A stretch of 63,365 nt of DNA, counting the filler, from a bacterium (GTDB lineage Bacteria; JADJOY01): assembly GCA_046331705.1 (NCBI GenBank). It is 3 parts of 3 records of this genome, joined end to end, with 100 filler letters (N's around TTAATTAATTAA, not from the genome) between each part and the next. Parts side by side here need not be neighbours in the genome. Positions count along the whole stretch, not along the records: positions 25,458 to 50,609 come from JAXLQJ010000079.1; 2 more parts are not named here. One strand, 5' to 3'. Under the pieces are notes generated by a model that saw only the letters and a program-made list of their open reading frames with translations, made no database searches and had not been told where the DNA came from. Shown here one piece after another: positions 1 through 63,365 of this stretch (the first letter of the stretch is position 1; each line of letters starts with the position of its first letter). The translations under genes were made by a program, and so were the position numbers.

Positions 1-1
1 C

Positions 2-997
2 TCGTTCCTGCTCACGCGCGAAGCGCTGCGCGAGTACGTCGCCAAGCTCGCCCCGTCCGGGCTCGTGGCGAGCTTCACCCATCGTGACGTCGATCCGGAG
101 CGGCGGATGCTCGGCCACGTCGAGGCGACCTTTCGCGCCGCCGGGCTCGACGCGTGGAGCGTGGCGGCGAGCGACGGATACGTCGTGCTGGGCACGCGCC
201 CGTCGCAGACGGCGCGCCTGCGTGCCCGCACCACGGAGCTCGCCGGTCGCCTCGCGGACGCGCGCCTCGATCCCGAGCCCCACGGCGCGAGCGCGCGCGC
301 CACGGCCCGCGTTGGCACCGACGACCGGCCGCTCTCTCAGCTCCTCTACGCGATGAGCATCCGCGATCTGCGGGATCGGTTGCGCGCGATCGGAGGCGCG
401 ACCTGCGTCCTCGCCGCGCTCTTCGTGACGGTGTGCGCCGGTGTGGCGTGGCGCGCGCGCTCGGGGTCCGCGACGCCCTGGGGCCGGCTCGCTCTCGCGG
501 GCGTCGTGGTCGGGCTCAACTTCGCGTTGCTCGAGATCTACGTGGTCGGGCTCGCCAATCGATCCAGCCACGAGATCTTCCTCAGCACGCTGGCGGCCAG
601 CGTTGGGTTCCTGGCGCTGGCGGGCCTGGGCGGGCTCGCGGCGCACGGCGGCGCGCGCCGTGGCGCGCGGGCGGTCGGGCTGGCGGGCGCTGGGGTGACG
701 CTCGCCTGCGGGGCCAGCGGCGCCGTGGGCCCGGCGTTCGCGGGCTGTGCCGCGATGACGCTCGCGACCGGCACGCTCTTTCCGTCGCTCATGCGAGCCG
801 ATGCGCGCCATCTGGTGGTGCTCTTCGTCGCCGATGCGCTGGGGGCGGCGATCGCTGCCGTGCTGGGAGTCCTCGGCCCGCCGCTTTGGGGTGTGACGTT
901 CACCGGGTGGCTCGCCGTGGCGGGCTTCGGTGCGGCGCTGGGTGCGTGCGCGCTCTTCGCGTGGCGCGCGCCGGCGCTCGGCACCGCGGCGCGCTGA
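2..997 (+). CDS. Spermidine synthase-like / SAM-methyltransferase membrane protein, C-terminal part (5' truncated by window)
   Basis: Frame open from base 2: FLLTREALREYVAKLAPSG resembles the 'YTxEAFxxYxxHLxPxG' segment; TDDRP motif followed by several TM helices (GLNFALLEI...). Confidence 0.6.
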   Translation, partial: SFLLTREALREYVAKLAPSGLVASFTHRDVDPERRMLGHVEATFRAAGLDAWSVAASDGYVVLGTRPSQTARLRARTTELAGRLADARLDPEPHGASARATARVGTDDRPLSQLLYAMSIRDLRDRLRAIGGATCVLAALFVTVCAGVAWRARSGSATPWGRLALAGVVVGLNFALLEIYVVGLANRSSHEIFLSTLAASVGFLALAGLGGLAAHGGARRGARAVGLAGAGVTLACGASGAVGPAFAGCAAMTLATGTLFPSLMRADARHLVVLFVADALGAAIAAVLGVLGPPLWGVTFTGWLAVAGFGAALGACALFAWRAPALGTAAR

Positions 998-1060
998 CGG
1001 GAGCGAGGCGGGGCCGCTCGACGCAGCCGCCGCAGCTCTCGGCGGCTCGGCGGCCGGGCG

Positions 1061-2389
1061 TCAGCGAGTCGCGCTCGAGCGAACGCCGGTGATGCGGTCG
1101 ATGGCGAGCCGCACGCGGGGATCGAGACTCGATCTGGCGCGTACCCGTTTCAGCGTCTCGAACGCTTCGGGGTGATTCGCGTTGAGTAGCGCCATCACCG
1201 CGACGATCTCGACCTCGGGCCTTCCCTGGTCGAACACGCCCTCGATCTCGCGTACGGCCCGCGCGGTGCCGGTTTGCGCTAGTGCCTCGAGGGCGCGCGA
1301 CGCGGCCCGGTCGCGGCCGGTGCGGGCGACCGTTCCGAGGCTCGCGAAGGCGGCGTCTGCTTGCGACTCCTCGCGCACGAGCGTCGCCAGCGCGGAGACG
1401 GCCGCCACGGCCACCTCGTCGCTCGGGTCCTGGGTCGCGCCGGCGGTGAGGTAGGGCAGGGCCTCGGCACCGCCCAATCGAGCCGCCAGCGCCATGAGCG
1501 CGCCTCTCGTGCCTTCGTCGGCGTCCTCGCGCCACGCGGCGAGGGCGGCAAGCGCACGCGCGTGGTTGGTCGCCGAGTCGTCCGCCAGCGCCGCCAGTGA
1601 GCCGACCAGCGCAGGTCGAAGCGCTGGGTTGGCCGTGCCGGCATCGACGAGCGCCGTTGCGAGCCCCTCCACGTGCACGCGGCCCAGCTGTCCGATCACG
1701 AACGCTTGCGACGTGCGGTCCTCGCTGGTGTCGCCGAGCCAACGCGCCAATCGCTGCGCCCGCGCCTCGTCGAGCCAGCGGCCGAGCGTGGGGCTCGCGG
1801 CCAACGTCCGCGCGGCGTCTCCGCGGAGGCTCGTCGGCGTGTCGTGGAGCTGGTCGAGAAGGACGTCGAGCGGCCGCAGCGCCTGCGCGCCGTCGCCGAG
1901 GGCGTCCAGGTAGCGACGCAGGGCCCCGGCGAGCGCTGCACGCTCGTCCTCTCGGATGGGACGAAGCGATTCGGGGCCGGCCGCGAGGCGTGCGCGAGCG
2001 TCTTCGTGCTGCCCTTTCCAGAGGCTCTGGGTGGGGACGTCGCCCAGGAACGCGACGTACGTGGCGCCTTCGGCCAGTCGTCGCGGATCCGAGGGGAATG
2101 CGCGGCGGGTGACGATGCGCAGGTCCGCCGGTGGCGTGCCGCGGATCGTGTCGACGACGTCGGCGCTCGCCACCTCGATTCGATCGGCAGACTCGGTCAC
2201 GCGCGTGATGCGGGCGACGACCGTGAGCGACGACGCGTGCGCCAGATCGAAGGCGCTGGCCGCAGGCGCGGGCAGACCCGCGCGCGCCGCGTGCGGCGGA
2301 AAGAGGGTCAGAAGCGAGGCTGAGGCGAGCGCGCGAGCGAGCCGCCCACGGTGGGCGGCCCGCTTGCGCGGATTCGACGGCGCGCCCAT
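1061..2389 (-). CDS. Exported HEAT/armadillo-repeat protein
   Basis: 442 aa; signal-peptide-like N-terminus, then helical repeats (ALPYL..DPSDEVAVAAVSALATL; RGDAARTLA). Start abuts the upstream stop (TGA ATG). Confidence 0.7.
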   Translation of the reverse strand: MGAPSNPRKRAAHRGRLARALASASLLTLFPPHAARAGLPAPAASAFDLAHASSLTVVARITRVTESADRIEVASADVVDTIRGTPPADLRIVTRRAFPSDPRRLAEGATYVAFLGDVPTQSLWKGQHEDARARLAAGPESLRPIREDERAALAGALRRYLDALGDGAQALRPLDVLLDQLHDTPTSLRGDAARTLAASPTLGRWLDEARAQRLARWLGDTSEDRTSQAFVIGQLGRVHVEGLATALVDAGTANPALRPALVGSLAALADDSATNHARALAALAAWREDADEGTRGALMALAARLGGAEALPYLTAGATQDPSDEVAVAAVSALATLVREESQADAAFASLGTVARTGRDRAASRALEALAQTGTARAVREIEGVFDQGRPEVEIVAVMALLNANHPEAFETLKRVRARSSLDPRVRLAIDRITGVRSSATR

Positions 2390-5300
2390 TCAGCGCGCGG
2401 CGCTCACGGGCGGATCGAAGGTGTCGTTGCCGTTCGCGTCCACGAACAACGGGTTGGTGAACGCCAGCGCCCGCACGCCCGGCTCCGCGGGATCGTTCAC
2501 GAACAGGTCCGCGAGCGTCTGATTCGCATCGATGTTGCTCGGCAGTATCGGGAAGAGCGTGCGCGAGCTGCCGGTGGTGCCCTTCACGATCACCACCACC
2601 CACTTGTCCGTGCTTCCCACGCTGAGTGGCACGGAAACGCTGGCCTCGTTCCGGCTCGATCCGTTCACCGGCACGGACGTGATCGAGAAGTCGGCACCAG
2701 CGTGAAGCGTGAGCGTGGGCGCCACGCGGTACTCGGGTGGGGTGGCGGCGTTGCCGTCGGCGTCGACACCGCTCGGCACCGTGCTCACGTACACCTCGAT
2801 GGTGTCGAAATCGGCCCAGGGTGCCGCTTGCACCTCGACGTGCAGCGTGGCCTGGCCGTCACTGGTGCTGGCGATCCGCGAGGCACCGAGGCCGAGACCG
2901 GCACTCTCGCCCGTGGAGGCCGCCGTGATGCTGGCCGTCACGAACGGGCCGTTCGAGCACACGGATCTGCCGCCGAGGACGCTGGCGGCGATCTCGTCCG
3001 CGTCGATGGAGGCGGGGGCGTCGGTCGAGGATGCCACCCAGTTGCGTGGCTCGCCCACCTGGGTGGTTGCCGCCACGTGCGAGTCCGAATCGCACGTCGC
3101 CGTCTTCACGAGGCCCTGGTTCATCAGGTTGAACCAATCGCCGAGGTTCTGATCCGTCAGCTCGGCGATCTCGCCGTTGCCGCTGCCGATCCAGATCTCC
3201 ATCGCGTCGAAGCCCGGATCGAAGAGGTTGCCGCTCGCCGGGTCCAGCCGGAACGCGGCGGGATCGAACGCGGAGCTGGGCGGCACCGAGCCGGTATCGA
3301 TGCCGAGGGCCTCGAAGGTGCCCATCTGCAGCGAGTTGAGGTGATTGATCTGGACCACGCGCGGACCACTCGGGGGCAGCGCGTGCAGCGCGGCGTAGAT
3401 CTCGCCGGGCGCGCGGCTGTAATGGCCGAGCGCCGGGAAGTCGGTTCCCGGGACCTCGCCACGGCTCCAATCGAAGGCACCCATGTTGCGCGTGCTCGGG
3501 TTCGGAACCAGCGGCCACGGGTTGATGTGGCCGTAATCGCTGGGCGTCACCTCGGCGCCCTTGGCGTAGCCGATCACGCTCGATGCGCCGGCGGCCGCGA
3601 TGGACGGCGTGAGGTCGGAGACGAAGTCGTGGTCGGTGCTGACGAAGAAATCGAGCCCCTCGGCGAGATTCGTGAGGATGCGGTCGGGATCGCTGGCGCC
3701 GGCGTCGTAGCTCGCCTGCTGGTGCTGGTGGAAATCGCTCGACACGAATCCCGTGGTGTCGAGGACGCGCCGCACGGTGGCGCTCACGAGCAGCGGCGAG
3801 CCCGGGGCGACGGTGACCGTCTGCCGGTCGACGTCGTACTCGGGGCCGTGCGAGACCACCACTTGATAGTCGCCCGGCTCGATCGGGAACGCGGCGACGT
3901 GACCGTCCACGCCCGCGAATCGCACCGCCGACACGCCGCGCGGCAGCAAGTCGCCGTCGTTGCGGAAGATGCCGCCGGTCGAGGTGATGAAGCCGAGCAA
4001 GTCGAGATTGGCGGTGGTGGAGGGGCTGGGATCGATTCCCACCACGCTCACCTTGGCGGCGATGGGTGCGTTCGACTCGTCGACGACGCTCACCTCGAGC
4101 GTTCCCGCCGGAGCGAGGTCGTGCTCGTTGTACGCGACCCCGGTGCCGTCGACGGGAACGTTCAACGTGAGCCCCGCGGGCGCCGGGTATCCGTCGGCGT
4201 TCACGACCAAGCTGTACACACCGGCGGGAACGGTGCCGATGTAATGACCGTCCGCGTCGGTCTCGAGACCGGCGACCACCTTCACCGACTGGAAGAGATC
4301 GCCGAGGAGCGTCACCACGCTCACGCGCGCGCCGGCCACGGGCTGGGCGCCGGCGCGCACGAATCCTTCGACGGTGCCGAACGGGATGCCGAGCTGGCGA
4401 TCGCGAACCGAGGAGACCGGCGTCGTGTCGCCGTTTCCGATCACGAACCGACGCGAATAGCTGTTGGTGCCGCCGGCAGGGACCACGAAGTGCGGCGTCG
4501 CGCCGAAGATCAGATCGAAGATGCTCGCATCGTGCAGGAAGATGTTGAGGCCGCTGTTGGAGACCGCGTCGTTGCCGCCCTGCGCGTCCGGGATGTAGCC
4601 GTAGGAGACGCCCGCCATCGTGGGACCGCTCGCGACCCACGCCATGTAGTCGGCGTCGAAGCGCACCAGCATCCCCGATCCCGAGGTCCCGCCGTAGCCC
4701 AGGCCGGGGAAGAAGATCTCGCCCTCGCCGCCGCCGTTGACCCAGTCGCCGATGGGGATGCCGAGATCCGTCGCGCCGTCGTTCTTGATGGTGGTGGTGA
4801 TGCGCACGAAGTTCTCGCCGGGGGCGAGCGAATACTCGGTGGCGATCTCGATCGGCAGGTCGTGGTCGTCGTACTGGGCGGGGAGCGAGAAGAGGCCGCC
4901 GCCCAAGAACACGATCAGCGAGCTCAGGTTCTGGGTGTCGAAGACATCGTCGACCCCTTCGAAGCGCACCACCGCGGGGCTGCCGTCGCTGCCATCGTTC
5001 ACGACGGTGGCGCTGGTGTAGTTGGGCGTGGACTCGACGTTGATGAGCGGGGCGACCACCTCGAAGCTGTCGCGGTCGGGATCGCCGGGGCCGCGCTGGA
5101 GGTCGCCGTCGATGATGTTGCCGCCGTAGACGTGAGCGCCGTACGCCGAGCGCACCGAGCGACCGCCGCCATCGGTGGGCGTCACGTCCTCGATCACCAC
5201 GCGGATCAGGTCGTTGTAGAGGACGTAGTCACCGACGCACCCGCGCGCCTGCGGACCACCCACGAGCAGGCCCGCCGTGGCGGGCGCCGTCCGGGTGGCC

Positions 5301-5662
5301 ATGGCGTGCCCCTGGGCGACCGAGAACTCGGCCACGTCCTTGGCGGTGGCGCTGCCGGCGCCGATCGAGACCACCAGCCGATTGCGGCCCGTGCTGGCGG
5401 CGCCAGGGCCGACGGGAAGCGCCGCGGTGGCGCCGCTCGCGGTCACCGTGAACGCCGCCGTCACGTCGCTGCCATTCAGGACGGCCTGGAAGCTCGTCGC
5501 CGTCGTGCCCGGCTGGAACGACACCTGCACCGGTACGGTGGGCGTCACCACCACTTCTTCCTCGAAGGGAGCGAGGACCGCGATCGGCGGCGTCGTGTTG
5601 CACGCCGCAACCAACGCCGCGAAGCAAATGAAGACGATCGAGACGCGCGCCCGCTGCCGCAT
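2390..5662 (-). CDS. CehA/McbA-family PHP metallohydrolase lipoprotein with carboxypeptidase-regulatory-like domains
   Basis: 1090 aa; lipobox LVAAC; PHP motifs SDFHQH, STDHD, EVT..YGHIN, NH, DSDSH; C-terminal AFTNPLFVD. Confidence 0.8.
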   Translation of the reverse strand: MRQRARVSIVFICFAALVAACNTTPPIAVLAPFEEEVVVTPTVPVQVSFQPGTTATSFQAVLNGSDVTAAFTVTASGATAALPVGPGAASTGRNRLVVSIGAGSATAKDVAEFSVAQGHAMATRTAPATAGLLVGGPQARGCVGDYVLYNDLIRVVIEDVTPTDGGGRSVRSAYGAHVYGGNIIDGDLQRGPGDPDRDSFEVVAPLINVESTPNYTSATVVNDGSDGSPAVVRFEGVDDVFDTQNLSSLIVFLGGGLFSLPAQYDDHDLPIEIATEYSLAPGENFVRITTTIKNDGATDLGIPIGDWVNGGGEGEIFFPGLGYGGTSGSGMLVRFDADYMAWVASGPTMAGVSYGYIPDAQGGNDAVSNSGLNIFLHDASIFDLIFGATPHFVVPAGGTNSYSRRFVIGNGDTTPVSSVRDRQLGIPFGTVEGFVRAGAQPVAGARVSVVTLLGDLFQSVKVVAGLETDADGHYIGTVPAGVYSLVVNADGYPAPAGLTLNVPVDGTGVAYNEHDLAPAGTLEVSVVDESNAPIAAKVSVVGIDPSPSTTANLDLLGFITSTGGIFRNDGDLLPRGVSAVRFAGVDGHVAAFPIEPGDYQVVVSHGPEYDVDRQTVTVAPGSPLLVSATVRRVLDTTGFVSSDFHQHQQASYDAGASDPDRILTNLAEGLDFFVSTDHDFVSDLTPSIAAAGASSVIGYAKGAEVTPSDYGHINPWPLVPNPSTRNMGAFDWSRGEVPGTDFPALGHYSRAPGEIYAALHALPPSGPRVVQINHLNSLQMGTFEALGIDTGSVPPSSAFDPAAFRLDPASGNLFDPGFDAMEIWIGSGNGEIAELTDQNLGDWFNLMNQGLVKTATCDSDSHVAATTQVGEPRNWVASSTDAPASIDADEIAASVLGGRSVCSNGPFVTASITAASTGESAGLGLGASRIASTSDGQATLHVEVQAAPWADFDTIEVYVSTVPSGVDADGNAATPPEYRVAPTLTLHAGADFSITSVPVNGSSRNEASVSVPLSVGSTDKWVVVIVKGTTGSSRTLFPILPSNIDANQTLADLFVNDPAEPGVRALAFTNPLFVDANGNDTFDPPVSAAR

Positions 5663-5810
5663 CGTGGTGCCCCTCGCCGGACGAACCGCTCCGGCATCCG
5701 ATCCACATCGATTGTGAACGAGTCGCCACGCCCCCGTGACGGACGAAAAACGCTACCACCGCCGCGCGCACGCGAGCAATGATTCTTCGCGACGTCTCTT
5801 CGTGATTCTT

Positions 5811-5850
5811 TGCAGATCGTTGTAGATCGTTGCAGATCGTCGCAGCTCGT
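5811..5850. repeat. Four tandem 10-bp direct repeats (TGCAGATCGT consensus) in a divergent intergenic region
   Basis: tgcagatcgt tgtagatcgt tgcagatcgt cgcagctcgt read directly. Confidence 0.8.
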
Positions 5851-5879
5851 CGCGATCGGCGTGTTGCGGCTGAGGCAAC

Positions 5880-7838
5880 GTGACGCGCATGGGAAGCGGA
5901 CTCCGAACGATGATCGATCGGCGACGGAGGGTGCGTTGGCTCGCCTGGATCGGTGGGGTGATCGTTGTCGTGGCGATCGTTGCCGGCATGCGCAATCGCT
6001 CGTCGTCTGTCGCCGCGCGCCGGGAGCGGAGGCCTACGCGAATCGCGCTCGGCCCGACCCCGTCGGACGCGTCCGGATCCATCGAAGCCGCTACCTCGTC
6101 GAAGCGACGCTCCGGCGGCGAGCAGCCGATCGGCGCCGAGACACCCAGGGCATTCAGCGAGATCTTCTTGCGCGCCCAGCCAGGCCTCGGGTCGACCGTG
6201 CGTGGGCGGGTGCGATTTGTCGGCGGGGCACCGCCGTGGCCGCCTGTGAAGATCGACCTTCAGGGCAACGGGATGGCGATCGCCAACGCGGTGCTCGTCG
6301 ACGACGAGCGATTCGAGTTCGCGGACGTCGTCTCCGACGTGCCACTCACGATCGACATCACCGCCTACGGTCGACGCTGGTGGCACCGGAGCTTTCTGCT
6401 GGGGCGCGGCGAACTCGAGGAGATCGACGCGCAGTTGGTGCCCACGGAGCCTGAGCCGCCGGTGGCTCTCGATGGCTCCGTGAGCGATTCGCGCGGTCAC
6501 CCAGTCGCGGCGGCGCGCGTCTCGATTGCGGATGGTGGCGCCACCGAGACGAACTTGGCGGGCCGATTCTCGCTCGTTCGAGAGCAGCGCCAATGCTCGC
6601 TCAGCGTCGCGCATGCGGACCACCCGACGGCTCAGATATGGGTTTGCCCGCCCGCGCAGCAGGATGTGCGGATCTCGATCACGCTCGCGGACAGTCACGC
6701 CATCGAGATCGAGGTCGTGGACGAAACGGGCGCGCCAATGCCGAGTCTCGACGTGAGTTGCACCGCGCGCACCGCTGATGTGCGTGGCGGAGAAGTCGAC
6801 GCGGCTGGCACGACCGGCGAGGATGGCCGCGTCGTCCTCACGCGTCTGGTCGCCGATCGCTGGACTTGCCGAGCGTATCGGCCCGGTTACGACGGGCCCA
6901 CGCCGCAATCGGTTTGGATCGACGCCGACCACCCTGTCGGGCGCGTCCAGCTTCACCTGGCTCGATGGCGGCCGGTCGCAGGTGGTGAGTCGATCCGGGG
7001 CAGGGTAGTCGCGGACGACGGTGAATCCCTGACCGGAGTCCGCGTCACCGCCGAGGCGGGTGGCCACTGGGCCCAGGTGGAGGCCCTCGACGCCACGGGG
7101 CGCTTCGACATTCCGCGTCTGCCGGCCGGTGCATACACCGTCACCGCGCGCGCCGATGACCACACATCCACCACGATCCCCAATGTTTTCACCGGCACGA
7201 CGGAGCTCGCCATCCCGGTGTACCCACCTGGCAGACTGCGATTGCAGGTCGTCGACGCCGATACGGGTGATCCCATCCCTGGAGCGAGCGTCGATGGCTA
7301 TGGGTACACCGATCGCGGCGGCCGATTCCTTTTCGAGTGGCTGCCGCGTGAGCCCGTGAAGCTGCACATCTGGGCAGCGGGGTACGCGGAGAGCTTCGCG
7401 GGGCCGTTCCAAGGCGAGCCTGGCGCGACGGTCGACGGTGGGGTCGTGCGTCTGAGGCGCGGTGGCGTCGTGCGGGGACGTGTCCTGGACCCAGACGGTC
7501 GTCCCCGCGGTGGTCTGTGGGTCTGGGCGTGCCCCGGGAATGTGTCCTTCTACCTGTGCGAACAGCTGATTCACCAGAAGACGTTGACGCGCAAGACAGG
7601 CGAGTTCGTGATCACCGGTCTCACCACCCGGCGCTGGCATATTCGCTCATTCGACGACGACGCCGGCCTTCGTGTCGGAGAACTCGTCGATGTAATCGAC
7701 GGCCGGCAAGCCGAAGCACTGGAGCTCATCCTCGGCCGTTCCGAATGGACGTTCCAGAACCACGAGGACGGCGTGGAATCCGACGGTCACGGCAAGATCG
7801 GTGAATTCCGATCCGAGTGGTTCGAGACGGCGGAATGA
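5880..7838 (+). CDS. Membrane-anchored protein with multiple carboxypeptidase-regulatory-like (prealbumin-fold) domains
   Basis: N-terminal TM; repeated GxVxDxxGxPVxxAxV...TxxxGRF units. Confidence 0.75.
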   Translation: MTRMGSGLRTMIDRRRRVRWLAWIGGVIVVVAIVAGMRNRSSSVAARRERRPTRIALGPTPSDASGSIEAATSSKRRSGGEQPIGAETPRAFSEIFLRAQPGLGSTVRGRVRFVGGAPPWPPVKIDLQGNGMAIANAVLVDDERFEFADVVSDVPLTIDITAYGRRWWHRSFLLGRGELEEIDAQLVPTEPEPPVALDGSVSDSRGHPVAAARVSIADGGATETNLAGRFSLVREQRQCSLSVAHADHPTAQIWVCPPAQQDVRISITLADSHAIEIEVVDETGAPMPSLDVSCTARTADVRGGEVDAAGTTGEDGRVVLTRLVADRWTCRAYRPGYDGPTPQSVWIDADHPVGRVQLHLARWRPVAGGESIRGRVVADDGESLTGVRVTAEAGGHWAQVEALDATGRFDIPRLPAGAYTVTARADDHTSTTIPNVFTGTTELAIPVYPPGRLRLQVVDADTGDPIPGASVDGYGYTDRGGRFLFEWLPREPVKLHIWAAGYAESFAGPFQGEPGATVDGGVVRLRRGGVVRGRVLDPDGRPRGGLWVWACPGNVSFYLCEQLIHQKTLTRKTGEFVITGLTTRRWHIRSFDDDAGLRVGELVDVIDGRQAEALELILGRSEWTFQNHEDGVESDGHGKIGEFRSEWFETAE

Positions 7839-8286
7839 CGGGAGCGCTGTGTCGCTCGTGGATGGGTCATCGAGAATCCTCGGCGCTCCAACCGAGCTTC
7901 TCGATGCGCCCACATTGGAGCGCGCACGATTCCTCCACCGCAAATCTCGGCGGAGACACTGCCGCGCGACGTCGACCGTCTCGGAACCGAACGGAATGTC
8001 CGAGAAGTGAACCGTGGGCGATCCGCACGACGGCGCCGCTTACCTAGCCCGTTGCCCCGTGATTTGTTGTGAGAGTCGCCGACCAGCGCTACCAAGGCCC
8101 GCGGCATCGGGTCTGCAAAGCCTGGTTCGCGGCGTGCCGGCTGACGTCTCCCGAGCCTCACGACCGTTGGTTGCGGGACACCGTACGAAATGCGGGAGCG
8201 CATGAAGTTGCGTCGACGCCGGCCCGAGCGCAGCCGCGTGTAGAAGGTGACGCCGGAGCTCGATCGAGCTCCACTTCTGATGGGAG

Positions 8287-10260
8287 ATGCCGATGGGAAT
8301 CGAATGGTCGCAGCTGCCGCTCGTTCTGGCGGGCCCGATCGTACGGCGTGTGGAGCCGACCCAGGTATCCGTGTGGGTTGCGCTGCAAGAGCGCGCCGAG
8401 GTGACGCTCGATGTCTTCGCCGCGTCGCCCGGCGTGGGAAGCCTGCGGGCGAGTGGGCGGCGTCATACGGTCGAGCTTGCGCCGCGGCTCCATGTCGTTC
8501 TCGTGACTGCGCGTCCGCCCGAAGGCGGCGCACCGCTCGAGTGGGCCGGTTGCTTTCTCTACGACCTCCGGATCCGAACCGCTGCGGGTACGCAGCGCCT
8601 TCAGGACGACGGCGTCCTGACGGTTGGGCCCGAAGGAGATCCATTGCGCCGAGTGGTGCTCCAGGGCATGCCCATGCCGAGCTTCGTGCTTCCGGGAGCG
8701 TCCGCGGAATCGCTTCGGTTCGTTCACGGCTCGTGCCGAAAACCTCACGGCGCCGGCGTCGATGCGCTGCGGACGCTCTCCGATGTCCTCGATGGTTCCA
8801 CTGCGGACCCGTCCTCGCGGCCGGCGGCGTTGTTCATGACCGGCGATCAGATCTATGCAGACGATGTGCACCAGGCGCTGCGCGACGAGATCATCCTGCT
8901 CGCGGACTCCCTTGGTGGCGGAGCGGACCCGGAGCGATCGGCACTCCATGCTTCCGTTGGCGAAGCTTTCGAGCCGGGCCATCGCCGTGGCCAGTTTCTC
9001 CGCGACCATGCCGGTATCACGAGCAGCGAGGCGAAAGGGCATCTCGTCACGCTGCGCGAGTTCTACGCGATGTACCTGACGGTGTGGTCGGATGTGTTCT
9101 GGCCCGGCGTAGACGGGACTCACGACGAGCTCCGACCGTTCCGGCGGCGGCTCGGCGAGGTCAGGCGAGCCCTCGCCAACATCGCCACCTACACGGTTTT
9201 CGACGACCACGAAGTCACCGACGATTGGTACCTCACGCGCGCCTGGGTGGAGCGCGTCACCGCGACCGACCTCGGCCGCCGAATCATCAGGAACGCTCTG
9301 GTCTCGTACGCGTTGTTTCAGCATTGGGGCACGGATCCCGCGGCCTTCGAGGACGAGCAGCCGGGCGGCGCCTTGCTCCGCGCCGTGAGCGCGTGGGATC
9401 CGAACGATTCGGCCCGCAGCGAGCTAGTCGAGGGCGCGATCTTCGTTCCGAAGGGAGTCGTCACGCCGAACTCGAGCCCGTCCGGCGCACTCAAGTGGCA
9501 TTGGAGTCTCGACTGGCCCGAGGTGTCGGTTGTGGGTCTGGACACGCGCACGCGTCGTGGGTTTCGCGGGAAGTTCGCGCGGCCAGCGCTCATGAACGAC
9601 GCCGCGCTCGATGAGGTTCTCGGGCCGCTCTCGGGTCCAGCCCCCAATTCCACGAAGCGAGTGTCTGTGGTGATCTCGGCTGCACCGGTGCTGGGGTTGC
9701 GCTTCATCGAAGTGGCACAAGATCTGGCGGCGCAGCTACTGAGCGCCAGGACGGTCGATGCCGAGTCGTGGAGCCTCGATGCCGACGCGTTCGCCGGCCT
9801 CCTGGGTCGGCTCGCTCGTCGCCGCCGAGTGATCGTGCTGTCGGGAGACGTGCACTTCGCGTTCGCGGCGGTAGCGCGTCCGCAGGGAGCGAGCGCGGAC
9901 TCGCCAGTCGTCGTCAATTTCACGGCGAGCGGATTTCAGAATCAGAGCTTCGGCGCGGTCGGCTCGCTCGTGCTCCGCCTCGCGGCGGCGCGGCGAGCCA
10001 CGCATGGAGCGAGTGGGCTGCCAACGGCGAACGCGCTGGAGACGAGCAGGGAGCTGGCGATCGATGGCGGTTTTCGCGAGGAGCTGGTCCCGGCCGCAAC
10101 CGACGGCGGCGAGCCCGGTGACTGGGAGGGCGTCGTCGGCAGCGCGAACATCGCCGAGGTCTTGCTCCATGGCGATGATCTGCTGCAACGGCTGTTCTGG
10201 CGCGATGGAGACGGCGCAGCGCGAGTCACGATTCACCGTGTGGCGGGATTCCTCACCTGA
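8287..10260 (+). CDS. PhoD-like (alkaline phosphatase D family) metallophosphoesterase
   Basis: LAGPIVRR, GSCRKPHG, GDQIYADD, FDDHEVTDDW, LDTRT and LSGDVH motifs. Confidence 0.8.
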   Translation: MPMGIEWSQLPLVLAGPIVRRVEPTQVSVWVALQERAEVTLDVFAASPGVGSLRASGRRHTVELAPRLHVVLVTARPPEGGAPLEWAGCFLYDLRIRTAAGTQRLQDDGVLTVGPEGDPLRRVVLQGMPMPSFVLPGASAESLRFVHGSCRKPHGAGVDALRTLSDVLDGSTADPSSRPAALFMTGDQIYADDVHQALRDEIILLADSLGGGADPERSALHASVGEAFEPGHRRGQFLRDHAGITSSEAKGHLVTLREFYAMYLTVWSDVFWPGVDGTHDELRPFRRRLGEVRRALANIATYTVFDDHEVTDDWYLTRAWVERVTATDLGRRIIRNALVSYALFQHWGTDPAAFEDEQPGGALLRAVSAWDPNDSARSELVEGAIFVPKGVVTPNSSPSGALKWHWSLDWPEVSVVGLDTRTRRGFRGKFARPALMNDAALDEVLGPLSGPAPNSTKRVSVVISAAPVLGLRFIEVAQDLAAQLLSARTVDAESWSLDADAFAGLLGRLARRRRVIVLSGDVHFAFAAVARPQGASADSPVVVNFTASGFQNQSFGAVGSLVLRLAAARRATHGASGLPTANALETSRELAIDGGFREELVPAATDGGEPGDWEGVVGSANIAEVLLHGDDLLQRLFWRDGDGAARVTIHRVAGFLT

Positions 10261-10455
10261 CAGGCACGCGGATGCCGTGATCCGCTCGCGCTCCCAGAAG
10301 CAGCGCTGTTTCGCGGTGACATGTTCGCGTGGCCACCACGCGGATGGCGCCCAGCCAGTGGTCGCCTGGCTCGCATCGCCGAACTCGTGTGAAAGGGCAG
10401 TCAGGGGGCACGTCGCGGGAGCCTATCGGAGCGCCGCAGCGATCGAGCACACGCC

Positions 10456-11163
10456 TCAGGACATCGCGGCAAGCACGACGATGGTCCCGGCAAGAAGCAC
10501 GTTCACCGGGAGGACGAGCACGTCGATGATGGGGGATGCGATCAGCCAGCCCCATCGTTCGGGAGAACTGTAAGGGGTCTCGTTGGGTAGCTCGGCGGCG
10601 GCGAGCTCATCGCCGTGACCATCGAGCGCCACGATCGCGGTTCGCCTCGGCTCGAACTCGCGAACGCGCGCGCGGAGAATCACGAGCCCCTCGGCATTCT
10701 CCGTCCGGTGGGTCTCCGGCGTCGCGAAACGCAGGTGCAGCGTGCAGGTTTGAAGCTCGACAGCCTGCGCTGGTGGAAGTCGCTCGGGGCGGTCCGCTCC
10801 GCGCTCGAGTGCGATTGCGGTGGAGATCGGGACAGGTACGGCGAACTGGCCTCGACGGGTGACCACGTACCCGGGCACCCAGAGCATGGCGTCGAAGGCG
10901 GGTGGGCGCCGGTAGGCCGCCGTCCACTCGATGATCGGACTCTGGCCCGCTGTCGATTGCGACACCGCGATGCCGCATACCGGATTGGAGCTGGCTAGCT
11001 CGTGCGCGAGCGCGAATCGTCGTGCCGCAGGGCGGTGGTTGCGCGAGTGCAAGACACGTGATTTTTCCGGATGAGCTGGCGTCGCGCGGTGAACCCCCTG
11101 GCAGAGGGGTTCCGGGGCGGCGATGGGGTGACCGCTTGCGTGGGGCGACTCAAGGCGAGACAT
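10456..11163 (-). CDS. Hypothetical protein with C-terminal hydrophobic segment (start uncertain)
   Basis: Fills the gap; C-terminus WLIASPIIDVLVLPVNVLLAGTIVVLAAMS looks like a TM segment; N-terminal part is doubtful. Confidence 0.35.
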   Translation of the reverse strand: MSRLESPHASGHPIAAPEPLCQGVHRATPAHPEKSRVLHSRNHRPAARRFALAHELASSNPVCGIAVSQSTAGQSPIIEWTAAYRRPPAFDAMLWVPGYVVTRRGQFAVPVPISTAIALERGADRPERLPPAQAVELQTCTLHLRFATPETHRTENAEGLVILRARVREFEPRRTAIVALDGHGDELAAAELPNETPYSSPERWGWLIASPIIDVLVLPVNVLLAGTIVVLAAMS

Positions 11164-11356
11164 CGTGACCGATCGCGCGTCTCGACGGTAGTCTCGGTGC
11201 GCGCGGTGCTCGGGAAGCTACGCCGTCAGGACAGGCGCGCGTGATCCGGTGTACGTTCTGGCGTTCGACCTGCGCGAGTGGACGAGGCGGCGCGGGCCGA
11301 GGGGCTGATCCCGATCGCGTCGTGAGCGCGCTGGCGCAGGTTCGTCGAGGAGGATC

Positions 11357-12562
11357 ATGAGCAAGGTCGTCGTGTTGGGCGGATGCGGCGCGGTGGGCAA
11401 CGTGGCGGTCAAGACGCTGGCGATGCGGACGCGTTCACGCAGGTGGTGATCGGCGACGTGAACGAGGCGCGCGCTCGCGAGATCCAGGCGCAGGTCGGCA
11501 ACGGCAAGGTGAGCTTCGCCACCGTGGATGCGGGCGACCAGGCGAGTGCTCGAAGCTGATCGCCGACGCGGACTACGTCCTCAACTGCGTAGGCCTTCTA
11601 CAAGACCGGCGGGCAATTGCTCGCGGCGGTGCTCGCGGCGAAGAAGCCCTACGTCGACATCTCGACGACGACGTCGACGTGACGCTCGACATCCTCCGTC
11701 GGCGACAGGGCCAAGCGCGCGGGGTCACGGCGGTGATCGGCATGGGGGCGTCGCCTGGCGCCGCGAGCCTGGCCAGCAGTACATCGCCGACAATCAGCTC
11801 GACGAGACGGACTCAGTCGACATCTATCCTGCCATGGCGGCGAGCCGATCGAGGAGCCCGGCGTCATCGGGCACCGCTTCCACTGCATGAGCATCGACAT
11901 CCCGATGTTCCTCGACGGCAAGCTCACCTGCGGCAAGTACTTCGGCCCGACGGGATCGCGCTGCGCGAGACTTCGATTTCCCGAATCTGGGCCCGGTTCC
12001 GGTGTTTCCGTATCCGCATCCCGAGCAGGTGACGCTGCCGCGCTTCCCTGAAGGTGCGCCAGGTGACCAACAAGGGCTGGTGATCCCGATCGAGTACTAC
12101 AACCTCACCGGCGAGATGTGTCGGCTCGGAGCTTTCCAGCCGCGAGCCGATCGACGTCAACGGCCAGCGCGTCACGCCCTACGATTTCGCGGTCGCGTGC
12201 TGATCGCGACGCGAGCGCATTCTCCGCGAGACCCGCTTCGGTACGCGCGGGTGCGCCTGACGGTGGTGGTGAAGGGGCGGAAGTCCAGGCCGATCGAGGT
12301 GCGCGTGCACATCTTCTCGGGGTCGAGCGCGCTGGGCGAGGCACGGGCGTCCCGGCGGCGATCGGCGTCATGTTGCTGGCCGACGGCAAGGTCACCACTC
12401 ATGGCGTGAAGCCGCCGGAGGGCTGCATCGACCCCAACGATTTCCTCGCGGTCGCGATGCCGGTGATGATGGCGCGCGCTGGCGGCAAGGCTGAAGCGCG
12501 AGGCGTCGATCGTGTTCGAGACCATCCGGGCCGACAGCTCGGTCTCGAAGATGGAGCTCTGA
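11357..12562 (+). pseudogene. Saccharopine dehydrogenase-family oxidoreductase, multiply frameshifted (probably sequencing indels)
   Basis: SD GAGGAGG, then MSKVVVLGGCGAVG (Rossmann); NCVGP, YVDI, VIGMGASPG, YPHPEQVTLP, GVKPPEGCIDP in alternating frames. Confidence 0.8.
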
Positions 12563-12593
12563 CCGCGCGTGCGACCGTGACCGCGAGGCTCGT

Positions 12594-14206
12594 TTGACGC
12601 CAGCCATCCCGAGCAACGACGCCGCCGAGGCGCGCGACGATCGCTGCGTCCTCGCGATCGACCACGGCACCTCGGGCATCAAGGCCGCACTGGTCTCGGC
12701 CCGCGGCGAGATTCTCGACTTCCGACTACGAATCGACCCCGATCCACTTTCTCCCCGGGGTGGGGCCGAGCAAGACCCGGAGGATTGGTGGCGAGCGTTG
12801 GTGACCGCGGCGCGGCGGCTCGTCGCGCGGCGCTCGATCGCCCGACCGGATCGGTGCCGTGTGCGTGTCGAGCACGTTCTCGAGGGCACCGTGGCGGTCG
12901 ACGCCGATGGCAAGCACCTCATGCCGAGGCGCTGACCTGGATGGACTCACGCGGCGCGCGTCGTGCGGCAGGTCGTCGGCGGCTTTCCGAGCGTCACCGG
13001 CTACAACGTCCCGCGTGCCATCCGCTGGATCCGCAAGACGGCCGGAGCGCCGGCGCTCTCGGGCAAGGACGACGCCGCGCATGCGCTGCTGGTCAAGAAC
13101 GAGTATCCGGAGATCTACGCCAAGACACGCTGGCTACACCGCGGCAAGGACTACCTGAACGCTCGGCTCACGGGCGTCATGGCGTCGTCGCCCATGATGC
13201 ACCTCTTCTGGGTCACGGACGCGCGCGATCCAGCGAGGATCGTGTACGACGATCGGCTCATCGGGCTGCTCGGGATCGATCGCGACAAGCTGCCGCCGCT
13301 CATCCCCGCGACGCAGGTGGTGGGGCTCGTGTTGCCGGAGGTCGCCGACACGCTGGGTCTCGCGCGCTCGACGCCGGTGGTGAGCGGATCCGCCGATCAT
13401 CAATGCGCGCTCATCGGCTCAGGCGCGGTGCGTGACTTCGAGGGCCACCTCTACATCGGCACGTCGTCCTGGATCGAGTGCGCGGTGCCGAACAGAAGAC
13501 CGACGTGATCCACTCGATCGCGTCGTTTCCCGCGGCCATTCCGGCAAGTATCAATGCTTGAACGAGCAGGACCTGGCCGGTGGGGCGCTTTGCGTTCCTG
13601 GCCGAGAACATCCTGTTCCGGCGCAGCCACGCTCACGGGCATCCCCACGCCGAGCGATCCCTACGCGCTGGTGAACGAGATCGCCAGCACGGTGCCAGCG
13701 GGCAGTCACCAGGTCATCTTCACGCCCTGGCTCAACGGCGAGCGCACGCGGTCGACGACATCCACGTGCGCGGCAGCTTCCACAACCTCTCGACCACCAC
13801 GACGCTCGAGGACATGGTGCGCGCGGTGCTCGAGGGTGTCGCGTACAACACGCGCTGGGCCTCGGCTACGTCGAGAAGTTCGTGGGGCGACCGCTACAGC
13901 CGTTGCAGTTGATCGGCGGCGGCGCCATGTCGCCGCCCTGTGGTGCCAGATCTTCGCGGACGTGCTCGATCGCGAGATCCCCTGGTAGCGAGATCCGCGC
14001 CAGGCGAATACCCGGGGCGCGGCATTCCTCGCTTCGATCGGGCTCGGCTGGATCCGCTTCGAAGACACATCCCCGGGCTGGTACCTTCGACGCGACGATT
14101 TCCGACGAATCCGCCACCCGTGCGCTCTACGACGAGCTCTTCGACGTCTTCGTGCGCGGTTCTATGGCCGCACCCGCCCGCTCTACCACCGGCTGAATCG
14201 AACTGA
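12594..14206 (+). pseudogene. FGGY-family carbohydrate kinase (xylulokinase-like), frameshifted
   Basis: LAIDHGTSGIKA, AEQDPEDWW, TWMDSRG, KDYLNARLTG, GSADHQCA, YIGTSSW, FTPWLNGER, RAVLEGVAYN, IGGGA in shifting frames. Confidence 0.85.
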
Positions 14207-14210
14207 ATCG

Positions 14211-15471
14211 GTGTCGACGTCGGACGACCGCTCGCGTCACGCGCGCCCGCGCGGCTTCCGCGACTCGCGTGGGTGGATGTCGTCAAGGGCTCTCCATCCT
14301 GGATCTGTGCTTCATCTGGTTCTGGAGGGCGCGGCGCACGGGCGCCGTCGATCCGCTCGCGGCCGGTTACCTGGGGCAGCTCGGTGCTTCGTGCGCGGAT
14401 GCGGCGGGTGTCTTCAGGCTCGCGCGAGTCGCGTGCTGGGGGCGCGGCCTGCTCGCGGTACTCGTATTGCTCGGCTTCCACGCCGTGGGCGTGGTCTTGG
14501 TGGTGGCGGGATTCGGTCTCGCGCGAGGCGCTCAGCGACGAAGCCCTGGGCCACCAGGCGGGCTGGGCTGGTGGTATCGCCGGCGGCTGCTTCGGCTCTT
14601 TCCTTCTATTGGGTCGCGCACGCGGCTCGACGGCAGCGGCGTTCGCGCGCCCGCACGAAGCGATCGATCTGCGCTTGCTCGTGAGCCTCACGGGGCTGCG
14701 CATCTGGCCCATCGAGACCATCCACCACTACCTCAATCCGGCGTGGTGGTACCTGACGCTCTTGATCGAGCTCTATCTGGTCTTTCCCGCGCTGTGGTGG
14801 CTGGCGCGGCGGCTCAGTCCCACCGGGCTGGTCGTGTTCGGCGTGCTCGGCACCGCCGCGGTGCGCGCGGCGCGCTCTTCGCCGGCTGGGCGATCAGCGG
14901 CCACTGGGCAGAGGTGCGCTCTTCGCGGGGCGGATGGCGGAGTTCACGTTCGGCATTGGCGCTCGGGATCGCCACCGTCGGGACGGGCTGGCGGTCGAGG
15001 CGCGCCTCTTCCGTTGGCCGGTGGTGGTCGCCGGGATTGCTCGCCCACCAGGTCGGGATCGTGAGCTATCGATCGACGGCCGGCTATTGCTTCACCAACG
15101 CGCTGGTGGGAATCGGGCTCTTCGTCGTGCGGTGAACCTGGCGCGATGGCTCGGCCTCGTCGCTCGACGATGCTTCGCGTTCCTCGGCAGTACTCGTACG
15201 GGATCTATCTCTTGCACCTGCCGTTCGTGATGTACGCGGGTGGGCGGATGCGCGCGCTTCCGACCGGTACGTTCGTGCTCGCGGCGAGTGGCGTGGTCGC
15301 GCTGGTGGTGGCGGGATCGGTCGCGGTCGAGCACGCGGTCGAGCGTTCGACCGATCGATGGCTCGGTGGAGTCGCGAGCGCCGTGGACGCTCGAATTGAC
15401 TTCGGGCTTGGACCTACCTTGGCGAGCCACGTCGCGATCAGCCGCGACGCGGGCCGAGGGGAGGAGCGATC

Positions 15472-15475
<4 letters not shown>
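14211..15475 (+). pseudogene. Acyltransferase family 3 (OafA-like) membrane protein, frameshifted
   Basis: RLAWVDVVKG, NPAWWYLTLLIELYLVFPALW and YSYGIYLLHLP motifs; many TM segments. Confidence 0.75.
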
Positions 15476-16177
<702 letters not shown>

Positions 16178-16189
16178 GGCGCGCCAGGC

Positions 16190-16822
16190 GGCTGCGGCGC
16201 GGCCGTCGTTGGCGGCGCGCACGGCCACGGGCCCGAACTTGGCGGGGACCTTGGCCATCGAGCCCTGGTAGATCTCGGCGAGCATCTTCATGTCGGCGTC
16301 GATGTCGCCGCTCGGCGTGGCGGCAGCACCGTGCCGATCTTGCGGCCGTAGTCGAGGACCGATGGCACGATCGGAACGCCAGCAGGCGCGATGTAATGAA
16401 GCCGCTCTTCCAGTAGTCGATCCGCTTGCTTGCGGACCCTCGGGGGGCACGGCGAGCACCAGCTCGTCGGTCTTGGCGAAGGCCTCGCCATCTGATCCAC
16501 CATGTTCTGGGGCGAGCGCCGATTGATCCGGCAGCGCTCCGAGCTTGCGGAGGAGACCAGCCGAACGCACCCCTTCACGATCGTGTCCTTCACCATCCAG
16601 CTCAGCTTCATGTCGAGGACGAACGACATGGCCAGCATGAAGAACGCGTCCCAGTTCGAGGTATGGAGCGCGCAGATGAGCACGTATTTTCTCGACCGGC
16701 GGACGGCGTCCGGCGACGCGGAAGCCGAAGGCCCGCGGCCAGAGTCGCCCGATGTTGCGCGCGATGGGGCCATGCGCTTGGCGGTGTGGGGGTGGTTCTG
16801 GCCGGATGGGATGGACAGTCAT
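16190..16822 (-). pseudogene. Lysophospholipid acyltransferase (PlsC family), frameshifted; 3' end approximate
   Basis: KYVLIC..HTSNWD (HxxxxD), PEG, GVPIV..LDYGRK, GDIDADM. Confidence 0.8.
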
Positions 16823-17137
16823 GTCACCGCCTTGGATGGGGGCTCATCGGGACCGTGACTCACGATTGCTCTCGATTGTCAGCGTTCTGTCAGCGCCCGG
16901 GCACGATTCACCAGTACCTGCGCGGACGGCACCGCCCCGAGCACCGCCCCGACACCCTCGGCGACCCGCCGCCGGGTTTTCGGGATGCGCGGGACTGCCA
17001 GAGGTGCCGCTGGCGCGGGGAACGCGCGGAAATCGACGGAGCTCGCGCCGTCTGGGACCCAGCGCCAGCCCGCGTCGCGGGCGCACGCTCGCCGAGTCTT
17101 GACAGCGGCGGTGATCGCCACGATCGTCTGCGCGCCC

Positions 17138-18690
17138 ATGAGCGCGCGCTCGCACCGCCTCGGCGGCCTCGTCGTCCCGCGTGTCTCGTCGCGCTCGCGC
17201 TCGGCGCGGGTTGCGCACGCTGGCACGCGCTCTGGGCTGAGGGGACGAGGTGTGCGAGCTGAAACTTGAGGTCGAAGGCGGTCACGCCGAGCCCGCGCTT
17301 CTCGAGATCGTCGAAGCACCCCGGAAGAAGGCGTGGGAAGCCGCTCACGGCGGTCAGCTGGCCGCGCGGCCGTTCGTTCGCGCGCGCATGAACGGTTGGC
17401 CCTCCCAGCTCCACGTGGACGGCGCGACGTTGCCAGTCGTGACCAGGCGTTGCGCGACGGGCGGCGGCGGATACCTGGCGCGGCCTCGACGCACTCGATC
17501 GCGAGAACGGTCTGCCCGTGGACCACGTCCACCTGGACGGCGCGGCAGCGGGGCGCGGTTGGCGGCGTGGTCGGCGACTACGCCAACGTCACCAACGTGG
17601 GTCTTCGCATGCTCTCGATCGTGGCCGCGGAGGAGCTGGGGCTCGTCGACGAGCCCGGTGCCTCGAAGCGGCTCTCGCCTCTTCCACACCCTCGACGCCC
17701 TGGAGCGCGATCACGGGTTCTTCTTCAACTACTACGACACCACGTCGCTGGAGCGAACCAGCAATCTGCTCTCGTTCGTCGATTCGTCGTGGCTCATCGC
17801 CGGGCTGGTGGTGGTGCGGAACCGCCATCGGCGACCTGACGCTCGCGCCACCCGCGCTGATCGACGCGACGGACTACCCAGTTCTTCTACGATCGGAAGC
17901 TCGGGCGCATGACGCACGGCTACTTCGTTCAGCGCGCCCAGCGCTCGCGCTACTACGGCGTGCTCTGCGCGGGTCTCGTCTCGGCAGCCTCATCGCCATC
18001 GGCCGCGGCCGAGCCCCTGCGGAGCACTGGTACCGGATGATCCGCACGCTTCCACGAGAGCTGCGGCTGGCAGTCGCAGCCGCCGCGCGGCGCCGCGAGA
18101 AGACCGACGTCGACACCGCTACTTCGGCGGTTGGTACGAGTGGGGCGGCGTGCGGTACGTGCCCTCGTGGGGCGGCAGCATGTTCGAGGCGCTCATGCCG
18201 ACGCTGGTCGTGGATTGAGCCACGGCTCTTCCCGGCGAGCCTGGGCGCCAACGACGCCGCGCACGTCGAGGTGCAGCGACGCTTCGCCTCCGAGCAGCTC
18301 GGCTATCCGGTCTGGGGGATGTCGCCGAGCAGCAAGCCCGGCACGTTGCGGAGGCGCAGCGAGTACGGCGTGAAGCCCCTCGGCGCGATCGGCTACGGCG
18401 TGGGCGCGGTGACTACGGCGGCGCTCGCGGTGGCGGTCGACCCCGAGCGCGCGCTCACGAACCTGCAAGCGCTGGCCGCGCACTACCCGGTCTACGAGTG
18501 GGGTTCTTCGACGCGGTCGATCCCACCACCGGCGCGGTCGCGACCACCTACCTCACGCTCGACCAAGCGATGATCTTCGTGGCTCTCATGAACGCCTCGC
18601 CGATCCGCGCATCCAGCGGCTCTTCGAATCCGATCCGATCGTGGCGGGAGCTGCCCACGATCGCCGCCGGCACCGCTTCTTCGACTGGAG
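17138..18690 (+). pseudogene. DUF3131 / putative-glucoamylase (beta-1,2-glucan-active GH144/GH189-like) lipoprotein, frameshifted; end approximate
   Basis: Lipobox-like LGAGC; YANVTNVG, HGFFFNYYD, FVDSSWL, VPSWGGSMFEALMP, YPVWGMSPS, GFFDAVDP, YLTLDQAM. Confidence 0.75.
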
Positions 18691-18707
18691 TCGCACGCAG
18701 GAGCGCA

Positions 18708-19823
18708 GTGGCCACGCTCGGCGCTCAAGAGCACCTCGACAAGACGTATTCCACGGGACGCCAGGCGCTCGTGGACGTCTGCCTCACCGTCGCGGACGGT
18801 GAGCTCTTGTGGTCGGGCCCTCGGGCTGCGGCGAGTCGACGGCGCTCCGGGTGATCGCGGGCCTCGAGACGGCGACGGGCGGGCACGTGCGGATCGACGA
18901 CCGGATCGTCGACCGCGAGTCGCCGCAGGCTACCAACGTGGCGATGGTGTTCCAGGACTACGCGCTCTACCCGCGCGGCCGCGCGGGAACCTCGGCTTTC
19001 CGCTGCAGATGCGGCGCATGCCGAGGACGAGATCGGCAGGCGCGTGAGCGCGATCGCGCGCGCTCGAGATCGAGCCGTGACCAGGCGGCTGCCCAAGCAG
19101 CTCTCCGGTGAGCGGCAGCGGACGGCGATGGGGCGCGCTGGTGCGTGAGCCATCGGTGTCGCTCCTCGACGAGCCACTCTCCAACCTGGATGCGCGACTG
19201 CGCGTGCAAGTGCGCGCCGAGATCAAGTCACTCCAGCGTCGCATGCGCACCACGATGGTCTACGTCACCCACGATCAGGTGGAGGCGATGACGCTCGGCG
19301 ATCGGGTGGCCGTGCTGGAGCGGGGGCGGTTGCAGCAGGTGGCCACTCCGCGCGAGCTCTACGCGGCGCCGGCGAATGCGTTCGTCGCCGGTTTCATCGG
19401 CAACCCGCCCATGAACCTGTTCGCGACTACGCTCGAGGCGAGCGCGGATGGGCTCGCGATCGTGCTCGGCGGCGAGCGATTGCGTCTGCCGCCGCCGCTC
19501 GCAGGGGACGAGGCGCTGCGGGCGGCGCTGGGCGCGAGCGTGATCGCCGGCATTCGGCCGGAGGACGTGCGCGTGACGGAGGGCGAGGGCCTGGCGGCGA
19601 CGGTCGAGCACGTCGAGAATCTCGGGCACGAGACCTTGGTCACGCGACGCTGGTGGCGGCGAACGGCTCTGCCCAGGGCTGCGCCTGATCGCGGCACGCT
19701 CCGGGCATGCGCGCGACCTCGTCGCGGGCGCGTCTGCGCGGCTCGCGCTCGATTCGTCGCGGATCCATCTCTTCGCACGCGACGGCGGCGCGCATCGCGC
19801 ACATCGCGCGCCTCACGAGCTGA
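18708..19823 (+). pseudogene. Sugar ABC transporter ATP-binding protein (MalK/UgpC family), frameshifted
   Basis: VGPSGCG, NVAMVFQDYALYP, QLSG, LLDEPLSNLDARLR, YVTHDQVEAMTLGDR, GIRPED. Confidence 0.9.
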
Positions 19824-20097
19824 GCGCGCTCGGCAAGTCGCGAGGCGTCTTGCCGCTCGAGGGCCCGGGCGCCACGCTCGCGACGCGAGACGTGGGGCCG
19901 CCAGTGCGCATCGAAACGCGGGAAACGGCTGGCGTGCGCGGGCGCGTCGGTCCGGCGTTCACCGGCTGCCCGCCGGATCTCGGACGGCGGCGGCTCGCCA
20001 CGCGGATCGGCAACACGAGCGGCAACGTGCGCGTGGCGTCGGTTTCGACAGCCCCAGGCGTTGGTCCCGCTGTCCCACCGGTGTCGGGGAAGACGGC

Positions 20098-21570
20098 ATG
20101 GCGATCGGAGGACCGGCGCTCGAGGGCCCGTGGGCGGCGTCGAAGGGCGCGACGCGCTGCCCGGGCGTGGCGCGCGAATCGACGAGCTCGCCGCAGGCCT
20201 CGTGCTCTCCTCGGTGGCTCCGTGAGCCTCGCCGGCGGCGCTCGCGTCGAAGCGCTGCGGCTACTGGCACGCCGGCTGCTCGCTGGCGCGGCCGTGGCTC
20301 GATCGGCCCATCGGCCGGTTCGTGGACGCCTGCTTCGGCCTCGAGGGGTCTGCTGGCGACTCCCATCTGCGTGCAGCTCGTGATCTCGTACTGGGGCACG
20401 CTCGCCGGTGTGCTGTTCGCGGCGGCGGCGATCGGCGCGATCCGACGCGGCCGGCGGCGCTGGTGGCGCTGGGTTCGTATGGGGTCTTGGCGCTCTACGC
20501 GGTGCCGGCGTACTCGCCGATCTTGCAGGCACCGCGTCGCAGCGGAAGGCTCGCGGTCGAGACGCTCTCGTCGCGCCGCGGCGCCCACGGCATCGCGCTG
20601 GGCGACGACGGCACGGTGATCGTCACCCATGGTCATACGCCCCCACGAGGCCCGCGGCCTGGCGGGTCATCCGCCCCGACGGTCGCTCGTTCTTCACGCC
20701 GACGGCGAGCTCGCACGTGATCGCTGCGACCGGGCTGCCCGGCGGCGCGGCGATCGCACACGAGTGGGAAGAGATCGACGAATCGGTGAGCAGGAGTCCA
20801 GTCGCGCACCTACATCCTCGACCCCGGCGACGAGCACGTGGAGCGTGCGCGACGAGCAGGCCGCCGTATTACCGGTCGTTCCACTTTCCGGGGCTCGGGC
20901 TCTTCCTGCATCCAACTTCGCCCGCGCCACGAGCACGACAAGGGGATCGAGCAGACGACCCCGGAGCGGTTCCTGGCGGGTGAGCCGCCGCTGCCAACAG
21001 CGCGTGCCGATCGAGGGGCTCGGGCTGGCGCGGCACCCGACGCGTCCGGTGATCTACGGCCGCGGCGAGGCTTCGTCGCGTTCGATCATCGAGCTCGACG
21101 TGCGTTACGGCACGTTGCGCTACGGCGACGGCATCCACATCTGGCATTGGGGGATCGCGACGGCCGGCCCCCTCGGGCAGGTGTGCTCACGAACTCCTTC
21201 GCCAATCAGCTCTTCTCGATCGACGATCGGACGCTCGAAGGTGAAGGCGGTGACGCCGATTCTCCGGATGCCGCGGCCGGTGACCTATCTGCCGACCGCC
21301 GGGCTCGCGGCCGTCGGCGCCTACATGAGCCGGCGCATCTCGTTCCTGGCCGAACCCGGACGCCACGTGGACCAGGTCGCGACGTTGCCCACCTGTCAGA
21401 AGGTGCACGCGCTGATCTTCGACGAGCCGAGCGCCTACCTCTATTTCTGGCTTCTGCAGCGCCTATCGGGTTCGGATTCCGCCCGGTCGGTGGTGAGAAC
21501 CTGGAGGCGCGCGAAGCGGCGTCGCACGCGCCGGGCTGGTCGTCCCGGGCGCGTGGCGGCGTGGGCGTGA
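20098..21570 (+). pseudogene. Hypothetical membrane-anchored beta-propeller-like protein, frameshifted; boundaries approximate
   Basis: TM fragments, then blade-like pieces (HGIALGDDGTVIVT, HWGIAT, MPRPVTYLPTAGLAAVG, VHALIFDEPSAYLYF). Confidence 0.4.
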
Positions 21571-21689
21571 CTCGCTGCGCCGCCGCGCGGCGTGCAGGGG
21601 CTGGAAAGCGTGTCGCGCTCGTCGGTCAGGTCCACATCGGTCCAACGCGCGACGCCTTCATCTAGAATCCGAGCGCCGCGCGGCGGTCG

Positions 21690-23711
21690 AGCTGGGAAGG
21701 GCGGCTGCGCCGGAGTGGTCGCGGGGATCTTCGTCGTGGTCGCGACGACAGGTGTGGGCGCTTCTCTCGTTCGCGAGCCGCCGCCGTGGGTGCAGTTGGC
21801 GTTCAGCTCGCCCACGGCGCCCTGGGCGTGGCGCTGTTGCCGACAGGTGGAATGCTGCACGTCCTCGTCCACGTGGTGGAGGTCTTCGGCCCCAGCGTTC
21901 ACGCAGCGCGCGCAGGCTGCCGTGAAGTTCGCCGGTCGGCCTGGTGCTGATCGTGGAGCTGTTCGCTTATCCTGGCGAGGCCGGCATCATCACCGCCGAG
22001 CAGCGCGCCGCCGCGAACTTGCAATCGGGTGATCGCGCTGCTCCTCGGCACGGCGATCGTGCTCGCCGTTCGCCGCTGCGGCGTAGGGTGAGAGCGTCGA
22101 CGGCGACAGGACTCTTGCTGGTGGCGCTCGGGGTGATGGCTGGCCCTGGCGAGGCCTCCTCACGGTCGGCGGCATCGCGGCCAACGGGCTCTGGTACATC
22201 CACGTCATCGGCGGGGTTGGTGCTCGCGCTGGTGGATTGCACGTCGCGCTGGGATGCGCCGCCGGCGCGTCAGGCGAGTCCGCCGGGCGTGTGTTCGCGT
22301 GGCGCGCGCCGCTCGTCCGCGTGGCCGCGCCGGTGGCGGCGCTGGCGCTCGCGCTCGTGGCCTCGTTCGTGCTGTCGGCAGTCGCGCGTGATCGAACAAC
22401 TCGTCGCGGTCGACGCGCTGGTCAACGCGAGGAGGACTTCGCCGCCATCGTTCCGGACGCGTGTGACGGCTGCCACATCTCGGTCTCGGAGACGTGGCGC
22501 GTCTCGACATGCGTACGCGGCGCGGAATCCGCTCTTCACGGGCATGGTGCACGTCGCCTCGCCGCCCGCGCGCAGCGGTGCGGCGGTGGTCGAATGCCTG
22601 CAATGCCATGCGCCGCGCAGCCGATCATGCAGGTGGGAGTCCAGGCGGCGATCGCGAGCGGTACGCCGCCGGCGTGCATTGCGTGAGCTGTCATCGCAGG
22701 GTCGCGAGCGCGAGACGGTCCGCTGCCGATCGTCCACGCCGCTTTCCGGCGCGGGCCGCCGCTTCCTGAGCGAGCTCTCGGGTTCCTTTCCGCCTTCCTC
22801 GGGGGCACGTCGAGGTCCCGAGCGTGCTGGTCTCGAGCCGCATCGGACAGCGCGCCGCGAGTTCCGCGCGGCGCTGGCGGCGCCGGTGAGCTTGCCGTCC
22901 GTGTCATTTCCAGACGCTCGGCGAGGTGACCGGGGGCCCGTCTCGACGTGGTCAGGACCAATACGGGCTGGGAGAACGCGGCTGGTGCCCTCGACCGCGC
23001 GAGCTGCCAGCGCTGCCACATGCGCGCTTCTACGCGTTCGAGGGCTACGTGGTCCTCGACATCGATTCCTGGGCGGCAGCACCTACGTCGCTCGCATCGC
23101 CGGCGGCGAAGCGGCCGGAGCGGACGTGGTCGCCCACCTGAAGGGCAACCTGCCGATACCCGCACAGGGCGCGGTCTCGAGCCGCCCGCGGCGGCGCTGC
23201 GCCGGTGCGCCTGTCCGCCACGCTCGCGACCCGCCAGGGCCAGCCGATCGTGCGGATCGAGACGCGCGCCACCGAGCGGGTCGGTCATGCGTTCGCCGAG
23301 GGCCCGAACGATCTCACCCAGACCTGGCTCGCGATCCGCGTCCGCGCTGCCGATGGGCGCGAGCTCGTGAATCGCGGCTTCGACGGTCCCGAGGACGGCG
23401 TTCGACTGGGAAAGCGCCTGTGGGACGCCGAAGGCATGGCGATCACCGATCACCGCCTGTGGGCCGTGGCGCGCGTGGAGCGGCTGGGCGAGATCCCCGC
23501 GCGAAACGCACGCGTGGACGAGATCGTGCTGCCCGCCGCGGCGGCGAGCGGACCGCTGCGCGTCGAGCTCGCCTGGAACCATCGCCGCCACGATCCCGCG
23601 CTGCTGCGCGCAGTCAGCGGCGAGGAGCCGAGCGGAGTCCCGGTGGTGACGGTTGCGACGCTGGTCGGCGACCTCGCCGAAGGCGTGGTGCTCTCGTCCG
23701 CGCCACCGTGA
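21690..23711 (+). pseudogene. Membrane-anchored multiheme c-type cytochrome (5 CxxCH), frameshifted; start approximate
   Basis: CDGCH 22462-76, CLQCH 22595-609, CVSCH 22680-94, CRPCH 22893-907, CQRCH(M) 23005-19; then HRFLGG and VGHAFAEG motifs; His-containing TM fragments upstream. Confidence 0.75.
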
Positions 23712-23723
23712 CCGTCGCGCGGA

Positions 23724-24266
23724 TCAGCGGCAGGCGGCAGCCGCCTTGGCGAGCGATTCGCTGGCGTCGGCGAAGGTGAACGCCAGCGTCGCCTGCTGCG
23801 AGGCGATCGTCACCGTGACGGTCTTCGCCGCGGCTGCGTGCTTCAGGAAGGCCTTGCCGTCGGCAGGTTTGAGGCTGAAGAGGTACTCGTTCTCGACGCC
23901 GAACCAGCCCGCCGACGAGGTGTAGGACGCCTTCCACGGCTTGCCGTTCGGGGGCGTGATCTGAATGGCGATGGGCGCGGGTTTGCCGTCGGGTCCTTCG
24001 AAGACGCCGAACGGGAACAGGGCGTCGGAGCCGGCAGCCTCGGCGCCGCTTGCGAAGACCACGGCGAGCTGGATCTCGGGCTGGCGCGGGTCGTCGCAGA
24101 GCACGCGGATCTGGGCAGGCAGCTCACGCGCGGCCACGCGCACCGTTCCGGTCACACGGGTGTGGGCGTCGTCGCTGGCGCGCGCGGCGCCGGAGGCGCA
24201 CGCCATTGCCAGCACCAGGGTGATCGCTGCACGGCCGCGCCGCCGGCCGGTCGTTGGATTGGGCAT
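23724..24266 (-). CDS. Hypothetical exported protein
   Basis: 180 aa; GAGGAGG SD; signal peptide ending ARA; good codon usage. Confidence 0.7.
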   Translation of the reverse strand: MPNPTTGRRRGRAAITLVLAMACASGAARASDDAHTRVTGTVRVAARELPAQIRVLCDDPRQPEIQLAVVFASGAEAAGSDALFPFGVFEGPDGKPAPIAIQITPPNGKPWKASYTSSAGWFGVENEYLFSLKPADGKAFLKHAAAAKTVTVTIASQQATLAFTFADASESLAKAAAACR

Positions 24267-24308
24267 CGTTCGACACCTCCTCGTGCGTGCGAGCGTGTGC
24301 GCTCGCGC

Positions 24309-25357
24309 TCAACCGAGCGTCACCTGGACGCGATGTGGGGCGCCGTCGCGTGCGATGGGGATGCGCGCCGCACCGGCGACGACGTCGAGCGCTGCGCCGT
24401 CGAGCGCCACCGCCACCACCTGCGCCGCACGTCCCGTGGGGTTCGCCACCTCGATCGCGTAGCTCGTTCGCCCATCCGGCGCGCGCCAATCGATCGCGTA
24501 TCCGGGCCAGGAGTCGGGGACGCGCGGCGCCAGCACCAGCGTGCAGCCGTTCTCGACGGTGAGCCCGAGGATCGATTCCAGCCCCACCCGCAGCATCCAG
24601 CCGGACGAGCCCGTGTACCAGGTCCAGCCGCCGCGACCGACGTGGGGCTCGACGCCGTAGATGTCCGCCACGACCACGTAGGGCTCCACCTGGTACACGT
24701 CCACGGCGGCGCGATCCCGTCCGTGATGGACGGGAGTGAGCTTGGTGAAGAGCTCGACGGCCCGCTCGCGGCGCCCCAGCTCGGCGAGGGCGCGCACCAC
24801 CCACAGCGCGGCATGGGTGTACTGGCCGCCGTTCTCGCGGATCCCCGGTAGGTACCCCTTGATGTAGCCCGGCTCGCGCGCGGTCTTGTCGAAAGGAGGC
24901 GTGAGCAGGCGGATCATGCCGGGATCGTCGAGCACCAGCTCGCGTTCCACCGCGTCCAGCGCGGCCTCGGCGCGCTCGCGCGGGGCGACGCCCGAGATCA
25001 CCGCCCACGCCTGGGCCAGCGCGTCGATGCGGCACTCGTCGTCGGCGGCCGAGCCGAGCGGCGTGCCGTCGTCGTAGTACGCGCGTCGGTACCAGGCACC
25101 GTCCCAGGTGTGTGCCTCGATGGCGCGGCGAAGCTCGTCCCGATAGGCGCGATATCGCGCCGCGCGCTCGCTCTCGCCGCGCGCCTCGGCGAGCGGCGCG
25201 AAGGCGTCGATGACGTGGACCAGGAAGAACGCCAGCCACACGCTCTCGCCACGACCCTCGCGGCCGACGCGATTCATGCCGTCGTTCCAGTCGCCGGTGC
25301 CCATGAGCGGCAGGCCGTGCGCGCCGCGGGTGAGCGAGCGATCGAGCACCCGGCAGC
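24309..25357 (-). CDS. GH94 glycoside phosphorylase catalytic domain (cyclic beta-1,2-glucan synthase NdvB/Cgs C-terminal type), 5' truncated at contig edge
   Basis: HGLPLMGTGDWNDGMNRVG, GESVWL, ENGGQYTHAA, YQVEPYV, GRGGWTWYTGS. Confidence 0.9.
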
Positions 25358-25457
25358 NNNNNNNNNNNNNNNNNNNNNNNNNNNNNNNNNNNNNNNNNNN
25401 NTTAATTAATTAANNNNNNNNNNNNNNNNNNNNNNNNNNNNNNNNNNNNNNNNNNNN
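25358..25457. other. Artificial contig-join linker (N44 TTAATTAATTAA N44)
   Basis: 12-mer with stops in all six frames flanked by Ns; unrelated truncated genes on each side. Confidence 0.97.
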
Positions 25458-26271
25458 CCAGCGCGTCGAGATCGATCGCCAGCTCGCGGGCGTACGCGGC
25501 ACCGGCGTCGGGATGGATCGTGTCCGCGAGCGGCGGCGCGGCGCCGTCGCGTGCGATCAGGTGGGCGCGGGTGATCTCGTCGGGCACGAACGCCGCGGAG
25601 GTGGCGCCGCACTCGACCGCCTGATTGGTGACGGCGCAGCGTGCGTCGAGGGGAACGCCCCCAGCCGATCGATCGAGGATCTCGATGGCGAGGCCGAGCG
25701 CGCCGTCCTCGCCCAGCTCGCGCAACATGGCGAGCGCCACGTCCTTGCCCTCGATCGCGTCGTGGTGCGGCGTGCCGTGGAGCACCAGCCGAATCGACTC
25801 GGGCACCTCCAGGATCGCGTGCCCGGTGGCGAGGATCGCCAGGATGTCGGTGGTGCCGAAACCGGTGGCGAAGCACCCGAGCGCGCCGGCCATGAGCGTG
25901 TGGGAATCGGCTCCCACCACCACCTGGCCCGGCCGGACGCGCGAGTCCTCGATGGCGAGCTGGTGGCAGATACCGCGAAAGAGCTGCTCGGTGGGCAAGC
26001 CTCGTTCGCTCAGGAAGCGTACGTATCGGTTCAGGATCGCGGCGCGTTCCGGCGTGGACGGCGGCGCGAAGTGGTCCGCCGCGAAGAGCAGCTTCTCCGC
26101 TGGGGGCAGCGGCAGCCCCAGGCGCTCGATGGTGTCGATGCCGAGCGCGAAGGTGGCGTCGTGGGCCACCACCAGATCGACCTCGATCGACTCGTAGCGA
26201 CTGCCGGGCAGCACCGGTCCGCGCGAGCGCGGTCGCAACAGCTTCTCGACGAGCGTGCGGGGCGCGGCCAT
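25458..26271 (-). CDS. Aconitase-family large subunit (LeuC/HacA/AksD type), 3' truncated
   Basis: TLVEKLL, AHD, ADHFAP, GICHQ, GADSHT.MAGALG.FATGFGTTD, VPESI, GKDV. Confidence 0.9.
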
Positions 26272-26279
26272 GCGAGCGC

Positions 26280-27536
26280 TCAGGTCGCGCCGAGCACGCC
26301 GACGCGCGCCCGCGGGACGCGCGGCTGGGCGCCGGCATCGAGGAGCGCGCGCCGCGCGGCCTCGACGGGAAGTCCGAGCGCCGTGGCGAGGTAGCGGTCG
26401 CGCTCGGCCCGGAACTCGGCGAACGCTGCGGCGCGCGTGCTCGGCTCTCGCGCCTTGAGCAGCGCGAGGGCGCGCACGAGCCCCTCCTCGTTCACCTCCA
26501 GGTCCTCGCTCTCCGCGATCGCGCGCAGCAGGCTGCGGCCGGAATGCTTCCCCACGACGATCTCGCGGCGGCGTCCCAGCCGCTCGGGTGCGAGCGGTTC
26601 GTAGGTGGTGGGCTCGCGCAGGATGCCGTGGACGTGCATGCCGGACTCGTGGCGGAACGCCGTGGCGCCGAGGATCGGCGCCTGCACGGCGATCGGGATG
26701 CCCGTGGCGGCTTCGACCGAGCGGGCCAGACCGTCGAGCGCGGTGACCTCGACGCCGCAGTCGAGGCCGAGGAGCTCGGAGCAGGCGAGCGCGACCTCGG
26801 CGAACGACGCGTGGCCGGCGCGCTCGCCGATGCCGTTCACGGTGACCGTCGGCCAGCGCGCGCCCGCCTCGATGGCGGCGATGGTGTTCGCGGTCGCCAT
26901 GCCGAAGTCGTTGTGGCAATGGATGCCGATCTCGGCCTCCGGACCCGCGAGGCGACGCAGCCGGCGCACCGCAGCCGCGGCCGCGGACGGCGTCCACACG
27001 CCGACCGTATCGCACAGGAAGAATCGCCGGATTCCCGCTGCCGAGCCGGCCGCCACCAATCCGGCGAGGTCGTCGCGGGTGGCGCGACTCGCGTCCTCGA
27101 GGACCAGCTGCGGAAGCACCCCTCGCGACTGGCAGCGCTCGGCCAGCGTCCGAACGCGGTCTTCGACCTCAGCGCGGCGGAGACGGAGGCGGTGGCGTCG
27201 CTGGATCTCGCTGGCCGGCGTGATGAGGAAGGCGGCGCGGCAACCACAGTCGGCCGCGAGATCCACGTCCCCGGCATCGAGTCGCAGCGACGCGCCGATC
27301 GTGGGGCGCGTACCGCGGGCGCTGGACTCACGGAGGAAGCGCTGCTCCTCCTCGGAGACGGCGGGCACGCACGCGTCGAGGAGCTCGAGACCGATGGCGG
27401 CGAGCTCGTCGACCAGGGCGAGCTTGCTCGCGGGCGAGAGCCACACACCCGGCGTCTGCTCGCCTTCGCGCAGCGTGGCGTCGACGAGATGCACGCGCTC
27501 GGGGGGTGCGGAGCGTCGGGACGCGGACGTGCTCAC
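26280..27536 (-). CDS. Homocitrate/isopropylmalate synthase-family (DRE-TIM) enzyme without LeuA regulatory domain
   Basis: DATLREGEQTPG, LEDASR, LCDTVG, HCHNDFGMATAN, GIGERAG, HESGMH, GKHSG; GTGA overlap with the upstream radical SAM gene; 418 aa. Confidence 0.9.
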   Translation of the reverse strand: MSTSASRRSAPPERVHLVDATLREGEQTPGVWLSPASKLALVDELAAIGLELLDACVPAVSEEEQRFLRESSARGTRPTIGASLRLDAGDVDLAADCGCRAAFLITPASEIQRRHRLRLRRAEVEDRVRTLAERCQSRGVLPQLVLEDASRATRDDLAGLVAAGSAAGIRRFFLCDTVGVWTPSAAAAAVRRLRRLAGPEAEIGIHCHNDFGMATANTIAAIEAGARWPTVTVNGIGERAGHASFAEVALACSELLGLDCGVEVTALDGLARSVEAATGIPIAVQAPILGATAFRHESGMHVHGILREPTTYEPLAPERLGRRREIVVGKHSGRSLLRAIAESEDLEVNEEGLVRALALLKAREPSTRAAAFAEFRAERDRYLATALGLPVEAARRALLDAGAQPRVPRARVGVLGAT

Positions 27537-29251
27537 GAGCCGCTCCCCGGCTCGCCAAGGGGACGAGCAACGGGTTCGAGCCAGTGGAAGCGCGCCGCTC
27601 GCTTCGGCACCTCGGCGGCGACGGCGTCGTCGTAGGCGTAATCGGCGCTGAGGGTGCGGGCGGGCGCGGGCGTGCCGCGGATGGCCGCCAGCTCGCGGCG
27701 GCGTTCGAGGCAATGGGCGCGACCGCTCGCGGGCGCCACCGGCTCGCGCGGATCGGCGCTCAGGAAGCACAGGTCGGAGCACTTGAACGCCTGGACGTGG
27801 CGCTCGAAATCCGCGATCGAGCCGTCGTCGCGCTGGTCGCCGAAGTAGTCGAGCACCTTGAAGCCGAGGCTCGAGTAGGTATCGCCGTGTTGCCCGCCGT
27901 GGACGCGGTAGTAGTCGATGAAGTCACGGCGGTCGGTGATCATGCCGCAGTCCCCGGGGCGCTCGAATTGCGGTGAGCCGGGCTCGAGCTGGACCGTCCA
28001 CACCATCACACGCCGGGCGTTCGGAAAGGAGCGCAGCCGCGCCATCTGATCGCGCGTGCGCGCTGCACCGGCCAGCGTCTCCCCCGGCAGCGCCAAGGTG
28101 TAGAACACGTCCGTCGGCACGTCTTGCTCGGCGAGCATGCGCATCGCCGTGGTCAAGGCGTGGTCGTCGTAGAACGGTTGCTTGTTGCGTCGGCGGACGT
28201 CCTCGTCGCCGGCGTCGGGCGAGAGCGCGATCGTGGAGCGAGGGCCCGGGAAGGCCCGCTTGAAGGCGCGCGCGAAGCGCTCGGTGGGCAAGCCCCACGA
28301 CTCGAAGTACCAGTCGACCTGGAGCCTTTCCCGGGCAATCGTCTCGAAGAGCGTCACGTAGTAGTCGTCGCGCTCGGGGATCGGATCGAAGCAGGTGGAG
28401 ATCGAGCGGTAGCCGTGGTCGATCGCCCTTCGCACGTCGTCGACGACGCATGCGATCGAGCGCCACTCGGGCCGCGCGGTGCCGTTCACCCGGCGCAGCG
28501 TGTCGCGATTGCCGCCGCAGAAGCTACAGCTCCACGGACAACCGCGGCCGATGAAGAGCGGGAACTTGCCGCGCCCGCTCGCCAGGCGCGCGCGATTCTG
28601 CGCCGGCCCGAGCTCGGTGGAGTAGGCGAGCGGGAAACCGAAGAGATCGGCGTACGTGTCCGCGCCGTGCAACATGCTCAGATCGCCGTAGACGAGCTCG
28701 TCGAGCGACGGGCGCGTGGTGCTCGCGGGCGTGCGGTGGATGCGACCGGTCTCGTCGCGGATCCAGGCGTCGACGAGGCCGCTGCGATCACCGCGGCGCG
28801 CTGCTGCGAGAAGGCTCGTGATCGCGCCTTCGCCGGGTCCTTGCACGATCGCGTCGATCTCGGGGACGGCGGCCAGGATCTGCTCGGCGAAGTAGCCCGC
28901 CGTGAGCCCGCCGAGGAACACCAGCGCGTCCGGAGCGCGGGCCTTGAGGCGCCGCGCGACCTCGATCACGTCGTAGGTCTGGTAGTGCCAGTAGAGAGGT
29001 AGCCCGAACGACTTCACCCGGGCGCCGTCGAGCCAGCGCACCAGGTCGAACGCGGGATCGCGGATCCACTCCACACCGAGGTGGACGATCTGCGTCCGAT
29101 AGCCGCCGCGATTCGCCCAGTTGGCGAGGGCCGGCAGGCCCATCGGCATGTAGGTGACGTTGAAGAAATCGCCCAGCGGCAGGTAGTGATTCGCTGCCTT
29201 CGGGACGTGGAGAAACAGGCAGTCGAGATCGGCGGGCGGCGAAGAAGGCAC
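27533..29251 (-). CDS. B12-binding-domain radical SAM protein (start could be up to 29311)
   Basis: PMGLPALA, LGGLTA, GPGE cobalamin-domain motifs; GRGCPWSCSFC. Confidence 0.88.
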   Translation of the reverse strand: MPSSPPADLDCLFLHVPKAANHYLPLGDFFNVTYMPMGLPALANWANRGGYRTQIVHLGVEWIRDPAFDLVRWLDGARVKSFGLPLYWHYQTYDVIEVARRLKARAPDALVFLGGLTAGYFAEQILAAVPEIDAIVQGPGEGAITSLLAAARRGDRSGLVDAWIRDETGRIHRTPASTTRPSLDELVYGDLSMLHGADTYADLFGFPLAYSTELGPAQNRARLASGRGKFPLFIGRGCPWSCSFCGGNRDTLRRVNGTARPEWRSIACVVDDVRRAIDHGYRSISTCFDPIPERDDYYVTLFETIARERLQVDWYFESWGLPTERFARAFKRAFPGPRSTIALSPDAGDEDVRRRNKQPFYDDHALTTAMRMLAEQDVPTDVFYTLALPGETLAGAARTRDQMARLRSFPNARRVMVWTVQLEPGSPQFERPGDCGMITDRRDFIDYYRVHGGQHGDTYSSLGFKVLDYFGDQRDDGSIADFERHVQAFKCSDLCFLSADPREPVAPASGRAHCLERRRELAAIRGTPAPARTLSADYAYDDAVAAEVPKRAARFHWLEPVARPLGEPGSGS

Positions 29252-29396
29252 GTCGGCAGGTGCGTGGGGGACCGCGCGCGCTACCGTACCCCTGGCCCAC
29301 TCGCCACGCAAGCGAATCGCCGCCGCGAGCGCCGAGCGCCCGTGGTGCTACCCTCGCCCCGCGCAGGCGCGGCACCAGGCCTGCCGCTTCCTCGCC

Positions 29397-30230
29397 ATGA
29401 CGAGCCTCACGCATCCCGTGCCGCCTTGCGTCGCGGTCCTCGGCGAGACCGTGCTGGGCGGTGTGCCGCTCGCCGAGCCGCTCGCGAAGCTGGGCGTCGA
29501 GGTGAGGTTCTTGGCCGGGCCCGACGCGGCCTACGAGTGGCTGCGGGGGGCACGGCGGCGGATGGCGCTGTTGGTCGTGGACTCGTCGCATCTCGACTTC
29601 GATGCGCTCGGCGTGCTGGGCTGGCTCAAGACCAAAGGACTCTTGGGCGATCGGCCGGTCTGGCTGATCGAGGATGCCTTCGAGCCCACGCCCGTCGAGA
29701 TCTGCGAGGGGTGCGGGATCACCCGCTGCGTCAGCCGCTCGTCCACCGCCGCCGACCTCGCGGCGTGGATCGGCGAGGCGCTCTTCGACGTCGCCCAGGA
29801 GAAGCGGCGTCATCCGCGCGTCGCGGTCGCGGCGCCCGTCGTCCTCGGGCTCTTCGAGAAGAAGCTCGAGGGGCTGCTCACCGACTTGAGCCTCACCGGC
29901 GCGTTCGTGGAGACGCCGGCGCCGTTCGCCGTGGACACCCGCGTCTCGTTGCGATTCCAGCTCCCGGGCGCGTCGGTGGCGAGCGCGGTGCGTGCGCGGG
30001 TGGTGCGGGTGAACGTCGCCGGATCGCGCGGGCGCCACGTCCAGCTGCGCGAGGGGATGGGTCTCGAGTTCGAGCCCTTGGCGCCCCTCGCCCGCGCCGC
30101 GATCACGGGGTATCTCGCCCGTCACGGTCCGGCGGCCAAGGCGCCCACGCTCGACGAGGAGGCGGAAACCGAGGCGCTCGATGCGCCGTCGGAGCCGCCC
30201 GTCCCCCGCGATCCGCCACGCTCGCGCTGA
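29397..30230 (+). CDS. Receiver-like domain + PilZ domain protein
   Basis: EKRRHPR (RxxxR), DLSLTG (DxSxxG), GMGLEF. Confidence 0.8.
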   Translation: MTSLTHPVPPCVAVLGETVLGGVPLAEPLAKLGVEVRFLAGPDAAYEWLRGARRRMALLVVDSSHLDFDALGVLGWLKTKGLLGDRPVWLIEDAFEPTPVEICEGCGITRCVSRSSTAADLAAWIGEALFDVAQEKRRHPRVAVAAPVVLGLFEKKLEGLLTDLSLTGAFVETPAPFAVDTRVSLRFQLPGASVASAVRARVVRVNVAGSRGRHVQLREGMGLEFEPLAPLARAAITGYLARHGPAAKAPTLDEEAETEALDAPSEPPVPRDPPRSR

Positions 30231-30358
30231 GCCGCGGGCCCAGCCATGGGCCGGCGCGCGAGTTCATTTGCCGACGCTTTCGCGGTCTAGCTACGTTCGC
30301 AAGCCGCGTTTCGGCGCGGCAGCACACGACAATTCGCGGTTCGCCAAGGGAGGTCACC

Positions 30359-31360
30359 ATGCCCGACGCCATGACACTGAATCGCTTCATCCTGTCCACC
30401 GAGCATCGTCATCCCGGTGCGACCGGCGAGTTCTCGGCGCTGCTCTCCCACATCGCGCTCGCAGCCAAGGTCATCCAGCGCGCCGTCTCCCATGCCGGCC
30501 TGGTGGACGTGCTGGGGGCGACTGGCGCGGTCAACGTGCAAGGCGAGGAAGTGAAGAAGCTGGACGTCTTCGCGAACGAGACGATGGTCCGGATGTTCCA
30601 GTATCCGGGCCTGCTGTGCACGATGGCATCCGAGGAGGAGGAGGACGTGATCCCCATCGGGGAGGGCTTCCCGCTCGGGAAGTACATCCTGAACTTCGAT
30701 CCGCTGGATGGCTCGAGCAACATCGACGCGAACGTGAACATCGGCACGATCTTCTCCATCCACCGCCGGCGTTCCGAGGCGGGGCCGGGCACGGCCGCCG
30801 ATTGCATGCAGCCCGGGCGCGACCAGGTCTGCGCCGGTTACGTGCTCTACGGCACCTCGACGATGTTGGTCTTCACGACGGGCGAGGGCGTTCACGGGTT
30901 CACCTTGGACCCCAGCGTCGGCGAGTTCCTGCTCTCCCACCGCGACATCCGCATTCCCGCGCGCGGCTCCATCTACAGCACGAACGAAGGCAACTATCAG
31001 CTCTGGTCCGAGGGGATGCGCCGATACGTCGATCGGCTGAAGACGATCGACAAGGCGAACAACCTGCCGTACAAGGCGCGCTACATCGGCTCCTTGGTGG
31101 CGGACTTCCATCGCACCTTGCTCTACGGCGGGATCTTCCTCTATCCGGCGGACTCGAAGTCGCCACGCGGCAAGCTGCGCCTGCTCTACGAAGCAGCGCC
31201 GCTCGCGATGGTGTGCGAGCAAGCCGGCGGCGCCGCCACCACCGGCTCGGAGCGCATCCTCGACATCGTTCCGAATCGGCTGCACCAGCGCGTGCCGCTC
31301 ATCATCGGCAGCGCCGAGGACGTCGCCGAGGTCGAGCGCTATCTCGGCGAATCGGCGTAG
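30359..31360 (+). CDS. fbp: Class I fructose-1,6-bisphosphatase
   Basis: NVQGEEVKKLD, ASEE, FDPLDGSSNID, RYIGSLVADFHR, GKLRLLYE, HQRVP; SD GGAGG. Confidence 0.97.
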   Translation: MPDAMTLNRFILSTEHRHPGATGEFSALLSHIALAAKVIQRAVSHAGLVDVLGATGAVNVQGEEVKKLDVFANETMVRMFQYPGLLCTMASEEEEDVIPIGEGFPLGKYILNFDPLDGSSNIDANVNIGTIFSIHRRRSEAGPGTAADCMQPGRDQVCAGYVLYGTSTMLVFTTGEGVHGFTLDPSVGEFLLSHRDIRIPARGSIYSTNEGNYQLWSEGMRRYVDRLKTIDKANNLPYKARYIGSLVADFHRTLLYGGIFLYPADSKSPRGKLRLLYEAAPLAMVCEQAGGAATTGSERILDIVPNRLHQRVPLIIGSAEDVAEVERYLGESA

Positions 31361-31394
31361 GCGCGCGCGGCCCGGGCCGCGGGGAAACGACGAA

Positions 31395-31433
31395 CGAATC
31401 CGCCTCGGTCCGCAGCGCGCCGAGGCGGATTCG
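31395..31433. terminator. Hairpin between convergent genes (probable terminator)
   Basis: Perfect 14-bp stem CGAATCCGCCTCGG / CCGAGGCGGATTCG. Confidence 0.7.
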
Positions 31434-31468
31434 CCTTCACCCAGCGCGCTCGCGCTGCGCGAGGAGCG

Positions 31469-33091
31469 TCAGGCGGTCTCGGACGCGACGGGCACGGTGC
31501 CGGGAGCGGTTCCGGCCATCGGCCTGCGTGCGAGCTCGGAGATCGGCCGCTTCACCTTCACGCGCACCAAGGTGTCGAGGTTGCTCACCTCGCGACCGGT
31601 GAGGAGGCTTCGGATCACGTCGAAGAATCGCCACGGCCGGCTCGCGTACGCCATCAGATAGAACGAAACCAGGAAGAAGTACTGGACGGCGAAGAGCGCG
31701 CGCGTGCTCAGGTAGGGGTTGTACGTCACGCTGCTCAGCCCCGACCGCACCAGCGCCGCGTAGTGATAGGCCGGCGTCATCTCCACCTTGCCGGCTTGCC
31801 AGAGCTCGTCGAAGTCGGCGCTTCCCGGATACGGCGCGAACACCATGACCGAAGCGTCGCGGCAACCGGCCAACGCGGCCCGCAGCAGGAACTTGTACGA
31901 CTGCCACAGATCGCGCGGCTTCTCGTGGGGATGACCGATGATGAGGTTGATGCGCGTGACGATGCCGAGCTTGTGCGCGGTCTTGAGCGACTCCTCGAGC
32001 CGCGGGATCTTCACCTTCTTCTTGATTCGACCGAGCTGATCGGCGGAGCCGCTCTCCGGCGCGTAGGTGATGTTTCGGCATCCCGTCTCGTAGGCCAGCG
32101 CGAGCACGTCGTGATCGAGGGCCTCCGAGCGGGTGCCCGCGGGGAGCTGCCACGCGATGTCGAGCTTCGCTTCCTTGAGCCGGGTCACGAAATCGAGCGC
32201 CCAGTCCCGCTTCACGAACGCGGTCAGATCACAGAAGTTGATGTTCTCGACGCCGTAGCGGCGGACGTAGCTCGCCATCTCGTCGACCACGTCCGCGGGA
32301 TCGCGCGCCACGTAGCGCGTGGTCCACATGTCCGGCGACGAGCAGAACGTACACTGATACGGACAGCCGCGTGTCGCCAGCATCGGCATGGACCGGCCGC
32401 GATTCACACCGAAGGTGTCGGCGACGTTCATGTAGTCCTCGACCGGGAAGAGATCCCAAGCCGGGCGCGGGAAGGCGTCGACGTCGATGGCGCGCGGGGA
32501 AAGCGCGGGCACGTTGGAGGGTGTCCGCGAGCGTTTCACGGCGATGCCGGTGAGGTCGTCGAGGGATTCGCCGTCGGCCACGCGCCGGACCAGCTCGGCC
32601 ATGGTGAGCTCGCCCTCGCCGAGCACGCAGCAATCGACCGCGTCGGTTTGCTCGAAGATCCAGCGTCGATAGGCGGTGGCATTCTCGCCGCCGAGCACGA
32701 TCGTCGCCTTCGGGAATCGCGCGCGCGCGCGCTCCGCGATCTCGCGCACCATCGGCCATTCGTGGAGGAACATGTGGCTGACGCCGATCACCTGCGTGTC
32801 GGCGTCGATCCGTTCGACGATCTCCTCCGGATTGAGCCCGTTGAGCTCGAGCACGCCGATGGGGCTCGGCTGCGGACGGAACAGATCGAGAGCCGCGCCG
32901 GGCGCGTCGATCACCTGGATGCGGTGACCCTCGCGACGCAGCACCGCCGCCACGTAGGCGATGCCGATGGGGAGGATGACGCCGAACGAGCTCAGACTCC
33001 GCGTCATCTTGAGGATCGGCGGGCGCACCAGGGTGACCTTCACGCCACCTTGCGAACCGCTCGCGACCGTCGCGGATTCAGCTGACGTCAT
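31469..33091 (-). CDS. B12-binding-domain radical SAM protein
   Basis: PIGIAYVAA, LGGENAT, GEGE, TRGCPYQCTFC, APESGS. Confidence 0.92.
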   Translation of the reverse strand: MTSAESATVASGSQGGVKVTLVRPPILKMTRSLSSFGVILPIGIAYVAAVLRREGHRIQVIDAPGAALDLFRPQPSPIGVLELNGLNPEEIVERIDADTQVIGVSHMFLHEWPMVREIAERARARFPKATIVLGGENATAYRRWIFEQTDAVDCCVLGEGELTMAELVRRVADGESLDDLTGIAVKRSRTPSNVPALSPRAIDVDAFPRPAWDLFPVEDYMNVADTFGVNRGRSMPMLATRGCPYQCTFCSSPDMWTTRYVARDPADVVDEMASYVRRYGVENINFCDLTAFVKRDWALDFVTRLKEAKLDIAWQLPAGTRSEALDHDVLALAYETGCRNITYAPESGSADQLGRIKKKVKIPRLEESLKTAHKLGIVTRINLIIGHPHEKPRDLWQSYKFLLRAALAGCRDASVMVFAPYPGSADFDELWQAGKVEMTPAYHYAALVRSGLSSVTYNPYLSTRALFAVQYFFLVSFYLMAYASRPWRFFDVIRSLLTGREVSNLDTLVRVKVKRPISELARRPMAGTAPGTVPVASETA

Positions 33092-33125
33092 CGGAAATCA
33101 GACTAGTGACGCGGCCGAAGTCGCG

Positions 33126-34007
33126 TCAAATGGAGCGCTGCCGAAACCCCAGCAGCCGCTGGAACCGAAACGACAGGACGTGGGCGCACACCGACAGCGT
33201 CTTCAGCCCGTAGAGCACGCTCATCTTCAGATTGACGCTCGACGCCTCGCGGAAATAGCGCGTCTCGACGGGGATCTCCTCCAGCCGAAAGCCGCCCGTG
33301 ACGATCTGTCCCACCACCTCGGAGTCGAAGCCGAAGCCGTTCGAGTTCGACATGAAGGGGATCGACTCCAGGAAGTGCCGGCTGTAGGCACGCAGCCCCG
33401 TGTGGTACTCGCTCATCCGGCGGTTGAAGACGAGGTTCTCGATGGTCGTGAGGAAGCGATTGCCGAGATACTTGTAGAGCGGCATGCCGCCCGCCAGCGC
33501 GCCGCCCCGCGTGGCGAGCCGCGAGCCGAACACCACGTCGGCGCGACCGCTCACGATCGGAGCGATGAGATCGGGCAGCACGCGCGGATCGTACTGGTAG
33601 TCCGGGTGCACCATGACGATCACGTCTGCGCCGCGGTGCAAGGCGGCCGTGTAGCAGGTCTTCTGGTTGCCGCCGTAGCCGCGGTTCTCGGGGTGCACGA
33701 TCACGTGGATCCCGAGCTGGCGTGCCTTCTCGACGGTGGCATCGTGACTCGCGTCGTCGACCAGGATGATGTCGTTGACGACGTGCTTGGGAATGTCCGC
33801 GTAGGTGCGTTCGAGGGTCTTCGCGGCGTTGTAGGCGGGCAGGACCACGGTCACCCGGCGCACCGGCGCCGCGGCTGCGGCGACATCTCCAGCCGACCGC
33901 GGAGCGGTCCGGCTCGCATCGACGTCCGTCGCGGTGTGCACGGAGAGCGGGGCGTGAGTCACGGGGGTTGGCCGGTCCTTGCGAGCGCGTGCGGAACGAT
34001 CCGTCAC
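33126..34007 (-). CDS. GT2 glycosyltransferase (DPM synthase-like)
   Basis: VLPAYNA, LVDDAS, NRGYGGNQK, HPDYQYDP, FGSR; GTGA overlap with the upstream stop. Confidence 0.92.
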   Translation of the reverse strand: MTDRSARARKDRPTPVTHAPLSVHTATDVDASRTAPRSAGDVAAAAAPVRRVTVVLPAYNAAKTLERTYADIPKHVVNDIILVDDASHDATVEKARQLGIHVIVHPENRGYGGNQKTCYTAALHRGADVIVMVHPDYQYDPRVLPDLIAPIVSGRADVVFGSRLATRGGALAGGMPLYKYLGNRFLTTIENLVFNRRMSEYHTGLRAYSRHFLESIPFMSNSNGFGFDSEVVGQIVTGGFRLEEIPVETRYFREASSVNLKMSVLYGLKTLSVCAHVLSFRFQRLLGFRQRSI

Positions 34008-35410
34008 GGATGGGTGAGCACCTGCAGCCCGCGCCGGGTGTAGTTCCACAGCTTCACGGGCGAGTCGATCGAGCGCAGCGTTCGGGCGAGATAGCTCGGA
34101 CGCAGGTAGAACGAGCGCATCGCGCGGGTCTGGATCTTCTTGAGCTCGGCCGCGGTCAGCGCATAGCTGCGCGACACCGCCTGCTTCACGTTGCGTCCGG
34201 CGAGGCGTTCCTCGCCGAGCAAGCCTTCCTCGGTACAGATCTCGTGCAAGGGCGTGCCCGGGAACGGATAGGCGATGTGGAACTCGCAGAAATCACCGTC
34301 GAGCTTGCGCGCGAAATCGATGGTTTCCTGCGCGGTCTCGGCGGTCTCCCACGGGCTGCCGAGCACCCAGAAGAGGTAGGTCTTGAGCCCCACGTCCTTG
34401 CACGCCTGGATGGCCTTCTCCGCCTGCCCGAGCGTCGCGCCTTTCTTCATGTGGCGAAGGATCTCTTGATTGCCGGACTCGACGCCGAAGCCCACCATCC
34501 AGCAGCCGGCCTTGCGCATCTCCCGCGCACGCTCGGGGTCCATGGTGTCGACGCGGCTGTTGCAGACCCACTCCACGTCGAGGCGCGCCTCTTGGATGCG
34601 GCGGCAGAGCTCGATCGTCCACGACTTCTGCAGGGTGAAGGTGTCGGCGCGGAAGTAGAAGTTGCGGATCCCGAACCGGGTCACGCAATGCTGCATCTCC
34701 GCGACGATGCTGCCCGGTGAGCGCAGGTACGTATCGAAGCCGCTCAGCGTCGGCACCAGGCAATAGATACAACGCGCCGGACACCCGCGACTCGTCTGGA
34801 TCGTGGTCTGCGGCTCGCCCGTATCCGGGCGAATGTACAGGCGGTTGTTCATGAGGTGGCGGGCGGGCCAGGGAAGGCTGTCGAGCTGCTCGAGGCGCGG
34901 ACGATCCGCGTTGCGGCGGATCTCCCCATTCTCGCGGTAGCTGATGCCGAGCACGCTCGAGCGGTCGGTGGTGGTCAGCAGCTCGCCCAACAACTCCTCG
35001 CATTCGCCGCGGATCGCGACGTCGAGCTCCGGATGGGATGCGAGCGTTTCCGCGTCGTGAGTGGTGACGTGCGCGCCCTTGGCGATCGTGAGGACGTGAG
35101 GATTGCGCGCCTTCGCCCGCTGGCAGGCTGCCATGTCCCCCGGCAGCGTCGGGGTGGTCGTGCTGACGGCGAGCAGATCCGGCTGGAACACATCGAGGTC
35201 GAGCTCGAAATCGTCCCAGCCGAGCCCCTCCGCCGGATAGTCGACGATGCGCGCTTCCCATCCCACCTGCTCGACCATGGCGGCCATGTAGGCGAGGTCG
35301 ATGGGGGCGCGCAGGACGCTGGTCGAGTTCTCGACCGGGACCTGACAACGATCGTCCCGGATGTAGTTGCCGGTCGGCGGGTTGATGAAGAGGGCGCGTC
35401 GCGCTGGCAT
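34004..35410 (-). CDS. B12-binding-domain radical SAM protein (HpnJ/BchE-like superfamily)
   Basis: LFINPP, PIDLAYMAA, GAHVT, RGECE, TSRGCPARCIYC, FGVESG, PFPGTPL. Confidence 0.92.
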   Translation of the reverse strand: MPARRALFINPPTGNYIRDDRCQVPVENSTSVLRAPIDLAYMAAMVEQVGWEARIVDYPAEGLGWDDFELDLDVFQPDLLAVSTTTPTLPGDMAACQRAKARNPHVLTIAKGAHVTTHDAETLASHPELDVAIRGECEELLGELLTTTDRSSVLGISYRENGEIRRNADRPRLEQLDSLPWPARHLMNNRLYIRPDTGEPQTTIQTSRGCPARCIYCLVPTLSGFDTYLRSPGSIVAEMQHCVTRFGIRNFYFRADTFTLQKSWTIELCRRIQEARLDVEWVCNSRVDTMDPERAREMRKAGCWMVGFGVESGNQEILRHMKKGATLGQAEKAIQACKDVGLKTYLFWVLGSPWETAETAQETIDFARKLDGDFCEFHIAYPFPGTPLHEICTEEGLLGEERLAGRNVKQAVSRSYALTAAELKKIQTRAMRSFYLRPSYLARTLRSIDSPVKLWNYTRRGLQVLTHP

Positions 35411-35585
35411 GTGGATCGTTCCGACCGAGAGCGGACTGGTGAGCATCTCGCGCCGGCGACTCCGGGAACCGACGGCGAAACGCCTCGAATCGAAAGGCCA
35501 ATGTTAGCGTCGCCGCCGCTTCGACCGCAAGCGAAGCGGGTCTTCGCCTTGGGGACGTGCGCCGCGCGGCGCCTGCGGACGTGGA

Positions 35586-35615
35586 TTGACAGGGTGCGTC
35601 ATCGTGCCGTAGCTT
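35586..35615 (+). promoter_or_regulatory. Putative sigma70 promoter of the glycan operon
   Basis: TTGACA-N18-TAGCTT, 140 bp upstream of the 35755 start. Confidence 0.55.
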
Positions 35616-35754
35616 CCGCTCGCGTTTCTGGACCCGCCTGCTCCGGCGCGCTGGCGCGCCGGCGATGCGGCCCCCACGCGAGCGCGTCCGCAGCGTCGGC
35701 CAACCCCTGGTCCGCGGATGCGTTCGACACCCCTGAGCCCAGGGGAGCGATTCG

Positions 35755-36813
35755 TTGAGCGCCACCATCGACACGACCGCCGGCTCCGCGTCGCCCGACG
35801 CTCCCCGTGAGCGCGCTCGCGCGGGTCGCGGTTGGCGAGAGATCCTGGCCGTCGCGCTGACGATCGGGCTGGTGTGGTGGCTGCTGCGCGGCCTCGAGTG
35901 GGAGAAGATTCGCACCTTCGCCGCGAACATCCGCGCCGAGCTGGTGGTCGCGGCGTTCGCGATCTACGCGCTCAGCTACGTGGCGCGCGCGCTGCGCTGG
36001 CAAGTGTTGCTGCAGCGGCACGACCTGAGCTTTCGCGAGCTCTACCTCATCACGGCCGCGCACATCATGTACAACAACCTGTTGCCCAGCCGCATCGGCG
36101 AGCTCTCCTACGTGGTGCTGCTGAAGCAGAAGAAGGGTCTCTCCGCCGCCGATGGGGTCGTCTCGCTCGTGGTGTCGCGCTTCCTCGACTTCATCACCCT
36201 GGGTCTCATCTTCTTACTCTCGGTGGCCTCGTTTCGCGGCGCCCACTCGGTGGAGGCGTTTCGCAACCTGCCGCTGGTGGCGGTCAGCAGCGTGGTCCTG
36301 CTCTCCGGTGGGCTGGTCGCCATGCCCGCGCTCACGAGTCGCTTCCATCGCTGGTTGAATCGTGAGCTCGCCAGCGCGCCGCCGGAATCGTTCCGCGCCA
36401 AGGTCGAGCGCACCGCCGAGCGCATGGTGGAGACCTTCGAGCGCACCGCGGGAACGTCGAGCTATCTGAAGGCGGGGCTGCTCTCGCTGGTGATCTGGTA
36501 CGCGAAGTTCCTGTCGTTCACGCTCATGGTGCACGCCATGCACGATGCCGGCACGGCGTCACGCATGAGCTTCTGGGGCGTCGTCATCGGGTCGACGGCG
36601 GCGGAGCTCACGACCATCACACCGTTCCACGGCGTGGCGGGGATGGGCACCTACGAATGGGCGTGGAAGGTGGTCTTCCACGACGTGCTGGGCATCGACG
36701 AGCAGGTCTCGATCCTGACCGGCTTCGGCGTCCACGTCTTCCTGCTCTTCTTCTCGATCGTGCTCGGAGGGCTCGCGTACCTCGGCCTGCGTCGCATCAC
36801 GCGCCGCGCCTGA
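35755..36813 (+). CDS. Lysylphosphatidylglycerol synthase TM / UPF0104 flippase-like protein
   Basis: RALRW, NNLLPSRIGEL, RFLD, GMGTYE; multiple TM segments. Confidence 0.88.
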   Translation: MSATIDTTAGSASPDAPRERARAGRGWREILAVALTIGLVWWLLRGLEWEKIRTFAANIRAELVVAAFAIYALSYVARALRWQVLLQRHDLSFRELYLITAAHIMYNNLLPSRIGELSYVVLLKQKKGLSAADGVVSLVVSRFLDFITLGLIFLLSVASFRGAHSVEAFRNLPLVAVSSVVLLSGGLVAMPALTSRFHRWLNRELASAPPESFRAKVERTAERMVETFERTAGTSSYLKAGLLSLVIWYAKFLSFTLMVHAMHDAGTASRMSFWGVVIGSTAAELTTITPFHGVAGMGTYEWAWKVVFHDVLGIDEQVSILTGFGVHVFLLFFSIVLGGLAYLGLRRITRRA

Positions 36814-36882
36814 GCGCGCGAGACGATGGGGTGATGCGGGCCCGCGCGCGTCGGGCGGCGCGACCGTGAGCGGAAAGACCTC

Positions 36883-37446
36883 GTGGCGACACCGTTCGGA
36901 CACCTGACGATCGGCACCGCATGGGCGCTGGTGTGCGCGGACCGACCCGCGTCGCCGCGCTTGCTCGCACTCGGCGCCGCGAGCGCCGCGGCCGCCGATC
37001 TCGATTTCCTGCCGGGGCTGCTGCTCGGCGATCCAGCCCGATTCCACCACGGCGCGAGTCATTCGGTGCTCGTGATGCTGGTGGCGTCGGCGCTCGTGCT
37101 CGCCGCTTGGCGCACACGCGCGCCGGTCGGCGGGCGTGGGGTGCTGCTCGTGACCGGCGCGTTTCTGAGTCATCTGGGTGCCGATTGGGTCACGCACGAT
37201 CCCGGCGTGCGCCAGGGATTGCCGCTCGCATGGCCGCTCTCCTCGGCTCGCAGCTTGGGTCCGGTGTGGCTGGTGCCCGCCGTGGCGCGCGCGTGGCCGC
37301 CGACGTGGGAATGGCTCGCGCACACCGCGTGGCTCGTGATCACCGAGCTGGCCTTGGTGTTGCCGCTCTTGCTGGGCGCATGGATCCACGCCGGGCGCCC
37401 GGGTTCGTCGTGGGCTCGCTGGGGAAACGGAGGGATACCCGCATGA
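36883..37446 (+). CDS. Membrane-bound metal-dependent hydrolase (YdjM/YbcI family)
   Basis: TPFGH, DLD, HHGASHS, SHLGAD, G.PLAWP. Confidence 0.85.
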   Translation: MATPFGHLTIGTAWALVCADRPASPRLLALGAASAAAADLDFLPGLLLGDPARFHHGASHSVLVMLVASALVLAAWRTRAPVGGRGVLLVTGAFLSHLGADWVTHDPGVRQGLPLAWPLSSARSLGPVWLVPAVARAWPPTWEWLAHTAWLVITELALVLPLLLGAWIHAGRPGSSWARWGNGGIPA

Positions 37447-38447
37447 AACCGACGTCCGCACGAGCGGAAGCGCCGAACACGCCATCGCGGCCGATGATCT
37501 CGGTGGTGATTCCCGTCTACAACGAGATCGAGAACATCGACGCGCTGGCCACGGACGTGTGGTCGGCGCTGGGAGCGATCGGCAAGAGCTTCGAGGTGAT
37601 CCTGGTCGACGACGGCTCGCGCGACGGCACCGTCGACGCGCTCCGGCGCGTCGCCGCCGCGAGACCCGAGGCGCGCGTGGTGCTGCTGCGGCGGAACTTC
37701 GGTCAGACGGCAGCGCTCAGCGCCGGCTTCGACCACGCCCGCGGCGAGGTGATCATCACCATGGACGCGGACCTCCAGAACGATCCCCAGGACATCCCCA
37801 AGCTGCTCGAGGGAATCGAACAGGGCTACGACATCGTCGCGGGCTGGCGACTCCATCGCAAGGACCCGTTCGTGAGCCGGCGTTTGCCTTCGATGATCGC
37901 CAACCGGCTCATCTCGGCGGTCACGGGTGTCAGCCTGCACGACTACGGCTGCACGCTGAAGGCGTTTCGGGCCGACGTGGTCCAGCAGGTGCGTCTTTAC
38001 GGCGAGCTGCACCGCTTCATTCCGGCGGTCGCGAACTGGATGGGCGTGAGCGTCCACGAGGTTCCGGTCAACCACCGCCCGCGCCGCGCGGGCGTCTCGA
38101 AGTACGGCATCTCGCGAACGGTGCGCGTCATCCTGGACCTGATCACGGTCAAGTTCATGGAGTCGTACTCCACGAAGCCGATCCAGATCTTCGGCCTGCT
38201 CGGGATCATGTCCGGGTTCGTCGGCTTCCTGGGCGCCGCCTGGCTCTCGGTGCAGCGCGTGTTCTGGGGCGTGAGCCTCTCCAATCGCCCGATCCTGCTG
38301 CTCTACGTGATGCTCATCCTGGTGGGTGTCCAGTTCATCAGCATGGGCCTGGTCGCCGAGATGCTCGCGCGCACCTACCACGAGTCGCAGTCGAAGCCGA
38401 TCTACTACGTCAAGGAGCTGATCGAGCCCCAGCCGACGAGCGGCTGA
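37443..38447 (+). CDS. GT2 polyprenyl-phosphate glycosyltransferase (ArnC/GtrB-like)
   Basis: VIPVYNE, DDGS, RNFGQTAA, DADLQNDP, HRFIP; two C-terminal TM helices. Confidence 0.92.
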   Translation: MKPTSARAEAPNTPSRPMISVVIPVYNEIENIDALATDVWSALGAIGKSFEVILVDDGSRDGTVDALRRVAAARPEARVVLLRRNFGQTAALSAGFDHARGEVIITMDADLQNDPQDIPKLLEGIEQGYDIVAGWRLHRKDPFVSRRLPSMIANRLISAVTGVSLHDYGCTLKAFRADVVQQVRLYGELHRFIPAVANWMGVSVHEVPVNHRPRRAGVSKYGISRTVRVILDLITVKFMESYSTKPIQIFGLLGIMSGFVGFLGAAWLSVQRVFWGVSLSNRPILLLYVMLILVGVQFISMGLVAEMLARTYHESQSKPIYYVKELIEPQPTSG

Positions 38448-38519
38448 GCAGGGCGACGGCGCAGGGCGAGGCGCGTGCGCGCGGCATGGGCGGCGCGCAC
38501 GGCAGGGACGAGTGCTCGC

Positions 38520-39650
38520 ATGCGAATCGGAATCGACGCCCGGCTCGCGTTCGGCGACTCGACGGGGCTCGGCACGTTCAGCCGCCGCCTGGTCGACGCG
38601 CTCAGCCGTCACGACTCCGGCAACGAGTACGTGCTCTACGTCGATCGTCCGACGCCGCCCGTCGAGCTGCCGGAGAACGTCCGCGTCGAGCTGGTACCGG
38701 GCCAGAGCCGAATCGCCTGGACGAACCTGCGCCTACCGCGCGTCCTTCGCCGCGACCGGATCGACCTCTACCACGCGGTCGCGAACTTCGAGCTGCCGCT
38801 CGCGTTCCGCGGCCTCAAGGTGCTCACCGTCCACGACCTCGTGCCGCTGCGCTTCCCGGCGACCGTGCCGTGGAAGCACCGACTCTTCTTCCATCTGTTC
38901 ACGCGCCCGGCGCTCGCCGCCGCGGACCGGATCGTCGCCATCTCCGCGCACACGCGCGACGAGATCGTCGCCGCCTACGGCATTCCCGCGGCCTCCATCG
39001 ACGTCGTGCCCAACTGGGTGACCGAGGCGTTCCACCCGCGCCAGCGGGACACGAGTCGGGAAACCGGGGCGCCCCGCGCCCGCTCGCGTCATGGGCTCGT
39101 CGACGACTACTTCGTGTTCGTCGGGGTGCGCGAGCCGAAAAAGAACCTCGATCGGCTGCTCGAGGCGTTCGCGGCGCTGGGATCGCCTCGCGGGCGCCGC
39201 TGCCAACTCGCCCTCGTCGGGCCGCCGGGCTGGAGCACCGACGACCTCGAGGGGCGCGTGCGTTCGCTGGGAATCGGCGACCGGGTGGTGTTCACGGGCC
39301 GTGTCCCGGAGGCCGACCTGATCGAGCTCTTGCAGGATGCGCGCGCGCTCGTCTTCCCGTCGCTCAGCGAGGGCTTCGGATTGCCGGTGCTCGAGGCGAT
39401 GGCGTGCGGGACGGCCGTCATCGCGGCGCGCGCGGGCGCGCTGCCGGAGGTGGCCGGCGACGCGGCGCTCCTCGTCGACCCGCTCGCCGTGAGCGACATC
39501 GCCGCGGCGATGGCCCGCTTGCTCGAGGACGAGGAGCTCGCGCGTGTGCTCGGTGCACGCGGCCAAGCCCGTGCGGGCCGCTGGAACGCCGCAGCCGCGG
39601 CCGAGCGCTGGGTCGCGCTCTATCTCGAATTGTTCAACGCCGTGCCATGA
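38520..39650 (+). CDS. GT4 glycosyltransferase
   Basis: MRIGIDAR, TVHDL, KKNL, EGFGLPVLEAMACG. Confidence 0.93.
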   Translation: MRIGIDARLAFGDSTGLGTFSRRLVDALSRHDSGNEYVLYVDRPTPPVELPENVRVELVPGQSRIAWTNLRLPRVLRRDRIDLYHAVANFELPLAFRGLKVLTVHDLVPLRFPATVPWKHRLFFHLFTRPALAAADRIVAISAHTRDEIVAAYGIPAASIDVVPNWVTEAFHPRQRDTSRETGAPRARSRHGLVDDYFVFVGVREPKKNLDRLLEAFAALGSPRGRRCQLALVGPPGWSTDDLEGRVRSLGIGDRVVFTGRVPEADLIELLQDARALVFPSLSEGFGLPVLEAMACGTAVIAARAGALPEVAGDAALLVDPLAVSDIAAAMARLLEDEELARVLGARGQARAGRWNAAAAAERWVALYLELFNAVP

Positions 39651-40813
39651 GCGCGCTCGTCGCGCTGGATGCCCGCTGGATTCGCCCCGGGCGCGTCGAC
39701 GGGGTGGGGCGTTACGTCGCTTCGCTGGCGCACGAGCTGGTGCGGCTCGAGGGCGACGAACGCTACGCGCTGCTCTTCGCCGACGCGGCGCTTCGCGACG
39801 CCTTTCGCGAGCGAGCGGGCGCCGTCGGCGCCGCGGAGCTGTGGGTTTGCGAGATCCCGCTGCTCGGCGCCGCGGATGCGTTGTGCTTGCCACGGTGGCT
39901 GCGCGAGCGGCGGATCGACTTGATCCACGTTCCGCACGTGCTCACGTCGCCGTTTCATCGTGGCTACCGGACCGTGCTCACGTTGCACGACCTGATCCCG
40001 TGGCAGGCACGTGGCCGCGAACCCGGCGCGCGGCTGGTGTGGCGTGCGTATTTCGCCACCTGGTGGCCGCTGCGCTGCACGCTCGGCCGCGTGAGCCGGG
40101 TGATCGCCGTCTCCAACGCCACGCGCGACGCGCTGCAGACGCATGCGTGGATGCGCGTACCCGTGGAGGTGGTGCCCAATGGCGTCGATCTCGGATTCGC
40201 TGCCGGCGCCGGCTCGCGGGGCGAGACGAGCGCGAGGCTCGCGCCGACGGGTCCGATCCTCTACGTCGGCCGCCTCGATCCGTACAAGAACGTCGCCGGC
40301 TGGCTGCGAGAGTACGCGACGCTGCCCACGCAGCTGCGCGAGCTCCACCCGTTGGTGCTCTGCGGCCATCACGACGCGCGCTTCGTCGAGCCTCTGGCGC
40401 GGTTGGTGAGCGAGCTCGGCCTCGCGGCGTGCGTCGAGCTGCGTGGCTCGGTCTCCGAGGCCGCGCTCGATCGCCTCTATCGCGAAGCGGCGCTCCTGGT
40501 GCATCCATCGCTGGAGGAAGGGTTCGGGCTCACGGTGCTCGAGGCGATGGCTCGCGGCACGCCGGTCGTCGCGTATCGGATCCCCGCGCTCGCGGAGATG
40601 GCCGCGGACGCCGCTTGCCTGGTCGATCCGCGCGAACCCGGTGCGCTGGCGGGCGCCGTGGCCGCAGTGCTCGGTTCGCCGCTCGCGTGGGCGCGCCTCG
40701 CCAGCGCGGGGCGCGCCCGCGCCGAGCGCTTCTCGTGGCGGCGCGCGGCGCTCGCCACGCGCGAGGTCTACCGCGCGGCGCTCGCGGCCTCGCCGCTCGG
40801 AGTCGGGCGATGA
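39647..40813 (+). CDS. GT4 glycosyltransferase
   Basis: LDAR, TLHDL, YKN, EEGFGLTVLEAMARG; ATGA overlap. Confidence 0.93.
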   Translation: MSALVALDARWIRPGRVDGVGRYVASLAHELVRLEGDERYALLFADAALRDAFRERAGAVGAAELWVCEIPLLGAADALCLPRWLRERRIDLIHVPHVLTSPFHRGYRTVLTLHDLIPWQARGREPGARLVWRAYFATWWPLRCTLGRVSRVIAVSNATRDALQTHAWMRVPVEVVPNGVDLGFAAGAGSRGETSARLAPTGPILYVGRLDPYKNVAGWLREYATLPTQLRELHPLVLCGHHDARFVEPLARLVSELGLAACVELRGSVSEAALDRLYREAALLVHPSLEEGFGLTVLEAMARGTPVVAYRIPALAEMAADAACLVDPREPGALAGAVAAVLGSPLAWARLASAGRARAERFSWRRAALATREVYRAALAASPLGVGR

Positions 40814-41913
40814 CGCGCGGGGCGGGCAACGCGCCACACGTGCTGATCGACGCCCGCAAGGCGTTCGATGGTGGCATCGGGAGGCATTTGCGCGAGACCG
40901 CGCTGCTGCTGCCCGCGGAGCTTCCCGGTTGGCGATTGAGCCTGCTCGTCGATACCGGCGCCGGGGAGCGATTCACCGCCGCCGGTCTCGGCGCGCCGGC
41001 GTTCGCGCACGTCGAGGTGACCGCGAGGAAGTACGGCCTCGCCGAGCCCGCCACGCTGCGCCGGATCGCCGCGCGCATGCGACCGGATCTCTTTCACACG
41101 CCGCACTACGTGCTGCCCGCGGGCATGCCGTGCCCGTCGGTGGTGACCATCCACGACGTGATCCACCTCAAGCGCCCCCGCACGCCGCTGCACCGCTGGT
41201 ACGCCACCCTGCGGATGCGGACGGCATGCCGCGAAGCGCGCTGCGTGATCACCGTCTCCCACGCGAGTGCCGCGGACCTCCGCCGATTCGTCCCCGTCGA
41301 GCCGCGGCGGCTGCGGGTGATCCCGAACGGCGCGCGCATCGTCGAGCGTCCGGCGACACCCGTGACGCCGAACGGCTACGTGCTCTACGTCGGCAGCCTG
41401 AAGCCGCACAAGAACGTGACGACGCTCCTCGATGGCTTCGCGCGGACGCAGGACGACCGCGAGCTGTGGCTCGCAGGTCAATGGCAGCGCGAGGAGCGAT
41501 ATCGTCGCGACCTGACGGCACGGGTGAGGGCCGCCGGGCTCGAGCGCCGGGTGCGCTTCATCGCGGGCTTTCCCGAGTCGAGCCTGGATCGGCTGCTCTT
41601 CGGCGCGTTGGTGCTGGTGGCACCGTCGTGGGAAGAGGGTTTCGGGCTACCGGCGCTGGAGGCGCTCGCGCACGGCACGCCAGTGATCGCCAGCAGGCGC
41701 GGCGCCTATCCGGAGGTGCTGGCGGACGCGGCGCTCTTCGTGGACGGCGCCGATCCCGCGGAGATCGCGGTGGCGATCGAGGCGGTGGCCGCGCGTTCGG
41801 CGGCGGAATCCATGCGCTGGTCCCACGCGGCCCGCGCTCGCGCCCGGCAATTCGATTGGGCTGCCGCGGCCCGCGCCACGGCCGCGGTCTACCACGAGAT
41901 CCTCAACGGGTAG
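40810..41913 (+). CDS. GT4 glycosyltransferase
   Basis: IDARK, TIHD, PHKN, EEGFGLPALEALAHG; ATGA overlap. Confidence 0.93.
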   Translation: MTRGAGNAPHVLIDARKAFDGGIGRHLRETALLLPAELPGWRLSLLVDTGAGERFTAAGLGAPAFAHVEVTARKYGLAEPATLRRIAARMRPDLFHTPHYVLPAGMPCPSVVTIHDVIHLKRPRTPLHRWYATLRMRTACREARCVITVSHASAADLRRFVPVEPRRLRVIPNGARIVERPATPVTPNGYVLYVGSLKPHKNVTTLLDGFARTQDDRELWLAGQWQREERYRRDLTARVRAAGLERRVRFIAGFPESSLDRLLFGALVLVAPSWEEGFGLPALEALAHGTPVIASRRGAYPEVLADAALFVDGADPAEIAVAIEAVAARSAAESMRWSHAARARARQFDWAAAARATAAVYHEILNG

Positions 41914-41926
41914 CGGTGTCGGACGG

Positions 41927-41953
41927 TTGACACCCCCCAGGGGTAGTGCTAAT
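41927..41953 (+). promoter_or_regulatory. Putative internal promoter with C/G-tract inverted repeat
   Basis: TTGACA followed by ACCCC-CCA-GGGGT and a weak -10 (GCTAAT). Confidence 0.4.
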
Positions 41954-42115
41954 CCACCACGCGCTGGCGGCGGGGCCACCACGAGGCACATCGACTCGCC
42001 GACGGCGCACCGGCCCCGTCTCCCGGGCCTGCCGGTGGTCGGTTCTTGAGCGCAAACGCTCGCCGGACGAATCTCGCGCGCTCGTGTTCGGCATCGCTCC
42101 TCGCGTTGCCCGAGG

Positions 42116-43288
42116 GTGACCGTGGCGCATTCGGTGCGGATCGCTCTCGTCCACGACTGGCTGAACGGGATGCGCGGCGGCGAGAAATGCCTGGAGGAGG
42201 TCTGCGCGCTCTATCCGGACGCGGACCTCTTCACGCTCATCCACGAGCCCGGCCAGGTCTCTCGGGCGATCGAGGCGCATCCGATCCGAACCTCGTTTCT
42301 CCAGCGCTTTCCCGGGCGGCGCCGCTTCTACCGTCATTTCCTGCCGCTCTTTCCCACGGCGATCGAGCGCCTCGACGTGTCGGGCTACGATCTGGTGATC
42401 AGCCTCAGCCATTGCGTCGCGAAGGGCATTCGCCCTGCCGCCGGCGCGCCGCATCTTTGCTACTGCTTCACGCCGATGCGGTACGCGTGGGATCTGGAAG
42501 GTGAGTACTTCTCGCCGGCGCGCGCCTCGGGACCCGTTCGGTGGGCCGCGGCCCGCGTGCTGCCGTATCTACGCCGCTGGGACGTGGAGAGCGCGACCCG
42601 CGTGAGCGCGTTCGTGGCGATCTCCGAGCACGTGCGGGAGCGCATCCGCCGGATCTATGGCCGAGACGCCGGCCGGCTCTATCCTCCCGTGGACACCGAT
42701 CTCTTCGATCCGGGCCCCGGGGCACGAGCGCGCGAGGACTTCTACCTGATGGTCACGGCGCTCGCACCGTACAAGGGAGTGGACCTGGCCATCGAGGCGT
42801 TTCGCGCCAGTGGGCGCAAGCTGGTCGTGGTCGGACGCGGGCAAGACGAGCGCAAGCTGCGCGCCGCGGCCGGGCCCGAGGTGAGCTTCTTGGGCTGGGT
42901 CGACGCGAGCACGCTGCGCGACCTCTACGGGCGTTGTCGGGCGTTTCTGCACCCCGCCGAGGAAGACTTCGGGATCGCGCCGGTCGAGGCGCAGGCGATG
43001 GGTGCGCCGGTCGTCGGCGCCGCGCGCGGTGGGCTGCTCGAGACCGTGCGCGACCTGGGCACCGGCGAGGGTGGGGCGGCCACGGGCCTCCTCTTCGAGC
43101 CGCTGACGGCGGAGGCGCTCCGCGACGCCATCGATCGATTCGAGCACGGCGCCGCGGCCTTCGATCCCGTCGCCATCCGCGGCCATGCGCTCAGGTTCTC
43201 GCGCCACGCCTTTCGCGACGAGTTCGCGTCGCTGGTGCGGAATCTGATGGGAAGCGCCGCACCGGCCGCGCGCGTGGTGGAGGCCTGA
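42116..43288 (+). CDS. GT4 glycosyltransferase (WbaZ-like)
   Basis: ALVHDWL..RGGE, CFTPMRYAWD, YPPVD, EEDFGIAPVEAQA. Confidence 0.93.
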   Translation: MTVAHSVRIALVHDWLNGMRGGEKCLEEVCALYPDADLFTLIHEPGQVSRAIEAHPIRTSFLQRFPGRRRFYRHFLPLFPTAIERLDVSGYDLVISLSHCVAKGIRPAAGAPHLCYCFTPMRYAWDLEGEYFSPARASGPVRWAAARVLPYLRRWDVESATRVSAFVAISEHVRERIRRIYGRDAGRLYPPVDTDLFDPGPGARAREDFYLMVTALAPYKGVDLAIEAFRASGRKLVVVGRGQDERKLRAAAGPEVSFLGWVDASTLRDLYGRCRAFLHPAEEDFGIAPVEAQAMGAPVVGAARGGLLETVRDLGTGEGGAATGLLFEPLTAEALRDAIDRFEHGAAAFDPVAIRGHALRFSRHAFRDEFASLVRNLMGSAAPAARVVEA

Positions 43289-43295
43289 CCCCGCC

Positions 43296-44714
43296 ATGCT
43301 GAAGCGCTACAGCCAGCTCTTCCTGAGCCTCCTGGTGGTGTGCGACCTGAGCGTGGTCGCGGGCGCCTGGCTGCTCGCGTTCTGGCTGCGTTTCTTCAGC
43401 CCGCTGGTGACCGACGCCATCCCCATCCGCTACGGCATTCCCGAGCTCGAGCGCTACACCAAGCTGCTGGTGCTGGTGATACCGATCTTCTACGCGCTCT
43501 TCCGAAGTCATGGGCTCTATCTGCCGCACCGCATCGCGCGGCGCTCGCGGGAGCTCTTCAACCTGGTGCGGGCGTCGGCTCTCGCCGTGGGCAGCCTGAT
43601 CGTCGTCGACTCGATGTTCCGCGAGTTCTTCCAGGCCTCGCGCGTGGTGTTCGCGATCTTCCTGCCGCTCGAGATCCTCGGTGTGGCGGCGCTGCGCTCG
43701 GTGATCCGGGCGGTGCTGCGGCAGCTTCGCAAGCGCGGCCAGAACCTGCGCCACGTGGTCGTGGTGGGAGCGGGAAGCCTCGGTGCCGAGGTGGTGGAGC
43801 GCATCCTGCGCCACCCGGAGATGGGGCTGCACATCGTGGGTGTGCTGGGCAAGGACACCTCCAAGGTCGGGCTCGAGATCCACGGGATCCCGGTGACGGG
43901 TGTCTACGAGGACGTCACGCGGATGCTGCGCGGCGGCGGGATCGATCAGGTGATCGTGGCCATCCCCATGGAGTCGCACCACCGTCTGGCGGCGATCCTC
44001 GATGCGATCGGATCGTTCATGGTGGACATCAAGGTGGTGCCGGATCTCTACCGCTTCATCAGCTTGCGTGGCGGCATCGAGGACTTCGACGGGATCCCCG
44101 TGGTGAGCATCCTGGAAACGCCGCTCTACGGCTGGAATCGGCTGCTCAAGCGACTCTTCGACATCGTGGTGTCGTCGATCGTGCTGGTCCTCGCGGCACC
44201 GCTCATGCTGCTCATCGCGCTGGCGGTGCGGATCAACTCCCCCGGGCCGATCTTCTACCGGCAGGAACGCATGGGGCTGGACGGACAGACGTTCCGGATG
44301 TACAAGTTCCGGACGATGCGCGTCGACGCCGAAGCCGAGACGGGACCAGTCTGGGCTTCGGAGGACGACCCCCGGCGCACTTCGTTCGGCGGCTGGTTGC
44401 GCCGCTGGAGCCTCGACGAGCTGCCGCAGCTCTTCAACGTGCTGCGCGGACAGATGAGCCTGGTGGGGCCGCGACCGGAGCGGCCGGTCTTCATCCAGAG
44501 CTTCAAGGACCAGATTCCCAAGTACATGCTGCGCCATCGAATGCAGGCGGGTGTGACCGGCTGGGCCCAGGTGAACGGATGGCGGGGAAACACCTCGATC
44601 GAGCAGCGCATCGCGTGTGATCTCTACTACATCGAGAACTGGTCCCTGTCGTTCGATCTCCGTATCCTGGGCCTGACGTTCATCAAGGGAATACGACACA
44701 AGAACGCGTACTGA
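43296..44714 (+). CDS. wcaJ: Undecaprenyl-phosphate glucose phosphotransferase
   Basis: N-terminal TMs, [39 protein letters not shown]. Confidence 0.92.
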
Positions 44715-44792
44715 GGCTCGACGCCACCGGCGACGCGCGTCGATCGGGGCGGTGGCGGGCGTCTGCTGGCGCGGTGCGGGGAGGAGATTTCC

Positions 44793-46091
44793 GTGGAAGT
44801 GTGCGTCGTGGGTACGGGATACGTCGGCCTGGTCGCCGGCACTTGCTTCGCCGACAGCGGCCGCGACGTCATCTGCGTCGACAAGGACGCCGCCAAGATC
44901 GAGGCGCTCAACGCGGGCAAGGTTCCCATCTACGAGCCGGGACTGACCGAGCTCGTGGCGCGCAACCGCGCGGAGGGCCGGCTCACGTTCACCACCGACT
45001 TGGCCGCCGGCGTCCAGAAGAGTCGCATCGTCTTCATCGCCGTGGGCACGCCGCAGGGCGACGACGGGCGAGCCGACAAGCGCTTCGTGCTGGAGGTCGC
45101 GCGAGGCATCGGCCGCACGATGAACGGCTACAAGATCATCGTGGACAAGTCCACGGTGCCGGTGGGAACGGCCGAAGAGGTGAGGGCGGCGGTGCGGGGC
45201 GAGACCACGCACCCCTTCGACGTGGTGTCGAACCCCGAGTTCCTGAAGGAAGGGGACGCCATCCAGGACTTCATGAAGCCGGATCGCGTGGTGATCGGCA
45301 CCGACAAGGCCTCGGTCGCCGAGGTGATGAAGGAGCTCTACGCGCCCTTCGTGCGCACCGACAAGCCCATCTTGGTGATGGACATCCCGTCCGCCGAGAT
45401 GACCAAGTACGCCGCCAACGCGCTGCTCGCGACCAAGATCAGCTTCATGAACGAGATCTCGCGGGTCTGCGAGCGTGTCGGTGCCGACGTGACCATGGTG
45501 CGGAAGGGGATCGGCTCGGACTCGCGGATCGGTCCCCACTTTCTGTTCCCCGGTCTCGGTTACGGCGGCTCGTGCTTTCCCAAGGACGTGCAGGCGATCA
45601 TCCGCACCGGCGCCGACCACGGCGTGGCCATGGAGATCCTGGCTGCCGTGGAGAGCGTGAATCAGGGGCAGCGCCAGCACTTCATCGACAAGGTGATGCG
45701 GCACTTCGGAAACGACCTCGCGGGGCGCACGCTCGCGATCTGGGGCTTGAGCTTCAAGCCCCGCACCGACGACATGCGCATGGCCCCCGCGGTCACCATC
45801 ATCCAGGCGTTCCTCGACGCGGGCGCCCAGGTGCGCGCCCACGATCCCGAAGCGATGCAAGAGGCGCGCAAGCTCTTCGGCGATCGCGTGAGCTTCTGCG
45901 ACACGAACTACGCGGCGCTCGAGGGCGCCGACGCGCTGGTGATCGTCACGGAATGGAACGAGTTCCGGCGTCCCGACTTCGAGCGCGTGCGGGCGTTGCT
46001 CAAGCAGCCGGTGATCTTCGACGGCCGCAACCTCTACAACAAGGAAGAGATGCAGGCGCTCGGATTCTCGTATCACTCGATCGGTCGCTGA
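44793..46091 (+). CDS. ugd: UDP-glucose 6-dehydrogenase
   Basis: [36 protein letters not shown]. Confidence 0.96.
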
Positions 46092-46126
46092 GCCAGCACC
46101 GACGTCTTCGCAGAAGGGACCGAATC

Positions 46127-47074
<948 letters not shown>

Positions 47075-47077
47075 GCC

Positions 47078-47953
47078 ATGAGCGACGCCGCGTCCGGCGA
47101 GGCGCCGGCGGATCTGGACGTTCCTTCGCCCGAGGACATCGCTCGCTGGCGGCGCGGGCTGGCGATCGGTGGCGGGGCGCTCGCCCTGGGTGCGTTCCTC
47201 ACCGTGCACCCCTGGTGGAAGGGGCCGTGTATCGACGGCGCCTGGGTCAAGGCGTGTTATGGCCTGGGCGGTGTCGGCGCGTTCGCCGCGCTCGGCAGCC
47301 CCTGGCTCTCCGGGTGGATCGCGCGACGGCCCGCATGGCGCGAGAACGTCTATTCGCTGGCGCTGGCCTTCCTGCTCGCGCTCGTCATCCGCACCTTCAT
47401 CGTCCAGGCGTTCAAGATCCCCTCGGGCTCGATGCTGCCGACCCTTCAGATCGGCGACCACATCCTCGTCGTGAAGTTCTCGTACGGCACCCGCATCCCG
47501 TTCACCGACCACGTGATCCAGGCACTCGGGCTTCGCGATCCGCAGCGTGGCGACATCGTGGTCTTCCGGTTCCCGCAGAACGAATGCGAGGACTACATCA
47601 AGCGCATCATCGGCTTGCCGGGAGACACGATCGAGGTCCGAAACCGCCGTGTCTTCGTCAATGGCGAGCCGCTGCGGGACGAGTGGGGCCGGTGCCCGGA
47701 CGGCAAGCTCATCTCCGATCCGGAATCCGACTGCGGTCCTCCCGCCGCGCGCGTCGACAACGCGGCGCCGTTCCACGTCCCCGAGGACAGCTACTTCATG
47801 ATGGGGGACAACCGGCAGCACAGCCAGGACAGCCGCTTCTGGGGCACCGTCGAGCGCGACAAGATCCTGGGCCGAGCGTTCTGGATCTACTGGTCGTGGG
47901 ATAGCGAACGGCACATGCCGCGGCTGGGACGCCTCGGTCGTACGGTCCACTGA
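47078..47953 (+). CDS. lepB: Signal peptidase I
   Basis: IPSGSMLPTL, RGDIVVF, YIKRIIG, GDNR..S.DSR. Confidence 0.95.
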   Translation: MSDAASGEAPADLDVPSPEDIARWRRGLAIGGGALALGAFLTVHPWWKGPCIDGAWVKACYGLGGVGAFAALGSPWLSGWIARRPAWRENVYSLALAFLLALVIRTFIVQAFKIPSGSMLPTLQIGDHILVVKFSYGTRIPFTDHVIQALGLRDPQRGDIVVFRFPQNECEDYIKRIIGLPGDTIEVRNRRVFVNGEPLRDEWGRCPDGKLISDPESDCGPPAARVDNAAPFHVPEDSYFMMGDNRQHSQDSRFWGTVERDKILGRAFWIYWSWDSERHMPRLGRLGRTVH

Positions 47954-48194
47954 TCCGCAGCGCTTCGGGCGCATGCCTGGCGCGCCGTCGCACCTCGGTG
48001 CGATCGACCGTCGCGCAGGCGCGCCCCTTCGGGATCACACCCGGATCGCACGGCGACGGTGGCGCGGGCAACGGGCAGCGCGCGACGCCCCGACGCGAGC
48101 GCGCAGCCACGGCCCGGGCGCGGCCCCGCCGTCCCCGCGAACGAGCGCCCGCGAGCACGGCGGCGACGGTGTCGATGCGCGGCAGGTCGCCGCG

Positions 48195-48977
48195 TCAGGG
48201 CGCGATCTTCTGCTGGCCCAGCACGTAGGTGAAGCCCGCGCTCAGGTTTCCAGGCACCACGCGGGTGATGTACTGCTCGACGAAGCGATCGATCTCGGTG
48301 ATCGTGGTCGGCGGCACGATGACGATGTCGAAGGGCGCCAGCGCGGGATCGACCGATCCATCCGTTCCCTCGGCGAGCTTCGCCAAGTCGACGACCCGCG
48401 AGGTGGCGGCGCCGTCCGGGCTCTTGCGCAGCAACACCACCTTCGAGAGATCGCCCGCGGGGGTGTAGCCCCCAGCGGCGAGGATCGCGCTCATGGCGCT
48501 CATCCGCCCCAGGATCTGGACGTCGCGTGGATGGAACACCTCCCCACCGACGTACACCACGCGCCCGGCGTATTCGCGCACGAAGACCGTGATGCTGGGA
48601 TCCCGGACCGTGCGCGCGAGCTCGCGGGTGAGCGCTTGCGCGAGCTCCTCGGGAGTGAGGCCATCGGCGCGCAGATAACCCGTCAACGGGTGCGCGATCT
48701 TGCCGTCTGGACCGACGCGCACGGTCTCGTTGAGCGAGCCATCGACGAGCGACTTGATCTCGATCAGGTCGCCCGGAACGATGCGATAGGTCACGTCGTC
48801 CTGTGCCGCGGCGGCAGCCGCAGGCGCCGCCGTGGGCACCGCGGCGCCATCCGGCTCGGGTGCCGCCTGGGCGGGTCGACCCGCGCAGAGTCCCGTCGCC
48901 ACGAGCAAGGCCCACGCCGGCAGCGCCAGGCGCGCACGCGCCGAACGGAATTCGAGAATCGCTCGAGATCGGATCAT
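48195..48977 (-). CDS. Polysaccharide export OPX/Wza-family protein (short)
   Basis: YRIVPGD, VGPDGKI.HPL.G, VYVGGEV..P, AGGYT (Poly_export + SLBB). Confidence 0.88.
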   Translation of the reverse strand: MIRSRAILEFRSARARLALPAWALLVATGLCAGRPAQAAPEPDGAAVPTAAPAAAAAAQDDVTYRIVPGDLIEIKSLVDGSLNETVRVGPDGKIAHPLTGYLRADGLTPEELAQALTRELARTVRDPSITVFVREYAGRVVYVGGEVFHPRDVQILGRMSAMSAILAAGGYTPAGDLSKVVLLRKSPDGAATSRVVDLAKLAEGTDGSVDPALAPFDIVIVPPTTITEIDRFVEQYITRVVPGNLSAGFTYVLGQQKIAP

Positions 48978-48978
48978 G

Positions 48979-49674
48979 TCAGGATTTCCCCTTGGGACGC
49001 TTCGCCTTCGCGCCTGCGGGCGCGGACTTGCCCGGCGCGGGTTTCGTTGCGGTGCCACCCACCGGCTGATTGAGCTTCTTCCAGAGCCGCGCGAACAAGC
49101 TCTCCGGCGCTCCATCGGCGCTGTCTGCGGATTCTCGTTCTCGTGACTTGCCACGACCGGGACGTGCGGGCGCTTCCGCCTTGTTGCGCTCCTTCCCACG
49201 TCCGCCGGCATTGCCCATGGCCGCCTCCGCGGCCGCGTTGAGCGCATCCAGCGGCGGTGGCGCCTCCACCGCCGGCGCGATGCGCCGGTGCGGCCGCTTA
49301 CCGGCATCGACCTTGATCAAGTCCTGATTGCCGGACGTGAGTGCGTTGACGAAGTCGAAGATGCGCTGGCGGTCCAGCTCGGCGAGCAACGTGAACTTGA
49401 GCCCCATGCCTGGCGGCAACGCCGACGGCACGAACGGTCGATAGGGATTCGAGTACACCACCGACGCCGTGGCGCGGATCGGCGGTCCCTTCATCCCCGG
49501 CAACGTGAGCTGCAAGGTGATGAGCGAGTTCACCGGCGAGGCCGCCTGCGTGTGAACGAAGACGCCCTTGTCGGTGAGCTGCTCGGCCTCCGCTTCCACG
49601 TCGAGCCCGTCGCTCGCCTGATAGCGCACGGGGTAGCGATGCGGCTTCGGCTGGGCGTCGGCGGCTCGGGTCAT
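48979..49674 (-). CDS. PilZ-domain protein (degenerate motifs) with charged low-complexity tail
   Basis: GVFV.T, ATASVVY, PPGMGLKF PilZ pattern. Confidence 0.75.
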   Translation of the reverse strand: MTRAADAQPKPHRYPVRYQASDGLDVEAEAEQLTDKGVFVHTQAASPVNSLITLQLTLPGMKGPPIRATASVVYSNPYRPFVPSALPPGMGLKFTLLAELDRQRIFDFVNALTSGNQDLIKVDAGKRPHRRIAPAVEAPPPLDALNAAAEAAMGNAGGRGKERNKAEAPARPGRGKSRERESADSADGAPESLFARLWKKLNQPVGGTATKPAPGKSAPAGAKAKRPKGKS

Positions 49675-49811
49675 CGAAGGCTCGACCGCCGGCACTGGCG
49701 GCGGCGATTCTCGCGATCTTACCGGAATCGCTGGTTGTCTGCGAGAGCCGGATCTCGTACAACCAGCGCGACGAGCTAGGGGCCGAGACGCGGGAGCGCG
49801 CCGCAGGGGGG

Positions 49812-50609
49812 ATGCGAGTGAAGTGCCGTCGCCCGATCGAACGTACGCAACGCACACACCGTGGTCGGAGCCCATGCACGTGGCTCGCGCCGCTCCTGAG
49901 CGTCGGGGTGGCGCTCGCCGGTGCAGCCGGTGCGCAAGCTCAGCCTGCACCCGCTCCCCGCACGCCCGCGCCCGCACGATCCGCCGCGCCGGTGGCCGAG
50001 CCCGCGGCCGCTCCGGCGCCTCCAAGCACGGAGCCGGCAGCCCCTCCCGCCGCACCCGCGCCACCGCCGTTCCCCGACGGGTTTCTCGGCGTGAAGCTCG
50101 AGTCCACCATCGACCAGGTCCGTGGCGCCATCCCCAAGACCAGCGAAGCCTTCGAGATCGACGACCAGAAGAATTGTCCGACCGCTCCGGCTCAGCCGTG
50201 CCATCGCATCGTCGAGAAGGCGCCCAAGGACACGGGGGCGTCGCACAGCAAGGCCGAGTACTGGTTCAACCCGTTCAACGGCCGACTCGCGCGGATCACG
50301 GTCGAGTACCGCGTGGGGTACGTGGACGTCGACGCGCAGTTCACGCAGAGCTTCGGCGCGCCCACGTCTCGGACCGAGAAGAGCGTGGCGCAAAACGCGT
50401 TCCTGGGAGCGGGCACCGAGGTCACCAAGGTCTGGCGACAGGGTCCATACGAAGTCGAGCTGGTGTACTTGCTGCTGGCGAAGAACCCGACCGAGGCCCA
50501 CACGGGCCACGTCGAGTTCCGCAGCGTGACCCAGCTCGAGCTGATGCGCGAGCTCGGTGAGCAGATGAAGACCCTGTCCCGTCCGCCCGGCACGGCCCCC
50601 ACGCCGCCA
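49812..50609 (+). CDS. Hypothetical exported protein with Pro/Ala linker, 3' truncated
   Basis: Signal peptide ending AQA, PA-rich linker, globular domain starting FPDGFLGVKL. Confidence 0.7.
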
Positions 50610-50709
50610 NNNNNNNNNNNNNNNNNNNNNNNNNNNNNNNNNNNNNNNNNNNNTTAATTAATTAANNNNNNNNNNNNNNNNNNNNNNNNNNNNNNNNNNN
50701 NNNNNNNNN
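50610..50709. other. Artificial contig-join linker
   Basis: Same N44-TTAATTAATTAA-N44 cassette. Confidence 0.97.
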
Positions 50710-50842
50710 AGCGAGACCCAATTCGGCGTCGCTGGCGTGGAGGTGTGACTCGGGGAGGGAAGGCGCGCGCGGTGAGCGGCTCACCGGGCGTTCCACGCGA
50801 CCCACGTCCGGGGTCGTTGCCGTTCCCGCGTCGATTGGAACA

Positions 50843-50879
50843 GCGCCTCGCGCCCCGGGTTGACCGGGACGCGAGGCGC
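50843..50879 (-). terminator. Intrinsic terminator-like hairpin downstream of the CSLREA gene
   Basis: Minus strand GCGCCTCGCGTCCCGG-TCAAC-CCGGGGCGCGAGGCGC (16-bp stem with one G-U), followed by TGTT. Confidence 0.7.
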
Positions 50880-50904
50880 ACTCACCTCGCGAATGGACTG
50901 CCGC

Positions 50905-53900
50905 TCAGGATCGGTTTCGTGCCGCGACCTTCCGCCGCCACGTGCGAACGAAGACGAGCGCGGGGCCGAGGTAGAGACCGAGGTCGACGTTGCCGCGCCC
51001 GGAAGCTCCGGTGTTGCTCGCTGTGGCCGTGGTCGGCTGGCAGCCACCCGAGCACGCCGCCGTCGTGAACGTGTGATCGGTTCCGTTCGTCGTTCCGCCT
51101 GCGCTCGCGGCCACGGCGCGGAAGTGGTAGGTGGTGGCGCACGCGAGGCCCGTCAGCGCCGCGGATGCCGGTTGCGCCGAGGAGCCCGTGAAGGCGCCGG
51201 CGGGCTTCGAGCTGCCGTAGGAGGTGGTCGTGCCGTACTCGAACGTCACCGTGGTCGACGAGCCGTTCGGATTCACGCTCGCGTTCAGCGTGGCGCCGGT
51301 GGTGGTGATGGCCGATGCGTTACCCGTGGTGACGCTGGGTGGCGGCGGCGGGCATGCCGAGGTGGCGAACGACAGATCGGCGCCGTAGGTGGTGCCGCCG
51401 ACACTCTGCGCGACGACGCGGACGTGGTAGGTCGCGCCACAGGAGAGACCGGTGATTGGCTGCGCGACAGCGGTATCGGTCGATCCCGTGTAGTTCCCCA
51501 CGAACAGCGCGCCGCCGTAGTCCGTGGTCAGGCCGTACTCGAAGCCCACGCCGGTCGTCGCGCCATTCGGGTTGATGGTGGCATTCAGCGTGGCGCCGGA
51601 CCCCGTGATGGCGCTCGGCGCGAGCGTCGTGGCGGCGGGCGGCGGTGGCGGCGGGCAAGCGCTGGTCGTGAAGGCGAGGTCGTCACCCTGCGCCAGCACC
51701 GGTCCTTGCGTGCTCGTGAGCACGCCGCGGAAGTGATAGGTCGTCCCGCAGCTCAGGCCGGTCACGACCTCGTTCAGTCCCCGCGTTCCCGTGCCCACGT
51801 AGGGCCCGCGATTGGGCGTGACCTGGCCGTACGCCGTCGACGTTCCGTAGTCGAAGTGAACGAACGTCGAGAAGCTGCTCGGGTCGAACGTGGCGGCCAG
51901 CGTGGCAGCGGTATCGGTCACCGCGAACGCGGCTGCGGTGGTGATGGAGACGGGGCACGGTGGCGTGACCGTTCGGTCTGCAGTGGTGGTCGTGCCTGCC
52001 GTGCTCGTGGCCACGGCGCGGGCGTGATAGGTCGTGGCGCAGGTGAGATCGGACACCGCGGCGGAGAGCGGCAGCGACGCGCCGCCGGTGACCGTGCCGA
52101 GGGAAACGACGTTGCCGTAGCTGGTCGTCGGTCCGTACTCGATCGAGACGGTGGTCTCGAGCCCGTTCGGGTTCACGGACGTGCTCATCGTCGTCCCGGA
52201 CGAGGTCGTGTTGCTGAACGTCACGGCCGATACCGTCGGCGGTGGGCACGCGCTGGTGGTCGTGAAGCTCTGATCCTCGCCGTAGATCGTCTCGGTCGCG
52301 GTGAGCGCCGCGACGCGGAAGTGATACGTCGACTGGCAGGTCAGCCCGGAGAGACTGGAGTTGACCGAGTAGTTCGGTCCTGCTCCTGCGAGATTCCGCG
52401 GGTTCGTGGCTGTGCCGTACGAGGTGGTGGGTCCGTACTCGAAGAAATACTGGGTCGTCGTGCCGTTCGGCGTGATGGTGCCGTTCAGCCTGGCCGACGT
52501 GGCGGTCACGTTGGTTGCGGGCAGCGTGGTGGCCGTGGGCGTGCTGCAGTCCGAGGTGGTCGTGAACGTCGCGTCGTCGCCGTACGCGGTTCCGCCTGGG
52601 CTCGTGGCGACAGCGCGGTAGTGGTAGAGCGTGCTGCATTCGAGGTGCGAGATCGTGATCTGGCCCGATTGCGGCGTCTCGCCGCGCTCCGTGAAGGACG
52701 AAGACGTGGCGCCGTAGCTCGGCGTCTTGCCGTACTCGAAGCTGACGTGGGTCACGGCGCTGTGGGGGCTCACCGTGGCGGAGAGCCGCGCGGACGAGGA
52801 CGTCACGTTGCTCGCGCCTCCCGTCGTCACCTCGGGCGGCGGGCAGGTAGCCGTGGTGAAGGCCAGGTCGCTGCTCGTGACGAGATCACCATCGTTCCAG
52901 GCCAGCACCCGATGGTGATACGTCGTCTGGCAGACGAGCCCCGTGGCGGCGACGGCGATCGGCAACACGCCGTTGCCGGAGAGCGGCGACGCGTAGTCGA
53001 TCAGCGTGTCGTAGCTGGTCGTCGTGCCCAGCTCGAAGCGCGCGCCGGTGGTCGAGCCATTCGGATTCACCGTGGCGTTGAGTGTCGCGCCGCCGGGTAG
53101 AAGATTGGTCGCGGGCTCGATCGTCACGCTGGGCGGCGCGCAGCTCGGATTCTCGGGCGGACAGGTCAGGCGCTCGTAGGCACCCACGTCGCACGCCGCG
53201 CCCTGCGGTCGCGGCGTGCCGTTCTGATCGGTGGTGGGGCAGGGAGCCGCGACGCCTGCGTCGATGGCGAGATTCCCCGCGAGCAGCGGTAGTGACGCCG
53301 TGGTGCCGCGGTAGGTCGCGAATGGGGCCAGCGGAAGCGCCGCAGCGGGCACGTCAGCCTGATCGCCGAGCGCGCTGAAGCCGCAGGTATGTCCGCCGCT
53401 CTCGATGTTGCCCCCGTCCGACGTGACGTGACCGGTCGTGCCGCACTCACCCATCAGCAGCACGTTGGCCATGTGCATCGTCGCCACAGCGGTGTCGTCG
53501 TGATTGAGGACGGCCACGCGCGACGGCGGATAGCCGGGGAGGCCCGAGTAACCCGGGCTGCCGTTGTCGTAGAAGGTCACGTTGGTGAGCGACACGTGGC
53601 CGCTGTGGTTGTCGATGACGTGCGGCGTTCCCACCGGTGGCGGCGCGGTGTAGCCGGAGGTCACGTTGCGAGTGAACGTGGAGTTGGACACGTTCACGTC
53701 GCCGCCCTCGTTCACGATTCCCGCCGCAGTCAAGAACGCCCTGTTGTCGGCGAGCGCCGATCGGCTCAACGCGACGGATCCGCCGAGAACGTGGAGCGCT
53801 CGGTCGTTGGAGCGAAACGTCGAGTCTTCGATCGTCACGTCGCCCGCTCGGAGCAGGACCGCGCCGAAATCGCCATCACCCAGTCCGTTGTCGCGGTTCT

Positions 53901-54693
53901 CTGCGAACGTCACCTGGGAGAGATGAAGCGCGTCGCCGCTGAAGTCGAGGGTGCCCCCTGCGTCGTTGGTGGTGTTCTGGGTCACGGCAGAGTTCTCGAT
54001 CAGCACCGTTCCCGAGGCGACGATGCCGGAGCCGACGGCCATGGATCGGTTTCCGTCGATGGTCGAGCCGTGCAGCTCCAGGTGGCTGCCGAAGGAAGCG
54101 ATCGCGCCTCCCGAGCCCGGCGTCGCGCAGCCCGAGATCGCCACGTCGCTCAGCTCGAGGGATCCCTCGCTGCGAATGCACCCGCCGTCTTCGTTCGCGG
54201 CCAGGAGATACGTGTACCCGTTGCGAATCGAGAGACCCGTGAGCTCGACGGAGACGGACGAGCCGAGGATCTCGAACACACGATCGGTCGCTGGAGGCGA
54301 ATTCGCCGCGTCGATGATCGTATTCGCCGAGCCGGCACCCTCGATCGTCACGTCGTCGGTGAGGTCGAGGTCGCCCGTCGCGGCGAGCGCCTCGTCGCCG
54401 CCCTGGACGCTGAGCGCGTACGTCCCCGCGGGGACGACGATGGAGTCGGGGCCTGGCGAAGCGTTCGCCGCGATCACGGCCTCGCGGAGCGAGCAATCCG
54501 CATCGCAGCTTCCGTCCGCGGTATCCGCGGTCTTGGTGACGGTGAACGTCGCCGCGGCTGCGGGTAGCGCCACCACACCGGCGAGGGCGCCGGCGAGCAG
54601 CAGGCCGAGGACGCGGCGCCTGGCCGCAGAGCGCTTCGGGGTCGTGCGAGTACGCACTCGCCGCGCCGACGATCCGACCAACCTGAATTGCAT
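50905..54693 (-). CDS. Large surface protein: CSLREA domain, beta-helix/choice-of-anchor Q, 7 FN3-like repeats, C-terminal sorting-like tail
   Basis: DCSLREAVIAAN; AIDAG..C.TTDQ.G..RPQG.ACDVGAYE; seven ~99-aa repeats; hydrophobic + basic C-terminus. Confidence 0.9.
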   Translation of the reverse strand: MQFRLVGSSARRVRTRTTPKRSAARRRVLGLLLAGALAGVVALPAAAATFTVTKTADTADGSCDADCSLREAVIAANASPGPDSIVVPAGTYALSVQGGDEALAATGDLDLTDDVTIEGAGSANTIIDAANSPPATDRVFEILGSSVSVELTGLSIRNGYTYLLAANEDGGCIRSEGSLELSDVAISGCATPGSGGAIASFGSHLELHGSTIDGNRSMAVGSGIVASGTVLIENSAVTQNTTNDAGGTLDFSGDALHLSQVTFAENRDNGLGDGDFGAVLLRAGDVTIEDSTFRSNDRALHVLGGSVALSRSALADNRAFLTAAGIVNEGGDVNVSNSTFTRNVTSGYTAPPPVGTPHVIDNHSGHVSLTNVTFYDNGSPGYSGLPGYPPSRVAVLNHDDTAVATMHMANVLLMGECGTTGHVTSDGGNIESGGHTCGFSALGDQADVPAAALPLAPFATYRGTTASLPLLAGNLAIDAGVAAPCPTTDQNGTPRPQGAACDVGAYERLTCPPENPSCAPPSVTIEPATNLLPGGATLNATVNPNGSTTGARFELGTTTSYDTLIDYASPLSGNGVLPIAVAATGLVCQTTYHHRVLAWNDGDLVTSSDLAFTTATCPPPEVTTGGASNVTSSSARLSATVSPHSAVTHVSFEYGKTPSYGATSSSFTERGETPQSGQITISHLECSTLYHYRAVATSPGGTAYGDDATFTTTSDCSTPTATTLPATNVTATSARLNGTITPNGTTTQYFFEYGPTTSYGTATNPRNLAGAGPNYSVNSSLSGLTCQSTYHFRVAALTATETIYGEDQSFTTTSACPPPTVSAVTFSNTTSSGTTMSTSVNPNGLETTVSIEYGPTTSYGNVVSLGTVTGGASLPLSAAVSDLTCATTYHARAVATSTAGTTTTADRTVTPPCPVSITTAAAFAVTDTAATLAATFDPSSFSTFVHFDYGTSTAYGQVTPNRGPYVGTGTRGLNEVVTGLSCGTTYHFRGVLTSTQGPVLAQGDDLAFTTSACPPPPPPAATTLAPSAITGSGATLNATINPNGATTGVGFEYGLTTDYGGALFVGNYTGSTDTAVAQPITGLSCGATYHVRVVAQSVGGTTYGADLSFATSACPPPPPSVTTGNASAITTTGATLNASVNPNGSSTTVTFEYGTTTSYGSSKPAGAFTGSSAQPASAALTGLACATTYHFRAVAASAGGTTNGTDHTFTTAACSGGCQPTTATASNTGASGRGNVDLGLYLGPALVFVRTWRRKVAARNRS
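51052..53136 (-). repeat. Seven tandem ~99-aa FN3-like protein repeats
   Basis: Consensus PP.VTT..A..IT...ATLNA.VNPNG..T...FEYG.TTSYG...GL.C.TTYH.R..A...FTT.AC. Confidence 0.85.
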
Positions 54694-54730
54694 GGGAACC
54701 TCGCAGTGATACCGCGAGGAGGGTGAAATG

Positions 54731-54759
54731 ATCGTAAGCCTCTAGCGCAGAGGCGTCAA
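54731..54759 (-). promoter_or_regulatory. Putative sigma70 promoter of the CSLREA gene with a palindrome in the spacer
   Basis: Minus strand TTGACG-N17-TACGAT; GCCTCT-N5-AGAGGC inverted repeat at 54738-54754. Confidence 0.65.
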
Positions 54760-54873
54760 CGAGAATGTCCCGCGCACCTGCCGAGCGATCGCACGCGCTC
54801 CAGAAAACGCGAGTGTCGCGCGAGCCGATCGCGTCGAGCGGGGGCTCGAGCGGCCGCTCGAAAGAACGCCGTT

Positions 54874-55326
54874 TCAGCTCCTGCGGCGAATCGACTGGAT
54901 GGTCTCGTCGAGGCGCGACAGGAAGCGGGAGCGGTCGCGCGGGCTCATCGGCGCCGGCCCGCCCACGTTGTTGCCGAGGTCGCGCAGCTCTTGCATCAGC
55001 TCGCGCATCGCCAACGCCTCGCCGATGGTGTCCTTCGAGAAGCGCTCGCCGCGCGTGTCGAGGACGCGTGCGCCGCGCTCCAGGCAGCGCGCCGCGAGCG
55101 GGATGTCGGCGGTGATGGCGATGTCGTCGGCGCCGATGTGCTCGGCGATCCAATGATCGGCCTCGTCCGGGCCAGCAGCGACGCGGATGCGGTGGATCCG
55201 CGGGTCGTCGGGCACGAAGATCGCGCGGTTCGACACCACGAAGACCGTGAGCCCGTAGCGCGCCGCGACGCGATAGGCCTCGTCCTTGACGGGACAGCCG
55301 TCGCCGTCGAGGTAGACGTCGAGCAT
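54874..55326 (-). CDS. yaiI: YaiI/YqxD family protein (UPF0178)
   Basis: YLDGDGCPVKDE, ADHWI, ITADIPLA, GGP.P....DRSRFL. Confidence 0.93.
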   Translation of the reverse strand: MLDVYLDGDGCPVKDEAYRVAARYGLTVFVVSNRAIFVPDDPRIHRIRVAAGPDEADHWIAEHIGADDIAITADIPLAARCLERGARVLDTRGERFSKDTIGEALAMRELMQELRDLGNNVGGPAPMSPRDRSRFLSRLDETIQSIRRRS

Positions 55327-55360
55327 CGTTTCCGCGCCGGGTTGTCGTTGCCAGCCGGGA

Positions 55361-57010
55361 TCAGCTCGATGCGCCGAACGCCGCGCTCACCACCGCGCGC
55401 GCCTCTTCCTGGATGCGTCGCAGGTGATCGGCGCCCACGAAGCTCTCGGCGTAGATCTTGTACACGTCCTCCGTGCCCGAGGGGCGCGCGGCGAACCAGC
55501 CGTTGGCCGTGGTGACCTTGAGGCCGCCGATCGAGGCGCCGTTGCCCGGCGCCTGGGTGAGCTTCGCGACGATGGTCTCGCCGGCGAGGGTCGTCGCCGT
55601 GATCTGCTCGGGCGCGAGCTTCTTGAGCAAGTCCTTCTGCGCGGGCGTCGCCGGCGCGTCCACGCGCTCGTAGACGGGGTCTCCCAGCTCGGCGGTGAGC
55701 GAGCGATAGATCTCGCCTGGATCACGTCCAGCTTTCGCGGTGATCTCGGCCGCCAGCAGGTCGAGGATGATGCCGTCCTTGTCGGTGCTCCACGCGCCGC
55801 CGTCCTTGCGCAGGAACGAGGCGCCGGCGCTTTCCTCGCCGCCGAAGCCGAGCGAGCCGTCGAGCAGCCCGTCGACGAACCACTTGAAGCCGACGGGCAC
55901 CTCGACGAGGCGGCGGCCGAGCCGTGCGGCCAGTCGATCGATGAGGCTGCTCGACACCAGTGTCTTGCCGATGCCGGCGTCACGGCGCCAGGCGGGGCGG
56001 TTTCGGAACAGGTAGTCGATCGCCACGCACAGGTAGTGGTTCGGGTTCATGAGCCCGGCCGAGCGCGTGACGATGCCGTGGCGATCGTTGTCGGTGTCGT
56101 TGCCGAAGGCGATGTCGAAGCGGTCCTTGAGCTCGACCAGGCCCGCCATCGCGTGCGGCGACGAGCAATCCATGCGGATCTTGCCGTCCCAATCGAGGCG
56201 CATGAAGCGGAACGTCGGATCGACGGTCTCGTTCACGATCGTCACGTCCAGACCGAAGCGCTCGCGGATCGGTGCCCAGTAGCCGACACCCGAGCCGCCC
56301 AGCGGGTCGACGCCGATCCGCAGCTTGGCGGCGCGGATCGCGTCGAAGTCGATCACCTGGGCCAGCTCGCTCACGTAGCTCTGGACGTAGTCGTGCTTCT
56401 TGGTGGTGGGGGCGCTGCGCGCACGCGCCGCCGAGAGCCGCTTCACCACGTCGATGCCCGTGGTGAGGAGCTGATTGGCGCGCTTCTCGATCCAGCCCGT
56501 GATCGTGGTGTCGGCGGGGCCGCCATTGGGCGGGTTGTACTTGAATCCGCCGTCCTCGGGCGGGTTGTGGGACGGCGTCACGACGATGCCGTCCGCCAGC
56601 CCGTCGGCGCGGCCGCGGTTGTAGCCCACGATCGCGTGCGAGACGACCGGCGTCGGCGTGTAACCGTCGGCGGCGTCGACCATCACGGTCACGCCGCTCG
56701 CCGCGAGCACCTCGAGCGCGGTGGTGAGCGCCGGCAACGACAGGGCGTGACTGTCCATGCCGATGAAGAGCGGGCCGGTGATGCCGACGCTGGTGCGGTA
56801 GTCGCAGATCGCGCGCGTCGTGGCGACGATGTGCGCCTCGTTGAACGAGCGCTTGAGCGACGAGCCGCGGTGTCCCGAGGTGCCGAAGGCCACGCGCTGC
56901 TCGGGAACGGCGGGATCGGGCTGCTCCGTGTAGTACGCGGTCAGGAGCCGCGGTACGTCGACCAGCTGTGCGGTGGGCGCGGGCTTGCCCGCGAGTGGGT
57001 GAGTTGTCAC
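55361..57010 (-). CDS. pgm: Phosphoglucomutase (alpha-D-glucose-1,6-bisphosphate-dependent)
   Basis: [33 protein letters not shown]. Confidence 0.97.
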
Positions 57011-57037
57011 GGCGACCTCCGGGCGGCGTTCGAGGGC

Positions 57038-58708
57038 TCAGCGTGCCAACAGCGCACGCGCATGGCTCAGCGCTTCGTCGATGTGGCGGTGGAGGTTCTG
57101 GCGGCCGATCTTGTCGGCGAGGCCCACTCGCTCGATCGCGGCGAGCGGCTGCTCGCGCAGACCCGATAGCAGCAGCACGGTGCCGTGACGGGCGCACTTG
57201 CTCCAGAACTCCTCCAGCGCGTGCAGCCCGGTCGCGTCGATGGCCGGCACGCGCCGCATGCGCAGGATGAAGAGCTTGGGTGGGCTGTCGATGTTGTCGA
57301 GCGTGTCCTTGAGCTTGTCGGCGACGCCGAAGAAGAACGGGCCGTTGATCTCGAAGACCTTCACGCCGCGCGGTACCTGCTTGTTCGCGGTGGCGTCGGG
57401 ATCCCGGCCTTCGGGAAGGATCACCGAGTCCTCGTCGGAGCTGTCCTCGAGGATCGCGCGCACGTCGGTGACCTCGCTCATGCGCCGCATGAAGAGCATC
57501 GCGGCCATGACCAGCCCCACCTCGACGGCGACCGTGAGGTCGACCAGCACGGTGAGCAAGAAGGCGGTGAGCAGCACCGCGATGTCGCTCTTGGGCGCAC
57601 GCAAGAGCGTGCGGAAATGGTCGACCTCGGCCATGTTCCAGGCCACGATCACGAGCACGGCGGCGAGCGCCGCGAGGGGGATGGCGCTCGCGAGCGGCGC
57701 CAGGAAGAACATGAAGGCGCCGAGCGTCATCGCGTGGATGATGCCCGCGACGGGCGTCTTGGCACCGCTGCGCACGTTGGTGGCGGTGCGCGCGATCGCG
57801 CCGGTCGCCGGGATGCCGCCGAAGATCACCGAGGCGACGTTCGCGGTGCCCTGTGCGATCAGCTCGATGTTGGAGCGATGGCGCCCGCCGGTCATGCCGT
57901 CGGCGACCACCGCCGAGAGCAGCGACTCGATCGCACCCAGCATCGCGATGGTGAAGGCTTCGGGCACCAGCGCGCGGAGCTGAGCGAAGTCGACGTGCGG
58001 TAGGTGCGGCGCGGGCAGGAGCCGCGGAATGCCGCCGAAGCGCGTGCCGATGGTGTCGACGGGCAAGGAGAGCGCCCACGCCGCGAGCGACGCCGCCACC
58101 ACCGCCACGATCGGCCCCGGCACCTTCGGCGTGAAGCGCTTGCAGGCCAGGATGATCGCGATCGATCCCGCGGCGAGCGCCGCGGCGGACGGGTTCCAGC
58201 TGGTGAGGTGGGTGAGGTAGGCGCCCCATTTCTCGAGGAACTCCGCGGGCACCGCGTCCATCCGCAGCCCCAGAAGATCCTTCACCTGCGAGGAGAAGAT
58301 GATGAGCGCGATGCCGGAGGTGAAGCCGGTGGTGACGGGATACGGGATGAACTTGATCAGCGTGCCGAAGCGCGCGAGCCCCATGGCGACGAGGATCGCG
58401 CCCGCGAGCAAGGTCGCGACCGCGAGCCCGTCGTAGCCGTGCTTCTGGACGATTCCATAGACGATCACGACGAACGCGCCCGTGGGCCCGCCGATCTGAA
58501 CGCGGCTGCCGCCGAGCACCGAGATCACGAAACCCGCCACGATCGCCGTGAAGAGCCCGCGCTCGGGAGTCACGCCCGAGGCGATGCCGAAGGCCATCGC
58601 GAGCGGCAGCGCGACGATCCCGACGGTGACCCCCGCGAAGAGGTCGGCAAGGAAACGCTCGCGGTCGTAGCCCTCGCGCAGGCAGACGATCAGCTTCGGC
58701 GTGAACAT
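57038..58708 (-). CDS. SulP/SLC26 anion transporter with STAS domain
   Basis: GIVALPLAMAF, GGS..QIGGPTGAF, ESLLSA, GAIART, NGPFFFG, IDATG. Confidence 0.95.
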   Translation of the reverse strand: MFTPKLIVCLREGYDRERFLADLFAGVTVGIVALPLAMAFGIASGVTPERGLFTAIVAGFVISVLGGSRVQIGGPTGAFVVIVYGIVQKHGYDGLAVATLLAGAILVAMGLARFGTLIKFIPYPVTTGFTSGIALIIFSSQVKDLLGLRMDAVPAEFLEKWGAYLTHLTSWNPSAAALAAGSIAIILACKRFTPKVPGPIVAVVAASLAAWALSLPVDTIGTRFGGIPRLLPAPHLPHVDFAQLRALVPEAFTIAMLGAIESLLSAVVADGMTGGRHRSNIELIAQGTANVASVIFGGIPATGAIARTATNVRSGAKTPVAGIIHAMTLGAFMFFLAPLASAIPLAALAAVLVIVAWNMAEVDHFRTLLRAPKSDIAVLLTAFLLTVLVDLTVAVEVGLVMAAMLFMRRMSEVTDVRAILEDSSDEDSVILPEGRDPDATANKQVPRGVKVFEINGPFFFGVADKLKDTLDNIDSPPKLFILRMRRVPAIDATGLHALEEFWSKCARHGTVLLLSGLREQPLAAIERVGLADKIGRQNLHRHIDEALSHARALLAR

Positions 58709-58828
58709 CGCAAGCTCCGGTGTGTGGGACGAAGGGACGGAGTATGTCACCGCCACGCGCCGCGGCCGATGGCGCGCGCCGCGTTTCGCGGGCGATCGCG
58801 GAGACCGCGCGTGCGGCGAACGAGCTCG

Positions 58829-60292
58829 TCAGCCGGCGCCGGCGTAGCGGGTCACGAGCGCGGGCAGGTTGTGCAGGAAGACCGCCGCCAGAAGCACGGC
58901 GATCCAGCGCGCGGCGCGCGGCGCGCGAGCGTGCAGGCGTGCGAGCCAATCGCCGCCGAGCACCGCCCACAGCGGGAAGATCTGCAGCAGATAGGTCGCC
59001 TTGATCGTGTCGCCCTTGTCGGGGTTCGGATACATGAGCAGGAACCAGGCGTAGCCCACGAGCGTGCCGCCGATGGTCGCGGTGAGCGTGAAGCGCGCGG
59101 CCTCGTCGTCGCCTGTGCGCTCGGATGCGCGTGCCACGGCGAAGCGGAGCGCGCGCGCGAAGGCCGCTCCCAGCGCCACCAGGGCGAGCACCGTCGGCGC
59201 GAGCGAGATCGCGTTGACGCGCCCCAGGTAGCGGCCCACGCGGAAGCGATTGGTCTCGAGCACGGCGGGGACGGGCGGCACGACCGTGCGCGCTTCCAGC
59301 TCCGGCCCGGAGACCCAGCGCTGCTCGGCGACGTCGCGACCCCACACGATCCAGTAGCCCCAGTAATCGCCCCAGACCTCCGTGTAGAGAAGCGGCCACA
59401 GCCGGTTGGGAAAGCCCGGCCGGATCGGATCGCGGAACACGGTGGCGAGCGCCAGATCGCCGTAGAAGCTCGCGGGCTGGTTGGCGATCGAGAGCTCGCG
59501 CGCGTGACCGCGGTTGAACGCGAGCGCCGAGCCGAAGCGCAGGTGCAAGAAGACGTAGAACCAGCCGCCGAGCTGGGCCGCGAGCGTGAGCGCGAGGAGC
59601 CCGGCGACGAGCCATTCCCGCGCGCGCCGCGGCCGCTGGACGGATCGGACGCCGATCAAGCACGCCGCGGCGCCCAGCGCGGCCGCTCCCCATTGTCGCG
59701 AGAGCAGCACCGCGCCGCCGAGGGCGGCGAGCGTCGCCACGCGCGCCAGCCGCACGCGTTCCGCGAGCAAGAGCGCGAGGGTGGAGTCGAGGAAGAGGAC
59801 GACGAAACACGCCGCGTACGGCTCGCCGCGGATGAAGGCGAACGACTTGTAGTAGACGGGACAGAGCGCGATGAGGCCGAGCGCGCCGAGCTTGACGACG
59901 GGCTGGCTCGAGACCCGCCCGCACAGACGCAGCACCCCGTGGGTCAGGACCATCGACAAGAGCCACTGGAAGAGCTGCGCGAGCTTGAGCGCGGTCGCGA
60001 TCTCGGCGCCGACGCGGATCGCCAGCGCCGGGACCACGTACGGTAACGGCGGTGAGAAGAACTCGGTGGTGTCCCACGGCGTCGGCAGGCGGCCCTGCTG
60101 GCCGAGGGTCACGAGGTAGTTGATGTGGGCGCTGCCGTCGTAGTTGATGGCTGGCGCGTGTCGGAGCGCGTTCACCAGCACGATCGCGTTGATGAGCACC
60201 CACAGCCCCACCAGCCGAGGATCGAGCCGCGTGCCCTCGCGGAACGGGTCCGTGAGGCGCGAGCGTGGCGAGGGAGGCGACGGTTCGGTCAC
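58829..60292 (-). CDS. Polytopic membrane protein, GT-C (ArnT/PMT-like) glycosyltransferase candidate
   Basis: First TM followed by YDGSAH..Y and PPLPY; about 10 TM segments. Confidence 0.6.
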   Translation of the reverse strand: MTEPSPPSPRSRLTDPFREGTRLDPRLVGLWVLINAIVLVNALRHAPAINYDGSAHINYLVTLGQQGRLPTPWDTTEFFSPPLPYVVPALAIRVGAEIATALKLAQLFQWLLSMVLTHGVLRLCGRVSSQPVVKLGALGLIALCPVYYKSFAFIRGEPYAACFVVLFLDSTLALLLAERVRLARVATLAALGGAVLLSRQWGAAALGAAACLIGVRSVQRPRRAREWLVAGLLALTLAAQLGGWFYVFLHLRFGSALAFNRGHARELSIANQPASFYGDLALATVFRDPIRPGFPNRLWPLLYTEVWGDYWGYWIVWGRDVAEQRWVSGPELEARTVVPPVPAVLETNRFRVGRYLGRVNAISLAPTVLALVALGAAFARALRFAVARASERTGDDEAARFTLTATIGGTLVGYAWFLLMYPNPDKGDTIKATYLLQIFPLWAVLGGDWLARLHARAPRAARWIAVLLAAVFLHNLPALVTRYAGAG

Positions 60293-60439
60293 GGTTGTGG
60301 AGCGCCGGCGGTGGCAGATGGGGCGGGGATCATACGACTCCTCCGGTGCGCCGCAAGCTCGCGACTCGCTGCGCGCCGCACGGCCACGCTTCGGGGCAAC
60401 CGCGACGGAAGCGCCGCCGCACCGGTGCAGGGCCCGTGG

Positions 60440-62170
60440 TCAACGCGCCGGTGGCTCGCCGCGCTCGGTTTCGAGCTCGGTGACGTCGTCGAGGAGCTCG
60501 CGCAAGGCGGGATAGTCGACGAGCGCCAGCCCCCGCTCGAGATCGCGCCGCGCACCGGCGAGATCGCCGAGCCGCATGCGCAAGGAGCCCAGCTCGTAGA
60601 GATAGATCACCGTCCACATCTTGCTGGGCTGTTGCGCCAGCAACCGCTGGTAAGCGTCGATGGCCCGGTCGAGCTCGCCGCTCGCGTCCGCTTCCTCGGC
60701 CACCCGCTGAAGCTCGCGCGGATCGCTGGGCAGCGGCTGGCGAGCGGCGTTGGCATCGGTGGGCACGAAGCGCACCACCCACGCGCGCTCCTGGGGAAGC
60801 CAGCGGCGCGCGGCCTCGCGCACGTTCTCCGGCGTGAGCGCGCGGACCCGCTCCTCGTACGCGCTCGTCGCTTGCTCGATCCCGAGCGCCGCCGCCGCTC
60901 CCACGGTGCCCGCCAGCGAGAAGTAGGGGCGGTCGCTGACCAAGGGCCGCTTGGCGACGGCGCGCAGCGCGGCGTGGCGCTCGCGCTCGAGCTCGCGCGG
61001 ATCGATCCCGCGTTCCCGCGCCCCGGCCAGCACGCGCTCGAGCTCCCGCTCGGCGCCGGCGCCGGTGGTCGAGAGCACGAAGAGGTCGCGATCCACGCCG
61101 CCGCCCACGCCCGCGTCGAGCAGCCGCCGCTCGCCGCGCTTGCGATTCGAGAGCGCCGACGCCAGCAGCTCGAGCGCGAGCCGATCGCGCTGCTCGGCCT
61201 CGTCGGCGTCGAGCGCCGGTCCCACCCACGCGCAGGTGACGCGTTCGCGGGTGAGCGAAGGCGAGGGCACCACGGCTCGGCCGCCGGGCATGTCGTCGGG
61301 CTCGCGCGGCGTCGGGGGCGAGGGCGGTCCGGACGCGATCGCCGCGAAGGCTTGCTGGATGGCCAGGAGCGCGTCGCCGGGCTCGACGTCTCCGGCGACC
61401 ACCACCGCCGCATGGTTCGGGTGGTACCAGAGATCGTAGAACTGGCGCACCTGCTCGCGGGTGAGGGCGCGCGCCTGGGTATGCCCCGCGGCGTCGAGGA
61501 CTCCCGCGCCGTAGGGGTGGGCACGAAAGACCAAGCTCTCGAGCAGCTCGTCGCGCCGCTGTCCCTCGGTCACGGTCGCCGCTTCCTCGGCGACCAGCCG
61601 CTCGCGCTCGTGCTCGAAGGCGCTCGGCTCGAAGGTGAGGCCGCGCATGCGATCGGCCTCCAGCATGAGCACCGTGGAGAGCTGCGCCGTGGGCACGCGC
61701 GCGTCGTAGTAGAGCGTCACGTCCTGACGCGTGTAGGCGTTCGATTCGCCGCCCAGCGCGTGAACGCGCGCGTCGTGCTGGCCAGCGGGCGTGGCGGTGG
61801 TGCCCGCGTACATCGCGTGCTCGGTCAGGTGTGCGATGCCGGTGGTGGCCGGCCCTTCCATGCGCTTGCCGACCGCGTACACGACGAAGACCGATACCTG
61901 CCCCGCGTGATTGCCGGGGTCGCGGATCGCGAGCGCCGTGAGGCCATTGGCGAGGATGCGACGCTCGAACGAGCGTCCCGCGACCGTGAGCGCGCCGGGA
62001 TCGAATCCCTCCCGCGCGGCGCTGGGCGTGGGTGCGGACGGCGCCGCGGGCGCAGCGAGGTCGGCCGCGCTCGCAGGTCGAGGAGCGGGCGCGCACGCCG
62101 TCGCGCAGAGGCATGCGCACGCTCCCGCGAGCGCCGACACGAGGCGGCCGATCGGACGACGAGTGCTCAT
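60440..62170 (-). CDS. M16 (insulinase) family zinc peptidase lipoprotein with C-terminal TPR
   Basis: Lipobox-like ATAC; GIAHLTEH (HxxEH), SNAYT, LEADRM, YHPNHA.VVVAGD; TPR-like C-terminus. Confidence 0.88.
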   Translation of the reverse strand: MSTRRPIGRLVSALAGACACLCATACAPAPRPASAADLAAPAAPSAPTPSAAREGFDPGALTVAGRSFERRILANGLTALAIRDPGNHAGQVSVFVVYAVGKRMEGPATTGIAHLTEHAMYAGTTATPAGQHDARVHALGGESNAYTRQDVTLYYDARVPTAQLSTVLMLEADRMRGLTFEPSAFEHERERLVAEEAATVTEGQRRDELLESLVFRAHPYGAGVLDAAGHTQARALTREQVRQFYDLWYHPNHAAVVVAGDVEPGDALLAIQQAFAAIASGPPSPPTPREPDDMPGGRAVVPSPSLTRERVTCAWVGPALDADEAEQRDRLALELLASALSNRKRGERRLLDAGVGGGVDRDLFVLSTTGAGAERELERVLAGARERGIDPRELERERHAALRAVAKRPLVSDRPYFSLAGTVGAAAALGIEQATSAYEERVRALTPENVREAARRWLPQERAWVVRFVPTDANAARQPLPSDPRELQRVAEEADASGELDRAIDAYQRLLAQQPSKMWTVIYLYELGSLRMRLGDLAGARRDLERGLALVDYPALRELLDDVTELETERGEPPAR

Positions 62171-63114
62171 GACGTGCTCCGCGTGGGGACGACGGGGCCG
62201 GGCGTTCGCGTGCGCGGCTCGACCTCGCGCTCGCGCAGCACGAGGCCGATCCCGACCCCCGCGAACAGCAGCGCGCCGCCCAGCCAATGGGCGCGCGTCG
62301 GCAGCGAGCCGCGAAAGACCTCGAACCACGGCGCCAGCGCGTGCTTCATCCAGATGGCGATCACCGGCTCGGCGAGGATGACCAGGTTCACGTAGAAGAC
62401 CCGAACGTACTTGACCGCGTAGTGGAAGACGGTGTGACCGCCGATGGTGGGCACCAGCAGCAGGAGCGCGAGCGCCGCCCACTCGGTGCCGTGGGGATCG
62501 GGATGGGTGAGCGCGACACCTCGGCGCGCGGCGCCGAGGGAAGCGACGGCGACTCCGATCGCCGAGATCGCGCACACGTAGCTCGCGAAGCTGAGCCGCT
62601 GCCGTAGGCGCCGTGCCAGCGCGCGGGTGGTCACGATCGCGACGCAGCTGCCGAGCACGATGACGTCGCCCACCAGCTGCGCCGGCTCGAAACGGTAGTC
62701 GTTCCACACCAGCACCACGAGCCCGACCGCCGCCAGCGCCATCGACACGAGCATCGAGCGCGTGATCGCCTCGCCCAGGAAGAGCGCGCCGACCAGCGCC
62801 GCGATCACGGGTTGCGAGACGAGCAGCAGCACCGTGCTCTCGTAGCTGGTCTTCTGGAAGCCCATCGGAAACCACACGAAGTGCAGGCCGAACGTGATGC
62901 CGCCGGCGACCAGCGCGAGCCGCGCGCCGCGGTCGAGCGCCGCGAGCTCGGCTCGCATCCGCCGCGACGCGAAGGGCGCGAACACCAGCGTGGTGGTACC
63001 GAGCCGCCAGACCGCGATCGCCTCGGGCGGCAGCGCCGCGAGCACGATCAGCACCGCGGCGGAGCTGATGGCCACCGTTCCCACGAGCAGCGTCGCGATC
63101 GGCGGCGGCTTCAT
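62167..63114 (-). CDS. DMT/EamA family transporter
   Basis: About 10 TM segments; WRL, QP...ALVGALFLGE, PTIGGH, EPV motifs; ATGA overlap with the M16 gene. Confidence 0.9.
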   Translation of the reverse strand: MKPPPIATLLVGTVAISSAAVLIVLAALPPEAIAVWRLGTTTLVFAPFASRRMRAELAALDRGARLALVAGGITFGLHFVWFPMGFQKTSYESTVLLLVSQPVIAALVGALFLGEAITRSMLVSMALAAVGLVVLVWNDYRFEPAQLVGDVIVLGSCVAIVTTRALARRLRQRLSFASYVCAISAIGVAVASLGAARRGVALTHPDPHGTEWAALALLLLVPTIGGHTVFHYAVKYVRVFYVNLVILAEPVIAIWMKHALAPWFEVFRGSLPTRAHWLGGALLFAGVGIGLVLREREVEPRTRTPGPVVPTRSTS

Positions 63115-63292
63115 CCCGGGCGATATCGCATCGCCGCGCGCCGGTGGGTAGGGCCGCGGGAGCGCTCCTTCACCGTCGCGCCGACGAGCGTAGCGGGTCG
63201 ACTTTGGGGGTGGGGCGGGGGGCTGGAACAGGCCCCGATGAAGCATCGGCAGGCGCGCAGAGCTCGTGACGGCGAGTTTTTCGGCAGCGCAG

Positions 63293-63321
63293 TTAACGCG
63301 CTGCGTCGTGCGCGCTACACT
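63293..63321 (+). promoter_or_regulatory. Possible promoter reading out of the window
   Basis: TTAACG-N17-TACACT; CAGCGC/GCGCTG inverted repeat around the -35. Confidence 0.35.
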
Positions 63322-63365
63322 GCGGGGAGACCGCGACGGTTCTGGAACGCGACTGGTTGGATCGA

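Follow-up and report, generated by a model that had tools for sequence, protein, structure and literature searches.

A candidate alkylmalate-type operon headed by a B12-type radical SAM enzyme in uncultured bacteria

Closest described systems

In 2-oxoacid chain-elongation modules (LeuA/LeuCD/LeuB), a DRE-TIM synthase is followed by a two-subunit isomerase of the aconitase family and a beta-decarboxylating dehydrogenase. Related modules are the homocitrate synthase/homoaconitase/HICDH sets of lysine and coenzyme B (AksADEF) biosynthesis and HphA/HphCD/HphB of homophenylalanine biosynthesis. The gene cassette described here has the same succession of synthase and isomerase with catalytic motifs kept, but it differs from these modules in having no such dehydrogenase, in a synthase with its own pocket residues that falls under all family cut-offs, in the YFFS loop of its LeuD, and in its coupling to a radical SAM enzyme, a flavoprotein and a LuxE/LuxC-like pair.

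A B12 radical SAM enzyme together with homocitrate-synthase-like and aconitase-like enzymes also occurs in the phosphinothricin and FR-900098 pathways (PhpK; Pms/Pmi; FrbC/FrbA), where the latter two enzymes act on a phosphono-oxoacid. Here the cassette differs in carrying LuxE, LuxC and the flavoprotein instead, and a PEP mutase (TIGR02320) is over cut-off in 0/5 cassette genomes (best score 101 bits versus 319.55). Methylation is the commonest chemistry of class B radical SAM enzymes, and the class B methyltransferases TsrM, MgmA, CysS and TokK share an N-terminal B12-binding domain and a radical SAM barrel with the cassette enzyme, which differs in an extra C-terminal domain bearing a conserved cysteine triad. 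The closest curated family, TIGR04190 (Ta0216 family B12-binding/radical SAM protein), has no assigned function, and its cut-off is missed.

The LuxC-LuxE fatty acid reductase of luminous bacteria (7xc6) carries acyl groups on two cysteines (PMC12041015), both of which are retained in the cassette pair; the cassette pair differs in standing without LuxD or luciferase, in an operon with alkylmalate enzymes. The flavoprotein shares its fold and FAD motifs with low-molecular-weight thioredoxin reductases, ferredoxin-dependent flavin thioredoxin reductase (FFTR) and thioredoxin-reductase-type ferredoxin-NADP reductases, and differs from the low-molecular-weight enzymes as detailed below.

The operon in the window and in its relatives

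The window, that is the whole stretch of 63,365 nucleotides that was analysed, consists of three contigs joined by N blocks, the second of which lies at 50610-50709. The three genes under study lie right at the start of the second contig, each of them on the minus strand. The artificial joint before them (25358..25457) is made of two runs of 44 N (25358-25401 and 25414-25457) flanking TTAATTAATTAA in the middle. It cuts off the C-terminal part of LeuC and the genes downstream, which were recovered from relatives L001-L005.

First in the operon is a class B radical SAM gene (27533..29311, minus strand, 592 codons), whose open reading frame starts at TTG 29311; the initial annotation had used the in-frame alternative GTG 29251. 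Its stop codon (TGA, 27535-27533) overlaps the start of the DRE-TIM synthase gene (26280..27536, minus strand, 418 codons) as GTGA, the synthase GTG lying at 27536-27534 with GGGGAG 6-11 nt upstream. The synthase stop (TGA, 26282-26280) is followed after 8 nt by the ATG (26271-26269) of a LeuC/HacA-type aconitase-family large subunit, of which the first 271 codons are present (25458..26271, minus strand). The layout read initially, with its overlap, its 8-nt gap and an operon truncated at the contig edge, is thus borne out.

A comparison set of 36 loci, all from metagenome-assembled genomes, carries this type of radical SAM gene at 43-84% identity. The synthase gene directly follows it in 34/36 of them, an arrangement that exceeds chance, and 24/36 hold a complete cassette of radical SAM, synthase, LeuC, LeuD, flavoprotein, LuxE-like and LuxC-like genes. 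The radical SAM linkage first noticed in a single genome is therefore conserved. Seven further loci stop at most 258 nt past the last cassette gene found, and five are locally incomplete. Four of the five genomes with an incomplete locus have a cassette-type LuxE-LuxC pair elsewhere; in the fifth, G409, no cassette-type LuxC was found. The genes abut or overlap (median estimated gaps at most 3 nt), and two of the 24 complete loci show permuted modules: HCS-LeuC-LeuD-rSAM-flavoprotein-LuxE-LuxC in L048 and flavoprotein-LuxE-LuxC-rSAM-HCS-LeuC-LeuD in L055.

No further gene family beside the cassette is common to the distant loci. Among the partners that the initial annotation had suggested looking for, LeuD is present, while no LeuB-like gene lies within the cassette, its conserved neighbours include neither an aminotransferase nor a peptide gene, and PEP mutase stays under its cut-off in the five genomes mentioned above. 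Hosts are uncultured bacteria labelled Myxococcota, Gemmatimonadota, Hydrogenedentota and Binatia. The small phylum of G001, a relative whose radical SAM protein is 75% identical to that of the window, has five species representatives, and each of them carries the cassette. In the literature, no description of the seven-gene operon was found, and no paper mentioning the TIGR04190 family.

The window genes are best read as the 5′ portion of a self-contained operon of seven genes for an alkylmalate-type pathway in which a radical reaction, probably a methylation, takes part and a carboxylate is finally reduced to an aldehyde. We give this reading a probability of roughly 0.6.

The radical SAM enzyme

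In the window protein, Radical_SAM (PF04055) reaches 41.6 bits (cut-off 29.5) and the B12-binding domain (PF02310) 33.9 (cut-off 32.1); the latter falls to 26.2 bits, under the cut-off, in the L004 orthologue. The CX3CX2C motif (C258/C262/C265) is invariant in 24/24 aligned homologues, and the N-terminal motif DCLFLHVPK given in the initial annotation was found in the protein. TIGR04190 is the top NCBIfam match at 141.9 bits versus a cut-off of 500, which makes the protein a non-member; homologues P0068-P0120 score 137.8-223 bits on the same model, and the enzyme reaches no curated NCBIfam family. A PDB sequence search gave no match. The predicted structure (pLDDT 87) has TsrM, MgmA, CysS, TokK, AprD4 and OxsB as its best Foldseek matches, all over the whole length (460-610 alignment columns for TsrM, MgmA, CysS, TokK and OxsB). 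For the four methyltransferases, E values range from 2.6e-19 to 4.8e-14 at 13-19% identity. The B12-binding Rossmann domain and the overall predicted fold place the protein in class B, and its fold relatives suggest that it is probably a methyltransferase.

Some class B enzymes do not methylate, and the fold matches include AprD4 and OxsB. The same pathway could accordingly contain a radical SAM enzyme that carries out a rearrangement, cyclisation, dehydration or sulfur/carbon insertion, possibly with a second metal site at a C-terminal cysteine triad (C511/C515/C534) that the enzyme has besides its radical SAM motif. This triad (CX3CX18C) is kept in 24/24 sequences of the cassette clade and in 16-18/18 of a paralogue clade, AprD4 is a dehydratase and OxsB a ring-contraction enzyme, HpnJ and BchE are, from their family names, class B enzymes that do not methylate, and the enzyme belongs to no curated family. 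However, the best fold matches, TsrM, MgmA, CysS and TokK, are all methyltransferases, the B12-binding domain is recognisable, and methylation prevails in the class. We regard a non-methylating enzyme as a minority possibility, though the strongest of the alternatives.

The paralogue clade, at 35% identity, also has TIGR04190 as its best curated family and shows a cassette partner in 0/63 loci. Its members adjoin MMPL, MlaE/MlaF/MlaD and a flavin amine-oxidase-family gene.

Flavoprotein, LuxE and LuxC

In the relatives, the downstream part of the operon encodes LeuD, a flavoprotein specific to the cassette, a LuxE-like acyl-protein synthetase and a LuxC-like thioester reductase, and the pathway therefore most likely ends in an aldehyde. 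The oxoacid or amino acid product first envisaged is disfavoured by these genes.

The flavoprotein has a thioredoxin-reductase-type fold (Foldseek E 1e-18, VIA Z 18-20), its closest folds being thioredoxin reductases, FFTR and thioredoxin-reductase-type ferredoxin-NADP reductases. FAD motifs are kept, CxxC is absent and the second GxGxxG is degenerate or deleted (16 sequences), and about 100 additional residues extend the C-terminus. Family members have PF07992 and lack PF00070. Identification as thioredoxin reductase (TIGR01292) was rejected, as the orthologue scores 65.4/343.45 bits and has neither CxxC nor an intact NADPH motif. Cluster representatives of the family number about 75 and score at least 288 bits, after which the score drops to 113 bits with ordinary thioredoxin reductases.

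The LuxC and LuxE orthologues match PF05893 at 233.6 bits and PF04443 at 37.5 bits, respectively. Their sole solved relative is 7xc6 (E 1.8e-12 and 9.7e-11), with which both thioester cysteines align; these are conserved in 22 and 24 sequences and correspond to the residues named Cys296 and Cys364 in PMC12041015.

The pair raises the possibility that the cassette serves membrane lipids, by producing or modifying a branched acyl chain and providing a fatty aldehyde. LuxE and LuxC would then be a classical fatty acid reductase, the radical SAM enzyme would methylate the alkyl chain, and the synthase with LeuCD would supply a branched primer by 2-oxoacid elongation, aided by the cell's own LeuB. 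The sole characterised LuxE/LuxC pair reduces long-chain fatty acids (PMC12041015), the LeuD recognition loop (YFFS) is hydrophobic, the paralogue clade sits beside MMPL, Mla and amine-oxidase-family genes, and an HpnJ-like/GT2/HpnL-like set lies near the cassette in the window as well as in the five relatives closest to it. These lipid-type neighbours, however, are not conserved among the 31 more distant loci, and the cassette encodes neither an acyl carrier protein nor a ketosynthase, an acyltransferase or a lipid transporter. The orthologues also score far under the bioluminescence equivalogs, 66.7/750 bits for LuxC (NF052251) and 45.9/550 for LuxE (NF052244), and both of these identities were rejected. 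A role in membrane lipids is doubtful, a little more so than a non-methylating radical step.

The synthase and its isomerase

HMGL-like (PF00682, 193.2 bits) and HCS_D2 (PF22617, 68.4 bits) domains make up the synthase, in which Pfam finds no match to the LeuA regulatory domain, in agreement with the initial reading. LREGEQ, HxH and DTVG are conserved among 34 cassette synthases. The barrel, these motifs and HCS_D2 assign it to the Claisen-condensing branch of the DRE-TIM metallolyases, as a putative 2-alkylmalate-type synthase. It stays under the cut-off of every curated NCBIfam equivalog: NifV (TIGR02660) 328.5/462.9, LysS (TIGR02146) 233.2/413.55, LeuA (TIGR00973) 191.4/598.7 and CimA 127.8/450 bits.

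Its pocket residues are S83, Q143 and V145. At the same positions, both of the solved homocitrate synthases compared (6ktq, 3a9i) have H/R/(T,S), and the three isopropylmalate synthases of known structure have (L,I)/E/x. Thermus homocitrate synthase has His72, Arg133 and Ser135 there, which we take to hold the distal carboxylate of 2-oxoglutarate. Across the 34 cassette synthases, the first position is S in 32/34, the second N, E, Q or another residue, and the third V in 28/34. The label "homocitrate-synthase-like" thus survives in that NifV gives the best HMM score, but not as an identity, with the NifV and LysS cut-offs missed and H/R/(T,S) not kept. LeuA was likewise rejected on its score and the missing regulatory domain. 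In a tree, the window synthase groups with those of L001-L005 at 100/100, apart from the LeuA of G001; the tree, with a poorly resolved backbone, needs three changes and gives no support to a single origin of the cassette synthases.

The LeuC-like fragment matches Aconitase in Pfam (120.5 bits) and, as a fragment, scores 196 bits on TIGR02086 and 189.8 on NF001614 (cut-off 385). Its cluster cysteines fall past the contig end at 25458. The full-length L004 orthologue reaches 408.8 bits on NF001614 and keeps GADSHT and three cluster cysteines, and SCAGG and CGACGG are conserved in LeuC orthologues. The cassette LeuD keeps GSSRE; its recognition loop, a segment whose role is described in PMC7308503, reads HPSYFFSLDP and contains no arginine. 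Judged from these alignments, the catalytic motifs of the cassette enzymes are intact.

Could the synthase and LeuC simply serve leucine, isoleucine (citramalate) or alpha-aminoadipate lysine biosynthesis, housekeeping or alternative, as chance neighbours of the radical SAM gene? Their best HMM matches are indeed NifV, LeuA, archaeal LEU1 and LeuC/HacA families. But the synthase reaches no equivalog, the homocitrate synthase pocket and the LeuD loop arginine are missing, and the association with the radical SAM, flavoprotein, LuxE and LuxC genes holds across the related loci. G001 encodes canonical LeuA (718.3/598.7 bits), LeuC (647.5/560.25) and AcnA (1377/945) at other places, as expected if the window enzymes are extra copies, and cassette-type LuxC occurs in about 11/401 genomes sampled from one phylum, a share too low for a core pathway. 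On sequence grounds, the window synthase and LeuC are not housekeeping copies and the operon is separate from the housekeeping genes; this explanation is very unlikely. Least probable of all is a phosphonate or phosphinate pathway in which the radical SAM enzyme methylates phosphorus: the three enzyme types do meet in phosphinothricin and FR-900098 biosynthesis, and there is a weak match to the P-methyltransferase family NF038361 (29.8 bits versus a cut-off of 575), but PEP mutase is missing both from the conserved neighbours and, at cut-off, from the five cassette genomes scored, and no equivalents of LuxE and LuxC are known from those pathways.

Proposed pathway

For the alkylmalate-type pathway ending in an aldehyde, we infer the chemical steps, their order and the substrate from the chemistry of the enzyme families. 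The synthase would condense acetyl-CoA with a 2-oxoacid, not 2-oxoglutarate but probably one whose side chain is neutral, to form a 2-alkylmalate, which LeuCD would dehydrate and rehydrate to an alkylmaleate or 3-alkylmalate. The flavoprotein might perform a flavin-dependent redox step on the di-acid or supply electrons to the radical SAM enzyme. LuxE would activate one carboxylate with ATP and keep it bound to its C-terminal cysteine as a thioester, from which the acyl group would move to the LuxC cysteine and be reduced to the aldehyde. Using cobalamin and SAM, the radical SAM enzyme would modify, most likely methylate, an unactivated carbon, either in the precursor or in a thioester-bound intermediate. 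The pathway would yield a small methyl-branched aldehyde or acid semialdehyde.

With no LeuB-like dehydrogenase in the cassette, true chain elongation would depend on the flavoprotein or on an enzyme borrowed from elsewhere. A bolder and rather improbable version is a previously undescribed LeuB-independent alkylmalate pathway, spread by horizontal transfer, in which the flavoprotein replaces the dehydrogenase and the B12 radical SAM enzyme methylates or remodels a LuxE-thioester intermediate on the way to a small branched aldehyde. CysS and TokK act on pantetheinyl thioesters, and the cassette enzyme may act comparably on the LuxE thioester. If this holds, the pathway would lead to branched aldehydes of a new metabolite class, which might act as signals, as precursors of a cofactor or as building blocks of lipids.

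Genomic surroundings

By open reading frame layout, a divergent intergenic region (29312..29396, no strand assigned) separates the radical SAM gene from a PilZ-domain gene (29397-30230, plus strand) and is presumed to hold the operon promoter. Neither a sigma-70 consensus nor a terminator was found in 29150-29450, and an Rfam search of the intergenic region returned zero families at gathering score. About 2 kb from the cassette, in the window and in its five closest relatives, lie genes for an HpnJ-like radical SAM protein, a GT2 protein, a second B12 radical SAM protein and an HpnL-like membrane protein.

A seven-gene operon cut at a contig edge

The operon genes, all minus-strand, fill 3.8 kb at the start of the second contig. 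The radical SAM frame, with Pfam Radical_SAM and B12-binding domains, runs from a TTG at 29311 (or an in-frame GTG at 29251) to a stop at 27533. Its TGA overlaps the GTG start of a DRE-TIM synthase gene (HMGL-like and HCS_D2 domains) as GTGA at 27536-27533, with GGGGAG just upstream of the start, and the synthase frame closes with a TGA at 26282-26280. Eight nucleotides later a LeuC-like gene (Aconitase domain) begins with an ATG at 26271 and stays open for 271 codons to the contig end at 25458. These ORF coordinates and Pfam domains agree in every detail with what the initial annotation had read from the sequence. Its statement that the rest of the operon is lost at the contig edge also holds, as the LeuC-like frame has not closed there and relatives carry further genes. 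No promoter or terminator was found in a scan of 29150-29450, and Rfam models at gathering score returned a single tRNA and no riboswitch across the window and three related loci (L004, L050 and L057). The two N blocks linking the three contigs (25358-25457 and 50610-50709) each consist of 44 N, TTAATTAATTAA and 44 N; these joints cut off the features close to them, and genes across a joint are not genomic neighbours.

A search with one genome per species gave five homologous loci at 73-84% radical SAM identity, and an alignment-based scan gave 31 more at 43-59%, for a total of 36. Beyond LeuC, the operon at L004 encodes LeuD (Aconitase_C), a 443-residue Pyr_redox_2 flavoprotein, a LuxE-like acyl-protein synthetase and a LuxC-like acyl reductase. 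When the seven proteins of this type were mapped onto all 36 loci by tblastn, all seven genes were present in 24, and seven loci stopped at most 258 nt past the last cassette gene found. L046, L047, L058, L059 and L060 have sequence room and lack the remaining cassette genes locally. Four of the five genomes with a locally incomplete locus hold a cassette-type LuxE-LuxC pair elsewhere; in the other, G409, none was found elsewhere. The synthase gene lies directly 3′ of the radical SAM gene in 34 of the 36 loci. Gene order is permuted in L048 and L055, yet the blocks synthase-LeuC-LeuD, radical SAM and flavoprotein-LuxE-LuxC are kept. The radical SAM linkage on which the initial annotation had built its proposal of a specialised pathway is thus conserved in other genomes. 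Iso_dh-family genes are present in the five genomes searched, none of them inside the cassette. Taken together, these results establish the seven genes as a dedicated and self-contained pathway.

Flanking ORFs (64 in 16 loci, by Pfam) are unrelated between loci and include TetR regulators and sensor kinases. In three related loci (L057, L059 and L060), the cassette is immediately preceded by genes for a two-subunit 2-oxoacid:ferredoxin oxidoreductase and a TetR regulator; a GDSL lipase gene is likewise upstream in L059 and L060 and was not seen in L057. The oxidoreductase could supply reduced ferredoxin locally or consume a 2-oxoacid product.

Clues to the chemistry

Three synthase pocket positions were picked from alignments to solved structures. 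They are occupied by H, R and T or S in two solved homocitrate synthases, and by L or I, E, and G, S or F in three solved isopropylmalate synthases. The 34 cassette synthases carry S at the first position (32/34), N, E, Q or another residue at the second, and V at the third (28/34). In the Thermus enzyme, the H/R/S positions hold 2-oxoglutarate by its distal carboxylate. LeuD retains a GSSRE motif, and its recognition loop, HPSYFFSLDP, is without arginine. This loop sets substrate preference, as described in PMC7308503. The synthase pocket and the LeuD loop both suggest that the probable substrate is a 2-oxoacid lacking a distal carboxylate.

Among solved structures, the two proteins at the downstream end have relatives only in LuxC and LuxE of 7xc6. 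Both thioester cysteines align, and they are kept in 22 and 24 orthologues. The relay outlined in PMC12041015 passes from LuxE Cys364 to LuxC Cys296 and is followed by NADPH reduction to the aldehyde.

The flavoprotein is predicted to adopt a low-molecular-weight thioredoxin reductase fold (model pLDDT 85). It is without CxxC, its second glycine motif is degenerate or deleted, and about 100 residues are added at the C-terminus. The ESM Atlas returned generic FAD/NAD(P)-binding clusters only. About 75 cluster representatives score at least 288 bits against the flavoprotein profile, after which scores fall to 113 bits for ordinary thioredoxin reductases; the cassette flavoprotein is a family of its own. 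A contig scan with the flavoprotein alignment, whose patterns were too generic, recovered no cassette loci, its 39 matches being ordinary TrxR-like loci (23-43% identity). Complex prediction with the LuxC-like protein scored 0.00 in two runs, which is no answer and counts neither for nor against binding.

Proposed pathway and alternatives

We give a probability of roughly 0.6 to a five-step scheme taken as a whole, in which we infer the step order, substrate and product. An alkylmalate would be formed and then isomerised or dehydrated, and a flavin-dependent step would follow. A carboxylate would be activated and reduced to an aldehyde, and the scheme further includes a radical step that would modify, probably by methylation, an unactivated carbon.

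The radical SAM model (pLDDT 87) has full-length matches to all solved class B enzymes, methyltransferases first; a sequence search of the protein against solved structures gave no hits. A CX3CX18C triad lies in the C-terminal helical domain, at residues 511-534 of the window protein (about 27710-27781, minus strand). It is kept in all 24 sequences of the cassette clade and in 16-18 of 18 sequences of a paralogue clade at about 35% identity. The triad may form a second metal or iron-sulfur site, and we know of no comparable site in solved class B methylases. A radical SAM step other than methylation is a variant that overlaps the five-step scheme, and a rather doubtful one.

The main rival to the scheme, a lipid-directed version of the pathway, is improbable. 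Speaking for it is the lipid-flavoured gene context of the paralogue clade. Cassette partners are found at none of the clade's 63 loci. These loci (L081-L143) are mostly labelled Syntrophaceae or Thermodesulfobacteriota and are flanked by genes for an MMPL transporter, a flavin amine-oxidase-family protein, MlaE/MlaF/MlaD and often a second B12 radical SAM protein.

Housekeeping amino-acid synthesis, which the synthase and LeuC-like genes might otherwise serve, is unlikely. The separate canonical leucine enzymes that the initial annotation had suggested seeking were looked for in relatives, in genome G001, whose cassette radical SAM protein (locus L005) is 75% identical to that of the window. 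Away from the cassette, G001 encodes LeuA (TIGR00973, 718.3 bits against a cut-off of 598.7), LeuC (TIGR00170, 647.5 against 560.25) and AcnA (TIGR01341, 1377 against 945). Every curated NCBIfam cut-off lies above the score of the window synthase: it scores 328.5 bits against 462.9 for NifV, 294.6 against 484.75 for archaeal LEU1, 233.2 against 413.55 for LysS, 191.4 against 598.7 for LeuA and 127.8 against 450 for CimA. In a maximum-likelihood tree of 52 synthases, for which HMM cut-offs were used in place of characterised NifV, AksA, CimA and FrbC, the window synthase groups with those of L001-L005 at 100/100, and the LeuA of G001 shares a long branch of its own with a second LeuA-like protein. 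Cassette synthases are clustered in this tree by label (0 of 500 shuffles as low). The tree suggested by the initial annotation sets the window protein apart from G001 LeuA, but a single cassette-synthase clade is not established, because the backbone is unresolved and carries L048, L063, L068 and L071 as long branches. The canonical LeuA, LeuC and AcnA elsewhere in G001 and the synthase pocket residues speak against leucine or lysine synthesis as a housekeeping role. One synthase homologue from outside the cassette set (P0146, 42% identical, on a 7.8 Mb contig of Nostocales cyanobacterium HT-58-2) nests inside a cassette-synthase group with 100/100 support; the radical SAM and flavoprotein match lists hold no match attributable to that contig.

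A phosphonate pathway was considered, judged unlikely and rejected. The neighbourhood comparison proposed at the outset showed LeuD to be conserved but no peptide precursor or peptidase gene, on which ground a RiPP or peptide pathway was rejected. Cassette genes abut or overlap, so there is no room for an extra small ORF inside the cassette, and clustering of all ORFs of at least 90 residues in the 36 loci yielded no other gene family common to distant loci.

Distribution and novelty

Among 1.84 billion representatives, the cassette radical SAM profile matches 629 clusters (50% identity) at E <= 1e-30. Only a handful exceed 600 bits, so the cassette enzyme is a small clade in a larger, uncharacterised TIGR04190-related family. 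All 36 loci come from metagenome-assembled genomes, with submitter labels of Myxococcota or Deltaproteobacteria, Gemmatimonadota, Hydrogenedentota, Binatia and others. The phylum of G001, which holds the window's closest relatives, has five species representatives in the collection (G001, G002, G003, G006 and G007), and cassette-type LuxC is present in all five. In the phylum of genome G004, some LuxC-like gene occurs in 103 of 401 sampled genomes, about 11 of them at E <= 4e-65; the remainder belong to a different LuxE-LuxC module.

Searches of open full texts for the cassette gene combination, TIGR04190/Ta0216 and Myxococcus LuxC/LuxE with an aminotransferase returned nothing on the cassette. 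Every part comes from a well-studied enzyme family, and the conserved combination was not found described in the literature searched. The combination unites an alkylmalate synthase and isomerase with a cobalamin radical SAM enzyme, a LuxE/LuxC acid reductase and a flavoprotein of thioredoxin reductase fold that has lost the two redox motifs customary there. Organisms whose labels span several phyla keep it as a single compact operon, which argues for a defined, useful product. Metagenomes hold many orphan metabolic clusters, and on present evidence the cassette is one of them. Solving it would reveal what one clade does in a 629-cluster radical SAM family without known chemistry, which substrate a non-luminous LuxE/LuxC pair acts on and what role a new flavoprotein family plays.

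Other gene sets

The different LuxE-LuxC pair common in G004's phylum (L161-L178 and L183-L190) has a LuxC 25-33% identical to that of the cassette. A class III aminotransferase gene lies beside it in five of six loci scanned with Pfam; of 95 ORFs from eight loci, 38 were covered. Some of these loci also have an adjacent B12 radical SAM gene with DUF4070 and an MFS or MatE exporter. The set looks like an acid-to-aldehyde-to-amine module, one that to our knowledge is undescribed.

About 2 kb upstream of the window operon lies a gene set (31469-36813) also conserved in L001-L005. It comprises a B12 radical SAM gene (31469-33091, minus strand), a GT2 glycosyltransferase gene (33126-34049, minus), an HpnJ-like B12 radical SAM gene (34004-35446, minus) and an LPG_synthase_TM/HpnL-like membrane protein gene (35755-36813, plus), and looks like a glycolipid head-group modification set. 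The HpnJ-like protein is not a true hopanoid HpnJ, scoring 262.6 bits against the TIGR03471 cut-off of 577.6. Polysaccharide genes follow at 36870-49307, encoding a GT2 and two GT4 glycosyltransferases, a Bac_transf priming transferase, a UDP-glucose/GDP-mannose dehydrogenase, a signal peptidase and a Poly_export/SLBB protein. At the end of the first contig, 24309-25349 encodes a fragment of a GH94 catalytic domain of the cellobiose/chitobiose phosphorylase type.
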